A stretch of DNA of 39,837 bases from positions 1 to 39,837 of the forward strand of contig JAICEJ010000002.1 in NCBI GenBank assembly GCA_025924215.1, read 5' to 3'. The stretch is from Candidatus Binatia bacterium. GTDB taxonomy: Bacteria; Desulfobacterota; Binatia; UBA9968. Shown piece by piece: positions 1-39,837 of the stretch. The notes beneath the pieces were generated by a model. That model searched no databases. It saw nothing but the letters and a program-made list of their open reading frames with translations, and was not told where the DNA came from. Positions within the stretch are counted from its first letter, which is position 1. Every line of letters begins with the position of its first letter. Position numbers and translations under genes: made by a program.

Positions 1-314
1 AACCTCCGTTCTTTGCCAGCATGAGATTGCACGCTAGCGATTCCGCCGTGACCTAATGAAATATTGAGAATTGCTATGACTCGTCCTAAATTTCCATGGC
101 GAAACTAAATCGAACCAGCTATAGGAGAGGGGCTAAAGATTGTCAAGGAAGGGTCGGTCCTGATAAATAATCTAGCTTCTAGAGCCCTACAGGTTTCAGG
201 GGTAACGTAGGCGCTCCTGAGCTGCATAACTTCACCGGCGCTCTGTCTAGATCATATAGGTGCATGAGGTCAGAGAAATTTGCCTGAGCACTCCGGCAGT
301 GATATTTTTCGCTC

Positions 315-542
315 ATGAAAGCTCGCAAAGATAATCGGCCTACGATGCGCGTCGGTGACCGTATTTTGATCAACAAGGGAATCTCAAAGAAGGTTCTCAT
401 AATTGCCCGGGTTGAGATTCCCCATTCGAATGAGAGGATTTTCGTTTCGAAATCTGGCGGTAAATACACCATGGGACTCAAAGTTTGGAAGTCAGATTAT
501 GCCTGGAGTGAGAAAAACCAGATGTGGGTTCCCAAACATTGA
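315..542 (+). CDS. small hypothetical protein (75 aa), weakly supported
   Basis: ORF only. No motif recognised and no clear Shine-Dalgarno sequence. It overlaps antisense ORF 179..481, whose R/S/L-rich translation looks less protein-like. Confidence 0.25.
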   Translation: MKARKDNRPTMRVGDRILINKGISKKVLIIARVEIPHSNERIFVSKSGGKYTMGLKVWKSDYAWSEKNQMWVPKH

Positions 543-644
543 CCGGAATCTGGTAGCTACTCTGGTGTGACGAGGTCATTGTTATCATCCCGCCTAGCGC
601 AAGCAAAAGAGCTCTACCCTTTTCGCGCAAGCCTTAGCTACAGC

Positions 645-2012
645 ATGAAACGAAATTTTGAGAATTTTCTAACTGACGTTGGAAATGGTAGTGGACCCGC
701 CTTAGTGCTTCTATTCGGCGATGATCTGCAGGTACAATCGGCCTGCAAGGCGCTGATCGATGTGGTCGTTCCCCCCGACCAGAGAGAATTTAATCTTGAG
801 CGGTTTGACGGCCGCTCAGCGGCATGGGATCAGATTGAATTGTCACTTTTGACTCCCCCGTTCTTGCCCGGAAAAAAGCTTGTATGGGTCGAAAGCGCGC
901 CCTACTTTCTTTCGCGTGAGAATAAAAGCGAACTCGGGGAGAAAATAATGCAGCTATGGAGTGAGGACAAAAAAGATGATGCAGGTAAGCTTTTATTCAA
1001 TTTACTAGCGATCGAGGGCTGGAGCCAAAAACAATGGGAACAGCTCGAACCGTCCAGGGACGCAGCAGTAGTTGAGCTGTTACAGGCACAAGATCATGAC
1101 GGCAGGGAAGCAGCCGACGCGCTGGTACTATACTGTAAGAGCAGAGGACTTGAGCTTAAAGAAGGCCGTGAATCCGAAGAAAACGCAATTCGGAAACTAT
1201 TGAACGGAGGTTTGCCGTCCTGGGATTTTCTGCTCCTCAGTGCAGCGCAAGTCGACCGGCGAACTCGACTCTACAAGCAATTCGAAGAAAACGGCGCGAT
1301 ATTTTTTCTTGGTCTCGAGCGTGATCGGTTTGGCAAGATCAGCCGAGACAAGCTGCGAGAATTTATTGACCGACAGTTGAGTCTCTCTAATAAGCGGGTT
1401 GATCCGAAAGCCCGCGAATTGATTTTGCTCCGCGCCGGGGATGATCTACGCACCCTCCAACAAGAGCTGAATAAGTTGGTGCTCTACGTCGGTGAACACG
1501 CGGTGATCCGCGCTGATGATGTTGAGACGATTTTCGCAGACCAAATCGAAGGTTGGATTTTCGATCTTACCCGGTTTGTTGCCGGGCGCGACGCTACAGC
1601 GGCTCTCTCCCAGCTAGCTCGTCTGCTCGCGGGAGGTGATCACCCACTGAGAGTACTGAGCGTGATCGCGGCTGAAGTGCGGAAGCTTATATCTGCGCGG
1701 CAAATACTCGAAACTGATTTGCGCGGCCGGTGGAAGCGCGGTATGACCTACAAGCAATTTGAGCAAGAGATCATCGACCAGAGGACTACATTACTGACGC
1801 GCAACCCGTACGCGGATTATCTCTGTTTTCAGCGAGCTGAAACATTTTCGTTGCCGGAGTTGCTTTCACACATGCGCGGTATTCACGATGCGGATCTGCT
1901 CTTAAAGTCCAGCGGAGCAAACCCGGAATTAGTCATGGAACGGCTGATTTTAAAGATGTGCTTGGGAGGGCGGACGGTCCCAAGCCACGGCAACCGGATG
2001 GCGGCAATATGA
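645..2012 (+). CDS. holA: DNA polymerase III delta subunit (HolA-like), unusually long
   Basis: The N-terminus has GPALVLLFGDDLQVQ about 20 aa after the ATG at 645, the typical delta-subunit start; the tracked GTG at 567 adds 26 aa. The C-terminal half is helical (LRTLQQELNKLVLYVG..). The stop overlaps the next gene's start (ATGA at 2009-2012). Confidence 0.75.
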   Translation: MKRNFENFLTDVGNGSGPALVLLFGDDLQVQSACKALIDVVVPPDQREFNLERFDGRSAAWDQIELSLLTPPFLPGKKLVWVESAPYFLSRENKSELGEKIMQLWSEDKKDDAGKLLFNLLAIEGWSQKQWEQLEPSRDAAVVELLQAQDHDGREAADALVLYCKSRGLELKEGRESEENAIRKLLNGGLPSWDFLLLSAAQVDRRTRLYKQFEENGAIFFLGLERDRFGKISRDKLREFIDRQLSLSNKRVDPKARELILLRAGDDLRTLQQELNKLVLYVGEHAVIRADDVETIFADQIEGWIFDLTRFVAGRDATAALSQLARLLAGGDHPLRVLSVIAAEVRKLISARQILETDLRGRWKRGMTYKQFEQEIIDQRTTLLTRNPYADYLCFQRAETFSLPELLSHMRGIHDADLLLKSSGANPELVMERLILKMCLGGRTVPSHGNRMAAI

Positions 2013-2545
2013 AGCCATTGCCATTCCTGATTGCAGGCGCAATTTTCTTTACGCTCATTGCCGCCGCCAGCGCCGATATGGCTGTGGAAGCTTGTTTTAG
2101 TCCCCAAGGTAAGTGCTCTACCCATATTGTAAGAGAAATCGAGAATGCTAGAAGAGAACTTCTGGTCGCCGTCTACGCGTTCACAAGCGACGAATTAGCC
2201 GGCGCTTTGGTACAAGCCAAGAAGCGGGGTCTCATGGTTCAGGTCATCATTGATCGGGAGTTCGACTCGCGCAACGACAAGTCTAAAGGTAAATTTTTAG
2301 AGGTCCAAAAAATTCCGGTACGGCGTCTCTCAGGCAGCAAGCCGCCCAATGCGGCACGAGAGGCTGGGCTCATGCACCAGAAATTCGCCGTCATCGATCG
2401 CCGCGTCGTGTTTACCGGCTCCTATAATTGGACCCAAGCCGCCGACAGCTCCAACGATGAAAATCTTTTACTTTTTCGTGATGCCGGGCCGTTAGCAGAG
2501 GAATACCGACGTATTTTTGAGCGTTTGTGGGAGAGAAAATCTTGA
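2009..2545 (+). CDS. secreted PLD-superfamily single-HKD endonuclease (Nuc-like)
   Basis: Signal-peptide-like N-terminus MKPLPFLIAGAIFFTLIAAASA from the ATG at 2009. It has one HKD motif, HQKFAVIDRRVVFTGSYNWT (HxKx4D..GSxN). The size of about 178 aa is typical of Nuc-type dimeric nucleases. Confidence 0.85.
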   Translation: MKPLPFLIAGAIFFTLIAAASADMAVEACFSPQGKCSTHIVREIENARRELLVAVYAFTSDELAGALVQAKKRGLMVQVIIDREFDSRNDKSKGKFLEVQKIPVRRLSGSKPPNAAREAGLMHQKFAVIDRRVVFTGSYNWTQAADSSNDENLLLFRDAGPLAEEYRRIFERLWERKS

Positions 2546-3069
2546 AAGACTTCGCGCCCACACAAGCGATCTCACTTATAGCCGCGTTTGTTGCGGGAGT
2601 CTGCACCCTAGTTCTTTATCAACGTTGGAATCCTCCGATCGCGCAAGTCGACGAATCCACGACGTTAGATGTGGTGCGCCTGCAACCGTCCTCGGGTCTT
2701 CCAAGCTTCGCCGTCAAGTTCACGCCTTTGCCGGTTGATGAAAAAGCGGTCGAACCGCCTGTTTTGCAGGCGCTCGAGGTTGAAAAGATTCGAGCTTTCG
2801 CTGGAAAGCCTGCGCGGATTCGCGGCCGAATTTTTCGCGTCGGCCATTCGGCCAAAAGCAACACTTACTTTCTCAATTTCGGACCTTCCCGGTCCGCGCT
2901 GACGGCGGTTATCTTTGCGTCGGCCGTGGAACTTTTCGAGCAACACAAACTGCCGCCAAAAGCTTTTGATGGCCGGGACGTGGAGCTACGTGGGGAGATA
3001 AAGGATCATCCGCAATATGGGCTAGAAATGGTCTTGGAAAATCCCTCACAGATTAAGATTTTGAAATAG
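2527..3069 (+). CDS. membrane-anchored protein with C-terminal OB-fold-like domain
   Basis: N-terminal TM helix ISLIAAFVAGVCTLVLY. The C-terminal ~100 aa (ARIRGRIFRVGHSAKSNTYFLNFG..LTAVIF..DVELRGEIKDHPQYGLEMVLENPSQIKIL) resemble OB-fold modules attached to ComEA- or thermonuclease-type proteins. The start is uncertain (GTG 2527 or TTG 2542); both overlap the PLD gene's stop at 2543-2545. Confidence 0.65.
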   Translation: MGEKILKDFAPTQAISLIAAFVAGVCTLVLYQRWNPPIAQVDESTTLDVVRLQPSSGLPSFAVKFTPLPVDEKAVEPPVLQALEVEKIRAFAGKPARIRGRIFRVGHSAKSNTYFLNFGPSRSALTAVIFASAVELFEQHKLPPKAFDGRDVELRGEIKDHPQYGLEMVLENPSQIKILK

Positions 3070-3344
3070 ATCTTAGTTTGACTACGCGGGCTCTGAGCCC
3101 TGCATCAGTATCTTCGACGAAACTCCGGCGCAAAGGAATTACTTATTGGCGCCCCTCCAAAATGTGATCCTGGGCTCGGACTAACAAATTAATTGCAGCT
3201 GGTATTAATGAAACACAGTTCGAGGACAAAAAGGCTATCCTGAGATCGGGAGATATGATATAAATTGGTTCTATTTTGATGCTTCCGAGCGTCCAGCGCA
3301 TTCAGTGAAGAAGCCCCGAAAGAGAGGCCAAGAAGCTGAAAAGA

Positions 3345-4586
3345 TTGAACTTACGATCGACTATAGCGGGATTCCTGTTTATCTGCGTGCTTCTGCCTGA
3401 TTCTTTGCTCTGGGCAGTTTCTCCAGACGACGACTTATCCGCCCGCGCACTACTTCTAATGGATGCGAAAACCGGCAAGATCCTTTATCAAAAAAATGCT
3501 GACACCCCGCTTCCACCAGCCAGCACGACTAAAGTACTGACTGCAATTCTGACCCTTGAGAGCCAGAAGCGATCCAACGAACGACTAACTGTTTCCAAAG
3601 CTGCGACCCGGGTGCCTGCCTCCAAGCTTTACCTTAAGCCGGGACAAACGGTCAGTATTGAAGATCTGCTTTATGGAGTGTTGCTAGCCTCCGCTAACGA
3701 TGCCAGTGTCGTATTGGCCGAGGGCATCGGGGGTTCCGTGGAAAGATTTGCCGAAATCATGACGAAAAAGGCACATAATCTCGGGGCAATCAATACGCAT
3801 TTTAGTAATCCGCATGGTTTGACCGCGGCGGATCATTACTCGACGGCTCGTGATTTGGCGTTAATTTTCAGATACGCAATGAAAAATCCAACGTTCCGAG
3901 AAATTATGCGTACGAAAATGAGTTCGGTGAGATCGCTGTCGCCCGGAAAGAAAAGCACGCGGACGCGGCTGATCTCAGTGCGCAATCACAACCGGCTCTT
4001 GTGGAACTACGATGGCGCGATCGGCGGCAAAACAGGCTATACCTTTGCCGCTCAAAAATGCTATGTCGGTGCGGTCGAGCGAAATGGCGTAACCCTGATA
4101 GTGTCGCTACTCGGCTCGCGCGATCTTTGGGGTGATACGAAACGCCTTCTAGAATACGGATTCGATAATTATCACGTCCTTAATACGTTGACACCAGCTG
4201 TGAAGTCCCTAACTGCACAGCGAGCCAATCCGGACCCGGCAAAATTATCCGCATTAATGACAATGCCGCAGGCAGAAGCCGCGGTCAAATCTTCTACCGA
4301 CGGTTACATTCTGCAAGTCGGTTCATTTCGCGAGCAGCACAGAGCAGAAGCTCTGTTGAAGACATTCTCGGAAAAAGGCTTTGATCCTTTTATCGAAAAA
4401 ACAACGCTAAGCGACAAAGGCGAGACTTCTTATCGTGTCCGCTTGGGTCCTTACGCCGAGCTTTCCGAGGCGCAGCAGATACTCCAGGACGTCTTAAAGG
4501 AAAGCGGCCATCGGGCCGTTGTCCTTCCCTATTCCATCATTCCCGAAAACGAGAGCGTTGGCAGCCAAACAGAGCCGCCCTTGTAG
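3345..4586 (+). CDS. D-alanyl-D-alanine carboxypeptidase (PBP5/6 type, peptidase S11) with C-terminal SPOR domain
   Basis: Signal peptide present. Motifs are SxxK (ASTTK), SxN (SANDAS) and KTG (GGKTGYT). The C-terminal GYILQVGSFREQHRAEALL..SYRVRLGPYAELSEAQ (about 4302..4530) is a typical SPOR repeat. Confidence 0.9.
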   Translation: MNLRSTIAGFLFICVLLPDSLLWAVSPDDDLSARALLLMDAKTGKILYQKNADTPLPPASTTKVLTAILTLESQKRSNERLTVSKAATRVPASKLYLKPGQTVSIEDLLYGVLLASANDASVVLAEGIGGSVERFAEIMTKKAHNLGAINTHFSNPHGLTAADHYSTARDLALIFRYAMKNPTFREIMRTKMSSVRSLSPGKKSTRTRLISVRNHNRLLWNYDGAIGGKTGYTFAAQKCYVGAVERNGVTLIVSLLGSRDLWGDTKRLLEYGFDNYHVLNTLTPAVKSLTAQRANPDPAKLSALMTMPQAEAAVKSSTDGYILQVGSFREQHRAEALLKTFSEKGFDPFIEKTTLSDKGETSYRVRLGPYAELSEAQQILQDVLKESGHRAVVLPYSIIPENESVGSQTEPPL

Positions 4587-4589
4587 TTG

Positions 4590-5324
4590 TCAAATCTCCA
4601 CGATCATTCCATCTTCTGCCATCGCGCAGGAAATCTCGGCGCTACGAGCAAGCATGTCGTAGCCCATGTGAGTCAGTATGATTCGAGGGCAGCTCAAACG
4701 TGGCAGCTGTTCTCTCAACTGTAGGTAGCTCATGTGGTTCGAGCTCTCCCGGTCGTAGTAGGTACACTCGCAGACGAAAAGGTCGACGCCGCCGGCGTGC
4801 TTTAGAAATGCATCTGTCCAGGCCGAATCTCCCGAAAACAAAACGTGCTTGCCGTTATAACTAACCTTCAACGCGAGCGATATTTCGTGCACCTGATGCG
4901 GCACGCGGAATGGAAATACCTCAATTCCCTGAATCGTTGAGGTTTTCTCAGGCTCTAAAACGTGGAAGCAGGTACTTGCAAGATCTACGGCCTTGGTGCC
5001 CTTGCCGTACATGAGGTCGAAGACGGCACGAGCTTTTTCTTCTGTTCCCACGGGTCCAGCCACATGCAGCGGCTTTTCGCGGCTGTTCTCATACAAAAAT
5101 TCCATAAAGAAGAAAGGCAAGCCGCCAAAGTGATCGCCATGTAGGTGGCTCAAGAAGATGACATCGAGTCGGCCCGAATCAAATCCGAGCTTCTTCAGCG
5201 CGAGCAAAGAAGTCGCGCCGCAGTCCAGCAAGAACAGGCGGTCCGGGGCCTCGATTAAGTATGCACTTTGATTACGCCCACCACTGCCGAATGCATCACC
5301 ACAGCCCAGTATATAGAGTCTCAT
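4590..5324 (-). CDS. MBL-fold metallo-hydrolase (RNase Z/BN-like)
   Basis: HxHxDH motif (LSHLHGDHFGG). The N-terminus MRLYILGCGDAFGSGGRNQSAYL starts from the ATG at 5324. The tracked ORF extends to 5405, but that extension covers non-coding-looking direct repeats. Confidence 0.85.
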   Translation of the reverse strand: MRLYILGCGDAFGSGGRNQSAYLIEAPDRLFLLDCGATSLLALKKLGFDSGRLDVIFLSHLHGDHFGGLPFFFMEFLYENSREKPLHVAGPVGTEEKARAVFDLMYGKGTKAVDLASTCFHVLEPEKTSTIQGIEVFPFRVPHQVHEISLALKVSYNGKHVLFSGDSAWTDAFLKHAGGVDLFVCECTYYDRESSNHMSYLQLREQLPRLSCPRIILTHMGYDMLARSAEISCAMAEDGMIVEI

Positions 5325-5345
5325 TTTTAGTTCGATTGTAATTCT

Positions 5346-5377
5346 AGTTAAGCCGCTGGGCTTAGGAGTTAAGCCGC
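5346..5377. promoter_or_regulatory. two copies of an 11-bp direct repeat AGTTAAGCCGC (5346-5356 and 5367-5377, 21-bp period) in a divergent promoter region
   Basis: Exact repeat read directly from the sequence. It lies between the MBL-hydrolase start (5324, minus strand) and the MarR start (5463, plus strand). Confidence 0.4.
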
Positions 5378-5462
5378 GGAACCGCTTACACGAATCACTT
5401 CTCAATTCGCAAACAACGAGCTATTTATTGCTTTTTCATTTGACGCCGACTAAATTGGCGAC

Positions 5463-5921
5463 GTGCGAGTCGAAAAACGTCCCTTTTTTGCTTCCTACAG
5501 CACGAGTCTCTGGGTGCGGTTTTTAAGGTTTAATCTCTCATCGCATAAAAAGTTGGAATCTGATCTTGGCAAAGTCGGTTTAACACCGCCACAGTTCTAC
5601 GTACTCGCAACCATTGGTTACGCGGGCAGCCTACCATTTGGCGAGATCGGCGCTAAGATGATGGTTACGGTCAGCAATCTTACCGGTATCGTTGACCGGC
5701 TTGAGCAAAAAAAACTCGTCGTAAGGAAGCGCGACTCAACCGACCGCCGTGTTGTTCACGTAACATTGACAGATAAAGGAGCCAACTTATACAAGACCAC
5801 AATTCCTCTCTTTGAGAGAAGTGTCTCTGCAATCTTTTCTTCGCTCGATCTTCCGCATCAGAAAGAACTCTCCGCCTTGCTACGAAAACTGAATCACGGC
5901 GAGCTCGCCATTCTAAGCTAG
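5463..5921 (+). CDS. MarR-family transcriptional regulator
   Basis: Winged-HTH pattern LTPPQFYVLATIG..FGEIGAKMMVTVSNLTGIVDRLEQKKLVVRKRDSTDRRVVHVTLTDKG. The start is uncertain (GTG 5463 or an in-frame GTG at 5514). Confidence 0.85.
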   Translation: MRVEKRPFFASYSTSLWVRFLRFNLSSHKKLESDLGKVGLTPPQFYVLATIGYAGSLPFGEIGAKMMVTVSNLTGIVDRLEQKKLVVRKRDSTDRRVVHVTLTDKGANLYKTTIPLFERSVSAIFSSLDLPHQKELSALLRKLNHGELAILS

Positions 5922-5925
5922 TTTG

Positions 5926-5955
5926 TTGACACGCCAGTTTGTCTGGGGCTATACA
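5926..5955 (+). promoter_or_regulatory. sigma70-like promoter candidate: TTGACA, 18-nt spacer, TATACA
   Basis: A perfect -35 hexamer at 5926-5931 and TATACA at 5950-5955, about 60 nt upstream of the CCG-protein start. GTTTGT occurs twice around the -35 (5921-5926 and 5937-5942). Confidence 0.45.
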
Positions 5956-6014
5956 ATTAATGTCTTAAGATTTCATTTCTTCAAAACAGCTACGGATCTT
6001 ACACGCTTCATACT

Positions 6015-7238
6015 GTGCAAGACGAATCCAAAAAAAACCTCGGCCTAGAGCGGGTCAAAAAATGGCTCTATGCCAAAGATCTAAATGCGCGCAGCAGTGG
6101 CTGTGTTTTATGCGGCTCCTGTTATGGGCACGGCCCGGCCAATCCGATGGAAGACGTTCCCGGGCCTAAACAAAAATGCCCTCCTTATGAATTTTATCGG
6201 TTCCAACGCCACACGCCAAAGTCGCGTTGGCTGATGGCGCAGCGTGTCTTTCACGGGCTTGACCCAATCACGCCCGAACTCAAGGAAATCGTCTACAGTT
6301 GTACAACCTGCCTGATGTGCCAGGAGCTTTGCGGCGTCCGGGCTGACGGTTACGGCCCATGGGATATTACGGTTGCCATGCGCGAGCAGATCACTGAGGA
6401 AGAGGGTCCGATTGCCGCTCATCGCCACCTATACCAGGGTTTGCAGCAACACGATAACCCCTGGTCGCAAACGAGGGCAGAACGCGGCTTTTGGGCAAAC
6501 GGATTGGGGCTGGTTAAAATTGCTGAGCGACATGCCCCGACGGTGTTGTTCGCCGGTTGCTCCGCCGATCAGCCAAGCGGCCGCGCCGGTGCCGTGGCCT
6601 TGGCCAAGCTGATGCAAAAGGCAGGCGAGGACTTTGTTATCCTCGGTGATCAGGAAAAATGCTGCGGGTTGCATGCTTACGATCTCGGATTTCGGCGCGA
6701 GTACGAGCGTCTGCAAAAGGAAAACCTGGACGCAATTACGCAAGGTGGAGTGGGAAGGCTGGTGGTTGCTTGCGGCAGTTGCCGCCGCATTTGGCGCGAG
6801 AATGCCAAAGTTGGTGCCGCCGGTTTGGAAGTCTTGCATGGCGTGGAATATCTCGAAGCCGCTTTACGGACGGGTCACTTGAAAATCACTAAACCGATTC
6901 GAAAAAAAGTTACTTACCACGATTCCTGCCATTTAGGGCGAGGTTGCGGCATATACGAAGCGCCGCGCACCATTTTGCGCTCCATTCCTGGAGTCGAGTT
7001 CGTGGAAATGACACGGAACCAACGTTGGGCATGGTGCTGCGGCGGCGGCGGCGGTGTTCCTGAAGCGGATCCGAACCTCGCTCAATGGAGCGCAACCGAT
7101 CGCATGCGTGAGGCGAAGGAAACCGGCGCCGAACTGGTTTTGACCTCAAGCGCGTTATGCCTGCGCTCATTCAATGCGCTTGAACAGCCTGCTCTGCCGG
7201 CCCAAGATCTGATTGAGTTTGTCGGCCAAGCTGTTTGA
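6015..7238 (+). CDS. (Fe-S)-binding CCG-domain protein (HdrD/GlpC/GlcF-like)
   Basis: Two ferredoxin-type cysteine clusters (CVLCGSC..KCPP and CTTCLMCQELC) and two CCG cysteine-rich domains (KCCGLHAYD and WAWCCGGGGG). Confidence 0.85.
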   Translation: MQDESKKNLGLERVKKWLYAKDLNARSSGCVLCGSCYGHGPANPMEDVPGPKQKCPPYEFYRFQRHTPKSRWLMAQRVFHGLDPITPELKEIVYSCTTCLMCQELCGVRADGYGPWDITVAMREQITEEEGPIAAHRHLYQGLQQHDNPWSQTRAERGFWANGLGLVKIAERHAPTVLFAGCSADQPSGRAGAVALAKLMQKAGEDFVILGDQEKCCGLHAYDLGFRREYERLQKENLDAITQGGVGRLVVACGSCRRIWRENAKVGAAGLEVLHGVEYLEAALRTGHLKITKPIRKKVTYHDSCHLGRGCGIYEAPRTILRSIPGVEFVEMTRNQRWAWCCGGGGGVPEADPNLAQWSATDRMREAKETGAELVLTSSALCLRSFNALEQPALPAQDLIEFVGQAV

Positions 7239-7241
7239 TCG

Positions 7242-7976
7242 ATGCTCAAAGAAGCTCACTTTACACCGCAAAGAATGCTCTCGATGCTCGGGCTGAAGGC
7301 CGATTCTCTCGGTCCGTATGCCTTGATTCCCGGCCCTAAGGATCGGAGCCAATTGCTTTTGAGTATGTTGGATCAACCGCAAAAAAACTTCACGTTCCTG
7401 GATTACGAGATGCACACCGGAACTCTGGACGGAAAGAGAGTAACCGTCGGAAATGGCGGGCGCTACGCTCCGGACACGGCGATTACCACCGAAATTCTTT
7501 GTGGTGCCGGTGCCCAAGCGCTGATCCGCGTCGGAAGTTGCGGCTCGTTGCAGGAGCATGTGAAGATTGGCGATCTGATCATCGTAACCGGAGCGCTGCG
7601 CGGTGAAGGCACATCGTCCTATTACGTGGCAAATAATTTTTCCACCAGGGCTCACCCCGAGATAGTCGATGCATTGAAGCGAGCCGCGGAAAGCCTGCAG
7701 GTGCGGTTCCATCTAGGCTGGATTTTTACCACTGACGCGCTATTCCAGGAAACGCCGGAATTGATCGCGCAACTCACAGAACAAAATGTTTCGAGCATCG
7801 ACATGGTGACCTCGGCTTTTTTAACGATCGCTCAAGTTCGAAAGAAAAAGGCCGGTGCCATTCTTGCCGTCTCGGATGAGTGTTTGCACGGCAAATTCGG
7901 ATTTCGTGACCCTTTGTTTTTCGCAGCCGAAGAGAAAATCATTGCGGTTGCCCGCCAAGCTCTCGAGTACTTTTAG
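7242..7976 (+). CDS. nucleoside phosphorylase, PNP_UDP_1 family (hexameric DeoD/Udp type)
   Basis: Aligns by eye to E. coli DeoD: ALIPGPKDRSQLL vs LMPGDPLRAKYI, HTGTLDGKRVTVGNGG vs FTGTYKGRKISVMGHG, and LIRVGSCGSL vs IIRVGSCGAV. Confidence 0.8.
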   Translation: MLKEAHFTPQRMLSMLGLKADSLGPYALIPGPKDRSQLLLSMLDQPQKNFTFLDYEMHTGTLDGKRVTVGNGGRYAPDTAITTEILCGAGAQALIRVGSCGSLQEHVKIGDLIIVTGALRGEGTSSYYVANNFSTRAHPEIVDALKRAAESLQVRFHLGWIFTTDALFQETPELIAQLTEQNVSSIDMVTSAFLTIAQVRKKKAGAILAVSDECLHGKFGFRDPLFFAAEEKIIAVARQALEYF

Positions 7977-7999
7977 CCTGGTACAACTGCAGATCGTTT

Positions 8000-9505
8000 A
8001 TGAATTCGGTACAAAGCCCGCTTTTTGAGCCGGTACTATGGGAAGGTGGCGGTTTTCGGATTCTCGATGAGATTTCGCTTCCCGAGCAGATCCAATATAT
8101 CAGCGTCAAAGATGCTTCGCAGGCCATTGCTGCGGTACGTGAGATGAAAACGCGTGCCTTTGGTCAAGTCCTTACGTTCCTCTATAGCGGTGCGCTCCTG
8201 GCGCAAAACTATCACGCGAAGGAAATCCCCCCGCTGCGAAAATCGATCGATCAACTGACCCACGAGTTCTGCCGAGCGCGACCGACATTCGATTTCCGCG
8301 GACTGGGTCAATATTTCGACGAGTGGTTTAAAAAGCTGCCGGGAAACGTGAGTGCCGGTGAGTGGATTAGCGAGCGGGCTTGTGATTTCGCCGCGCAGAT
8401 CGTCCGTGCCCGGGGCGCAAGAGCAAAGCGCGCTGCCGAGCTTCTGCCGGACCCAGCGCGGGTTTTGACCCATTGCAACATGAGTGGAGAACTGTTGGCG
8501 ATAGCGCAGCATTGCGCGACGATGAGCAAAGACTTCGCCGTCATCGCGACGGAAACTCGACCGTACCTGCAAGGCGCGAGACTGACCGCTTGGGAGCTCG
8601 CACAAGGAGGCGTTCGCGTATCACTGATTCCCGATTGCGCCATTGCCCAGGTGATGGCTAGAGGCGAAGTCAATGCAGTCGTCGTCGGTTCGGATCGTGC
8701 GGCACAGAATGGCGATATCATCAACAAAATCGGCACTTATCCGCTGGCGGTAATGGCAAAGCGGTACGGAGTTCCATTTCACGTGCTGGTTCAAGACCCA
8801 CGTTCGTTGGTGCAAGGGAGCGATGTGCCGATCGAAGAAAGGCCGGGCGCAGAGCTGCTAAGCTTCCAAGGACGGCAGCTAATAGCCCACGCAAGCGTTG
8901 CGGTCCGCTATCCTGCTTTTGATGTTACGCCGGCCCCATTAATTACGCAGTTTATTGGGTTTGACGGTGTCTACACACCTGAAAGTTTCCGCCGAAAGTA
9001 CCAGCAGCAGAGAGCCCCAGCACCTAGCCCAAGAAAGGATGGAAGCAAGTACCTGCTCGTTTATGGTATCCCGCCTTTAGATCAGCGCGATCACTTAATC
9101 AGTGCGCTGCAAGCTGCGCGAGCCAGCCGTTTCTTGATTCCGGAAATGCGGCCGCATATGTGGGGTGTTCATGCCGTAGCGCCCGCGCTGCTTGAGCACA
9201 ATCTGCCAACGACTCTGATCTCTGACAACATGATAGGATTTTTCTTCGCCCGGGACGAAATCAGTAAGCTCTATCTCTACTATAGCCGGCTCGACCCGCA
9301 GGGAGCCAGCGGTATCTGTGGCTCATTGTTGGCACTTGAATTGGCGCGCGCCCATGGCATACCCGTTGAACTGCTGGCGTCTGATTCGGTTAAGCGATTG
9401 ACTATTGATAGCGATGTCTCGACGTTCATGGGGAGAAATATTTGTCCCAGCGGAGCCTCGATCTTTCCCCTCAAAAGCGAAGTCATACCCCTGGGAGTTG
9501 TTTAA
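8000..9505 (+). CDS. MtnA/eIF-2B-family sugar-1-phosphate isomerase with an extra C-terminal degenerate copy of its Rossmann-like domain
   Basis: The catalytic-region motifs are present: LTHCNMSG (Cys), ETRPYLQGARLTAWEL and VVVGSDRAAQNGDIINKIGTYPLAVMAKRYGVPFHV (Asp). At 501 aa it is longer than the usual ~350, and residues ~350-470 repeat the ETRP..LIxD..GIP pattern. Confidence 0.85.
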   Translation: MNSVQSPLFEPVLWEGGGFRILDEISLPEQIQYISVKDASQAIAAVREMKTRAFGQVLTFLYSGALLAQNYHAKEIPPLRKSIDQLTHEFCRARPTFDFRGLGQYFDEWFKKLPGNVSAGEWISERACDFAAQIVRARGARAKRAAELLPDPARVLTHCNMSGELLAIAQHCATMSKDFAVIATETRPYLQGARLTAWELAQGGVRVSLIPDCAIAQVMARGEVNAVVVGSDRAAQNGDIINKIGTYPLAVMAKRYGVPFHVLVQDPRSLVQGSDVPIEERPGAELLSFQGRQLIAHASVAVRYPAFDVTPAPLITQFIGFDGVYTPESFRRKYQQQRAPAPSPRKDGSKYLLVYGIPPLDQRDHLISALQAARASRFLIPEMRPHMWGVHAVAPALLEHNLPTTLISDNMIGFFFARDEISKLYLYYSRLDPQGASGICGSLLALELARAHGIPVELLASDSVKRLTIDSDVSTFMGRNICPSGASIFPLKSEVIPLGVV

Positions 9506-9522
9506 GTAATTTCGAGGCTAGA

Positions 9523-10527
9523 ATGATGAAGAAGCTTCAAGGAGAGATGATCAAATGGGGCAAGCTGCTGTTTGACCGGCATCTAATCAGCGGTTGGGGC
9601 GGAAATCTCAGTTGTCGGGTTGGAGAGAACGAGTTTTTGATCACGGGGCGGCATGCACCGCTTGGTTTTTTAACAGCGGCAGATTTGGTGCGGATTGATG
9701 GCGCTGGCAGGCCGCTTAACCGAGATCAGCTTGCATCGAGCGAAACGCCTCTGCATTTGGCTCTGTATGCAGCCAGCGGGACACAAGCTATTGTTCATGT
9801 TCATCCACCCATGACTCTGGCATTTTCATTGACTCACGATCATTTCGTTCCGGTGAGTTTTGAGGAGAAGTATACAATTGGCGAAGTTCCGATAGTCGCC
9901 CAGGATACGCCGACGGTAACAAAGCCCGAGAGGTTAGCAGAAGAATTAAAGTACCGTCCGGTCGCCATCATCAAGGGTCATGGCACGGTGGCTATCGGCA
10001 AGAATCTTCAAGAGACCTTTTTGCTTACCGATTTACTGGAAGAAGCTGTGCGTTGCCGTTTCTTCATGGAGCTTCGAAGTGAATCGAAGCTTTCGATTGC
10101 GGATCGGATAACACAACAAAAGGGCCTCGCCGATCCACAAACGGGTGAATCTTATGTGTTGTTCTCGAAAGAGCACATGTCCGCTTTGGTGGAGCGCGCG
10201 AACCATGATTCTCAATTTCGTTCGCACGGGGAAGAGACCGGCCTCTCTACATCCCTGACGCTTTTTCTTGAAGAAAAGGACGTAGCCTGGACCGTGCGTT
10301 TTGACTCCGGCCAGGCCACGCAGCTTGAACGGGGTGATAGCGGTGAGTTTATGATCAGCGGCTCAGAAGAGTGGTGGAGCGCAGTGTTTCGAGCCCGCAT
10401 CGATCCTTTTCTTGCAACCCGGCAGGGCAAATTAAAGCTTAAGCGTGGCGAGCTGGCGCAGCTCGCGCGGTGGTACAAACCCTTCGAGAGGGCCTTTTCG
10501 CTGTGGCAAACGATATTGATTCAGTAG
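9523..10527 (+). CDS. class II aldolase/adducin-family protein (MtnB/FucA/Ald2-like) fused to a C-terminal SCP2 domain
   Basis: Aldolase_II motifs: GWGGNLSCR, SSETPLHLALY, AIVHVHPP and IIKGHGTVAIG. The C-terminal ~95 aa end in RIDPFLATRQGKLKLKRGELAQLARW, which is SCP2-like. ATG at 9523 is preferred; the tracked ORF starts at 9442, inside the upstream gene. Confidence 0.85.
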   Translation: MMKKLQGEMIKWGKLLFDRHLISGWGGNLSCRVGENEFLITGRHAPLGFLTAADLVRIDGAGRPLNRDQLASSETPLHLALYAASGTQAIVHVHPPMTLAFSLTHDHFVPVSFEEKYTIGEVPIVAQDTPTVTKPERLAEELKYRPVAIIKGHGTVAIGKNLQETFLLTDLLEEAVRCRFFMELRSESKLSIADRITQQKGLADPQTGESYVLFSKEHMSALVERANHDSQFRSHGEETGLSTSLTLFLEEKDVAWTVRFDSGQATQLERGDSGEFMISGSEEWWSAVFRARIDPFLATRQGKLKLKRGELAQLARWYKPFERAFSLWQTILIQ

Positions 10528-12068
10528 GATTTTTCGCCGCGGAGCTGCTCGACCAAGCAGCACGAAAGCATCCAAACAAAACCGCGATCATTGACAAGGA
10601 AGAAGAGCTGAGCTTTGCGGTTCTTAACGCGCGGGTGCATGCTCTAGCCGGTCATTTGTGCAGCGAAGGCATCAAACAAAGCGATCGGGTGGGAGTGCTG
10701 TTACCAAATTGCGCGGCAATTCCACTGATTTATTTTGCTAGTCAAAAAATCGGCGCTGTGAGCGTGCTCCTTGATGCCCGATTAAGGGGCAAGGAGCTAC
10801 AGGACGTCTTATGCGATGCGGATCTCAAGCTCCTGGTTGTCCATAAGCAGCTGATCTCCGAAGTGGCCAATGTCGTCGAAGAGCTCACCCCAGTATCAAT
10901 CTGGATCGTCCAAGGAGAGGGCGAACAGTCCTTTGAAAATCGCTACGCGGCACCGTCTAGATCAGCGCTCTCGCCGCAACTGCAGGCTGACGACGAGGCA
11001 CTGATTCTTTATACTTCGGGAACCACGGGCGAACCCAAAGGCGTGGTCCTCAGTTACCGCAATCTGGCGCAGTATCCGCGTGTCATGACCGCGCTGGGCA
11101 TCACTGATTCGAGCACGATCCGAGGCTGCATCCTGCCGATGTCGCACATCGTTGGCCCGTTGGTCTGCAACGAAGTGGCGGATAAAGGATTCACTCTGGT
11201 CATTTTCGATCAAATTAACCCCGTCACCTTGTTGGACGGCATTCAGAAATATCGCATTAGTGTCTTTGAAAGCGTGCCGATTGTTTTTCAACTCCTCCTA
11301 GGGGTGCGCGATCTTTCAAAATATGACACCACGAGCGTGAAGATCGCGGCCATGATGGGGACTACGGTTCCGTTGCCACTTCTGCGCGCATTTCATTCAG
11401 CTCAGCCGCACATCGCACTTATCCAGGGTTATGGCTTGACCGAGACTTCACCGATGATCACCCTGGTTGAACCGGAGCAAGCCGAAGCCAAGTTGGGAAG
11501 TATTGGCCGTGCAGTACCGGGGATCGAAGTAAAAATCGTCGATGAGTCCGGCAGGGAACTGCCCATCGATGAACCGGGAGAAATCATCACGAGTGGTCCC
11601 CATGTGATGAAAGGTTATTTTCGCAAAGCTGAGGCCACGTCAGCGCGCATTCGTAACGGCTGGCTTTACACCGGCGATGTCGGCAAACGGGACTCGGACG
11701 GTTACTTCATCCATCTCGGTCGACTTGACGATATGATCATCACCAGCGGTCTTAACGTGTACCCCGCCGAGGTGGAAAACCTGATCTACAACTTTCCGAA
11801 CGTGCAAGAGACCATCGTCTTTGCCATCCCTGATCTTAAGCGGGGTGAGGTGATCGGTGCCGCGGTAGTGCCGCGGCCAGGCCATGCGATTGCCCCAAAG
11901 GAGTTGATAAGTTTTCTGCGCGCTAATCTGGCAAATTTCAAAGTGCCGCAACAGATTGTCATCCGTGAGTCGCTACCGCGTACCTCTTCAGGGAAAGTCA
12001 TTCGCGACAGCGAGACCTTGCTTTCGGACGGAGGAGCGAGCCCGAGCGTTTCAGTTTGGCGGAAATAA
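10470..12068 (+). CDS. AMP-dependent acyl-CoA synthetase/ligase
   Basis: AMP-binding signature LILYTSGTTGEPKGVVLS, plus GYGLTETS, YTGDVGKRDSDGYFIHLGRLDDMI and a C-terminal SSGKV. The true start may be the GTG at 10503; either start overlaps the aldolase 3' end. Confidence 0.9.
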   Translation: MVQTLREGLFAVANDIDSVGFFAAELLDQAARKHPNKTAIIDKEEELSFAVLNARVHALAGHLCSEGIKQSDRVGVLLPNCAAIPLIYFASQKIGAVSVLLDARLRGKELQDVLCDADLKLLVVHKQLISEVANVVEELTPVSIWIVQGEGEQSFENRYAAPSRSALSPQLQADDEALILYTSGTTGEPKGVVLSYRNLAQYPRVMTALGITDSSTIRGCILPMSHIVGPLVCNEVADKGFTLVIFDQINPVTLLDGIQKYRISVFESVPIVFQLLLGVRDLSKYDTTSVKIAAMMGTTVPLPLLRAFHSAQPHIALIQGYGLTETSPMITLVEPEQAEAKLGSIGRAVPGIEVKIVDESGRELPIDEPGEIITSGPHVMKGYFRKAEATSARIRNGWLYTGDVGKRDSDGYFIHLGRLDDMIITSGLNVYPAEVENLIYNFPNVQETIVFAIPDLKRGEVIGAAVVPRPGHAIAPKELISFLRANLANFKVPQQIVIRESLPRTSSGKVIRDSETLLSDGGASPSVSVWRK

Positions 12069-12098
12069 GGCCCCATTGCATGTAGAGGGCCGATTTTA
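12069..12098 (+). terminator. weak intrinsic-terminator candidate after the ligase gene
   Basis: GGCCC (12069-12073) pairs with GGGCC (12087-12091) and is followed by GATTTTA. The stem is short and the loop long. Confidence 0.3.
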
Positions 12099-12194
12099 CT
12101 GAGCACGGGTTTGCACCTTGAACTAATACCAGATGGGCTGCAGCGCTAATTCGGCTTGTTTGCTCCGGTTAATTCCAACGGGTAGACTACAAAG

Positions 12195-14876
12195 GTGAGC
12201 GCTAAAATCAAAAATCAATCAAGCAGAAAATCGGCTGGATCAACCGATAGTGCCCGGTCTAAAGATAACTTGCGCAAGATCATCTTGATCGATGGTCATT
12301 CTCTCGCGTTCCGCGCGTTTTTTGCATTGCCCGACACGCTAATCACATCTTCAGGACAGGTGACGAATGCCGTTTATGGCTTCACCTCCATGCTCATAAA
12401 GCTTTTGGCCGACGAGCGGCCGCAAGCTGTGATAGTTTGCTTCGATAAAGGCGCGCCGCAGTTTCGCCTCGATCGTTATGCCGCCTATAAAGCGGGCCGC
12501 GCGGAGACGCCGGATCTTTTCAGGCAGCAGCTGCCGTTGATTCGAGAGGTGCTTCGAGCGTTGCGAATTCCGATTGTCGAGCTCGAAGGCTACGAAGCCG
12601 ATGACCTGTTAGCGACGCTGACCAAGAATTGTCGTGGCGAAGGCTGCGAAGTAATCGTCGTCACCGGTGACCGAGACATTCTCCAGCTTGTAGGCGAAGG
12701 GGTATCGGTGATCATGACTCGCCGCGGAATCTCCGATGTCATCCGCTATGACGCACCTACGGTTGTCGAGCGCTACGGCGTTTCCCCGGATCAATGGCTC
12801 GACTTCGTCGCGCTCAAGGGCGAGCCCTCCGATAATCTTCCTGGTATTCCCGGGGTTGGCGACAAAACCGCGGCTCAGCTGGTCAAGAAGTATGGCGATA
12901 TTGAAGGCATCATCGCGCATGCGGATGAGCTCACACCCAAACTTCGCGATTCCATCAAAGCGCACGCCGAGCAAGTACGGATCAATAAAGAGCTGGGACG
13001 GTTACTCAATGATGTTGGACTCGAACTGGATTCAACCAAACTGTGCCTCGAGCGCTGGGATGATGAAGAAGTTCTAAAGCTCTTTACCTCACTTGAGTTC
13101 CGCAGTTTACACGAACGTTTGAGAGCGTTGAATATGCACGTTTCGGCGCCTCTCGGCGCGGCTCTCGAACCAAAGTCGATCTCGGAATTGAGATCGGCTG
13201 ACGAAATTAAACAAGATGGCGCCGTCGCGTTGGCTTGGAGCGAGAATTGGCTGGCTGTTTGTGATGGGCCTGGCGAGGTGCACACGCTGGGCATGGGCGC
13301 AGCAATGGACCGGCTCGGGGAATTTTTTCAAGATCCTGTGCGGTCGAAAGTGGCTCATGACGCAAAATCCATCTATCGTTTAGCTTTGGCGGCCGGGATC
13401 GAATTTCAGTCATTGTACTGTGACACCAAGATTGCCGCCTATTTACTGGAGCCGGGATCAGCCTCTGGATACACGCTGGCTGACGCGGCAAAACGTTATC
13501 TGGGGATTTTGCTCAACAGCAACGCTCCCGAACTTGCGATCGGCGAACAAAGTACTCTTGCCTTCGGCGCCCCAGAAAAAGAGCGCATCGCTCGTGAAGC
13601 TATGGCCATCCGCGGCATGGTTCCCGTATTGCAACAGCAGCTTAGCGAGCAAGGCATCTGGGAACTTGCCACCACCTTAGAATTCCCGCTAATTTGCGTA
13701 CTGGCCAGAATGGAGCATGATGGCATTCTCATCGACCGCGATTATCTAGAAAAGTTCGATGCCGATCTAGGAAACAAAATAGCCGCGCTTGAACGGGCAA
13801 TCAAAGATCTCGCCGGTGAAGACTTCAAGGTGAACTCGCAGCCACAGCTCCAGCGGATCCTTTTCGAAAAGCTCGCTCTACCCAAGACCAGAAAAATCAA
13901 GACGGGCTACTCCACCGACGCTGCCGAGTTGGAGAAGCTGGCCGAAGTACATTCGATCATTCCGGTCCTACTCGAGTACCGCGAGGTATCGAAACTAAAG
14001 ACCGGGTTTACGGAGATGCTCCTGGAGCTGATTGATAGCAACAGCAATCGGATCCATACCACTTACGAGCAAACGATAGCTGCTACCGGACGGTTGTCGT
14101 CAACCGCGCCCAACATGCAAAACATACCGATACGTGGTGAGCTGGGCCGTCAGATTCGCCGCGCCTTTATTGCACCGCTGGGGCATGTGCTGTTATCAGC
14201 GGATTACTCTCAGATTGAGCTGCGTGTTCTCGCGCATCTGTCGCAAGACGAGACTTTTCTGCAAGCTTTTGCGCAGGGGCATGATTTTCACGCCACCATC
14301 GCTGCGAAAGTCTACGGTGTCGCTTTGGCCGAAGTGACCTCGCAAATGCGCAACCAGGTAAAGCAGTTTTCTTATGGCATCGCCTATGGGATGTCCACTT
14401 TCGGAGTATCGCAACGGCTCGGCGTAGAAATGGATGTGGCAGCGAGTTTTGTAGAAGCTTATTATGCGCAATTTCCTAAAGTGAAGGAGTTTCTAGCCTC
14501 GCAGGTGAACCAAGCTAAGATCGACGGGTTTACGACGACGATGTTTGGCCGCCGTCGCTATTTGCCGGAATTGGGGTCGTCAAACTTCCGGCTGAGAGCG
14601 CTCGGCGAGCGTATGGCGCTCAATACCCCCATACAGGGAAGCGCTGCAGATATCATAAAGAAGGCTATGATCAATGTGGCTGAAGCGTTGCGCAAAGAAC
14701 CGCTTGCAAAGATGCTATTGACTGTGCACGACGAACTCGTCTTCGAGGTTCCTGTCGAGCACCTTGAGCAGGCTCGGGCTTTGATCGAGGAAGCGATGAC
14801 TCAAGCTGCGGATCTTCGCTGCGGCCTTGACGTCGACATCCATGTGGGCCCGAATTGGGCGGAAGCTCACGCTTAA
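12195..14876 (+). CDS. polA: DNA polymerase I
   Basis: 5'-nuclease domain (ILIDGHSLAFRAFFAL, GIPGVGDKTAAQL). Pol motif A LLSADYSQIELRVLAH, motif B RNQVKQFSYGIAYG and motif C TVHDELVFE. Length is 893 aa. Confidence 0.97.
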   Translation: MSAKIKNQSSRKSAGSTDSARSKDNLRKIILIDGHSLAFRAFFALPDTLITSSGQVTNAVYGFTSMLIKLLADERPQAVIVCFDKGAPQFRLDRYAAYKAGRAETPDLFRQQLPLIREVLRALRIPIVELEGYEADDLLATLTKNCRGEGCEVIVVTGDRDILQLVGEGVSVIMTRRGISDVIRYDAPTVVERYGVSPDQWLDFVALKGEPSDNLPGIPGVGDKTAAQLVKKYGDIEGIIAHADELTPKLRDSIKAHAEQVRINKELGRLLNDVGLELDSTKLCLERWDDEEVLKLFTSLEFRSLHERLRALNMHVSAPLGAALEPKSISELRSADEIKQDGAVALAWSENWLAVCDGPGEVHTLGMGAAMDRLGEFFQDPVRSKVAHDAKSIYRLALAAGIEFQSLYCDTKIAAYLLEPGSASGYTLADAAKRYLGILLNSNAPELAIGEQSTLAFGAPEKERIAREAMAIRGMVPVLQQQLSEQGIWELATTLEFPLICVLARMEHDGILIDRDYLEKFDADLGNKIAALERAIKDLAGEDFKVNSQPQLQRILFEKLALPKTRKIKTGYSTDAAELEKLAEVHSIIPVLLEYREVSKLKTGFTEMLLELIDSNSNRIHTTYEQTIAATGRLSSTAPNMQNIPIRGELGRQIRRAFIAPLGHVLLSADYSQIELRVLAHLSQDETFLQAFAQGHDFHATIAAKVYGVALAEVTSQMRNQVKQFSYGIAYGMSTFGVSQRLGVEMDVAASFVEAYYAQFPKVKEFLASQVNQAKIDGFTTTMFGRRRYLPELGSSNFRLRALGERMALNTPIQGSAADIIKKAMINVAEALRKEPLAKMLLTVHDELVFEVPVEHLEQARALIEEAMTQAADLRCGLDVDIHVGPNWAEAHA

Positions 14877-14934
14877 CACGGTGCTGGGGAGTATAACATC
14901 TTCGCTCTGTGAAAAGGGCTGAACTTAGTACTGC

Positions 14935-15723
14935 ATGTCTTTCTCTAAACGTACAGCGCCGCTAGTCCTCGTCATTCTGCTGGTATTACCGGCATGGATC
15001 GGCGCTGCCTTCGGGCAAGCTAATAAAAGCAGACAAACTTCGACCATTCCGCCCGGGCCTGCGCCCGATGCCGAATTGGCGCGACTGCGCGCCGATGTCC
15101 TACAAAAGATGAGAGATTCACGCGCGGGAGCCGAAAAGCTAATTGCATTGCGTGAGGAACAAGCAAAAAAACTCACCGAGGAGTATGGAAAGCGGCGCCA
15201 GTTTTATCATGAAGGGCTAATTTCAAAAGCGGAGCTCGATCAAGCCTTGCGCTCTCTCGAGGAGGCGATAGCTCGCTTGGAAGACGATAAACGCTGGCTT
15301 ACCGATCAAGATATCGCAATTACTGAAGCTTCGATGTTGGGCGAGCAGTTGCAATCGCCTCGCTTAGCGGCGAATGGCTACAGTGATACCGGTTCTCTTA
15401 TTCGCTTCAACGGCGATCGAGTCTGGTTTATCGGTGATGCGCCGAAGATTCAGAATTTCTTTTTTGAAACCTTCGGCCGTGGCTTGCCCGTCAGTGCTCA
15501 TGGTCAAACGGCCATTCATGATCGACTACAGTTCGATCATAGAGATGCGATGGATGTCGCGCTTCATCCTGACAGCCAAGAAGGCCGCTCCTTAATATCC
15601 CATCTACGTCAAAGTCGGATCCCATTTATCGCGTTCAGAAATGCTATCCCCGGCTCATCGACAGGCGCGCACATTCATATCGGCAGACCGTCGCGATCGC
15701 TTCGAACTGTCATGAGGCGGTGA
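14935..15723 (+). CDS. secreted coiled-coil protein with possible LAS/M15-like zinc-hydrolase C-terminal domain
   Basis: Signal peptide (LVLVILLVLPAWIGAAFG) and a charged heptad-like middle section. The C-terminus has FDHRDAMDV followed by STGAHIHIG, which resembles the Hx(n)D...HxH pattern of LAS enzymes. The product call is tentative. Confidence 0.55.
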   Translation: MSFSKRTAPLVLVILLVLPAWIGAAFGQANKSRQTSTIPPGPAPDAELARLRADVLQKMRDSRAGAEKLIALREEQAKKLTEEYGKRRQFYHEGLISKAELDQALRSLEEAIARLEDDKRWLTDQDIAITEASMLGEQLQSPRLAANGYSDTGSLIRFNGDRVWFIGDAPKIQNFFFETFGRGLPVSAHGQTAIHDRLQFDHRDAMDVALHPDSQEGRSLISHLRQSRIPFIAFRNAIPGSSTGAHIHIGRPSRSLRTVMRR

Positions 15724-15794
15724 GAGTTCTTGGACGTCCGGTATAGCCAACTGGAGTAATCGAATAGACTATTGGCCCGTCTGTCAGGAGTTTC

Positions 15795-16514
15795 ATGACC
15801 GAACTTGTGGTTCCCGGAAAAGCTTCAACAGTTATACTGGCAAAACCAGGAGGAGACGGCCGTTTTGAAGTTCTCATGACCCGTCGTTCCCAACATCTTA
15901 AGGTTCTGGCCGGATTTCTGGTGTTTCCAGGCGGAGCCGTGGAAGAAGACGATTGGTCCGATAAAATGTTGGCGCGCTGCCGCGGTTTGTCTCCAACCGA
16001 GGCTCAGCGGATTCTAACGGCAACCATGACTCCGGAACAAGCGATGGGTCATTGGGTGGCAGCAATACGAGAGCTGTTTGAAGAAACTGGAATTCACTTT
16101 TTCGTCAAACAAAGGGACTCGCTTGAGCCAAACTTGGATGGTCTTCGGGACCGTCTGGCGCAAAGTCGTGAGGCACTATGGCGCAGGAGGCTGGCGTTGG
16201 CCGATTTGTTGGAATCCGAGCAACTCTTTTGCGACGTTGGTCGGCTGACTTACCTGTTCCATCGAATTACTCCGAATCATCACCCAGTGCGCTTCGACAC
16301 CCGGTTTTATGTGGGTTCCCTGCCGGAAGGACAAACACCTCTGGACTCGTCCGAGGAAGTGGCCGAGAGCGTTTGGCTCACCCCGCAAGAAGCTTTAAAA
16401 TCATCGGAGTCGGGAGGTCTGCCGATGATGCCTCCGACACTGATCGCTCTGCGATCTCTTGCGGAACTGGGATCCTGGAAAAACTTCATATCTACTTATC
16501 GACTCGATCCATAA
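15795..16514 (+). CDS. NUDIX hydrolase with a split Nudix box
   Basis: FPGGAVEEDD is followed about 35 aa later by AAIRELFEETGI, the second half of the Nudix box. Confidence 0.85.
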   Translation: MTELVVPGKASTVILAKPGGDGRFEVLMTRRSQHLKVLAGFLVFPGGAVEEDDWSDKMLARCRGLSPTEAQRILTATMTPEQAMGHWVAAIRELFEETGIHFFVKQRDSLEPNLDGLRDRLAQSREALWRRRLALADLLESEQLFCDVGRLTYLFHRITPNHHPVRFDTRFYVGSLPEGQTPLDSSEEVAESVWLTPQEALKSSESGGLPMMPPTLIALRSLAELGSWKNFISTYRLDP

Positions 16515-16540
16515 CTGTTCCCATAGTTAGCAGCAGAGAA

Positions 16541-16569
16541 TTGCCGTGATTTGCCGCCCGTGGTATCAT
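16541..16569 (+). promoter_or_regulatory. promoter candidate: TTGCCG, 17-nt spacer, TATCAT with extended -10 (TGGTATCAT)
   Basis: Read directly from the sequence, about 87 nt upstream of the phosphorylase start. TTGCCG is repeated 10 nt downstream (16551-16556). Confidence 0.4.
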
Positions 16570-16655
16570 TTACGGGTAAAAAATGAGCAAACGATTGATT
16601 TCCCCTTGAAGATCATCGAACTCGTATTTAACGCGACAAACGCAAGATTTTACGG

Positions 16656-18383
16656 ATGATGACTGAACCAACTGCTTTTTCTGTTCCGGCGACAATTGCG
16701 TACTTTTCAATGGACGTGGCTATTGATTCGGATATTCCAACCTACAGCGGCGGTCTTGGCATCTTGTCCGGTGATACATTGCGCTCGGCCGCTGATTTGG
16801 GCGTTCCGATGGTCGCCTTCACGCTCCTGCACCGCAAAGGTTATTTTGACCAGCGGCTTGATGCCGTTGGCAATCAATTAGAGAGTCCATCGCAGTGGTC
16901 TCCAGAAAAGTTTCTCGAAGCGTTGCCGCCGCGTGTTTCTGTGACGATTGAAGGCAGGGAAGTAAAAATACGGGCTTGGCAGTATCGCTTCCCTGGCATC
17001 ATGGGCCAAACCGTCCCGTTATTGTTGCTCGATACGGACCTAGAAGAGAACGATTCACGCGATCGAGTTCTGACCGATCATCTCTATGGCGGCGATGATC
17101 GTTACCGTCTTTGTCAGGAGGCGGTTCTAGGATTGGGTGGTGTGCAGATGCTTCGTGCACTAAACTACCCTGGCTTCAAGATCTACCACATGAACGAAGG
17201 ACATTCCGCGTTAGCGACAATCGCTTTATTGGAGCAGCTATCCGCCAATCGTCGCTTCTCTGAGACAGAGATCGAAACGGTGCGCCGCCAGTGTGTTTTT
17301 ACGACTCACACGCCGGTTCCGGCCGGCCATGATCGCTTTCCCGCAGACCTCGTGCATCGGGTGTTAGGTGAGGCTCGCGGAGCGCTCCTGCGTCAGGTGG
17401 GAGTCATGGACGGTTCGCTCAATATGACCGAGCTGGCGCTGCGCTTGTCTGGTTATGTTAATGCCGTATCGATGCGGCATGGCGAGGTCTCCCGCGAGAT
17501 GTTTCCCGGCCATCGTGTCGAGGCTATAACCAACGGCGTTCACGCGGAAGCTTGGATAGCCAAACCGATAGCCACCTTGTTTGACCGGCACATACCCGAT
17601 TGGCGGCGCGACAATTGTTATCTTCGTCATGCGATTGGGTTCCCTTTGCAGCAAGTTCGCGACGCTCACGCCGAAGCCAAGAGGGAACTGTTGCAGCAGG
17701 TGCGCTGGCTGACCGGCAGCCAGCTCGATGAGGCCGTTTTTACCCTAGGTTTTGCGCGACGCGCAACGGCGTACAAGCGCGGTGATCTGCTCTTCACCGA
17801 CTTAGATCGGTTGAAGAATATTGCGCGACAGGTGGGACCGCTTCAGCTGATCTATGCCGGTAAAGCCCACCCCCGTGATGATGGCGGAAAAGCGATCATT
17901 CGTCGGATCTTTGAAGCAGCGGCAGCTCTGGCCAATGATGTCCGGGTCGTGTATCTGGAAAACTACGATATGGCCCTCGGCAAAATGATTTGTGCGGGCG
18001 TCGATGTTTGGCTGAATACTCCGCTGCGGCCTCAGGAAGCCTCCGGTACCAGCGGCATGAAAGCTGCGTTGAATGGCGTCCCCAGCTTGAGTGTTTTAGA
18101 TGGGTGGTGGATTGAGGGCCACATAGAGGGAGTGACCGGGTGGTCAATCGGCGGATTGGGCTCCGGCGATGGCGATACCAATACTGAGGTAAATTCTCTT
18201 TACTACAAATTGGGAGAAGTAATTCTACCTCTTTATTACAACGCTCCTGATAAATTTGCTCATGTCATGCGCTCGGCAGTTGCCTTCAATGGTTCGTTTT
18301 TCAACACGCAACGAATGATGTTTCAGTATCTCAGAAATGCTTACCTACCGGCTTGGACCAATGCCCAAGCATCATTACTCTAA
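16656..18383 (+). CDS. glgP: alpha-glucan phosphorylase (GT35, short form)
   Basis: N-terminus YFSMDVAIDSDIPTYSGGLGILSGDTLRSAADLG. PLP-lysine region EASGTSGMKAALNGV. Length is 575 aa. Confidence 0.9.
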   Translation: MMTEPTAFSVPATIAYFSMDVAIDSDIPTYSGGLGILSGDTLRSAADLGVPMVAFTLLHRKGYFDQRLDAVGNQLESPSQWSPEKFLEALPPRVSVTIEGREVKIRAWQYRFPGIMGQTVPLLLLDTDLEENDSRDRVLTDHLYGGDDRYRLCQEAVLGLGGVQMLRALNYPGFKIYHMNEGHSALATIALLEQLSANRRFSETEIETVRRQCVFTTHTPVPAGHDRFPADLVHRVLGEARGALLRQVGVMDGSLNMTELALRLSGYVNAVSMRHGEVSREMFPGHRVEAITNGVHAEAWIAKPIATLFDRHIPDWRRDNCYLRHAIGFPLQQVRDAHAEAKRELLQQVRWLTGSQLDEAVFTLGFARRATAYKRGDLLFTDLDRLKNIARQVGPLQLIYAGKAHPRDDGGKAIIRRIFEAAAALANDVRVVYLENYDMALGKMICAGVDVWLNTPLRPQEASGTSGMKAALNGVPSLSVLDGWWIEGHIEGVTGWSIGGLGSGDGDTNTEVNSLYYKLGEVILPLYYNAPDKFAHVMRSAVAFNGSFFNTQRMMFQYLRNAYLPAWTNAQASLL

Positions 18384-18470
18384 ATGTCGTTCTCCGGCTG
18401 TTCATGATCCGCTTGTGAATGCGCATTGTGATTCACGTCGCCGGTCTCGACTCCTGAATACCTTGCGCCG

Positions 18471-19316
18471 CTAAGGCGATAGATCAATCTTTTCATTTGC
18501 TGCAAACGTGCTTTCGATAAACTCTCGCAAAGCTTCGTAGTAATTTTCGCCGCCTACAAAAAAAGTGTCATTGTGCGAGGCGCCTACGATCCGGTGAAAT
18601 CTTTTAGGTTGCGAGGCAACCTCGAAAATTCTTTTTCCGTGTGCGAACGGAACGGTGGCGTCACGGTCACCGTGCAAAACCAATATCGGGGTTTTAACCA
18701 GGCGAACTTTTTCCAGGGTGTCGTATCGAGTCCGGAGCAGCCAACCAATCGGTAATGAAGGAAAAATCTCCCGTGCCATTTCCCGGATTGAGACGAAGGG
18801 GCTTTCCAGGATCAGGCCGAGGGTAGTGAATCGGGTCGCCATCTCTGCGGCGACCGCCGCGCCAAGCGATCGGCCGAACAGGATTAGCTTGCGTGCGGCG
18901 GCGTCATCGCGCCCCAGCAAATATGCAATTGCCGCCTCGCCATCAAGGTACGTGCCTTTCTCCGAGACGCTCCCTTCGCTTCGACCGTAGCCGCGATAGT
19001 CAAAAATAAAGATATTAGCGTTGATCCTGTCGTGGAGCAGCTTGATATTCAGCAGGCGATCACTAATATTTCCGGCGTTGCCGTGAAACCAGACAAGAGT
19101 GGCGCGGGCGTCTTGATGCGGGATAAACCATCCATGTAACCGGATGCCATCTTGCGTTGTAAAGAAAACGTTTTCGAATGTGAGTCCGATATGACTTGGA
19201 TCCCGGTTCGTAACATGATCAGGATGAAAAATGAATCTGTCCTCGATCCTGCAACCGCCGAACAATGTTGTTGAGAGCACTATCAAAAACAGAAGGTTCA
19301 GTGGCAACGACGACAT
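18471..19316 (-). CDS. alpha/beta hydrolase (Bem46/ABHD13-like), N-terminally anchored
   Basis: N-terminal hydrophobic segment, FHGNAGNISDRL, the nucleophile elbow GRSLGAAVA, and LHGDRDATVP with a downstream His (GASHND). Confidence 0.85.
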   Translation of the reverse strand: MSSLPLNLLFLIVLSTTLFGGCRIEDRFIFHPDHVTNRDPSHIGLTFENVFFTTQDGIRLHGWFIPHQDARATLVWFHGNAGNISDRLLNIKLLHDRINANIFIFDYRGYGRSEGSVSEKGTYLDGEAAIAYLLGRDDAAARKLILFGRSLGAAVAAEMATRFTTLGLILESPFVSIREMAREIFPSLPIGWLLRTRYDTLEKVRLVKTPILVLHGDRDATVPFAHGKRIFEVASQPKRFHRIVGASHNDTFFVGGENYYEALREFIESTFAANEKIDLSP

Positions 19317-19356
19317 GAAATACCCACGCCCAGGCGATCGGCGGCACTAGCGCAGT

Positions 19357-19875
19357 TCAATGCTTCTGCTCGCCTCTGAGCTTCCATTCTAGACCGTCGA
19401 TGATGCACTCAAGGCTTGCCTGGAGGATATCGACTGCGACACCAACGGTTCCCCAACGATCCTCTCCATCGGAAAAGATGCCCAGCACACGAACCAGCGC
19501 GGCGGCGCCATTATCATCGTCGTAGCGCGGCGGCTCGTATGGCAGCAGCCGCACATCGAACTCCTCGAGCTTGACTTCGGCGAGTTGCGGGAAGTGTTTT
19601 TCAAGGATTTTGCGCATGGCATTGTCGACTGCATGAACAGGGCCGCGCCCGTTCGCGGCCGCCAGCTCCTGCTCGCCGAAAACTTCGATCAAAACGGAAG
19701 CCTCGGTTGCACTCTGGGGCGCTCCCGGGCTTTGGAAATCGACCTGATCGTCGATTTTACAGCGAAGTACTCGAAAAGGTTTGAGGTAATCTTCACGGCG
19801 CCGAATCGATCCGAGCTCGAATGACGCCCAAGCGCCGTCAAGACGAAAAAAGGCCTCTTTTAAATCCCGCGCCAT
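19357..19875 (-). CDS. stand-alone LeuA/CimA C-terminal regulatory (LeuA_dimer-like) domain protein
   Basis: FELGSIRR.., NGRGPVHAVDNAMRKILEKHFPQLAEVKLEEFDVRLL and ALVRVLGIFSDGEDRWGTVGVAVDILQASLECIIDGLEWKL match the C-terminal domain of citramalate/isopropylmalate synthases. The ATG at 19875 is preceded by GAAGGAGGA 7 nt upstream; the tracked ORF begins at 19959. Confidence 0.75.
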   Translation of the reverse strand: MARDLKEAFFRLDGAWASFELGSIRRREDYLKPFRVLRCKIDDQVDFQSPGAPQSATEASVLIEVFGEQELAAANGRGPVHAVDNAMRKILEKHFPQLAEVKLEEFDVRLLPYEPPRYDDDNGAAALVRVLGIFSDGEDRWGTVGVAVDILQASLECIIDGLEWKLRGEQKH

Positions 19876-20057
19876 CGCAAATTCCTCCTTCGAAAATGGC
19901 ATAATGCGCGACTCTGGGCATCTAGTTAAACACAAACCGCAAATTTTACCATTCGTCAATTTCCGCCCATCCGCCGAGGCGGGCTCAGTGTATCCGGGAT
20001 CGGTTAGTTAAGCGTGCCGCCGTAGGTGCAAGCCGGCCCATGGCCGCTGGGATATTC

Positions 20058-20086
20058 TTTTCAAGCTTGGGTAAGTTTGGTATCAT
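20058..20086 (+). promoter_or_regulatory. promoter candidate: TTTTCA, 17-nt spacer, TATCAT with extended -10 (TGGTATCAT)
   Basis: Read directly from the sequence. The -10 ends 11 nt before the ATG at 20098, which implies a very short leader. Confidence 0.4.
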
Positions 20087-20097
20087 CAGTGCTTAGA

Positions 20098-20667
20098 ATG
20101 GAAAAGCAAAGCCCGGACAACAAACTCCGGGAGTTCTTTTTGAATGCGGTTCGCCAGAGTTTCTGGCAACTCGGCATCTATGATGCAACAGTCGCCGGCT
20201 ACGTCGCTGACGTGTTGACCGATTTTGCCCGTACCGATAGTCTTTATCGCCTCCGTTCGCGGGCGGGCCGGAAGATTGAAAGTGTTGTTGAGATGCTGGC
20301 GCATGAACCCGAGGCGCCGGCCAACGAAAACCAACTTCTACGCGAGCGAGAAACTCGGAAATACGTCGGCGATTACGCTCTTTTCATGAGCGGAATTTTT
20401 CGTACGTATGTGGAAGGCCGCGGTTTCCTCGATTATTACATCAAAGAAGGCAGTCGCTCCTATTGGACTGTTTCGGAGTTGGACGTATCGCTCTACCGCA
20501 CGGGTTTCATTCTGTTCCAAGAACTTTCAACCAAATTTGAATATTATTCAGGCGCGCTGGATTACACGCGCAAGGCCTATTTTGCCGCCCAACCGGGAGA
20601 GGATCCTTTCGCTGGTTTTCTGCGGCAAGTGGATGGTTGGATTAAGGTCAACGTCACTGACAATTGA
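20098..20667 (+). CDS. hypothetical protein (189 aa)
   Basis: ORF with protein-like composition. The ATG at 20098 is preferred over the tracked start at 20026. The stop overlaps the mltG start (TTGA at 20664-20667). No family recognised. Confidence 0.6.
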   Translation: MEKQSPDNKLREFFLNAVRQSFWQLGIYDATVAGYVADVLTDFARTDSLYRLRSRAGRKIESVVEMLAHEPEAPANENQLLRERETRKYVGDYALFMSGIFRTYVEGRGFLDYYIKEGSRSYWTVSELDVSLYRTGFILFQELSTKFEYYSGALDYTRKAYFAAQPGEDPFAGFLRQVDGWIKVNVTDN

Positions 20668-21746
20668 TTGCGACGCCAGCTATCCTGACCCGTCTGCCAG
20701 CTTTTAACCGAATCGTGAAGTGGTTTTTTCTAACGGTACTTGCTCTGATCGCTAGTGGCTTGCTGTTTGGCGGGTTCCTGGTAGCGCATATCTTTCGCGC
20801 CACCTCGGACAATTCTCAGCCGGTCGAACTGCGAGTTGAGCAGGGAGAGCCCTTTTCGGCTGTGGTCCGCAAACTGCGCGCGCAGCGAGTGATCCCAAAC
20901 GAAAAGCTATTCTCATTATGGGCGCGGTTAACCGGCTCGGATAAAAAGATTCAGTGGGGTGTTTATCGTTTCGATCCTTCCTTAGCGCCGCAAGAGGTTC
21001 TACATCGCTTGGTTACCGGCAAGCGGGTGTTTTTCATGGTGACCATTCCAGAAGGATTGACGATCAAGGAAATCGCCGAGCTACTCGCAAAAATGCAGAT
21101 CGCTGATCGCGAGAAGTTTCTTGCAGCGGCTGCGGATCCGGAGTTATTGGCAACTCTCGGGTTACTGGACAAAGGGCTGGAGGGGTACTTATTTCCAAAC
21201 ACGTATCAATTTACGCCGATGACTTCTGAAAGGGAGATTATCCTAACCATGGCGGAGCAGTTCCGTAAAGCGTCTGAACCCGTTTGGGCGCAACTCGGTA
21301 GCGGTCACAATTTAAACCGCCACGAGATCATCACTCTAGCTTCGATCATAGAGAAAGAAACCGGCGTCGAAGCTGAACGGCCGTGGATTTCGGCGGTTTT
21401 TCACAATCGGCTCAAACGGAATATGGCTTTGCAAAGCGATCCAACGGTGATTTATGGTTTGAAAGAATTCGATGGCAATTTAACCCGCAAAGATCTTAAA
21501 GATCAAAACCCTTACAACACCTACCGGATTCCGGCATTGCCACCCGGGCCGATCTGCAACCCGAGCCTCGCGTCCATCAAAGCCGCTTTGCAACCGGCTG
21601 ATGTGCCCTACCTGTTCTTTGTTTCAAAGAACGACGGCACGCATATATTTTCACAAGACTTGGAGTCACATAATCAGGCGGTGCGGACCCATCAACCCGT
21701 TCGGGAGGTAACATCAACGCATCGCAAAACGTCTGGCCTTCGTTAG
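20664..21746 (+). CDS. mltG: endolytic murein transglycosylase MltG (YceG-like)
   Basis: N-terminal TM helix. Motifs LASIIEKETGVEAERPWISAVFHNRL, LQSDPTVIYG and YNTYRIPALPPGPICNPS. Confidence 0.9.
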   Translation: MIATPAILTRLPAFNRIVKWFFLTVLALIASGLLFGGFLVAHIFRATSDNSQPVELRVEQGEPFSAVVRKLRAQRVIPNEKLFSLWARLTGSDKKIQWGVYRFDPSLAPQEVLHRLVTGKRVFFMVTIPEGLTIKEIAELLAKMQIADREKFLAAAADPELLATLGLLDKGLEGYLFPNTYQFTPMTSEREIILTMAEQFRKASEPVWAQLGSGHNLNRHEIITLASIIEKETGVEAERPWISAVFHNRLKRNMALQSDPTVIYGLKEFDGNLTRKDLKDQNPYNTYRIPALPPGPICNPSLASIKAALQPADVPYLFFVSKNDGTHIFSQDLESHNQAVRTHQPVREVTSTHRKTSGLR

Positions 21747-21788
21747 GCGCGTTTATGCCATCCCATTGAAATGCTATAGTCCAGCGTT

Positions 21789-23165
21789 ATGCGAGGCTAT
21801 GTCGGCAAACAGGAATATGGATCGCCGGAGGATTTTGTTCATCGTCTAGTTCGACATTTGCGCAATCACGTCGTTAGTGATTCCCTGCTTACTTTTTCTC
21901 CGCCCGTTTTGGCCCTACTTTATTTGCTCGCTGTCGTGTATCGGGAGGCATGGATTCCGGCGCTTCCGCTGCTTTTGCTCGCCTTTGGAGTAATCGTAAT
22001 TGGACTGCTCGCGGTTATTCTTCGAATTCGCCCGCAAGTGCTGTCAATGCCGGCGGCAGCGCGCCTGGTGGATGATAAGGCAGAGGCGAAAGATCGTTTC
22101 ATAACATTGGCCACAGTAGAATTATCGCCCTCATCCGAGGCTATGCTGGCTCGTCTGCGGCGTGAAGCGATGGGAATGTTGAGTCGCGTTGAGATAAGAC
22201 GCGACTTTCCTTATCAGCTCAAGCGGCCCTTCTACTGGTCGACAATCGGTTCGCTCGCAGTAATTCTCCTGTTCCATTTGCTTGTAAACAGCAGCTTAAC
22301 GAAATCTGGCGTGTCGCCGCAGCAGCGGATTCGTGACTTAGCAGAGCAAATGACACACCGCCCGCCGTTGGCAGAAATTGCTCGCGGCCTGAAAACGCTG
22401 GCTGATAAGCTTGATAATTTACAAGTTGCATCAGAGGAAAAGCAATCGTTGATTGACGAGATGCAGGAGCAGATCGAACGACAGCAAGACAGAGAACAGG
22501 AGCAGGATAATCAAAATCTCCTAAGTGACGCCAGCAGTACGTTGAAGCGTCTTGAACAAGAAACCGGCGGCGGAAGCCAGCAGGAACAAAAAAAGGACGG
22601 TGGCGGTGTGCAGAGCAATGCTTCACAGGAGGGCCAAGGCGAAGGAAAGACGAGCCAAGGCGGCGGTGGCGACTCCAAAGGTGAACTGTCCGCCCAGTTA
22701 AACCCGGAGATGAAAGACGGAAAATCGGCGCAGGGAGATCCCCAGGGCAAAGGACGAGAAAAAAATTTAGGCGATCAAAAAGAGCAGAAGGCTGATCGAT
22801 CGGACCCCAGCAATCCAGAGAAGACAACCGATGAGTCCGCAGGTAAGATGAAGCAAAACTCGGAAGGGAGGTCAGGTAAGAACAGATCTGAAGAGATGCC
22901 CAAGGACGGACCACCGGCCGAGCGTTACCGGCAACCGGGCGAGCAAGGCCCGGATGGCATCAAAGGAGCTAAGTATGTGACCGTGCAGTTGCCGGAGGAA
23001 ATTGTCGCTGATAGCAGCGGCACAACGGCATCGAGCAAAGACGGCAAAGAAATTAGAAATCGACCAAAACTACCGATTAGCAATGTGCCATTACCCGCTC
23101 ACGTGCCTGAGGCTCCGGCGGAGAAACAGCGAATGCCACTCGAGTACCGCGACCTTATCCGCTAG
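21789..23165 (+). CDS. membrane protein with long coiled-coil and G/Q/E/K-rich low-complexity tail
   Basis: Three hydrophobic helices in the N-terminal ~180 aa, then a charged low-complexity region, ending in ..MPLEYRDLIR. It resembles tail proteins of Bat/MoxR-type operons, but I cannot name the family with confidence. Confidence 0.65.
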   Translation: MRGYVGKQEYGSPEDFVHRLVRHLRNHVVSDSLLTFSPPVLALLYLLAVVYREAWIPALPLLLLAFGVIVIGLLAVILRIRPQVLSMPAAARLVDDKAEAKDRFITLATVELSPSSEAMLARLRREAMGMLSRVEIRRDFPYQLKRPFYWSTIGSLAVILLFHLLVNSSLTKSGVSPQQRIRDLAEQMTHRPPLAEIARGLKTLADKLDNLQVASEEKQSLIDEMQEQIERQQDREQEQDNQNLLSDASSTLKRLEQETGGGSQQEQKKDGGGVQSNASQEGQGEGKTSQGGGGDSKGELSAQLNPEMKDGKSAQGDPQGKGREKNLGDQKEQKADRSDPSNPEKTTDESAGKMKQNSEGRSGKNRSEEMPKDGPPAERYRQPGEQGPDGIKGAKYVTVQLPEEIVADSSGTTASSKDGKEIRNRPKLPISNVPLPAHVPEAPAEKQRMPLEYRDLIR

Positions 23166-23182
23166 ATCAGAAAGGCAGTTCG

Positions 23183-24163
<981 letters not shown>

Positions 24164-24187
24164 CGTCGAGGCTTACTCACCTTACCG

Positions 24188-24210
24188 CTTCGTTAAACGA
24201 AGTTGATTTA
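24188..24210 (+). terminator. weak hairpin plus T-rich tract between convergent genes
   Basis: CTTCGT-TAA-ACGAAG (24188-24202) followed by TTGATTTA. The stem is AT-rich and only 6 bp. Confidence 0.25.
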
Positions 24211-24236
24211 CGTGCCTGCTAACAACCGCCGCGGCG

Positions 24237-25145
24237 CTATTTGATCTTGTTCTTGATCGGCGGAATCGATTTTAGATAGTCGGCGATCGCCAGGGCGTCT
24301 TCCCGCCGCATGTCTTTATAGCCGTGCGGGGTTCCCTGGATGACCTCAGACATGAGACCCTGCACATTGTCGAAGTCTGGTTTTGTCCCCGTAATTAGTA
24401 GCTCGGCAATGTCTTCGCGTTTCCAATCACCGATACCGGTTTCTTTGTCAGGCGTAATGTTCGGCACCTCTTCTCCGAGCGGGCCATTTTTAGCGACGGT
24501 GCCGGCAAGGTATTGCGAACGGTTTGGAACGCCAATCGAGTTCCTTGGCGTGTGGCAATCGCCGCAAATCGACACGTGATTAACCAGGTAACGGCCGCGT
24601 TCGACCCCGCTCTTCGGCGCTTGCGCGGGCGAATTCGATGAACCGCCAAACACTCTGAGATACACCGGTACTGCCACGCTGCGCACCATGGGCGCCCACG
24701 TCTTCAGATCAGGAGTCGCTTTTTTCGCTGGTTTCAAAGTCTTCATGTAAGCGACCAACGATTTAAGATCTTGCTGAGCCATTCCGGAATAGGCTTCGTA
24801 GGGCATTACGGGCAACAGCCGGCTGCCGTCGCGCCTGATCCCGGCGTTCATAGCGTCATGAATTTGCTGATCGCTCCAACTTCCTAATCCGGTTTCTTTG
24901 TCTTGAGTGATGTTAGTGCTGAATACGGTGCCCAAGGGAATCGGAAAGGCACGGCCGCCGGTGTGGTAAGTTTCTTTTGGCACAGTATGACAGGCGCAAC
25001 CGCCTGAGATGGCGAAGAGGTATTGGCCTTGGGCAATAAGATCCTTATTGGCTTGAGCATTGACCGTCGCTGCTGCCATAAAAGATCCGCCGACTGTGAG
25101 TAATAGAACTCGCGTCATCCTCCGCATCCGTAGTACTTGTCGCAT
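24237..25145 (-). CDS. periplasmic dihaem c-type cytochrome (first haem motif non-canonical)
   Basis: Signal peptide ending VNA-QA. It has two homologous halves, GQYLFAISGGCACHT and GRYLVNHVSICGDCHTP; the second has a standard CXXCH. Met-containing segments LLPVMPYEAY and QGLMSEV are present. Confidence 0.85.
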   Translation of the reverse strand: MRQVLRMRRMTRVLLLTVGGSFMAAATVNAQANKDLIAQGQYLFAISGGCACHTVPKETYHTGGRAFPIPLGTVFSTNITQDKETGLGSWSDQQIHDAMNAGIRRDGSRLLPVMPYEAYSGMAQQDLKSLVAYMKTLKPAKKATPDLKTWAPMVRSVAVPVYLRVFGGSSNSPAQAPKSGVERGRYLVNHVSICGDCHTPRNSIGVPNRSQYLAGTVAKNGPLGEEVPNITPDKETGIGDWKREDIAELLITGTKPDFDNVQGLMSEVIQGTPHGYKDMRREDALAIADYLKSIPPIKNKIK

Positions 25146-25148
25146 GTG

Positions 25149-26078
25149 TTACCCTGAGGCCTCCTGGCGAAGTTTGTTATCCAAAAAACTCAACGTACCG
25201 TGAAACACCCTATTGATGGGCGCTTGCTCTCCGGCTCGCTCCAGTAAGCGCATGACAAATCCGTTGAGGGCGTCGTATTCAAGCGGCTTGCCTGCTTCCA
25301 GATCCTGCCGCATCGACGTTTTGAAATCGCCCAAGCCCCTGGAAAAAGCCAGTGTTTGATCAAATAGTTCGGTCTTCAGGTCGATGCCGCGGGTGCGCGC
25401 CGCAGCTTGGACTTCTTTCATGCAGTCCAAGGCGAGGTTGGTGAGAGCTTCCGACTCGACGATTTCACGAACCGTGGAGCGGGTTAAGCACGAAATGGCG
25501 CAGAACGGCGCATTCCACAGCAGCTTTGCCCACTGAACTTGCTCGATGGCGGCGCTGATCGCGCATGGGATCGCGGCGCGCGACAGCCCTTGCTCGACCT
25601 TGTGAGCGGTGTCGCCCGGATGACCGCTAATCGGTCCGAGAACGATCTTTCCCCCGGACGAATGCTGGATCACACCCGGGGCCGACACCTGTGCGCCGAT
25701 ATAAACAACGCCGGCCAAAGTTCTTTCCGTGCCCCAAAATCCGGCTATCTTGTCGGGATTATCGATGCCATTTTGAAGCGAAAGAATTGCCGTTTGTTTG
25801 CTGATCATCGGGGCCAGCGCCGCTGCCGCTTCAGTTGTATCGTAAGACTTGACGCAGAAGAGCACCAAATCCACCACGCCGGCATCGGCAGGCGAGTCGG
25901 TGAACAACCCATTTCGCACGTGCAGATCGCCATTGTAGCTTTCGATGCGCAATCCGTTGCAGCGCAACCCTGGCAGATATCTTCGTCTGGCAATGAATAC
26001 GACATCATCGCCGGCAGCGGCAAGTTTCGCGCCGAAGTATCCGCCCACCGCTCCTGTGCCCATCACGGCAATTCGCAT
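25149..26078 (-). CDS. ketopantoate reductase (ApbA/PanE) family oxidoreductase
   Basis: N-terminal Rossmann MRIAVMGTGAVGGYFGAKLA, WAKLLWNAPF and SMRQDLEAGKPLEYDALNG. The stop is 3 nt before the cytochrome gene's start. Confidence 0.85.
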   Translation of the reverse strand: MRIAVMGTGAVGGYFGAKLAAAGDDVVFIARRRYLPGLRCNGLRIESYNGDLHVRNGLFTDSPADAGVVDLVLFCVKSYDTTEAAAALAPMISKQTAILSLQNGIDNPDKIAGFWGTERTLAGVVYIGAQVSAPGVIQHSSGGKIVLGPISGHPGDTAHKVEQGLSRAAIPCAISAAIEQVQWAKLLWNAPFCAISCLTRSTVREIVESEALTNLALDCMKEVQAAARTRGIDLKTELFDQTLAFSRGLGDFKTSMRQDLEAGKPLEYDALNGFVMRLLERAGEQAPINRVFHGTLSFLDNKLRQEASG

Positions 26079-26173
26079 GTTTGTCCCTGGCGATGTTCGA
26101 CTGTATTCTCGGCCCTAGCCGATGTCAATTTCACACCCGTCATAAAGCGCCGCGATTTACGCTTTAATTGTGA

Positions 26174-26392
26174 ATGTGTTATGAAAACTCTGCCATGGAA
26201 AAGATTGATCCGCAGCACGATCATTTGAAACTAGAGCAGTATTGTCCCGGGCAGCAAGTCAGCTTTAAAGGAAACACCTATACTATTCAGCGGCGGACGA
26301 CGCTTGCTTCGGGGGAAGCGGCCGTTGTGCTGCAAGGCGACAAGGAGCAGTTCGTGGTCGGCGCAAATCAGTTCTTTGCCGGAATAAAATAA
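26174..26392 (+). CDS. small hypothetical protein (65-72 aa)
   Basis: ORF only, with no clear SD. Without it the intergenic gap would be about 360 bp. Confidence 0.3.
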   Translation: MCYENSAMEKIDPQHDHLKLEQYCPGQQVSFKGNTYTIQRRTTLASGEAAVVLQGDKEQFVVGANQFFAGIK

Positions 26393-26439
26393 TTCGGGCG
26401 CGCAAAGTCAATCATTTATCTAGTGAATAGGAGAACAGC

Positions 26440-27432
26440 ATGGGAAAGATCCGTTTGACACTGGCCTGTTGGGATTACGATCGCACGCGCGCGCTACAAG
26501 ACGGCAGAGTCGAAGTCGAAGGCATTGATTTGACTTATTTGCCATTGCGAGTGGAAGAGACCTTCTGGCGAATGCTACGCTACGGGGAGTTCGATGCAGC
26601 GGAGATGTCAACCGGTTCTTACCTTATGTCGCGGGACAAAGGCGCGCCCAAGTTGATTGCAATCCCGGTCTTTCCGTCCAAGACATTCCGGCACTCCTGT
26701 ATCTATATCAACACTGATTCCGGCATCAGAAAACCAGCCGATATGGCAGGGAAAAAAGTTGGGGTACCTGAATATCAGATCACCATGGCTACCTGGGCGC
26801 GGGGTATCCTGCAGCATGAATACGGAGTTCCTCCGGAAAAGATGAAATGGTTTACCGGGGGTGAAGAGCACCCGGGTCGAGAGGATAAGGTGAGGCATAA
26901 CTTGCCGGCCAATATCGATATCCGATCGATTCCGGCGGGGAATACACTTTCAGGCATGTTGGCAACCGGCGAGATCGATGCGATGATCTCAGCACATATG
27001 CCATCGCCGTTTGTTAAACGTCATCCCAAAGTGCAGCGGCTGATACCAAATTTTCGCGAGGTCGAGCAAGACTACTTCCGTCGCACCAAGATCTTTCCTA
27101 TCATGCACACCGTGGTAATTCGCGAGGAAGTTTACGAAAAAAGCCCTTGGATCGCGCAGAGCCTCTTCAAGGCTTTCAACGAATCCAAGAAGTTATGCCA
27201 GGAAAGCATGTACGAATTCTCCGCGCTCAAATATATGCTGGCGTGGTCCATCGATGAGATGGAAAAAGAGCGCGAGGTTCTCGGCGATGATCCCTGGGCG
27301 TACGGCTTGGAAGCGAATCGCCACATTCTAGAGACGCTTGTGCAGTACACTCACGAGCAAGGACTGATCAGCAAGCCTGTGGATGTGGATTCGCTTTTTG
27401 CCAAAAGTACTCTGGAGGAATTTAAAATCTAG
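26440..27432 (+). CDS. 4,5-dihydroxyphthalate decarboxylase-like (PhtD / NMT1-type binding-protein fold) protein
   Basis: The N-terminus IRLTLACWDYDRTRALQDGRVEVEGIDLTYLPL..EETFWRMLRYGEFDAAEMSTGSY...IAIPVFPSKTFRHSCIYIN matches, from memory, the family annotated as PhtD-like. AGGAGA lies 7 nt upstream of the ATG. Confidence 0.7.
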   Translation: MGKIRLTLACWDYDRTRALQDGRVEVEGIDLTYLPLRVEETFWRMLRYGEFDAAEMSTGSYLMSRDKGAPKLIAIPVFPSKTFRHSCIYINTDSGIRKPADMAGKKVGVPEYQITMATWARGILQHEYGVPPEKMKWFTGGEEHPGREDKVRHNLPANIDIRSIPAGNTLSGMLATGEIDAMISAHMPSPFVKRHPKVQRLIPNFREVEQDYFRRTKIFPIMHTVVIREEVYEKSPWIAQSLFKAFNESKKLCQESMYEFSALKYMLAWSIDEMEKEREVLGDDPWAYGLEANRHILETLVQYTHEQGLISKPVDVDSLFAKSTLEEFKI

Positions 27433-27456
27433 CGAGCCCAGAACAACAACGACTAT

Positions 27457-27975
27457 ATGGCGGACGAAAAGAACGAGACCCTCGAAGAAAGCAAATGGTG
27501 GATCGATCGCGGCCCGGTTAAGGAACGCGAAAAGCCGCTAGCTCCCGTTCCCGGGATTATCGAGAAGTGGGCCTACGAACTGCTCAGGGGTTACAATCAG
27601 GATCAGGCGGCGAAGAACCTCGTCGATATCAACGCGCGACTGCTCAAGGAACTGACGGTCCGGCCTGGAGAATGGGGCTACTTTTCGATGGATGTCGGAA
27701 GCTATCCGCCCGAGAAGTTGGCCAAAATCAAAACCGGCTTGCCGTTACCTCCCGGGGCCCGGGGGCTGATCGTTGACGCCGGTTATTCTGTTCGGGTTCT
27801 CATCACTGGCGAACCCGTTGGAGAGCGTTATGTGGATATCAATTTCACCGATGCGCCAGCACTGGATTATTGGGTCGATGGACAATTGGTCCGAGAGCGG
27901 GTTTTCTCAAATGTTGGTGAGGCGCTCAAGAGAATTCGAGCCGAATTGCCCAACTACCTCAAGAAATCTGAATAG
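27457..27975 (+). CDS. hypothetical protein (172 aa)
   Basis: ORF 24 nt downstream of the PhtD-like gene, with protein-like composition. No family recognised. Confidence 0.6.
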   Translation: MADEKNETLEESKWWIDRGPVKEREKPLAPVPGIIEKWAYELLRGYNQDQAAKNLVDINARLLKELTVRPGEWGYFSMDVGSYPPEKLAKIKTGLPLPPGARGLIVDAGYSVRVLITGEPVGERYVDINFTDAPALDYWVDGQLVRERVFSNVGEALKRIRAELPNYLKKSE

Positions 27976-28101
27976 ACTAGCGCCGTCAGAAAAGCTGTCA
28001 GCTGGGATTCTGAAACTCTTTCGCCATTAGCCGCTGGCCGGCAGTTCGACAGGCAATTCCTTTTTCCCGATAATTGAGCGAAGCGTTCAAGAGTCCGGAC
28101 T

Positions 28102-29316
28102 TTAAGCGTTCCTAATTTTGGTTCGTTTTTGCTTGGCGGCTTCACGCAGCGGGTTGTCGCGCGGGATTGGCATGAGCGATGTCACCTCGAGCCCGTATCC
28201 CCGGAGCCCGACCAGGTGCTTCTTATTATTGGTAAGTAGCCGCATCTTACGCACGCCCAAGTCGCGCAGTATCTGCGCGCCAATCCCGTATTCTTTGAAG
28301 TCCGCTCGATAGATAAATGAAAGATTGATATTCTTTTGTTGCTTACCCTGAACTGTGGGGTATGTAACCATCGCCGGACTTAAGCCTTTGTGCTCAGGTT
28401 GCAAATAAAGAATAACGCCTTTGCCTTCTCTGGCGATGATTTCCATTGAACTCTGAATGACCCGGCCCGTGTTGAGCAGCTCGAAGCCGAAAACATCGCC
28501 CGGGACGTATTTCGTGTGAACTCGCACTAAAGTTTCTTCTTTCGGAGAAATATGGCCTTTAATCAAGGCAAGGTGCTCGCTTTGATCGACGTGAGTATTG
28601 TAAACGATCGCCCGAAACTGCCCGCCCACGCGCGTCGGCAGTGGCGCACTCGCCGCCTGATAAACTAAGGAATCGTAGTTAAGTCGATATTGGATCAGGT
28701 CGGCAATTGTCACTACTTTCAACTTGTGCTTGCGCGCGAACCTCATCAGATCCGGCTGGCGCGCCATCGTACCGTCATCTTTCATAATTTCGCAGATGAC
28801 TCCAGCGGGCTTAAGACCGGCTAAACGCGCCAAATCAACCGAGCCCTCAGTCTGACCTGCTCGTACCAGAACGCCACCGTTGCGCGCGCGCAACGGAAAA
28901 ATATGTCCCGGCGTAACTAGATCTTGAGGCTTGGCATCGTCTTCGATGGCGTCAAGGATGGTCTTGGCCCGGTCAGCCGCCGATATTCCGGTGGTGATAC
29001 CGAGCACAGAGTCGATCGAAACCGTAAAGGCGGTGCCGAACGGAGAGGTATTTTCCGATACCATCATGGAAAGATTCAACAATCTCACCCTTTCCTCAGT
29101 TAGGGTGAGACAGATAAGTCCCCGGCCGTGAGTTGCCATGAAATTTATTGCTTGGGGAGTGACTTTTTCCGCCGCCATGCACAAGTCACCTTCATTCTCG
29201 CGATCTTTGTCATCCATAAGGATGACCATCTTCCCACGGCGAATGTCATTAATCGCTTCTTCTATAGTAGCCAGAGGCATAGTGACTGACTTTAGCATCT
29301 TGCCTGGCTTGGTCAA
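28102..29316 (-). CDS. ribBA: 3,4-dihydroxy-2-butanone-4-phosphate synthase fused to a degenerate GTP cyclohydrolase II-like domain (RibBA architecture, RibBX type)
   Basis: The RibB half is intact ([39 protein letters not shown]). In the C-terminal half, [20 protein letters not shown] replaces [20 protein letters not shown]. The TTG start at 29316 is preceded by AGGAGGA. Confidence 0.9.
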
Positions 29317-29475
29317 ACAGTCCTCCTGCTACCGCGAGTCTTGGTGTTCGTCTGCTGGTAAGAGCAATTCTTTGGCTAAAGCGGTTGAACGTGCACCTGA
29401 GCAATAATGCGACCCTGTTGTGCCGAAAAACGCATCGAGACACTGTTGACTTTCATTCGATGAATGTTAGCGTAG

Positions 29476-29844
29476 GTGGTAAATAGCTTGAAACGCACCT
29501 ATCATATGCAAAAGAGCCTCATGGTTTCGGCGATCCTGATATTTTTCACGTTCGGCGTCTTTGCCATGAGCCTCGCGTACGAGCCTGCTTCGGAAGGGCC
29601 GTTATATACCACCGCCTCGGCCGATCACGCCTCGGGCGACGGTTTATTAGGATCCGACACCTTTGCGCAAAGACTGGCAGTCATCGGTCTGAGCGGTGAT
29701 GTTCCGCGATCTGCACAGCCGAACTTTCAAACTTATAGGATCAATTACGTCCGGGTCGTCGATCCAGTTAAGCTGGCCTTGTTCTTAGAGAACCACGTGC
29801 CCAAGGTTTCCCTTCAGATTCTCCAGTCAGTGCTGTTGGTTTGA
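29476..29844 (+). CDS. small hypothetical membrane/secreted protein
   Basis: Hydrophobic N-terminal segment LMVSAILIFFTFGVFAMSLA. The ATG at 29506 is a plausible alternative start. No family recognised. Confidence 0.45.
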   Translation: MVNSLKRTYHMQKSLMVSAILIFFTFGVFAMSLAYEPASEGPLYTTASADHASGDGLLGSDTFAQRLAVIGLSGDVPRSAQPNFQTYRINYVRVVDPVKLALFLENHVPKVSLQILQSVLLV

Positions 29845-29989
29845 TTTTTCTCATTAACTGTCGGCTTCGCTCGATTTAGCCCCGGTTCGCTGGTGCTATT
29901 CGTGGCGTTGAAGTCCTGCAGTATCCGTCTGCTGTCAGACGCAGGCGTGATCGCTACGAACACTGTTTCTATCAGAATGGAGGTTTTCA

Positions 29990-30448
29990 GTGATTGCGAA
30001 AAAACGATTCGAGGCACAGGTTTCGAATAATCATAGCCAAGGTCGGTCGCCTTTTTGGGCCAAGAGCCCTGGACATTCCAATGCCGCGTCTGAGGAAAAG
30101 GCATTTGCTGTTTTTCAATCTGACATTCTCATTCCTGAGCAGTTTCTTGCAACTTATCAAAGAACCTTCCGGCTGGATCCTGAGAAGGTGCTGATGCTGG
30201 CGGTTTTACAGGACGCTGTTACTTGCTTTCAGGAGAATATTGCAGCGACGTGCAAGAGAAAGCGGGCGCTTTATCAAGAGGCCGAGGAATGGTTTGACGC
30301 CGAGGACAAATCCTACCTCTTCTCGTTCGAGAACATTTGCGAGGCGCTCGGCTTCGATGTCAGCTACTTGCGGCAGGGGTTATTGCGCTGGAAGGAAAAG
30401 GCGGCGGAAAGACAAAGTCGCCAACCGGTAACCCGCGCCGCCGGCTAG
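29990..30448 (+). CDS. hypothetical protein, paralogue A of an unrecognised small-protein family
   Basis: The GTG start is preceded by GGAGG 6 nt upstream. It shares conserved blocks with the CDS at 34684..35082: LMLAVLQDAVTCF vs LMIAILKDAVECL, and YLFSFENICEALGFDVSYLRQGL vs WLFSFNNICDLLGFDPDYLRKVL. Confidence 0.7.
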   Translation: MIAKKRFEAQVSNNHSQGRSPFWAKSPGHSNAASEEKAFAVFQSDILIPEQFLATYQRTFRLDPEKVLMLAVLQDAVTCFQENIAATCKRKRALYQEAEEWFDAEDKSYLFSFENICEALGFDVSYLRQGLLRWKEKAAERQSRQPVTRAAG

Positions 30449-30648
30449 CAAATGTCAGGGTCGACCGGTTGCTTGAGATCGCTGATTTGGTGTGAGCCGC
30501 CAGGCGGCAACCGTGCTACAGAACATCTGCGGAAAAGACGGGCGCGCGCGAGAAACCGCCGGACATCGTCCAGGCGCAAATCATTGTCGGGCTTACTCAT
30601 CTTCTAAACTGCTAGCCGCATCAAATCGGCGTTGAGGAACCAAGCCAT

Positions 30649-31683
30649 ATGAAAGTAGGTTTGATCGGCCCCCGCGGCGCGGGGAAGACGACTATTTTTA
30701 ATATGCTGACGGGGCTAAATGCCCAGATCGGCGGCTACGCCGGCAAGGAAGAAGTCCATTTGGGTGTCATAAAGGTTCCCGATCCCCGAATCGATAAGCT
30801 TTCCCAAATCTTCAAACCTAGAAAAACAACCTATGCCGAGATTCGCTTCACGGACTTTCCGCCAAGTCAGGGCGAGGACAATCTCAAAGCCAACAACGCG
30901 ACGGTAGCACAGATGCGCGAGGTCGATGCCATCGCTCTGGTCTTGGGCAACTTCGGGGCGGATGCCAAACCTATTAGGGAGCTTAACAATCTTCTCACGG
31001 AGATGATTCTGGCCGACCTCGGGATCATCGAAAATCGCCGCTCCCGTCTTAAGAAAGAAAAAGCGCGCCCGCTTGAAGAGAATTTGTTGCAGCGCGCGGC
31101 TACCGCTCTGGAAAACGAAGAAAGCCTCCGCAACTTGACGTTCACTCCCGATGAAGAGAGTTTGCTTGCCGGTTTCGGGTTTTTGAGCCGTAAGCCTCTG
31201 CTCGTGTTGCTGAATCAGTCAGAAGAGCAGGCTGGGAAAGCGCTGGATTCTAATTATTTGGAAGAATTGAAACGGCGCGGCTTGGAGGGTCTGGCGCTGG
31301 CGGCCAAGGCCGAGATAGAGATCGCGCAATTGGACGAAGCTGATCGCGTCGTTTTTCTTAAAGAGATCGGCATAGAGGAACCTGCGCGAGACCGGTTCAT
31401 TCGCGCCTCTTATCGCTTGCTCGATCTGATCAGTTTTTTTACATCCGGAGAGGATGAAGTCCGAGCCTGGACCATTACTCAGGGAACCGTAGCGCGCAAA
31501 GCCGCGGGCAAGATTCACAGTGATATTGAGCGCGGCTTTATTCGAGCCGAAGTCGTCGCTTATGACGACTTCATGGCGTTTGGCAGCGAGTCCAAATGCA
31601 AGGAGGCCGGTAAGCTGCGTCTCGAAGGTAAAGATTACGTCGTGAAGGACGGTGACATCGTTCACTTCCGCTTCGCCGTATAA
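30649..31683 (+). CDS. YchF-like (OBG-HflX superfamily) GTPase/ATPase, divergent
   Basis: P-loop GPRGAGKTT and an NxxE-type G4 (LLNQSEE). The YchF-type C-terminal domain reads AWTITQGTVARKAAGKIHSDIERGFIRAEVV..GKLRLEGKDYVVKDGDIVHFRF. Confidence 0.85.
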   Translation: MKVGLIGPRGAGKTTIFNMLTGLNAQIGGYAGKEEVHLGVIKVPDPRIDKLSQIFKPRKTTYAEIRFTDFPPSQGEDNLKANNATVAQMREVDAIALVLGNFGADAKPIRELNNLLTEMILADLGIIENRRSRLKKEKARPLEENLLQRAATALENEESLRNLTFTPDEESLLAGFGFLSRKPLLVLLNQSEEQAGKALDSNYLEELKRRGLEGLALAAKAEIEIAQLDEADRVVFLKEIGIEEPARDRFIRASYRLLDLISFFTSGEDEVRAWTITQGTVARKAAGKIHSDIERGFIRAEVVAYDDFMAFGSESKCKEAGKLRLEGKDYVVKDGDIVHFRFAV

Positions 31684-31940
31684 TAGGAGCTTGATTGCTA
31701 TCCCCGCCCGGCACCGATTTACGAGTTGCTTCAGACCATCTCAGCATCAAAGATCGCCGACCGGGTAAACGGCACAACCGCAAACCGGAGTGACTTCCTC
31801 TATAAGTAGTCTATCTACAATCAGAGAAGCTCATCTCGTTATCGTAAACGCGGTCAAATGCCCCCTAAGATTCTCGTCCGAGGGTTAAAGGCATAGCTTG
31901 TCTTGGCCAAATTCTTTTGTTAGTCCTGCCCGTGTCCTAA

Positions 31941-33401
31941 ATGACCGAAAGGCTAGGCATGAAAACTTTAATTCAAGGCGGATTCGTAGTCGCATTTGAT
32001 GGGACACAACATGAGATCATCAAGGACGGCTTGGTCGTCTACAATGGCAATCGAGTCGAATTCGTCGGCAAAGACTACTCTCAGGCTGTAGACAGAAAGA
32101 TCGATGCCAACGGCTGCTTGGTTTCACCCGGCTTCATCGACACTCATTTCCATTCGGGGATCAATGCCAGCGATTACATTCTGAATGATTCCACGAAATT
32201 GGATTTCTTCGCGGCCAATTATTTAGCTCACGGCGGGCCGACTCGTGAAGGCGCTCATTTCGCTCACTTAAAAGATGTCGATGTTGGTCAACGGTTTTCC
32301 TTGATCCATCTAATAAAGAGTGGGGTAACGACTACTTTTGAGATCGGCGGTCCGGGCGCAGAGCCGGAGCGATTCGTCGACATGGTCGACGAGGTCGGCA
32401 TCCGAACGGCCACCGGCCCGAGCTATAAGAACGTCAGTTTTTTTCACGACTCCGAGGGCCGCCTAGAGTACGACTGGGATGAGGCTCGCGGCAGCGAAGG
32501 CTTGGAAAAAGCGGTCCAATTCGCAAAGCAATTTGATGGGGCTTGCAACGGGCGCATGAGCGCTATGTTGTTTCCCGGACACGTCGACTCCTGCACACCT
32601 GATTTGCTCAAACAAACGAAAAAAGCGGCAAACGATGCCGGCGTTCGAGTTCAGATCCATGCGACGATCAATTTGTTCGAATTCCATACCGTGATGCAGC
32701 GTGAACGCTGCACGCCTATCGAGTTGCTACAAAAGATCGGCTTCTTGGATCCGCAGGTTTCTCTTTCCCATTGCATTTTCATCAGCGGCCATAGCTGGCT
32801 TGCGTATCCATATGGCGATGATCTTAAAATTATCGCCGATTCGGGCGCTTCGGTTGCCTACAGCCCGCTCAAGTATCTGAAGCTAGGTATTACCATGGAG
32901 TCCTTCGACCGATATCTCAAAGCCGGAATCAACATGGGCATTGGAACCGACACTTTCCCCAAAGATATTCTGTCGGATATGCGTTACGCTGCGCTCGCCT
33001 CGCGCGTCGCCGACAAGAGCTTCATGTCCGGCCATCCGCGAGACGTGTTCAACGCGGCGACGTTAGGCGGTGCCAAGATGCTCGGGCGCAACGATATCGG
33101 AAGATTAGAAAGAGGAGCCAAAGCCGATATTGCGATCGTCAATCTCCGCGACCTCGCCTTCGGCGCGGTGCGCGATCCCATTCGATCGTTGATGGAAAAC
33201 GCCGTCAGTCGTGACGTGAGAACCGTCATCGTCGACGGCGAAACACTGGTGGACGATTACAAATATCTTCGCCTGGATGAGCAAGAGCTGCTCGACAAAG
33301 TTCAGAAAAAAGCGGAACAAGTCTGGGACAGTGTTCCCAAGTGGCATTGGACCGGAAAGAGCATCGATGACGTGGTGCCGCCAAGCTTTAAAATGAAATA
33401 A
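31941..33401 (+). CDS. amidohydrolase-superfamily protein (aminohydrolase/chlorohydrolase-like)
   Basis: Metal-binding HxH in SPGFIDTHFHSG, later QIHAT and a distal GIGTD..; 486 aa. The ATG at 31959 is an alternative start. Confidence 0.85.
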   Translation: MTERLGMKTLIQGGFVVAFDGTQHEIIKDGLVVYNGNRVEFVGKDYSQAVDRKIDANGCLVSPGFIDTHFHSGINASDYILNDSTKLDFFAANYLAHGGPTREGAHFAHLKDVDVGQRFSLIHLIKSGVTTTFEIGGPGAEPERFVDMVDEVGIRTATGPSYKNVSFFHDSEGRLEYDWDEARGSEGLEKAVQFAKQFDGACNGRMSAMLFPGHVDSCTPDLLKQTKKAANDAGVRVQIHATINLFEFHTVMQRERCTPIELLQKIGFLDPQVSLSHCIFISGHSWLAYPYGDDLKIIADSGASVAYSPLKYLKLGITMESFDRYLKAGINMGIGTDTFPKDILSDMRYAALASRVADKSFMSGHPRDVFNAATLGGAKMLGRNDIGRLERGAKADIAIVNLRDLAFGAVRDPIRSLMENAVSRDVRTVIVDGETLVDDYKYLRLDEQELLDKVQKKAEQVWDSVPKWHWTGKSIDDVVPPSFKMK

Positions 33402-33717
33402 TCTTACAGGCTGGTTAGAAGACGTAGACTAGAATTTGTTCTCTCGTCCATGCGGCAAAAAGCTGGTTACCTAAGGTAGACCGCCCGGCAGACATTTACG
33501 TGCCGCGGTTAGCGACGGAACCGCAAGCTCTCATCCGGGACCGCCGGAATCGGCGCGTCGTGTTAAGTCGATGCATGATCGCGATTTCACGTCATCATAG
33601 TTGCGGTTCGGTATTCGACACGAGTCTTGCGGGCCCAATGTTATGCCCATTTCGGTTGAACTCTCATCCGAGGAAAGATATAGCACAGACAACCAGTTCA
33701 ACTGAGAGGAGTTAATC

Positions 33718-34428
33718 GTGTCGGAATTATCAGAGATCAAAAAGAAGCTGGCTATGTCGTCCCGCATGTTGTTTAACGCGGGATTAGTCGATTACAGCGG
33801 TCATATTAGCGCGCGTATTCCCGGGTCTGATCACCTTGTTATCCTGCCACACCCGGTAAGTCGCGCTACGGTAAAACCGGACGATATGGTGATCACCGAC
33901 TTCGATGGGAAATTGATCGAAGGCAAATACAAAGCACCGTCAGAGGTTAATATGCACGCGCGGGCCTATAGAGCCCGTAGTGATATCCAAAGCGTCGCTC
34001 ATCTGCACAATCACATGATTGCCACCCTGAGCATGGTCGACAAACCGTTCTATCCAGCTTCTTCCAATCCTGGCGCTTTTTTTGGCCCGGGACCATTGCC
34101 TGTTTACATGGACCCAGCACTGATTCATACGATAGAGCAGGGCGACGCTGTGGCAAAAGCGCTTGGCGCCGCGGATGCCGTGATGCTGCGCGGTCATGGG
34201 TCCATGGTCGTCGCCCACTCGATCGAATGGGTATTCGCCGGATGTGTGGACTTGGAAGAAGCCGCGTCCCGGTTCTATAAAGCCTCATTGTTGGGACCTG
34301 TCATGATTTACAACGAGGACGAGACACAAAGGGTCATGAAACAGCGCCGCAAAGACTCGGTGGTTCAGAAAATCTGGGATCACAATGCTGCTAAGACAGA
34401 ACTCGCCGGTTTGATGAAAGGGATCTAA
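33718..34428 (+). CDS. class II aldolase/adducin-family protein
   Basis: YSGHISARIP, PSEVNMHARAY, SVAHLHNH and MLRGHGSMVVA. The GTG start is preceded by GAGGAG 6 nt upstream. Confidence 0.88.
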   Translation: MSELSEIKKKLAMSSRMLFNAGLVDYSGHISARIPGSDHLVILPHPVSRATVKPDDMVITDFDGKLIEGKYKAPSEVNMHARAYRARSDIQSVAHLHNHMIATLSMVDKPFYPASSNPGAFFGPGPLPVYMDPALIHTIEQGDAVAKALGAADAVMLRGHGSMVVAHSIEWVFAGCVDLEEAASRFYKASLLGPVMIYNEDETQRVMKQRRKDSVVQKIWDHNAAKTELAGLMKGI

Positions 34429-34618
34429 ACCACAGCACAATCGCCCTTCGAAGCGCTTAGAGGATGGTGATTGCCGGCCGGAAAGCTCTATTCAATTGCC
34501 CTAGTGCTTCAACGGGAGTCGTTCAATTGGGGCCGTTTGGGCGACGTAGAATCTCCTCTTTCGCCACTCATGCGCGGTGCCGCGTTGCGGCCCATCCCGC
34601 CTTCATTGACGATATTTC

Positions 34619-34647
34619 TTGCGTGAAAGAAACTCCCGTGATATAGC
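34619..34647 (+). promoter_or_regulatory. promoter candidate: TTGCGT, 17-nt spacer, TATAGC with extended -10 (TGATATAGC)
   Basis: Read directly from the sequence, about 37 nt upstream of the ATG at 34684. If real, it excludes the tracked TTG start at 34648. Confidence 0.35.
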
Positions 34648-34683
34648 TTGCGATTCAATTTTCACCCAGGAGTGTTTCCGCAC

Positions 34684-35082
34684 ATGTACGATGATTTCCT
34701 AGCACGAATCCTTGAGCCTGATGTTTTTCTGCCGTCTCAGTTCTACGGCACCGGCGGGTTGTCGCGACAGCTTGACGGTGAGAAACGTTTGATGATCGCT
34801 ATTTTGAAGGATGCGGTGGAGTGTCTAAATAAGTATCGCGGCGCGCGAAGTAATTTAGGAAATAGTCAGTATCAGAATGCCTTGGAATGGGTCGAGGATG
34901 AAGGTACCGAGTGGCTGTTTTCGTTTAACAACATCTGCGATCTTTTAGGATTTGATCCCGACTACCTTCGCAAGGTGCTAATCAAGAAAGAAGGCAGATA
35001 CGCAAGTCCTGTTCGCGGCAAGATCTATTCTTTTCCGGTCGCTAACAGAGCCGGTAGAGGCTCAGCGCCGGCGAGCTCGTAG
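34684..35082 (+). CDS. hypothetical protein, paralogue B of the same unrecognised small-protein family
   Basis: Conserved blocks are shared with 29990..30448 (see that feature). The ATG at 34684 has AGGAG 11 nt upstream; the tracked ORF begins at TTG 34648. The 3' end overlaps the convergent M48 protease gene by 21 nt. Confidence 0.7.
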   Translation: MYDDFLARILEPDVFLPSQFYGTGGLSRQLDGEKRLMIAILKDAVECLNKYRGARSNLGNSQYQNALEWVEDEGTEWLFSFNNICDLLGFDPDYLRKVLIKKEGRYASPVRGKIYSFPVANRAGRGSAPASS

Positions 35083-36477
35083 ATTATTCAGTTCGTCTTT
35101 TGCAGTCTGCCCACGTGCAGAGTTCTCGCCGAGAATCTTGATCGCCTTTTCAAGATCGGCCATCGCCCGCTCGTCCTCGTCCTGCAACAATAAGGACCGA
35201 GCCCTATAGTAGTAGGCATCTCCAAGCCGGTCGAGATTTCCATAGATGGTGCCAAGCCGGGCAGGCGGTTTATCCCAGAGTGGCGAAAGCTGCTGAGCAT
35301 TGAGATACGCGCCAGCCGCGGCGCGTAAGTCGTTCTCTTTTTCGAGTAATTCTCCGAGATAGAAGTAATTCAGCGGTTCCTTGGGTTCCATGCTGGAGGC
35401 CTTATCCAGCATAGCGCGGGCTGCGCCGAAGTCGCCCGAGTCGGTATATAGCCGGCCGAGGTCACGGTACAAACCTGCATCTTCCTGATTGAGTTTCAGC
35501 GCCTTCTCATAATTCGCTTTTGCTTGTGACATCTGGCCTTTATGATGCTGTGCCAGCGCTAGAAGATGAAACGCGGCGATGTCGGCAGGCGTTTGCGCGA
35601 CCAGTTTTTGAAATTCGTCGATTACTTTATCGGTCTCCTGCCGCGCCAAGCGAATAAGCACCTGGATTTTTTTAAGCTGATCAAAACCTTCGGATTTGCT
35701 TTGAACATCGCCGAGGGAGCGAATGACCAGTTGAACGTTGGCGACCCGCTCCTGAGTTATCGGATGAGTCATCATATAGGTCGGCACGTCTATCGGGTTT
35801 AAGGATCGCTCCTGATCCAGCGTCTTGAGAAATCCAAGCGAACCGGCAGGGTCATAGCCTGCCGCCGTCATGTAACGTACTCCTAACGTATCGGCTTCCA
35901 TCTCCAATTGGCGGCTATAGGCGATTTGACGAGTAGCAGAAACCGCTTGGCCAACGACGCCCGCTGCCTGTGCCCCAGCGCCGCTACGAGCCAACAGAAG
36001 CATTCCCACCAAACTCAAAAGTGAAATCGCGTCCGGACCGGACTGGCGCGCCATATGACGTCCTTTGATGTGAACTATTTCATGCCCCATGACTCCGGCG
36101 ATTTCAGAAGTGCTTTTCGCCCGTTCGATAAGGCCAGAGTAAAAGAAGACCGAACCGCCGGGCACTGCAAACGCATTTAACTGCGGATCTGCGATGACAA
36201 AGAACCGATAGTCGAATGGTTGCGGACCCATCGCTGACAGAATCCGTTGACCGATGCGTTCGATATACCGTTCGATCTCCGGATTGTTTATGTAGGTAAA
36301 GTGCTTTTTTGCCTCCCGGCGAAACTCGCGACTGATTCGTGTTTCCTCGTCTTCACCGGGCGGGCTGACACTCGGAAGCGGTGACCGGTAAGAAGCGCAA
36401 CCTGTTATGAGGAGGCAAGTCACCAACAGCCAGGACCATAGCTTCTGGCATCCACCGGACTTGCAGGTTTGAATCAC
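35062..36477 (-). CDS. M48-family zinc metalloprotease with C-terminal TPR repeats (BepA/YfgC-like), probable lipoprotein
   Basis: Lipobox LLITGC, HExxH in VMGHEIVHIKGRH and a downstream ME-ADTLG. The C-terminal ~200 aa contain TPR-like repeats (A..Y..AL..). Confidence 0.88.
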   Translation of the reverse strand: MIQTCKSGGCQKLWSWLLVTCLLITGCASYRSPLPSVSPPGEDEETRISREFRREAKKHFTYINNPEIERYIERIGQRILSAMGPQPFDYRFFVIADPQLNAFAVPGGSVFFYSGLIERAKSTSEIAGVMGHEIVHIKGRHMARQSGPDAISLLSLVGMLLLARSGAGAQAAGVVGQAVSATRQIAYSRQLEMEADTLGVRYMTAAGYDPAGSLGFLKTLDQERSLNPIDVPTYMMTHPITQERVANVQLVIRSLGDVQSKSEGFDQLKKIQVLIRLARQETDKVIDEFQKLVAQTPADIAAFHLLALAQHHKGQMSQAKANYEKALKLNQEDAGLYRDLGRLYTDSGDFGAARAMLDKASSMEPKEPLNYFYLGELLEKENDLRAAAGAYLNAQQLSPLWDKPPARLGTIYGNLDRLGDAYYYRARSLLLQDEDERAMADLEKAIKILGENSARGQTAKDELNNLRARRR

Positions 36478-36538
36478 TCAAAGATTATAGTGAGGCGCCG
36501 GAACCGGTTCAACCGCTTCTCCAGCAAGCGCTGAGCAG

Positions 36539-36567
36539 TTGACGCTTTCTCATGGACCCCATATTCT
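36539..36567 (+). promoter_or_regulatory. promoter candidate: TTGACG, 17-nt spacer, TATTCT
   Basis: Read directly from the sequence. It lies 28 nt upstream of the ATG at 36595, which has GAGG 6 nt upstream. Confidence 0.35.
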
Positions 36568-36594
36568 GACGCGACCAACAACTCGAGGTATTTC

Positions 36595-39054
36595 ATGGCG
36601 CATAAATTTGAAGTTCCGCCAGACAAGCTGTCCTGGCGTTGCGATCTATCTTATCTGCCTTTCACGTGCACGGCGGAGATGACGCCGCTGGAGGACTTTA
36701 TCGGTCAGGATCGGGCGATTCGCGCGATCCAATTCGGCCTCGGCGTCAATAAACCCGGCTTCAATATTTTTGTTACCGGGCTAACCGGAACCGGAAAAAC
36801 CAGCATCATCAAAGCCTTTCTCAAGAAAGCAACCGTCGAGCGCGCTCCGGTTCAGGCTGATGCCGAATCGCCTGCGGACTGGTGCTATGTTTACAATTTT
36901 ATCGATCCGGATCGCCCGCAGTCTATCAAGATGCGTCGAGGCTGGGGAAGGGTCCTGAAATCCGACATGGAACAGCTGATTCAATTTCTGCAACATGAAG
37001 GCAGAAGAGTGTTTGAAGGGGACGAATTCGCACGTGATCGCCAGTCACTCGTGGAGGAGCTGCAGAGAAAGCAACAAGGCCTGATGGAGCCGTTGATGGC
37101 CGAGGCCGACAAAAACGGCTTCACGCTGCGGATGACCCCCTCGGGAGTCGCGCTGCTGCCGACTAAAGAAGGCAAACCGATGCAAGAGGCTGATTACCTC
37201 GCGTTGCCACCTGAACAGAAGAAAGCGCTGGAGGATAAGCGCTCTGAAATAGGCAAAAGCGTGGAAGAGACTTTGCGCGAAGGAAAGAAAGTAGAGCGTG
37301 AAATCAACCAAAGACTTGAAGAGCTGGAAAAAAAAGCTGGCGAATACCTGGTCGCCATCCCACTAGCGGAGTTGAGAGAAAAATATAGCGACAATCTAAA
37401 GCTGTTACGCTATTTCGATGGTGTGCGCGATCATATCTTGAACAGTCTACATCGCTTCAAGGCTGCCGAGCCTGATGCCGCCGCGGCACAGTTGCTGCCG
37501 GTGCAGATGGCGGAACCCGTAACCGACCCATTTCTTCCTTATCGGGTAAATGTCATCGTCGATAACAGCGACGTTCAAGGTCCGCCGATCATTGTCGAGA
37601 CCAATCCCAGCTATCACAATCTTTTTGGTGTGGTTGAGAAAAAGCCGGTGGTAGGCGGTTACATAACTGATTTTACGCTCATTAAAGCCGGCTCTATGAG
37701 CAAGGCGAACGGCGGCTATATCGTTCTTTACGATCGTGATGTCCTGGCCAACGCGGGTGTTTGGGAAGCACTATTGCGGGTGATAAAGAATCGGGAGCTG
37801 CGGATCGAAGAGCCGGCGGCGTTTTTCGGTTGGGCGCCGCCCCAGGGACTAAGGCCGGAACCGATCCCCACCGATACCAAAGTCATCGTTATCGGCGATC
37901 CTCACCTGTATCGCGCTTTGGCAAGCACCGATCCAGATTTCCGCGAGACGTTCAAAGTCAAAGCGGACTTTGACTTTCAAGTGGACCGTTCGCAACAAAA
38001 CATCACCGCGTTCGCTTGTTTTATCAGCGATTACTGCAGCCGCGAAGGCTTGCACCATTTCGATACCAGCGGAGTGGCGCGAGTGATCGAGCACTGCGCC
38101 AGGATGGTCGAAGATCAGGAAAAACTCTCGACCCGTTTTAGCGATATCGTTGACCTGTTGATTGAATCGGAATATTGGGCCGGCAGAGAGAAAGCGGAAC
38201 TGGTATCAGCCAAGCACGTCGAGCAAGCTATTCTCGAGAAGAGCTTCCGCTTGAACCTTTTGGAGAAACGCCTGCAGGAATTGATCACCGACGGAACGGT
38301 TCTGGTAGAGGTCGAGGGATCGGAGGTCGGACAAATCAATGGCTTGGCGGTCTACCAGATGGGTGATTTCAGTTTTGGCAAGCCGTCCCGCATCACCGCG
38401 AAGACTTACATGGGCCGGGGCGGGCTGGTCAATATCGAACGCGAAGCCAAGCTTAGCGGCAAAAGCCACGATAAAGGAGTTCTGATCCTGGGCGGCTATC
38501 TCGGCGGCAAGTATGCTCAGGAAAAACCCCTGTCGCTTTCGACGAGTATCTGCTTTGAGCAGTCTTACGATGGTGTTGACGGCGACAGCGCTTCTTCCAC
38601 CGAGCTTTATGCAATTCTCTCGAGTCTCTCGGGCGTACCGTTGAAACAAAATATCGCCGTCACCGGCTCAGTTAATCAAAACGGGGAAATTCAGGCGATC
38701 GGCGGCATCAATCGTAAGATCGAAGGTTTTTACGATCTCTGCCGGGTAAAAGGCTTGACCGGAGAGCAAGGCGTGCTCATGCCGACATCGAACTTGCGCA
38801 ATTTGATGTTGCGCCCCGATGTCGTCCAAGCAGTGGCAGAGGAAAAGTTTCACATCTACGCAGTGCAATCCATCGACCAGGGCATCGAGGTGCTGACCGA
38901 TGTTGTTGCCGGGACACGCAATACCGCAGGTAAGTTTCCAGCGGGATCGATCAACGCGTTGGTTGAACAAAAGCTGACGCAGTTTGCCGAGCGTCAGCGG
39001 CAGATCAACGCAGCGGAAGCTCGGCACGATCCTTCGCTGATGCCCGAAACCTAA
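36595..39054 (+). CDS. Lon-like protease (AAA-like domain with helical insertion plus Lon S16 proteolytic domain; LonC/COG1067-like)
   Basis: Walker A GLTGTGKTS. A charged coiled-coil insertion of about 150 aa (EELQRKQQ..EELEKKAGEY). The C-terminal S16 domain has VDGDSASSTELYAILSSLSGVPLKQNIAVTGSVNQNGEIQAIGGINRKIEGF (Ser and Lys dyad). Confidence 0.9.
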   Translation: MAHKFEVPPDKLSWRCDLSYLPFTCTAEMTPLEDFIGQDRAIRAIQFGLGVNKPGFNIFVTGLTGTGKTSIIKAFLKKATVERAPVQADAESPADWCYVYNFIDPDRPQSIKMRRGWGRVLKSDMEQLIQFLQHEGRRVFEGDEFARDRQSLVEELQRKQQGLMEPLMAEADKNGFTLRMTPSGVALLPTKEGKPMQEADYLALPPEQKKALEDKRSEIGKSVEETLREGKKVEREINQRLEELEKKAGEYLVAIPLAELREKYSDNLKLLRYFDGVRDHILNSLHRFKAAEPDAAAAQLLPVQMAEPVTDPFLPYRVNVIVDNSDVQGPPIIVETNPSYHNLFGVVEKKPVVGGYITDFTLIKAGSMSKANGGYIVLYDRDVLANAGVWEALLRVIKNRELRIEEPAAFFGWAPPQGLRPEPIPTDTKVIVIGDPHLYRALASTDPDFRETFKVKADFDFQVDRSQQNITAFACFISDYCSREGLHHFDTSGVARVIEHCARMVEDQEKLSTRFSDIVDLLIESEYWAGREKAELVSAKHVEQAILEKSFRLNLLEKRLQELITDGTVLVEVEGSEVGQINGLAVYQMGDFSFGKPSRITAKTYMGRGGLVNIEREAKLSGKSHDKGVLILGGYLGGKYAQEKPLSLSTSICFEQSYDGVDGDSASSTELYAILSSLSGVPLKQNIAVTGSVNQNGEIQAIGGINRKIEGFYDLCRVKGLTGEQGVLMPTSNLRNLMLRPDVVQAVAEEKFHIYAVQSIDQGIEVLTDVVAGTRNTAGKFPAGSINALVEQKLTQFAERQRQINAAEARHDPSLMPET

Positions 39055-39321
39055 GCGATCTGTTGATGGGTCAGCCCACCGTGATTGCTCGGACTAATAA
39101 AATCGCTCCGGTCACCGGCCGAAGTTCCGGCCTGGCACGTTGTTTGGCGAGTGGGTTTGCGCCAGGGATACTTGCGATCAATTCGGGTAAACTGAAAAGT
39201 AAGGAGCGGCAGCCGGAAGAAACTGGTGCTTCGGTTTGCCTTGTTTGCTCTAGAAAATTGATGAATAGGAAGGCAACCGGCAACAGCCAACCGCTATTAG
39301 CCTTCGCAACGGAGGAAAAAA

Positions 39322-39837
39322 ATGGATTTTGAATTAACGGATGAGTTAGTCGCGGTACGCGATCTGGCGCGGGAGTTCGCTGAAAAGGAAGTGGCGCCGA
39401 CAGCGGCCAAAGACGATCGAGAGCATGCTTTTAGAAGTGACCTGGTAAAGAAGATGGGCGAACTCGGATTTTACGGTAGCGTGATCCCGGAAAAATATGG
39501 CGGCAACGGCATGGGTTTTCTTGCGATGGTACTCATCACAGAAGAGATAGCCCGGGTTCATAGCGCCATGAGGGTTGCGATCAATATGCAAATCGGTCCG
39601 GCGCTCGCGTTGCTACAGTTCGCTAGCGAAGAGCAGAAGCAAGAATGGATTCCGCCCCTGGTGCTAGGCGACAGCATCGGTTGCTTCGCCATCACCGAAC
39701 CTGACGCCGGATCGGATGTGGCGGCAATGCGCACGACGGCGACACGGGATGGCGATCACTATGCGATTAACGGCACCAAACTCTGGATCTCGAACGGGCC
39801 TGTGGCCGATGGCGGTCTGCTCTACACCTATACCGAC
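39322..39837 (+). CDS. acyl-CoA dehydrogenase, N-terminal part (runs off the window)
   Basis: The ATG at 39322 has GGAGGA 5 nt upstream. The translation MDFELTDELVAVRDLAREFAEKEVAPTAAKDDRE..GCFAITEPDAGSDVAAMRTTA..INGTKLWISNG is a classic ACAD N-terminal and middle domain. It is absent from the ORF track because no stop lies within the window. Confidence 0.9.
   Translation, partial: MDFELTDELVAVRDLAREFAEKEVAPTAAKDDREHAFRSDLVKKMGELGFYGSVIPEKYGGNGMGFLAMVLITEEIARVHSAMRVAINMQIGPALALLQFASEEQKQEWIPPLVLGDSIGCFAITEPDAGSDVAAMRTTATRDGDHYAINGTKLWISNGPVADGGLLYTYTD

Follow-up and report, generated by a model that had tools for sequence, protein, structure and literature searches.

Organization of the locus

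The window, a 39.8-kb stretch of DNA from a Candidatus Binatia genome, contains five genes of the same orientation downstream of a regulator gene and a promoter. The features are as follows.

4590..5324, minus strand: MBL-fold hydrolase, divergent from MarR (Pfam Lactamase_B_2, Lactamase_B)
5463..5921, plus strand: MarR-family transcriptional regulator (Pfam MarR, 59 bits)
5926..5955, plus strand: promoter of the sigma-70 type, TTGACA-18 nt-TATACA, between the MarR and CCG genes
6015..7238, plus strand: CCG iron-sulfur protein, HdrD/GlpC/TfrB-like (Pfam CCG, Fer4_8)
7242..7976, plus strand: nucleoside phosphorylase (PNP), divergent hexameric-type DeoD/Udp-fold (PNP_UDP_1, 115 bits)
8000-9505, plus strand: isomerase, full ORF (Pfam IF-2B, 195 bits)
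8000..9004, plus strand: isomerase N-module, residues 1-335, MtnA-like, with Cys159 and Asp232
9035..9505, plus strand: isomerase C-module, residues ~346-501, weak IF-2B match
9523..10527, plus strand: class II aldolase (Aldolase_II, 125 bits) with a C-terminal SCP2-like domain (from ~10200)
10470..12068, plus strand: AMP-forming acyl-CoA ligase (AMP-binding, 280 bits; AMP-binding_C, 62 bits)

An earlier note on this DNA had described a tightly packed five-gene operon behind a MarR gene. The ORF coordinates agree with this description (intergenic gaps of 3, 23 and 17 nt, and overlapping aldolase and ligase genes), as does the Pfam match of the regulator. The longest ORF of the aldolase/SCP2 gene starts at 9442, and the ATG backed by orthologues is at 9523. 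For the ligase, the longest ORF begins at 10470; the gene calls of orthologues point to ~10503, which is probably close to the true start and overlaps the aldolase stop. The promoter that the note had pointed out is read in the sequence and recurs in relatives: TTGACA-N16-18-TATA[AC]A is found in the same MarR-CCG spacer of 29 of 58 Binatia-type loci while the remaining spacer diverges, indicating that the element is more than a chance match. A generic promoter scanner gave no call at 5926-5955, because the last base of the second hexamer is an A. The hairpin noted at 12069-12098 (stem of 5-6 bp, loop of 10-13 nt, MFE of -13.5 kcal/mol), a putative terminator, is no better than chance (z-score of -0.16 versus shuffles).

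Conservation of the module in Binatia and Omnitrophota

Co-occurrence in related genomes had been named as a point on which the proposal would stand or fall, and the core was found together in about 80 Binatia-type loci and, rearranged, in two Omnitrophota lineages. The Binatia-type loci share the order MBL (minus strand), then MarR-CCG-PNP-isomerase-aldolase/SCP2-ligase, which is invariant over 52 to 96% isomerase identity despite changing flanks. The five co-directional genes are a real, conserved operon. MarR is kept immediately 5' of the CCG gene, and the MBL gene remains beside MarR in loci with differing outer flanks (e.g. L002).

In the Omnitrophota, the core comprises the PNP, the MtnA-like isomerase with its extra half-domain and the aldolase/SCP2 protein, at 32-47% identity and in a gene order unlike that of Binatia. 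The CCG, MarR and MBL genes are absent from the Omnitrophota loci, and lineage 2 has a PadR regulator in the place of MarR. The PNP gene adjoins the isomerase gene in 79/80 Binatia-type, 17/17 Omnitrophota-2 and 26/37 Omnitrophota-3 loci, and aldolase/SCP2 comes after the isomerase in all lineages. In the other 11 of the 37 lineage-3 loci, there is either no PNP gene or an aminotransferase-fold gene in its place, and one lineage with a fused isomerase stands without the other operon genes; both findings count against the pathway proposed below. A B12-binding, BchE/HpnJ-like radical SAM gene directly adjoins the module in 10/17 Omnitrophota-2 and 25/27 Omnitrophota-3 loci. Other neighbours in this phylum are lipid genes (KAS-KAS-ACP-cyclase-START-SDR, MMPL with a sterol-sensing domain, LolA-like, DUF1302). 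The KAS proteins are 65-75% identical between loci and may be housekeeping FabF, so that part of this lipid context could be mere synteny.

The isomerase and its catalytically dead half-domain

The earlier note had asked for the isomerase to be placed relative to MtnA and ribose-1,5-bisphosphate (R15P) isomerase, and the protein falls on the MtnA side. Its N-module reached 243 bits with the NCBIfam MtnA subfamily model (cutoff 271) and 199 bits with the eIF-2B_rel subfamily model (over its cutoff of 186), versus 126 bits for the isomerase with the R15P isomerase model. Foldseek agreed, ranking MtnA structures first (TM 0.75-0.80, versus 0.61-0.76 for R15P isomerase). The catalytic residues Cys159 (LTHCN) and Asp232 (GSDR), located by alignment to PDB entries, are invariant in both phyla.

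When the tail of the protein was scanned alone, a second, weak IF-2B stretch appeared (24.7 bits), covering profile positions 123-211 of 280. Alignment of this C-module with the Rossmann half of the N-module by hhalign (probability 93.7%, E 1.8e-7) paired EMRP with ETRP and ISDNM with IPDCA, placing a Ser at the position of the catalytic Asp and aligning no Cys strand. By these comparisons the C-module is a catalytically dead paralogue of the isomerase Rossmann half. The description of it as an extra dead copy is thus right as to the missing catalytic residues, but it is not a decaying duplicate: it bears invariant motifs and has a conserved, free-standing homologue in the Omnitrophota, encoded by an ORF of 141-191 aa. 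As its counterpart there is a gene of its own, the Binatia isomerase is a gene fusion. The C-module family is rare (117 representative clusters among 1.84 billion proteins). The AF2 model of the isomerase has a pTM of 0.83, with pLDDT values of 83-91 in the C-module.

The C-module can be likened to the regulatory subunits alpha, beta and delta of eIF2B, IF-2B-fold members that have lost the isomerase catalytic residues and play a partner-subunit role. We infer from this analogy that it may act as a partner subunit too. Unlike the eIF2B subunits, it consists of the Rossmann half only (~150 aa), serves a metabolic isomerase exclusively and occurs both fused and free.

The phosphorylase and the aldolase

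The PNP is of the DeoD/Udp type, as had been claimed from its sequence. It scores under every NCBIfam equivalog cutoff, and its best PDB matches are of that fold, i.e. uridine phosphorylase 4lnh (88 bits) and the hexameric MTAP of S. solfataricus 1jds (80 bits). The unusual GNGGRYAPDT motif reported previously is present and is kept as GNGGR[YF][AS][PA]D[TS] in both phyla. The signature common to the two phyla also retains PGPxxR, IRVGSCG and VSD, the Asp of which is the purine-protonating residue, and has TDA[LI]x[QR]ET. From its sequence, the enzyme is probably purine-specific. It has DMV where the canonical ribose-binding EME stands, and lacks both the canonical ribose-binding Glu and the neighbour-subunit phosphate Arg. 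On account of these two missing residues the enzyme is possibly not a phosphorylase of the standard kind, which counts against the pathway. A conserved N-terminal His has a counterpart in E. coli PNP that contacts the 5'-OH.

The class II enzyme scores as an aldolase and not as an MtnB dehydratase (136 bits with the NCBIfam 'aldolase' model PRK08660 versus 55 bits). The conserved SSE, HvH and GHG motifs retain the Glu/His/His/His metal site. Together with Cys159/Asp232 and the MtnA grouping of the isomerase, this bears out the DHAP-shunt logic attributed to the trio. In the window protein SCP2 scores 21.1 bits, at the border of the Pfam cutoff (21.3), and orthologues match it clearly with 31 and 41 bits; the tail is conserved between the phyla and the fusion, already proposed in the note, is universal over the lineages.

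Predicted oxidation and CoA activation

A generic non-acylating aldehyde dehydrogenase is encoded directly 3' of the aldolase in 17/17 Omnitrophota-2 and 23/27 Omnitrophota-3 loci. It would supply the aldehyde-to-acid step and thereby link the aldolase chemically to an AMP-forming ligase, lending independent support to the onward route from aldehyde to CoA thioester that had been suggested. No aldehyde dehydrogenase was present among the scanned ORFs of the Binatia operon or of the whole 39.8-kb window, which counts against the pathway.

The ligase scores 423 bits with the NCBIfam subfamily model PRK06187 (cutoff 476), and its best PDB matches are a feruloyl-/fatty-acyl-CoA synthetase (263 bits) and FadD13 (226 bits). 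These scores assign it to a medium/long-chain, FACS-like group, which is not of the acetate type. The Gly of its GYGLTET motif presumably sits at the position of the acetate-restricting Trp of acetyl-CoA synthetase. Omnitrophota-2 has a ligase from this NCBIfam subfamily beside the module in 16 of its 17 loci of at least 9 kb, in a position unlike that in Binatia, and lineage 3 has one in 11 of 27 loci. Between the phyla the ligases share 33% identity (278 bits), and orthology is not demonstrable from these sequences. An acyl-CoA synthetase ending the operon, as the note had it, is a feature of Binatia, but part of one Omnitrophota lineage lacks it: several lineage-3 loci have no ligase within reach, a further point against the pathway.

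The CCG iron-sulfur protein

The protein encoded by the first gene of the operon matches Pfam CCG (106 bits, two stretches) and Fer4_8 (28 bits). It contains two CxxCxxCxxxC-type motifs and two CCG domains. This layout, in which the CCG domains come after a ferredoxin-like 2x[4Fe-4S] N-terminus, is that of HdrD, GlpC, GlcF, TfrB and EtfD. Unlike those proteins, the Binatia protein lacks an operon-encoded flavoprotein, cytochrome b or ETF as partner, is limited to the Binatia version of the module and scores far under the cutoffs of all curated models (142 bits with NCBIfam TfrB, cutoff 385). Its best PDB match is 9ojn, an 'iron-sulfur-binding reductase' (91 bits), followed by HdrB (24 bits); resemblance to GlpC (50 bits) and GlcF (33 bits) is weak. 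The claim of an HdrD/GlpC-like protein at the head of the operon is correct for Binatia by Pfam, but the protein is not a general member of the pathway, since the Omnitrophota do without it. Its distribution marks it as a Binatia-specific accessory.

Proposed pathway and comparison with known systems

We consider it fairly probable that the operon specifies a MarR-controlled, extended route of the DHAP-shunt type, leading from a 5'-modified purine nucleoside via pentose-1-P and pentulose-1-P to DHAP and an aldehyde, and from the aldehyde via the acid to an acyl-CoA. Gene content, its conservation, the catalytic residues and the promoter are observed in the sequences; every chemical step, as well as the substrate, is predicted. 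The phosphorylase would take the base off a 5'-modified (5'-deoxy-type) purine nucleoside to give a 5-substituted ribose-1-phosphate, which the MtnA-like isomerase would convert to the ribulose-1-phosphate, its catalytic N-module being aided by the dead half-domain as a built-in partner subunit. The class II aldolase would then yield DHAP and an aldehyde bearing the 5' substituent, with the fused SCP2 domain holding the hydrophobic portion. The aldehyde would be oxidized to the acid by a dehydrogenase, which the Omnitrophota cluster encodes and the Binatia operon does not, and the ligase would form the acyl-CoA. A DHAP-shunt variant extended by oxidation and CoA activation has not been described before.

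The DHAP shunt (MtnP or MtnN+MtnK, MtnA, Ald2) and DrdK/DrdI/DrdA are alike in logic and folds: a base-removing or phosphorylating step, an MtnA-family Cys/Asp isomerase and a class II metal aldolase forming DHAP and an aldehyde, with the genes in one operon. Among the clusters in the literature are variants that begin with a phosphorylase (PMC6079011). The present module differs in that its phosphorylase is a divergent hexameric DeoD/Udp-fold enzyme rather than a trimeric MTAP, a dead paralogous half-domain, either fused to the isomerase or encoded by its own gene, is an obligatory part of that enzyme, the aldolase is fused to SCP2, an AMP-forming ligase and/or (in Omnitrophota) an aldehyde dehydrogenase prolongs the cluster, regulation is by MarR or PadR, and the three core enzymes score under curated equivalog cutoffs.

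The fluorometabolite pathway of Streptomyces cattleya comprises the 5'-fluoro-5'-deoxyadenosine phosphorylase FlB, an isomerase, a fuculose-type aldolase and fluoroacetaldehyde dehydrogenase. To our knowledge, it is the sole complete series of PNP, MtnA-like isomerase, class II aldolase and aldehyde dehydrogenase leading to a free acid. Its first three steps are cited in PMC6079011. Unlike the present module, it has no SCP2, dead isomerase subunit or ligase, and no fluorinase/chlorinase (SAM hydroxide adenosyltransferase fold) was found among the scanned neighbours.

In HpnH/HpnG (hopanoid side chain) and MqnE/MqnB (futalosine route), a radical SAM enzyme joins 5'-deoxyadenosyl to a lipid or aromatic olefin, after which adenine is taken off by a member of the PNP superfamily; this would in principle give a 5-substituted ribose-1-phosphate (PMC13459092). 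They are a precedent for lipid-substituted adenosines, and a radical SAM gene adjoins the PNP gene in Omnitrophota. Yet the PNP scores 29-54 bits for HpnG (cutoff 187) and is a different enzyme, the adjacent radical SAM protein is of the B12-binding BchE/HpnJ-like kind, unlike HpnH and MqnE, and neither a squalene-hopene cyclase nor any mqn gene was seen. We know of no isomerase or aldolase step in these two pathways.

Nature of the substrate and alternative explanations

Within the extended route, we lean towards a bulky or hydrophobic 5' substituent over plain 5'-deoxyadenosine or MTA, because the SCP2 fusion is universal, the ligase is of the fatty-acyl type and apparently has Gly in place of the acetate-restricting Trp, and the neighbours belong to lipid clusters. 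The radical SAM adjacency fits plain 5'-deoxyadenosine salvage equally well.

A possible, though doubtful, alternative is indeed plain by-product salvage, in which an ordinary DHAP shunt would dispose of the 5'-deoxyadenosine and/or MTA that radical SAM and polyamine enzymes produce. DHAP would then be formed with acetaldehyde or 2-(methylthio)acetaldehyde, to be converted to acetate or methylthioacetate and to the CoA ester, with SCP2 and the dead half-domain as structural extras. Radical SAM enzymes of the B12-binding kind release 5'-deoxyadenosine at each turnover, and such genes adjoin the module in the Omnitrophota loci counted above. The adjacent aldehyde dehydrogenase in that phylum, the purine-type Asp of the PNP and the presence of the hexameric S. 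solfataricus MTAP among its closest structural relatives are likewise consistent with salvage. The logic of this pathway is established (PMC6079011; PMC10986504), yet the aldolase carries a lipid-binding fold in every lineage, the ligase is FACS-like and not acetyl-CoA-synthetase-like, PNP, isomerase and aldolase all fall under equivalog cutoffs, and DrdA (6btd) matches the aldolase with 30 bits only. Furthermore, the family is rare while 5'-deoxyadenosine is universal, and the regulators are MarR and PadR, as opposed to the DeoR-type MtnR of E. coli (PMC12632272).

That the trio is a DHAP shunt and the CCG, ligase and MBL genes are merely syntenic in Binatia would agree with the restriction of CCG, MarR and MBL to this group, with the lack of demonstrable ligase orthology and with the lineage-3 loci devoid of ligase. 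We regard this as improbable in view of the close packing behind a single conserved promoter, the order kept while flanks change, the same-subfamily ligase found in another position in Omnitrophota, and the sister-lineage dehydrogenase that connects aldolase and ligase chemically. Even less probable is ordinary catabolism of adenosine, inosine or guanosine through ribose-1-phosphate and ribulose-1-phosphate to DHAP and glycolaldehyde, then glycolate or glycolyl-CoA, with the GlcF/GlpC-like CCG protein serving glycolate-type oxidation: the PNP His, the weak CCG similarities and a weak match of the aldolase to the haloarchaeal ribulose-1-phosphate aldolase family (51-58 bits) would suit it, but the isomerase is MtnA-type rather than R15P-isomerase-type, ribose-1-phosphate kinase and phosphatase are absent, the Ru1P aldolase model gives 51 bits versus a cutoff of 300, the CCG protein lacks a flavoprotein partner and does not occur in Omnitrophota, and SCP2 and the FACS-like ligase are left unexplained.

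The divergent MBL gene

The product of the MBL gene matches Pfam Lactamase_B_2 (61 bits) and Lactamase_B (59 bits), and scores 103 bits with the NCBIfam RNase Z model and 81 bits with that of cyclic-nucleotide-degrading phosphodiesterase, both far under the cutoffs. It classifies by sequence as a short hydrolase of the RNase Z / cyclic-nucleotide phosphodiesterase type and, judging from its distribution, is a Binatia-specific companion of the operon.

Organization and conservation of the operon in Binatia

An ORF listing and profile searches bore out the set of plus-strand genes that an earlier note had described, and profiles placed a divergent hydrolase gene upstream of them.

Genes of the operon and its divergent neighbour
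4590-5324, minus strand: short metallo-beta-lactamase-fold (MBL) hydrolase, divergent from the MarR gene
5463-5921, plus strand: MarR regulator
6015-7238, plus strand: HdrD/TfrB-like protein, a 2x[4Fe-4S] ferredoxin module followed by two CCG domains (CCG protein)
7242-7976, plus strand: PNP_UDP_1 phosphorylase (PNP)
8000-9505, plus strand: IF-2B/MtnA-like isomerase, 501 aa
9523-10527, plus strand: class II aldolase with an SCP2-like tail
10470-12068 (or from about 10503), plus strand: AMP-forming acyl-CoA ligase

The genes of the operon are separated by gaps of 3, 23 and 17 nt, and those of the aldolase and the ligase overlap. The flanks are of a housekeeping nature (holA, a PLD-like gene, a D-Ala-D-Ala carboxypeptidase with SPOR, polA, NUDIX, MltG/YceG and MoxR). 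The promoter that had been noticed at 5926-5955 (TTGACA, 18 nt, TATACA) is present in the sequence and is rejected by a generic promoter scanner. The retention of the element TTGACA-N16-18-TATA[AC]A in the spacer between the MarR and CCG genes in 29 of 58 related loci, despite the divergence of the remainder of these spacers, is our ground for taking the predicted promoter as real. The hairpin at 12069-12098, which had been read as a terminator, folds no better than shuffled sequences (z = -0.16) and was dropped; in all other respects the observation made in the earlier note was confirmed. An Rfam scan found no family in the whole window, hence no riboswitch or leader. A search of 5400-6020 for inverted repeats that might serve as a MarR operator gave nothing convincing within the promoter. 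The sole inverted repeat was the perfect 12-nt palindrome GGCGAGCTCGCC (5898-5909), situated in the MarR gene at its 3' end, just 5' of the promoter; a scanner also called it as a minus-strand stem of terminator-like form.

The closest named homologues of the isomerase come from Candidatus Binatia. Three long contigs with 62-77% identity keep the order MBL (minus strand), MarR, CCG, PNP, isomerase, aldolase and ligase, one of them with other outer flanks. A scan of species-representative genomes found a relative encoded in 208 genomes, from which 80 loci were retrieved. In a tblastn panel, the seven-gene arrangement was present in every Binatia-type locus of sufficient length, at isomerase identities of 52-96%, and the same arrangement is seen in the metagenome contigs L137-L167. 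The earlier note had proposed co-occurrence of the genes in related genomes as a check on its reading, and such co-occurrence is what we found: the core trio of PNP, isomerase and aldolase is clustered and co-inherited in 79/80 Binatia-type loci and, in the two Omnitrophota lineages presented below, in 17/17 (Omnitrophota-2) and 26/37 (Omnitrophota-3).

Full Binatia-type loci with 53-62% isomerase identity (L011, L030, L036, L053, L057, L061 and others) were also retrieved from metagenome-assembled genomes labelled Limnocylindrales, Chloroflexota, Udaeobacter, Verrucomicrobiia, Acidiferrales or Syntrophobacter. These labels are likely to reflect binning or labelling errors, recent transfer being a possible explanation as well. 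In the 77%-identical contig (L001), the gene caller splits the genes for the CCG protein (6119-7300), the ligase (10504-12070) and polA (12197-14789), most likely as a result of frameshift errors of long-read assembly rather than of pseudogene formation.

The core enzymes recur in Omnitrophota in another gene order

The isomerase was also found, with 32-44% identity, in 19 loci labelled Omnitrophota or 'Planctomycetales', together with the PNP (41-47%), the aldolase (31-41%) and its SCP2 tail (31-41%), and the AMP-ligase (32-39%). The gene order in these loci is ligase-PNP-isomerase-aldolase/SCP2, and the tblastn panel detected no CCG, MarR or MBL gene in them. In this lineage (Omnitrophota-2), a gene for a non-acylating aldehyde dehydrogenase directly follows that of the aldolase in all 17 loci of at least 9 kb. 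The Omnitrophota dehydrogenase matches Aldedh with 580-592 bits, falls below all equivalog cutoffs and is generic. A PadR regulator is encoded 5' of the cluster, and the usual 3' genes encode a B12-binding radical SAM protein (BchE/HpnJ-like), a PanE/ApbA-like reductase, two KAS, an ACP and a cyclase. We did not adopt the KAS and ApbA neighbours as members of the pathway: the KAS are 71-75% identical from locus to locus, versus about 40% for the isomerases, and this context may represent housekeeping synteny.

A metagenome scan reached a second, larger lineage (Omnitrophota-3), with the order B12-binding radical SAM protein-PNP-isomerase (N- and C-modules as separate genes)-aldolase/SCP2-aldehyde dehydrogenase. 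The radical SAM gene is present in 25/27 loci, the dehydrogenase gene in 23/27, and a ligase gene adjoins the module in 11/27. Two forms of surroundings were recognized. The first comprises an MMPL protein with a sterol-sensing domain, two LolA-like proteins, a DUF1302 protein, a DUF374 acyltransferase-like protein and two AMP-ligases; the second, located upstream, reads KAS-KAS-(ACP)-cyclase-START-like polyketide cyclase-SDR. The MMPL/LolA/DUF1302 set flanks the module in 11-12 of 27 loci and DUF374 in only 2. It looks like an outer-membrane lipid export set, and we found no paper on such a cluster. Together with the cyclase/START genes, it forms a context that is more suggestive, if circumstantial, than the KAS and ApbA genes of Omnitrophota-2. 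One locus of the first form (L108) encodes at 5481-7805 and 13770-17698 an MMPL/RND protein with a sterol-sensing domain, two LolA-like/DUF1329 proteins, a DUF1302 protein and a DUF374 acyltransferase-like protein. In a complete Omnitrophota genome (CP070797.1, locus L168), the cluster running from KAS-KAS-ACP-cyclase through the radical SAM gene to isomerase-aldolase-dehydrogenase opens with a gene (1-630, running off the locus) for a 1165-aa AFOR_N/AFOR_C plus ApbA/PanE protein, that is, with another aldehyde-oxidising enzyme.

The PNP gene lies beside the isomerase gene in 26/37 Omnitrophota-3 loci; it is absent in 6/37 and its place is taken by a gene of the class IV aminotransferase fold in 5/37. 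This Aminotran_4 gene is directly 5' of the isomerase gene in L168 (9180-9995), L109, L115, L119 and L124. An Amidohydro_2 gene lies between the radical SAM gene and the PNP slot in 13/27 loci. These arrangements suggest an alternative entry to the pathway.

The invariant core is formed by the isomerase with its extra half-domain and the SCP2-aldolase, the PNP being nearly always there as well. The CCG, MarR and MBL genes are typical of the Binatia version, the aldehyde dehydrogenase and the radical SAM protein of the Omnitrophota version, and the ligase occurs in both phyla. A further lineage with a fused isomerase (P0184/P0238) is an orphan beside a Usp gene and was dropped as a clue to the substrate.

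Properties of the isomerase, the phosphorylase and the aldolase

The N-terminal module of the isomerase (residues 1-335) can be aligned with the MtnA structures 1t9k and 4ldq over the motifs LTHCN (Cys159) and GSDR (Asp232), and the catalytic Cys and Asp are invariant across both phyla. The AlphaFold model (pLDDT 80.8, pTM 0.83) retrieved MtnA structures first in Foldseek, with TM values of 0.75-0.80. MtnA models scored 243 and 220 bits and the R15P isomerase model 126 bits (cutoff 314). The protein passes the eIF-2B_rel subfamily cutoff (199 > 186) and misses the MtnA equivalog cutoff (220 < 279); it further departs from canonical MtnA by an N-terminal MKTRAFGQ motif and a shortened loop after the catalytic Cys.

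The C-terminal module (residues ~346-501) is homologous to the isomerase's own Rossmann half (hhalign probability 93.7%, E 1.8e-7). In this alignment EMRP corresponds to ETRP and ISDNM to IPDCA, Ser occupies the position of the catalytic Asp, and the Cys strand has no counterpart. The module is well conserved; in each of the 19 Omnitrophota or 'Planctomycetales' loci extending far enough it has an ORF of its own, 141-191 aa long. The family is a rare one: among 1.84 billion proteins it forms 117 representative clusters, most of them free-standing proteins of 145-170 aa. It had been regarded as a dead copy of the isomerase domain, which is correct as to catalysis; the gene structure in Omnitrophota and the conservation point to more than a mere copy, and a dedicated non-catalytic partner subunit, fused in Binatia, would be the better description.

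The PNP has the hexameric DeoD/Udp fold (PNP_UDP_1, 115 bits) and scores below all cutoffs, its best relatives being uridine phosphorylases and the hexameric MTAP of S. solfataricus (80 bits). The enzymes of both phyla share the Gly and Arg of PGPxxR, the motif IRVGSCG and the Asp in AVSD, which, by analogy with E. coli PNP, we take to protonate the purine. Compared with canonical enzymes, the Glu of EME, presumably ribose-binding, is replaced by Val (DMV), and the neighbour-subunit Arg that we assume to bind phosphate is absent. New conserved motifs are GNGGR[YF] and TDA[LI]x[QR]ET. No kinase gene is present in the cluster.

The aldolase has a conserved Glu/His/His/His metal and catalytic site. 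Its best curated model is 'aldolase' PRK08660 (136 bits, cutoff 203), and aldolase models outscore those of MtnB dehydratase, epimerase and decarboxylase; the comparison with the characterised DrdA (6btd) gave 30 bits. A short-form aldolase domain precedes the SCP2-like tail, which can be aligned across the phyla. The match to the SCP2 profile is significant in orthologues (41 bits, E 2.5e-10, and 31 bits) and borderline in the window protein (21.1 vs 21.3).

Ligase, aldehyde oxidation and the CCG protein

The ligase has clear AMP-binding and AMP-binding_C domains. PRK06187 (ttLC-FACS/AlkK-like) gave 423 bits for the window protein and 459 bits for that of the Omnitrophota locus L074 (cutoff 476). 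A Gly is found at what we take to be the position of the acetate-restricting Trp of acetyl-CoA synthetase. Orthology of the ligases of the two phyla was not upheld, as they share 33% identity (278 bits) and are no closer to each other than to unrelated characterised ligases; judging from these comparisons, we claim only a probable common subfamily and the adjacency to the module.

In Binatia, no aldehyde dehydrogenase turned up in the window ORFs that were scanned nor, within 10 kb, in any of 66 loci; the enzyme would have to be encoded elsewhere in the genome or be replaced. The CCG protein has the architecture of the HdrD/GlpC type, with two [4Fe-4S] Cys motifs and two CCG domains (CCG, 106 bits in two stretches; Fer4_8, 28 bits), and all cysteines of the HdrD type are present in its translation. 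Among solved structures, the closest relative is an 'iron-sulfur-binding reductase' of 1042 aa. Neither the operon nor any of about 80 Binatia-type loci encodes a redox partner (flavoprotein, cytochrome b or ETF). This protein had been proposed as a part of the pathway; it does head the Binatia operon, but its absence from the Omnitrophota loci makes it a lineage-specific add-on.

Proposed route and comparison with known pathways

We consider it fairly probable that the module converts a modified purine nucleoside to DHAP and an acyl-CoA in five steps, this being the scheme that the gene content supports best. PNP would cleave a 5'-modified purine nucleoside with phosphate to the free base and a 5-substituted ribose-1-phosphate, which the N-module of the isomerase, assisted by the C-module, would convert to a 5-substituted ribulose-1-phosphate. 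The aldolase would then form DHAP and an aldehyde bearing the 5' substituent, the SCP2 tail holding the apolar part. The aldehyde would be oxidized to the acid, by the cluster-encoded dehydrogenase in Omnitrophota, and the ligase would turn the acid into an acyl-CoA. The first three steps correspond to those published for the DHAP shunt and for 5-deoxyribose disposal (PMC6079011). The module is like the DHAP shunt in the clustering of its genes and in its predicted MtnA/DrdI-family isomerase with the catalytic Cys and Asp. This scheme retains two points of the earlier note, its pathway logic and the extension that it proposed; it does not retain a general role of the CCG protein or a simple dead copy.

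The DHAP shunts that we know of end at the reactive aldehyde, and the module would be the first version to carry the aldehyde through the acid to a CoA thioester. The fluoroacetate route of S. cattleya is a PNP-isomerase-aldolase-aldehyde dehydrogenase series, and the module has the same series. Our literature searches turned up no account of a DHAP shunt continued by oxidation or to a CoA ester, none of an aldolase fused to SCP2 or of a dead isomerase partner, and none of the module in Binatia or Omnitrophota. What is new in this well-studied trio is the putative obligatory partner of the isomerase, a dead IF-2B half-domain, the SCP2-fused class II aldolase and the PNP with a rewired sugar/phosphate site.

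Other known systems fitted less well. Canonical methionine salvage was rejected, the MtnB model giving 55 bits (cutoff 137), below the aldolase models, and no MtnC/W/X or MtnD-type gene was seen in the operon or the window ORFs scanned. The non-carboxylating pentose bisphosphate pathway of haloarchaea was rejected on the scores for R15P isomerase (126 vs 314) and Ru1P aldolase (51 vs 300) and on the lack of a kinase gene. Membership of the PNP in the hopanoid HpnG family was rejected as well (TIGR03468, 29 bits for the window and 54 bits for L074, cutoff 187); neither shc nor hpnH was found among the annotated neighbours of the module loci.

Nature of the substrate

We lean slightly towards a nucleoside with a bulky hydrophobic 5' substituent, rather than plain salvage of 5'-deoxyadenosine or MTA. 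Several features argue for such a substituent and against plain salvage: the aldolase is fused to SCP2 in every lineage, the isomerase has an additional subunit, the ligase is FACS-like, the regulators are of the MarR and PadR families, all three core enzymes score below the cutoffs, and the family is rare. Plain salvage is favoured by the radical SAM gene beside the PNP gene and by the published precedent. Genes for lipid biosynthesis and export that surround the module in Omnitrophota also speak for a bulky substituent, and there is a precedent in the adenosylation of a lipid by HpnH, after which the PNP homologue HpnG acts (PMC13459092). Against it, however, the adjacent radical SAM protein is not HpnH- or MqnE-like, the Binatia operon is without lipid genes, and the KAS context may in part reflect housekeeping synteny.

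We also considered the possibility, rather improbable in our view, of a pathway that draws on the 5'-deoxyadenosyl group of SAM as a two-carbon donor, with the module as its trimming half. A radical SAM enzyme, in Omnitrophota the adjacent B12-binding one, would put this group on a lipid or polyketide intermediate in an HpnH-like manner. The ribose would be removed as DHAP by PNP, the isomerase plus its dead partner and the SCP2-aldolase, leaving R-CH2-CHO. The dehydrogenase and the ligase would turn this into an acyl thioester, to be extended by KAS/ACP and exported by MMPL/LolA-type proteins. Binatia would use the same enzymes, under MarR control and with the CCG redox protein, to catabolise or salvage adenosylated lipids. 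If the substrate is indeed an adenosylated lipid, the module would show how 5-substituted ribose intermediates are processed and would represent a new way to build or degrade lipid carboxylates.

Binatia and Omnitrophota are abundant uncultured lineages of soil and sediment, to which few pathways have been assigned. Even in Omnitrophota genomes of 1.3-1.5 Mb, the module has been retained next to lipid genes.

Other genes in the window

Pfam gave no family match for the plus-strand ORFs at 21789-23165 (458 aa), 14935-15723 (262 aa) and 20026-20667 (213 aa), nor NCBIfam for the minus-strand ORF at 24237-25145 (302 aa). A 2-dehydropantoate 2-reductase (PanE/ApbA; 227 bits, above the cutoff) is encoded at 25149-26078 on the minus strand, 13 kb away from the operon. 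The Omnitrophota module has an ApbA-like neighbour too (e.g. 14297-15292 in L074), probably by coincidence.

A chlorohydrolase-family amidohydrolase (31941-33401, plus strand; PRK06151, 446 bits, above the cutoff of 416) is a member of the superfamily that includes the deaminases of 5'-deoxyadenosine and MTA/SAH. The gene at 33718-34428 (plus strand) encodes a stand-alone class II aldolase/adducin-family protein of 236 aa that scores below all cutoffs. These two genes, about 20 kb from the operon, may form a second 5'-deoxynucleoside-related pair.

Follow-up and report, generated by a model that had tools for sequence, protein, structure and literature searches.

The classic helix-turn-helix (HTH) motif spans 20 residues, of which the fifth is small, the ninth is glycine and residues 4, 8, 10 and 15 are hydrophobic. 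In Fis, a flexible N-terminus precedes four helices, of which the third and fourth form the HTH, and in lambdoid phages small HTH regulators are located at the head of the early operon. The Binatia (Binatota) are a globally distributed lineage of soil and sediment which is still uncultured (PMC8262859). The window analysed here is a stretch of 39,837 nucleotides from a Candidatus Binatia metagenome-assembled genome (contig JAICEJ010000002.1). A sequence-only reading of it had proposed that two diverged paralogues of an unrecognised family of small proteins, named FAM-a and FAM-b in the following, bracket a block of three genes (YchF-like GTPase, amidohydrolase and aldolase) and may be DNA-binding regulators. 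The features of the locus are as follows.

29979-29983, + strand: GGAGG ribosome-binding site of FAM-a (site and start codon conserved in congeners)
29990..30448, + strand: FAM-a, family member of 152 aa (open reading frame with a GTG start)
30110..30145, + strand: conserved N-terminal motif VFQSDILIPEQF of FAM-a (column conservation)
30179..30319, + strand: helices 1 and 2 of FAM-a (PEKVLMLAVLQDAVTCFQEN ... ALYQEAEEWFDAE), followed by an acidic loop (AF2)
30320..30394, + strand: helix-turn-helix-like motif FSFENICEALGFDVSYLRQGLLRWK of FAM-a (AF2, conservation and weak hhalign register)
30395..30445, + strand: variable basic C-terminal tail of FAM-a, net charge +4
30649..34428, + strand: enclosed genes, listed as context only (Pfam)
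30649-31683, + strand: ychF (Pfam)
31941-33401, + strand: amidohydrolase gene (Pfam)
33718-34428, + strand: class II aldolase gene (Pfam)
34684..35082, + strand: FAM-b, family member of 132 aa (open reading frame; public records carry a 132-aa product)
34918..34992, + strand: helix-turn-helix-like motif FSFNNICDLLGFDPDYLRKVLIKKE of FAM-b (alignment)

FAM-a and FAM-b share 42% identity across 93 aa without gaps (BLASTP, E 2e-26). The three collinear blocks described earlier all lie inside this alignment, and the ends outside it fail to align, in agreement with the proposed unrelated N- and C-termini. The pair is real, but the framing as two paralogues fell short in number, since the genome holds eight copies, dispersed over seven contigs. 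Public gene calls give the same 152-aa and 132-aa products, and the exact FAM-a product is called on at least 129 public contigs. For FAM-b, an alternative TTG start at 34648 would yield 144 aa; at its 3' end it shares 21 nt with the convergent gene for an M48 peptidase. Both proteins match the family profile with alignments over all blocks (E 2.5e-54 and 2.8e-47).

The duplication had been called old and maintained, and both attributes held. In a tree of 159 members the two window copies are not sisters, and a recent local duplication is ruled out by this tree. Compared with same-genus orthologues, and only where dS was measurable, dN/dS was 0.06-0.07 for FAM-a and 0.04 for FAM-b, values of strong purifying selection that accord with the conserved GTG start and GGAGG site. 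FAM-a and FAM-b are independent, anciently diverged members of one family. Transcription of both genes was seen in four soil metatranscriptomes; FAM-a reached the highest depth in the region, 2-4 times that of its neighbours, FAM-b was covered by metatranscriptome contigs, and one contig links FAM-a with ychF. FAM-a is probably co-transcribed with ychF, and FAM-b, within the explanation that we prefer on balance, would form a unit of its own next to the gene for the M48 peptidase.

The bracketing of the ychF-amidohydrolase-aldolase block fared less well. The spacers of 200, 257, 316 and 255 bp, earlier described as unusually long, are correct for the longest open reading frames but lack conservation: of the 200 bp that follow FAM-a, next to none remain in two congeners, and in other genera whole genes are inserted at the spacers. 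The long spacers were also searched for repeats in common, for promoter-like or terminator-like patterns and for Rfam families, with no result above chance. FAM-a and FAM-b could be read as dedicated regulators or boundary elements of the enclosed block, as their order, orientation and a spacing of 4.6-10.7 kb are kept in all family-level relatives with a shared contig, and as ychF directly adjoins FAM-a in congeners and shares the metatranscriptome contig with it. We nevertheless consider such a cassette very unlikely: in another genus (G014) four unrelated genes take the place of the inner block and both flanking copies remain, other genera carry extra genes, repeats or RNA motifs common to the spacers were not found, FAM-a is anchored by ribBA/p122 and FAM-b by the M48 peptidase gene, and the other six copies of this genome have unrelated neighbours. 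An association with the enclosed genes had been implied; the block is replaced or interrupted in other genera while the copies stay. With eight dispersed copies in this genome, 1-23 per genome across the class and varied neighbours, this link is unsupported. The bracketing thus reflects only where two dispersed members happen to lie and is not a cassette, and there is no indication that the two act jointly on the enclosed genes.

The family is present in 120 of the 121 sampled Binatia genomes and in all 65 genera (65/65), with a median of eight copies per genome. Larger genomes carry more copies (rho 0.56, p 2.5e-11), as in regulator families. Beyond the class, including elsewhere in the phylum, the family occurs rarely and as a single copy. 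It is a hallmark of the class Binatia, also present in some phages. A profile search recovered 10,276 clusters at 50% identity, composed of proteins of about 130-160 aa labelled as 'hypothetical protein' in public sources. Ten longer members were screened for domain fusions and none was found; long reading frames seen in genomes of high GC content are suspected to be ORF-calling artefacts of that composition. One truncated member bears the name 'PaaX' in a JGI record; none of 81 members matched the Pfam PaaX family, and the name was therefore taken as a stray automatic label.

The genes around the copies differ widely across Binatia genomes and therefore no regulon can be proposed. Some copies sit among housekeeping genes. 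In this genome four of the eight copies follow a transcription-factor gene (Rrf2, TetR, LysR and a sigma-54 activator); for 39 loci in six other Binatia genomes, one Rrf2 and one sigma-54 activator were among the top 25 families listed, and the evidence for transcription-factor adjacency leans negative. The best-conserved orthogroup is always located at the 3' end of an Fe-S assembly operon, where it follows Rrf2 in families f1 and f2 and HscA/IscS elsewhere. This location, together with the invariant Cys117 and a second cysteine in 67 of 81 members, might suggest Fe-S or redox sensing or service through the invariant cysteine, with the founding copy as an auxiliary gene of that operon. Such a role appears highly improbable to us, as the single invariant cysteine occupies an HTH position where any small side chain would do, the second cysteine is missing from three of this genome's eight copies, and the majority of copies have no connection with Fe-S genes. 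A broader proposal, which we regard as a long shot, envisages structurally new DNA- or RNA-polymerase-binding regulators common to Binatia and their phages, whose founding copy would couple Fe-S or redox state to transcription via the invariant cysteine and whose expansion (up to 23 copies in a single genome) would partly replace regulators of the Xre and LuxR types.

The description as an unrecognised family was borne out by every library searched. Pfam matched none of 81 members (0/81) and neither window protein, and a scan of the window proteins against NCBIfam gave nothing below E 0.09. Among 120 members, five different PHROGs families were each hit by one or two, none consistently and none significantly for the window proteins; PADLOC returned one chance match to RexA (E 0.006). 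In the PDB, hmmsearch with two profiles had its best hit at E 1.1 (PhoU), and Foldseek with the full and core models at E 2.9 with a TM-score of 0.46. Sensitive profile comparison and structure prediction, which had been recommended earlier, thus pointed to no well-characterised family and delivered a confident four-helix core. The family is new to every family and structure library tested (Pfam, NCBIfam, PHROGs, PADLOC and PDB). Profiles built from domains of this genome gave an hhalign probability of 8.8% (P 0.004) for HTH_8 (15 domains) and 3.9% (P 0.011) for Sigma70_r4_2 (13 region-4 domains); both alignments are weak and place the respective HTH in the same register as FSFENICEALGFDVSYLRQGLLRWK. 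Among the window proteins and the 81 members, no profile test supports an identity as Fis or as sigma region 4. The same genome has few copies of HTH_3 and GerE domains, and very few Xre- and LuxR-type regulators.

Members consist of a variable N-terminus, an LFQPDxLLPxQY motif, a four-helix core and a variable basic tail. The defining core of about 95 aa carries the collinear segments LFQPD..QY / PEKxLMLAVLEDA / W..FSFxNICExLG..P.YLR.GL, which both window proteins match. In the AF2 model of the core (pLDDT 89, pTM 0.75) the helices comprise residues H9-28, H34-48, H58-65 and H69-88, and the helices together with the 3-residue turn between the last two reach pLDDT 93-96 (AF2/DSSP). In FAM-a, helices 1 and 2 correspond to H64-82 and H89-103 (pLDDT >95), while the N-terminal motif is a low-confidence segment of the model (pLDDT 59-65). 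Within the helix 1/2 region L68 and W101 are invariant and E65, A71, L73 and D75 nearly invariant. The tail has a median charge of +6 over 36 residues across the family; the core has about -4, with an acidic patch in helix 2 and the adjacent loop.

The last shared block had been likened to the recognition-helix region of an HTH. In the model it forms a helix-turn-helix, in FAM-a with a helix of 8 residues, a turn of 3 and a helix of 20, preceded by H9-28 and H34-48 of the core; the geometry is that of two helices joined by a tight 3-residue turn. The segment FENICEALGFDPSYLRRGLL fits the classic pattern at all six of its defining positions. Position 5 of the family consensus F-E-N-I-C-E-A-L-G-F-D-P-S-Y-L-R-x-G-L-L is cysteine in 81/81 members and position 9 glycine in 60/81; these are Cys117 and Gly121 of FAM-a. 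Position 4 is I or V in 79/81, position 8 is L in 75/81, position 10 is L, F or I and position 15 is L, V or I. Along the last helix, fixed residues (Y126, R128, L131 and W134) alternate with variable ones at positions 125, 129, 132 and 133, and orthogroup-specific signatures are kept across genera; in the FAM-b orthogroup, for instance, V and K replace the family residues G130 and W134. The HTH-like block thus stood up, whereas the earlier comparison with AraC-type proteins did not: taking two HTH units in about 100 aa as the AraC-type criterion, the model contains a single HTH, and no Pfam match to HTH_18 or HTH_AraC was found at E<=0.1.

On balance, these features favour small HTH-type DNA-binding regulators that form a new family expanded in this lineage, a reading that we hold with moderate confidence and in which DNA binding, role and targets are deduced from pattern and model. 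The proteins would bind DNA as small transcriptional or architectural regulators, with the long last helix as the putative recognition helix. On this helix one arginine and the putatively buried face (Y, L, G, L, W) are fixed while the exposed positions vary by orthogroup, burial and exposure being read from helical periodicity alone. Since the exposed positions differ between orthogroups, different targets are proposed for them. The basic tail may add non-specific affinity for DNA.

Instead of binding DNA sequence-specifically, the family could serve as a protein-binding adaptor or modulator, for example of a sigma factor, RNA polymerase or some other conserved machine, a reading that seems rather unlikely. 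In that case the conserved core, together with the N-terminal motif, would bind one partner shared by all paralogues, and the specificity of each paralogue would come from its variable tail. In favour of this, the N-terminal motif and the last helix are very highly conserved between paralogues, the core is acidic at about -4 with its patch in helix 2 and the loop, neither profiles nor fold matched a DNA-binding family, and the low-confidence N-terminal motif resembles a segment that becomes ordered upon partner binding. The fit to the classic HTH pattern and geometry argues for a DNA binder instead, as do the periodic, orthogroup-specific variation on one face of the last helix, the basic tail and the position in phage early modules, which is typical of DNA-binding regulators. 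An acidic helical core of this charge is unusual for a DNA-binding domain and counts against DNA binding. Much of the last helix is conserved in all paralogues, which would equally suit a common protein partner.

As a near-universal family with a median of eight copies and no library match, these proteins likely represent a substantial part of the regulatory apparatus of Binatia. A domain-family definition would annotate about 10,000 clusters of 'hypothetical' proteins, and the family could serve as a class-specific marker. It also offers a small, confidently folded target for structural and DNA-binding studies that do not require culturing of the organism.

Among known systems, the C-terminal domain of Fis and NtrC (HTH_8) resembles the family in its small size, four helices, an HTH formed by the last two and a flexible N-terminus. 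Both carry an HTH of the LG-x-x-x-x-L-x-R type, and hhalign aligned ICEALGFDVSYLRQGLLRW in register with AARILGVDRTTLYRKLEEY. In contrast to HTH_8, the family has a much longer last helix (20 aa), an acidic core, a basic tail, an N-terminal motif of its own and many diverged copies per genome. The Fis-like layout, the basic tail, the location of copies among housekeeping genes and FAM-a as the most represented transcript of its neighbourhood could also indicate abundant nucleoid-associated architectural proteins that bind DNA with low specificity. We judge this unlikely, because a median of eight diverged paralogues in separate orthogroups is unlike known nucleoid proteins and profile similarity to HTH_8 was not found.

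Region 4 of sigma-70 likewise is a four-helix unit ending in an HTH, and FSFENICEALG aligned in register with LSIREIAEMME (hhalign). Sigma factors also occurred among the weak Foldseek matches to the family model (E>3, TM about 0.3). Unlike sigma-70 region 4, the family protein stands alone, without a sigma region 2.

Members on phages were found only by a degenerate motif scan of IMG/VR; tblastn against 50,697 GenBank phages gave no match. True members on phage contigs lie at the head of the replication or early module, near genes for an O-like initiator, DnaB, a methyltransferase and an integrase. On the contigs L091 and L093 the family gene follows a divergent intergenic region and heads an operon leading into replication initiator and helicase genes. 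Significant fold matches were confined to proteins of uncultured Caudovirales (BFVD A0A6J5S871, A0A6J5LQ74 and others), likewise uncharacterised and of similar length, with E 3.7e-4 and 2.9e-3, TMq 0.79 and 0.70 and 24% identity. Neither sequence nor fold of the family matched Cro, CII or Xre (HTH_3 was unmatched, and Xre and C.BclI appeared only as non-significant Foldseek hits), whereas the position of the family gene in L091 and L093 resembles that of a Cro/CII-type early regulator.

The two members of the small-protein family FAM in the window, FAM-a and FAM-b, are encoded by the following open reading frames, for which public gene calls give identical products of 152 and 132 aa.

29990-30448, + strand: FAM-a, 152 aa, GTG start
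34684-35082, + strand: FAM-b, 132 aa; a TTG at 34648 would yield 144 aa

As the sequence-only reading had proposed, they are diverged paralogues with unrelated termini: BLASTP aligned 93 ungapped residues with 42% identity (E 2e-26), beyond which neither the N- nor the C-termini aligned. Both genes are under strong purifying selection (dN/dS 0.04-0.07 where dS was unsaturated), and congeners keep the GTG start of FAM-a together with its GGAGG site. In a tree of 159 family members the two affiliated with different subclades, and therefore a recent local duplication was ruled out as their origin. Neither product had a meaningful match in Pfam, NCBIfam or PHROGs.

FAM-a and FAM-b are not a pair but members of a larger family. 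A six-frame search of their own genome, a 5.3-Mb MAG of 745 contigs, showed that seven of the contigs together carry eight intact copies, which share 31-49% identity with FAM-a. All eight share a collinear core (LFQPDxLLPxQY, PEKxLMLAVLEDAIxCFQ, W and FSFxNICExLGxxPxYLRxGL) followed by an Arg/Lys-rich tail. The same genome has 17 HTH_8 and 13 sigma region-4 matches beside the eight FAM copies, and only three Xre-type (HTH_3) and two LuxR-type (GerE) matches pass the Pfam cut-off. Within the class Binatia, FAM was present in 120 of the 121 sampled genomes and in all 65 genera, with 1-23 copies (median 8). Larger genomes carried more copies (Spearman 0.56, p 2.5e-11; rho within families reached 0.8), as is typical of regulator families. 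Across a phylum sample of 201 genomes, 16 had a match: seven within the class (own genome included) and nine outside it, the latter with a single copy each. A profile of the eight copies retrieved 10,276 clusters (50% identity) at E<=1e-3 and 5,662 at E<=1e-10 from a database of 1.84 billion representatives. The family is indeed unrecognised: none of 81 diverse members matched Pfam, and sources annotate the proteins as 'hypothetical protein', the one exception being a truncated member with a stray 'PaaX' label.

The position of both genes was compared among genera of the same taxonomic family. FAM-a constantly adjoins ribBA and a gene for a 122-aa protein, and FAM-b is constantly convergent with an M48-TPR peptidase gene; the two copies keep the same orientation at a distance of 4.6-10.7 kb.

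27457-27975: conserved 172-aa ORF without Pfam or NCBIfam match, 3' of an NMT1-like binding protein gene
29476-29844: conserved 122-aa ORF without Pfam or NCBIfam match; N-terminal segment hydrophobic; FAM-a always follows
35062-36477, - strand: M48-TPR peptidase gene, convergent with FAM-b
36595-39054: LonC-type protease homologue (819 aa), divergent from the M48 peptidase gene

The 3' ends of FAM-b and the peptidase gene overlap by 21 nt (35062-35082), an arrangement kept across genera. Precomputed Pfam matches of the LonC-type homologue are LonC_helical, AAA_32, LonB_AAA-LID and a weak Lon_C.

The implied tie between the bracketing copies and the genes they enclose (ychF, amidohydrolase and class II aldolase) is not supported. 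Four unrelated opposite-strand genes substitute for this block in one genus (G014), and extra genes are inserted in three others (G003, G021 and G023), at the long spacers, while the flanking copies stay fixed. The segment 30449-34683 (also L082-L085) is thus a variable block between constant FAM copies and constant outer anchors (ribBA with the 122-aa gene, and the M48 peptidase gene). The spacer lengths first reported for this segment (200, 257, 316 and 255 bp) proved correct; the 200-bp spacer 3' of FAM-a is almost gone in two congeners. Searches of the spacers for Rfam families and for repeats common to them came out negative, and promoter- or terminator-like sites were no more frequent than expected by chance.

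Soil metatranscriptome assemblies include contigs over both FAM-a and FAM-b, one of them spanning FAM-a through ychF. Depth at FAM-a was 2-4x that of its neighbours, with the top contig depth of the 5.8-kb region at 29982-30563 (17-40 vs 5-12, four assemblies); because these are assembler contigs, they indicate presence only.

The remaining six copies of the genome lie in the following contexts.

C6:23521-23979 (L002): Rrf2, FAM, lipid A acyltransferase, closing a uvrA-nifS-hesB-sufB-nifS operon
TetR, FAM, RND efflux
LysR (divergent), FAM, ABC binding protein
sigma-54 activator, FAM, receiver-like protein
FAM, unknown gene, sigma-54 response regulator
luciferase-like monooxygenase (divergent), FAM

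A transcription-factor gene precedes four of the eight copies. At 39 loci of six further Binatia genomes, enzymes and housekeeping genes made up most of the upstream neighbours listed, among which there was a single Rrf2 and a single sigma-54 activator; a general link to transcription-factor genes is for this reason not claimed. The association of the best-conserved orthogroup with Fe-S assembly operons is robust. Throughout the class it stands at their 3' end (L039-L075; L094, L095, L110), following Rrf2 in 30 or more MAGs and HscA or IscS in other Binatia families; the order in families f1 and f2 is uvrA-nifS-hesB-sufB-nifS-Rrf2-FAM-lipid A acyltransferase. This orthogroup retains both cysteines.

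In the AlphaFold2 model from an 81-sequence alignment the N-terminus is disordered and the core exceeds pLDDT 95; the core alone, with 120 sequences, gave pLDDT 89 and pTM 0.75. The core model comprises four helices, of 20, 15, 8 and 20 aa, the second and third separated by a 9-residue loop and the third and fourth by a 3-residue turn. The last two and their sequence match the classic 20-residue HTH pattern, with the invariant Cys at position 5, Gly at 9 and hydrophobic residues at 4, 8, 10 and 15. In the long final helix Y126, R128, L131 and W134 are fixed, and variation at 125, 129, 132 and 133 follows the helical period, in orthogroup-specific versions kept across genera; such a pattern would be expected of a recognition helix whose specificities have diverged. 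A basic tail (median +6 over 36 residues) contrasts with an acidic core (about -4), whose acidic residues lie mostly in helix 2 and the following loop. Both the acidity and its placement cut against simple DNA binding. The main rival reading, a protein-binding adaptor, appears unlikely to us beside the HTH pattern and model geometry.

Foldseek found no significant match in the PDB (best E 2.9, TM 0.46), the non-significant ones including sigma factors, Xre, C.BclI, homeodomains and the NtrC4 DNA-binding domain, and sequence profiles had no PDB match. In hhalign against profiles built from the own genome, the FAM motif fell in the right register on the HTH of HTH_8 (probability 8.8%) and of Sigma70_r4_2 (3.9%). 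Given these low probabilities and the lack of PDB matches, membership in either was rejected. The HTH-like last block noted at first fits in pattern and geometry; together with genomic context, this leaves the HTH reading plausible, if unproven.

The only significant fold matches were uncharacterised proteins of uncultured Caudovirales (Foldseek; E 3.7e-4, TMq 0.79). Scanning IMG/VR with a degenerate motif brought up five viral contigs that encode true members (L089, L090, L091, L092 and L093).

L091, 10538-11173, - strand: FAM gene heading a leftward operon of cytosine methyltransferase, O-like replication initiator, DnaB and integrase
L093, 5849-6196, + strand: FAM gene directly 5' of a replication initiator

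On L093 genes for a methyltransferase and an anti-restriction protein lie across a divergent region from the FAM gene, with a portal-type gene further on. On balance we lean towards FAM being a new family of small DNA-binding regulators of HTH type that extends through the class and is related to phage proteins. As a locus it is ordinary; its use lies in being a large, unannotated and class-defining family. The phage genes stand at the head of replication or early modules. Small early regulators of temperate phages typically sit at such a place, the same position as that of the FAM genes of L091 and L093.
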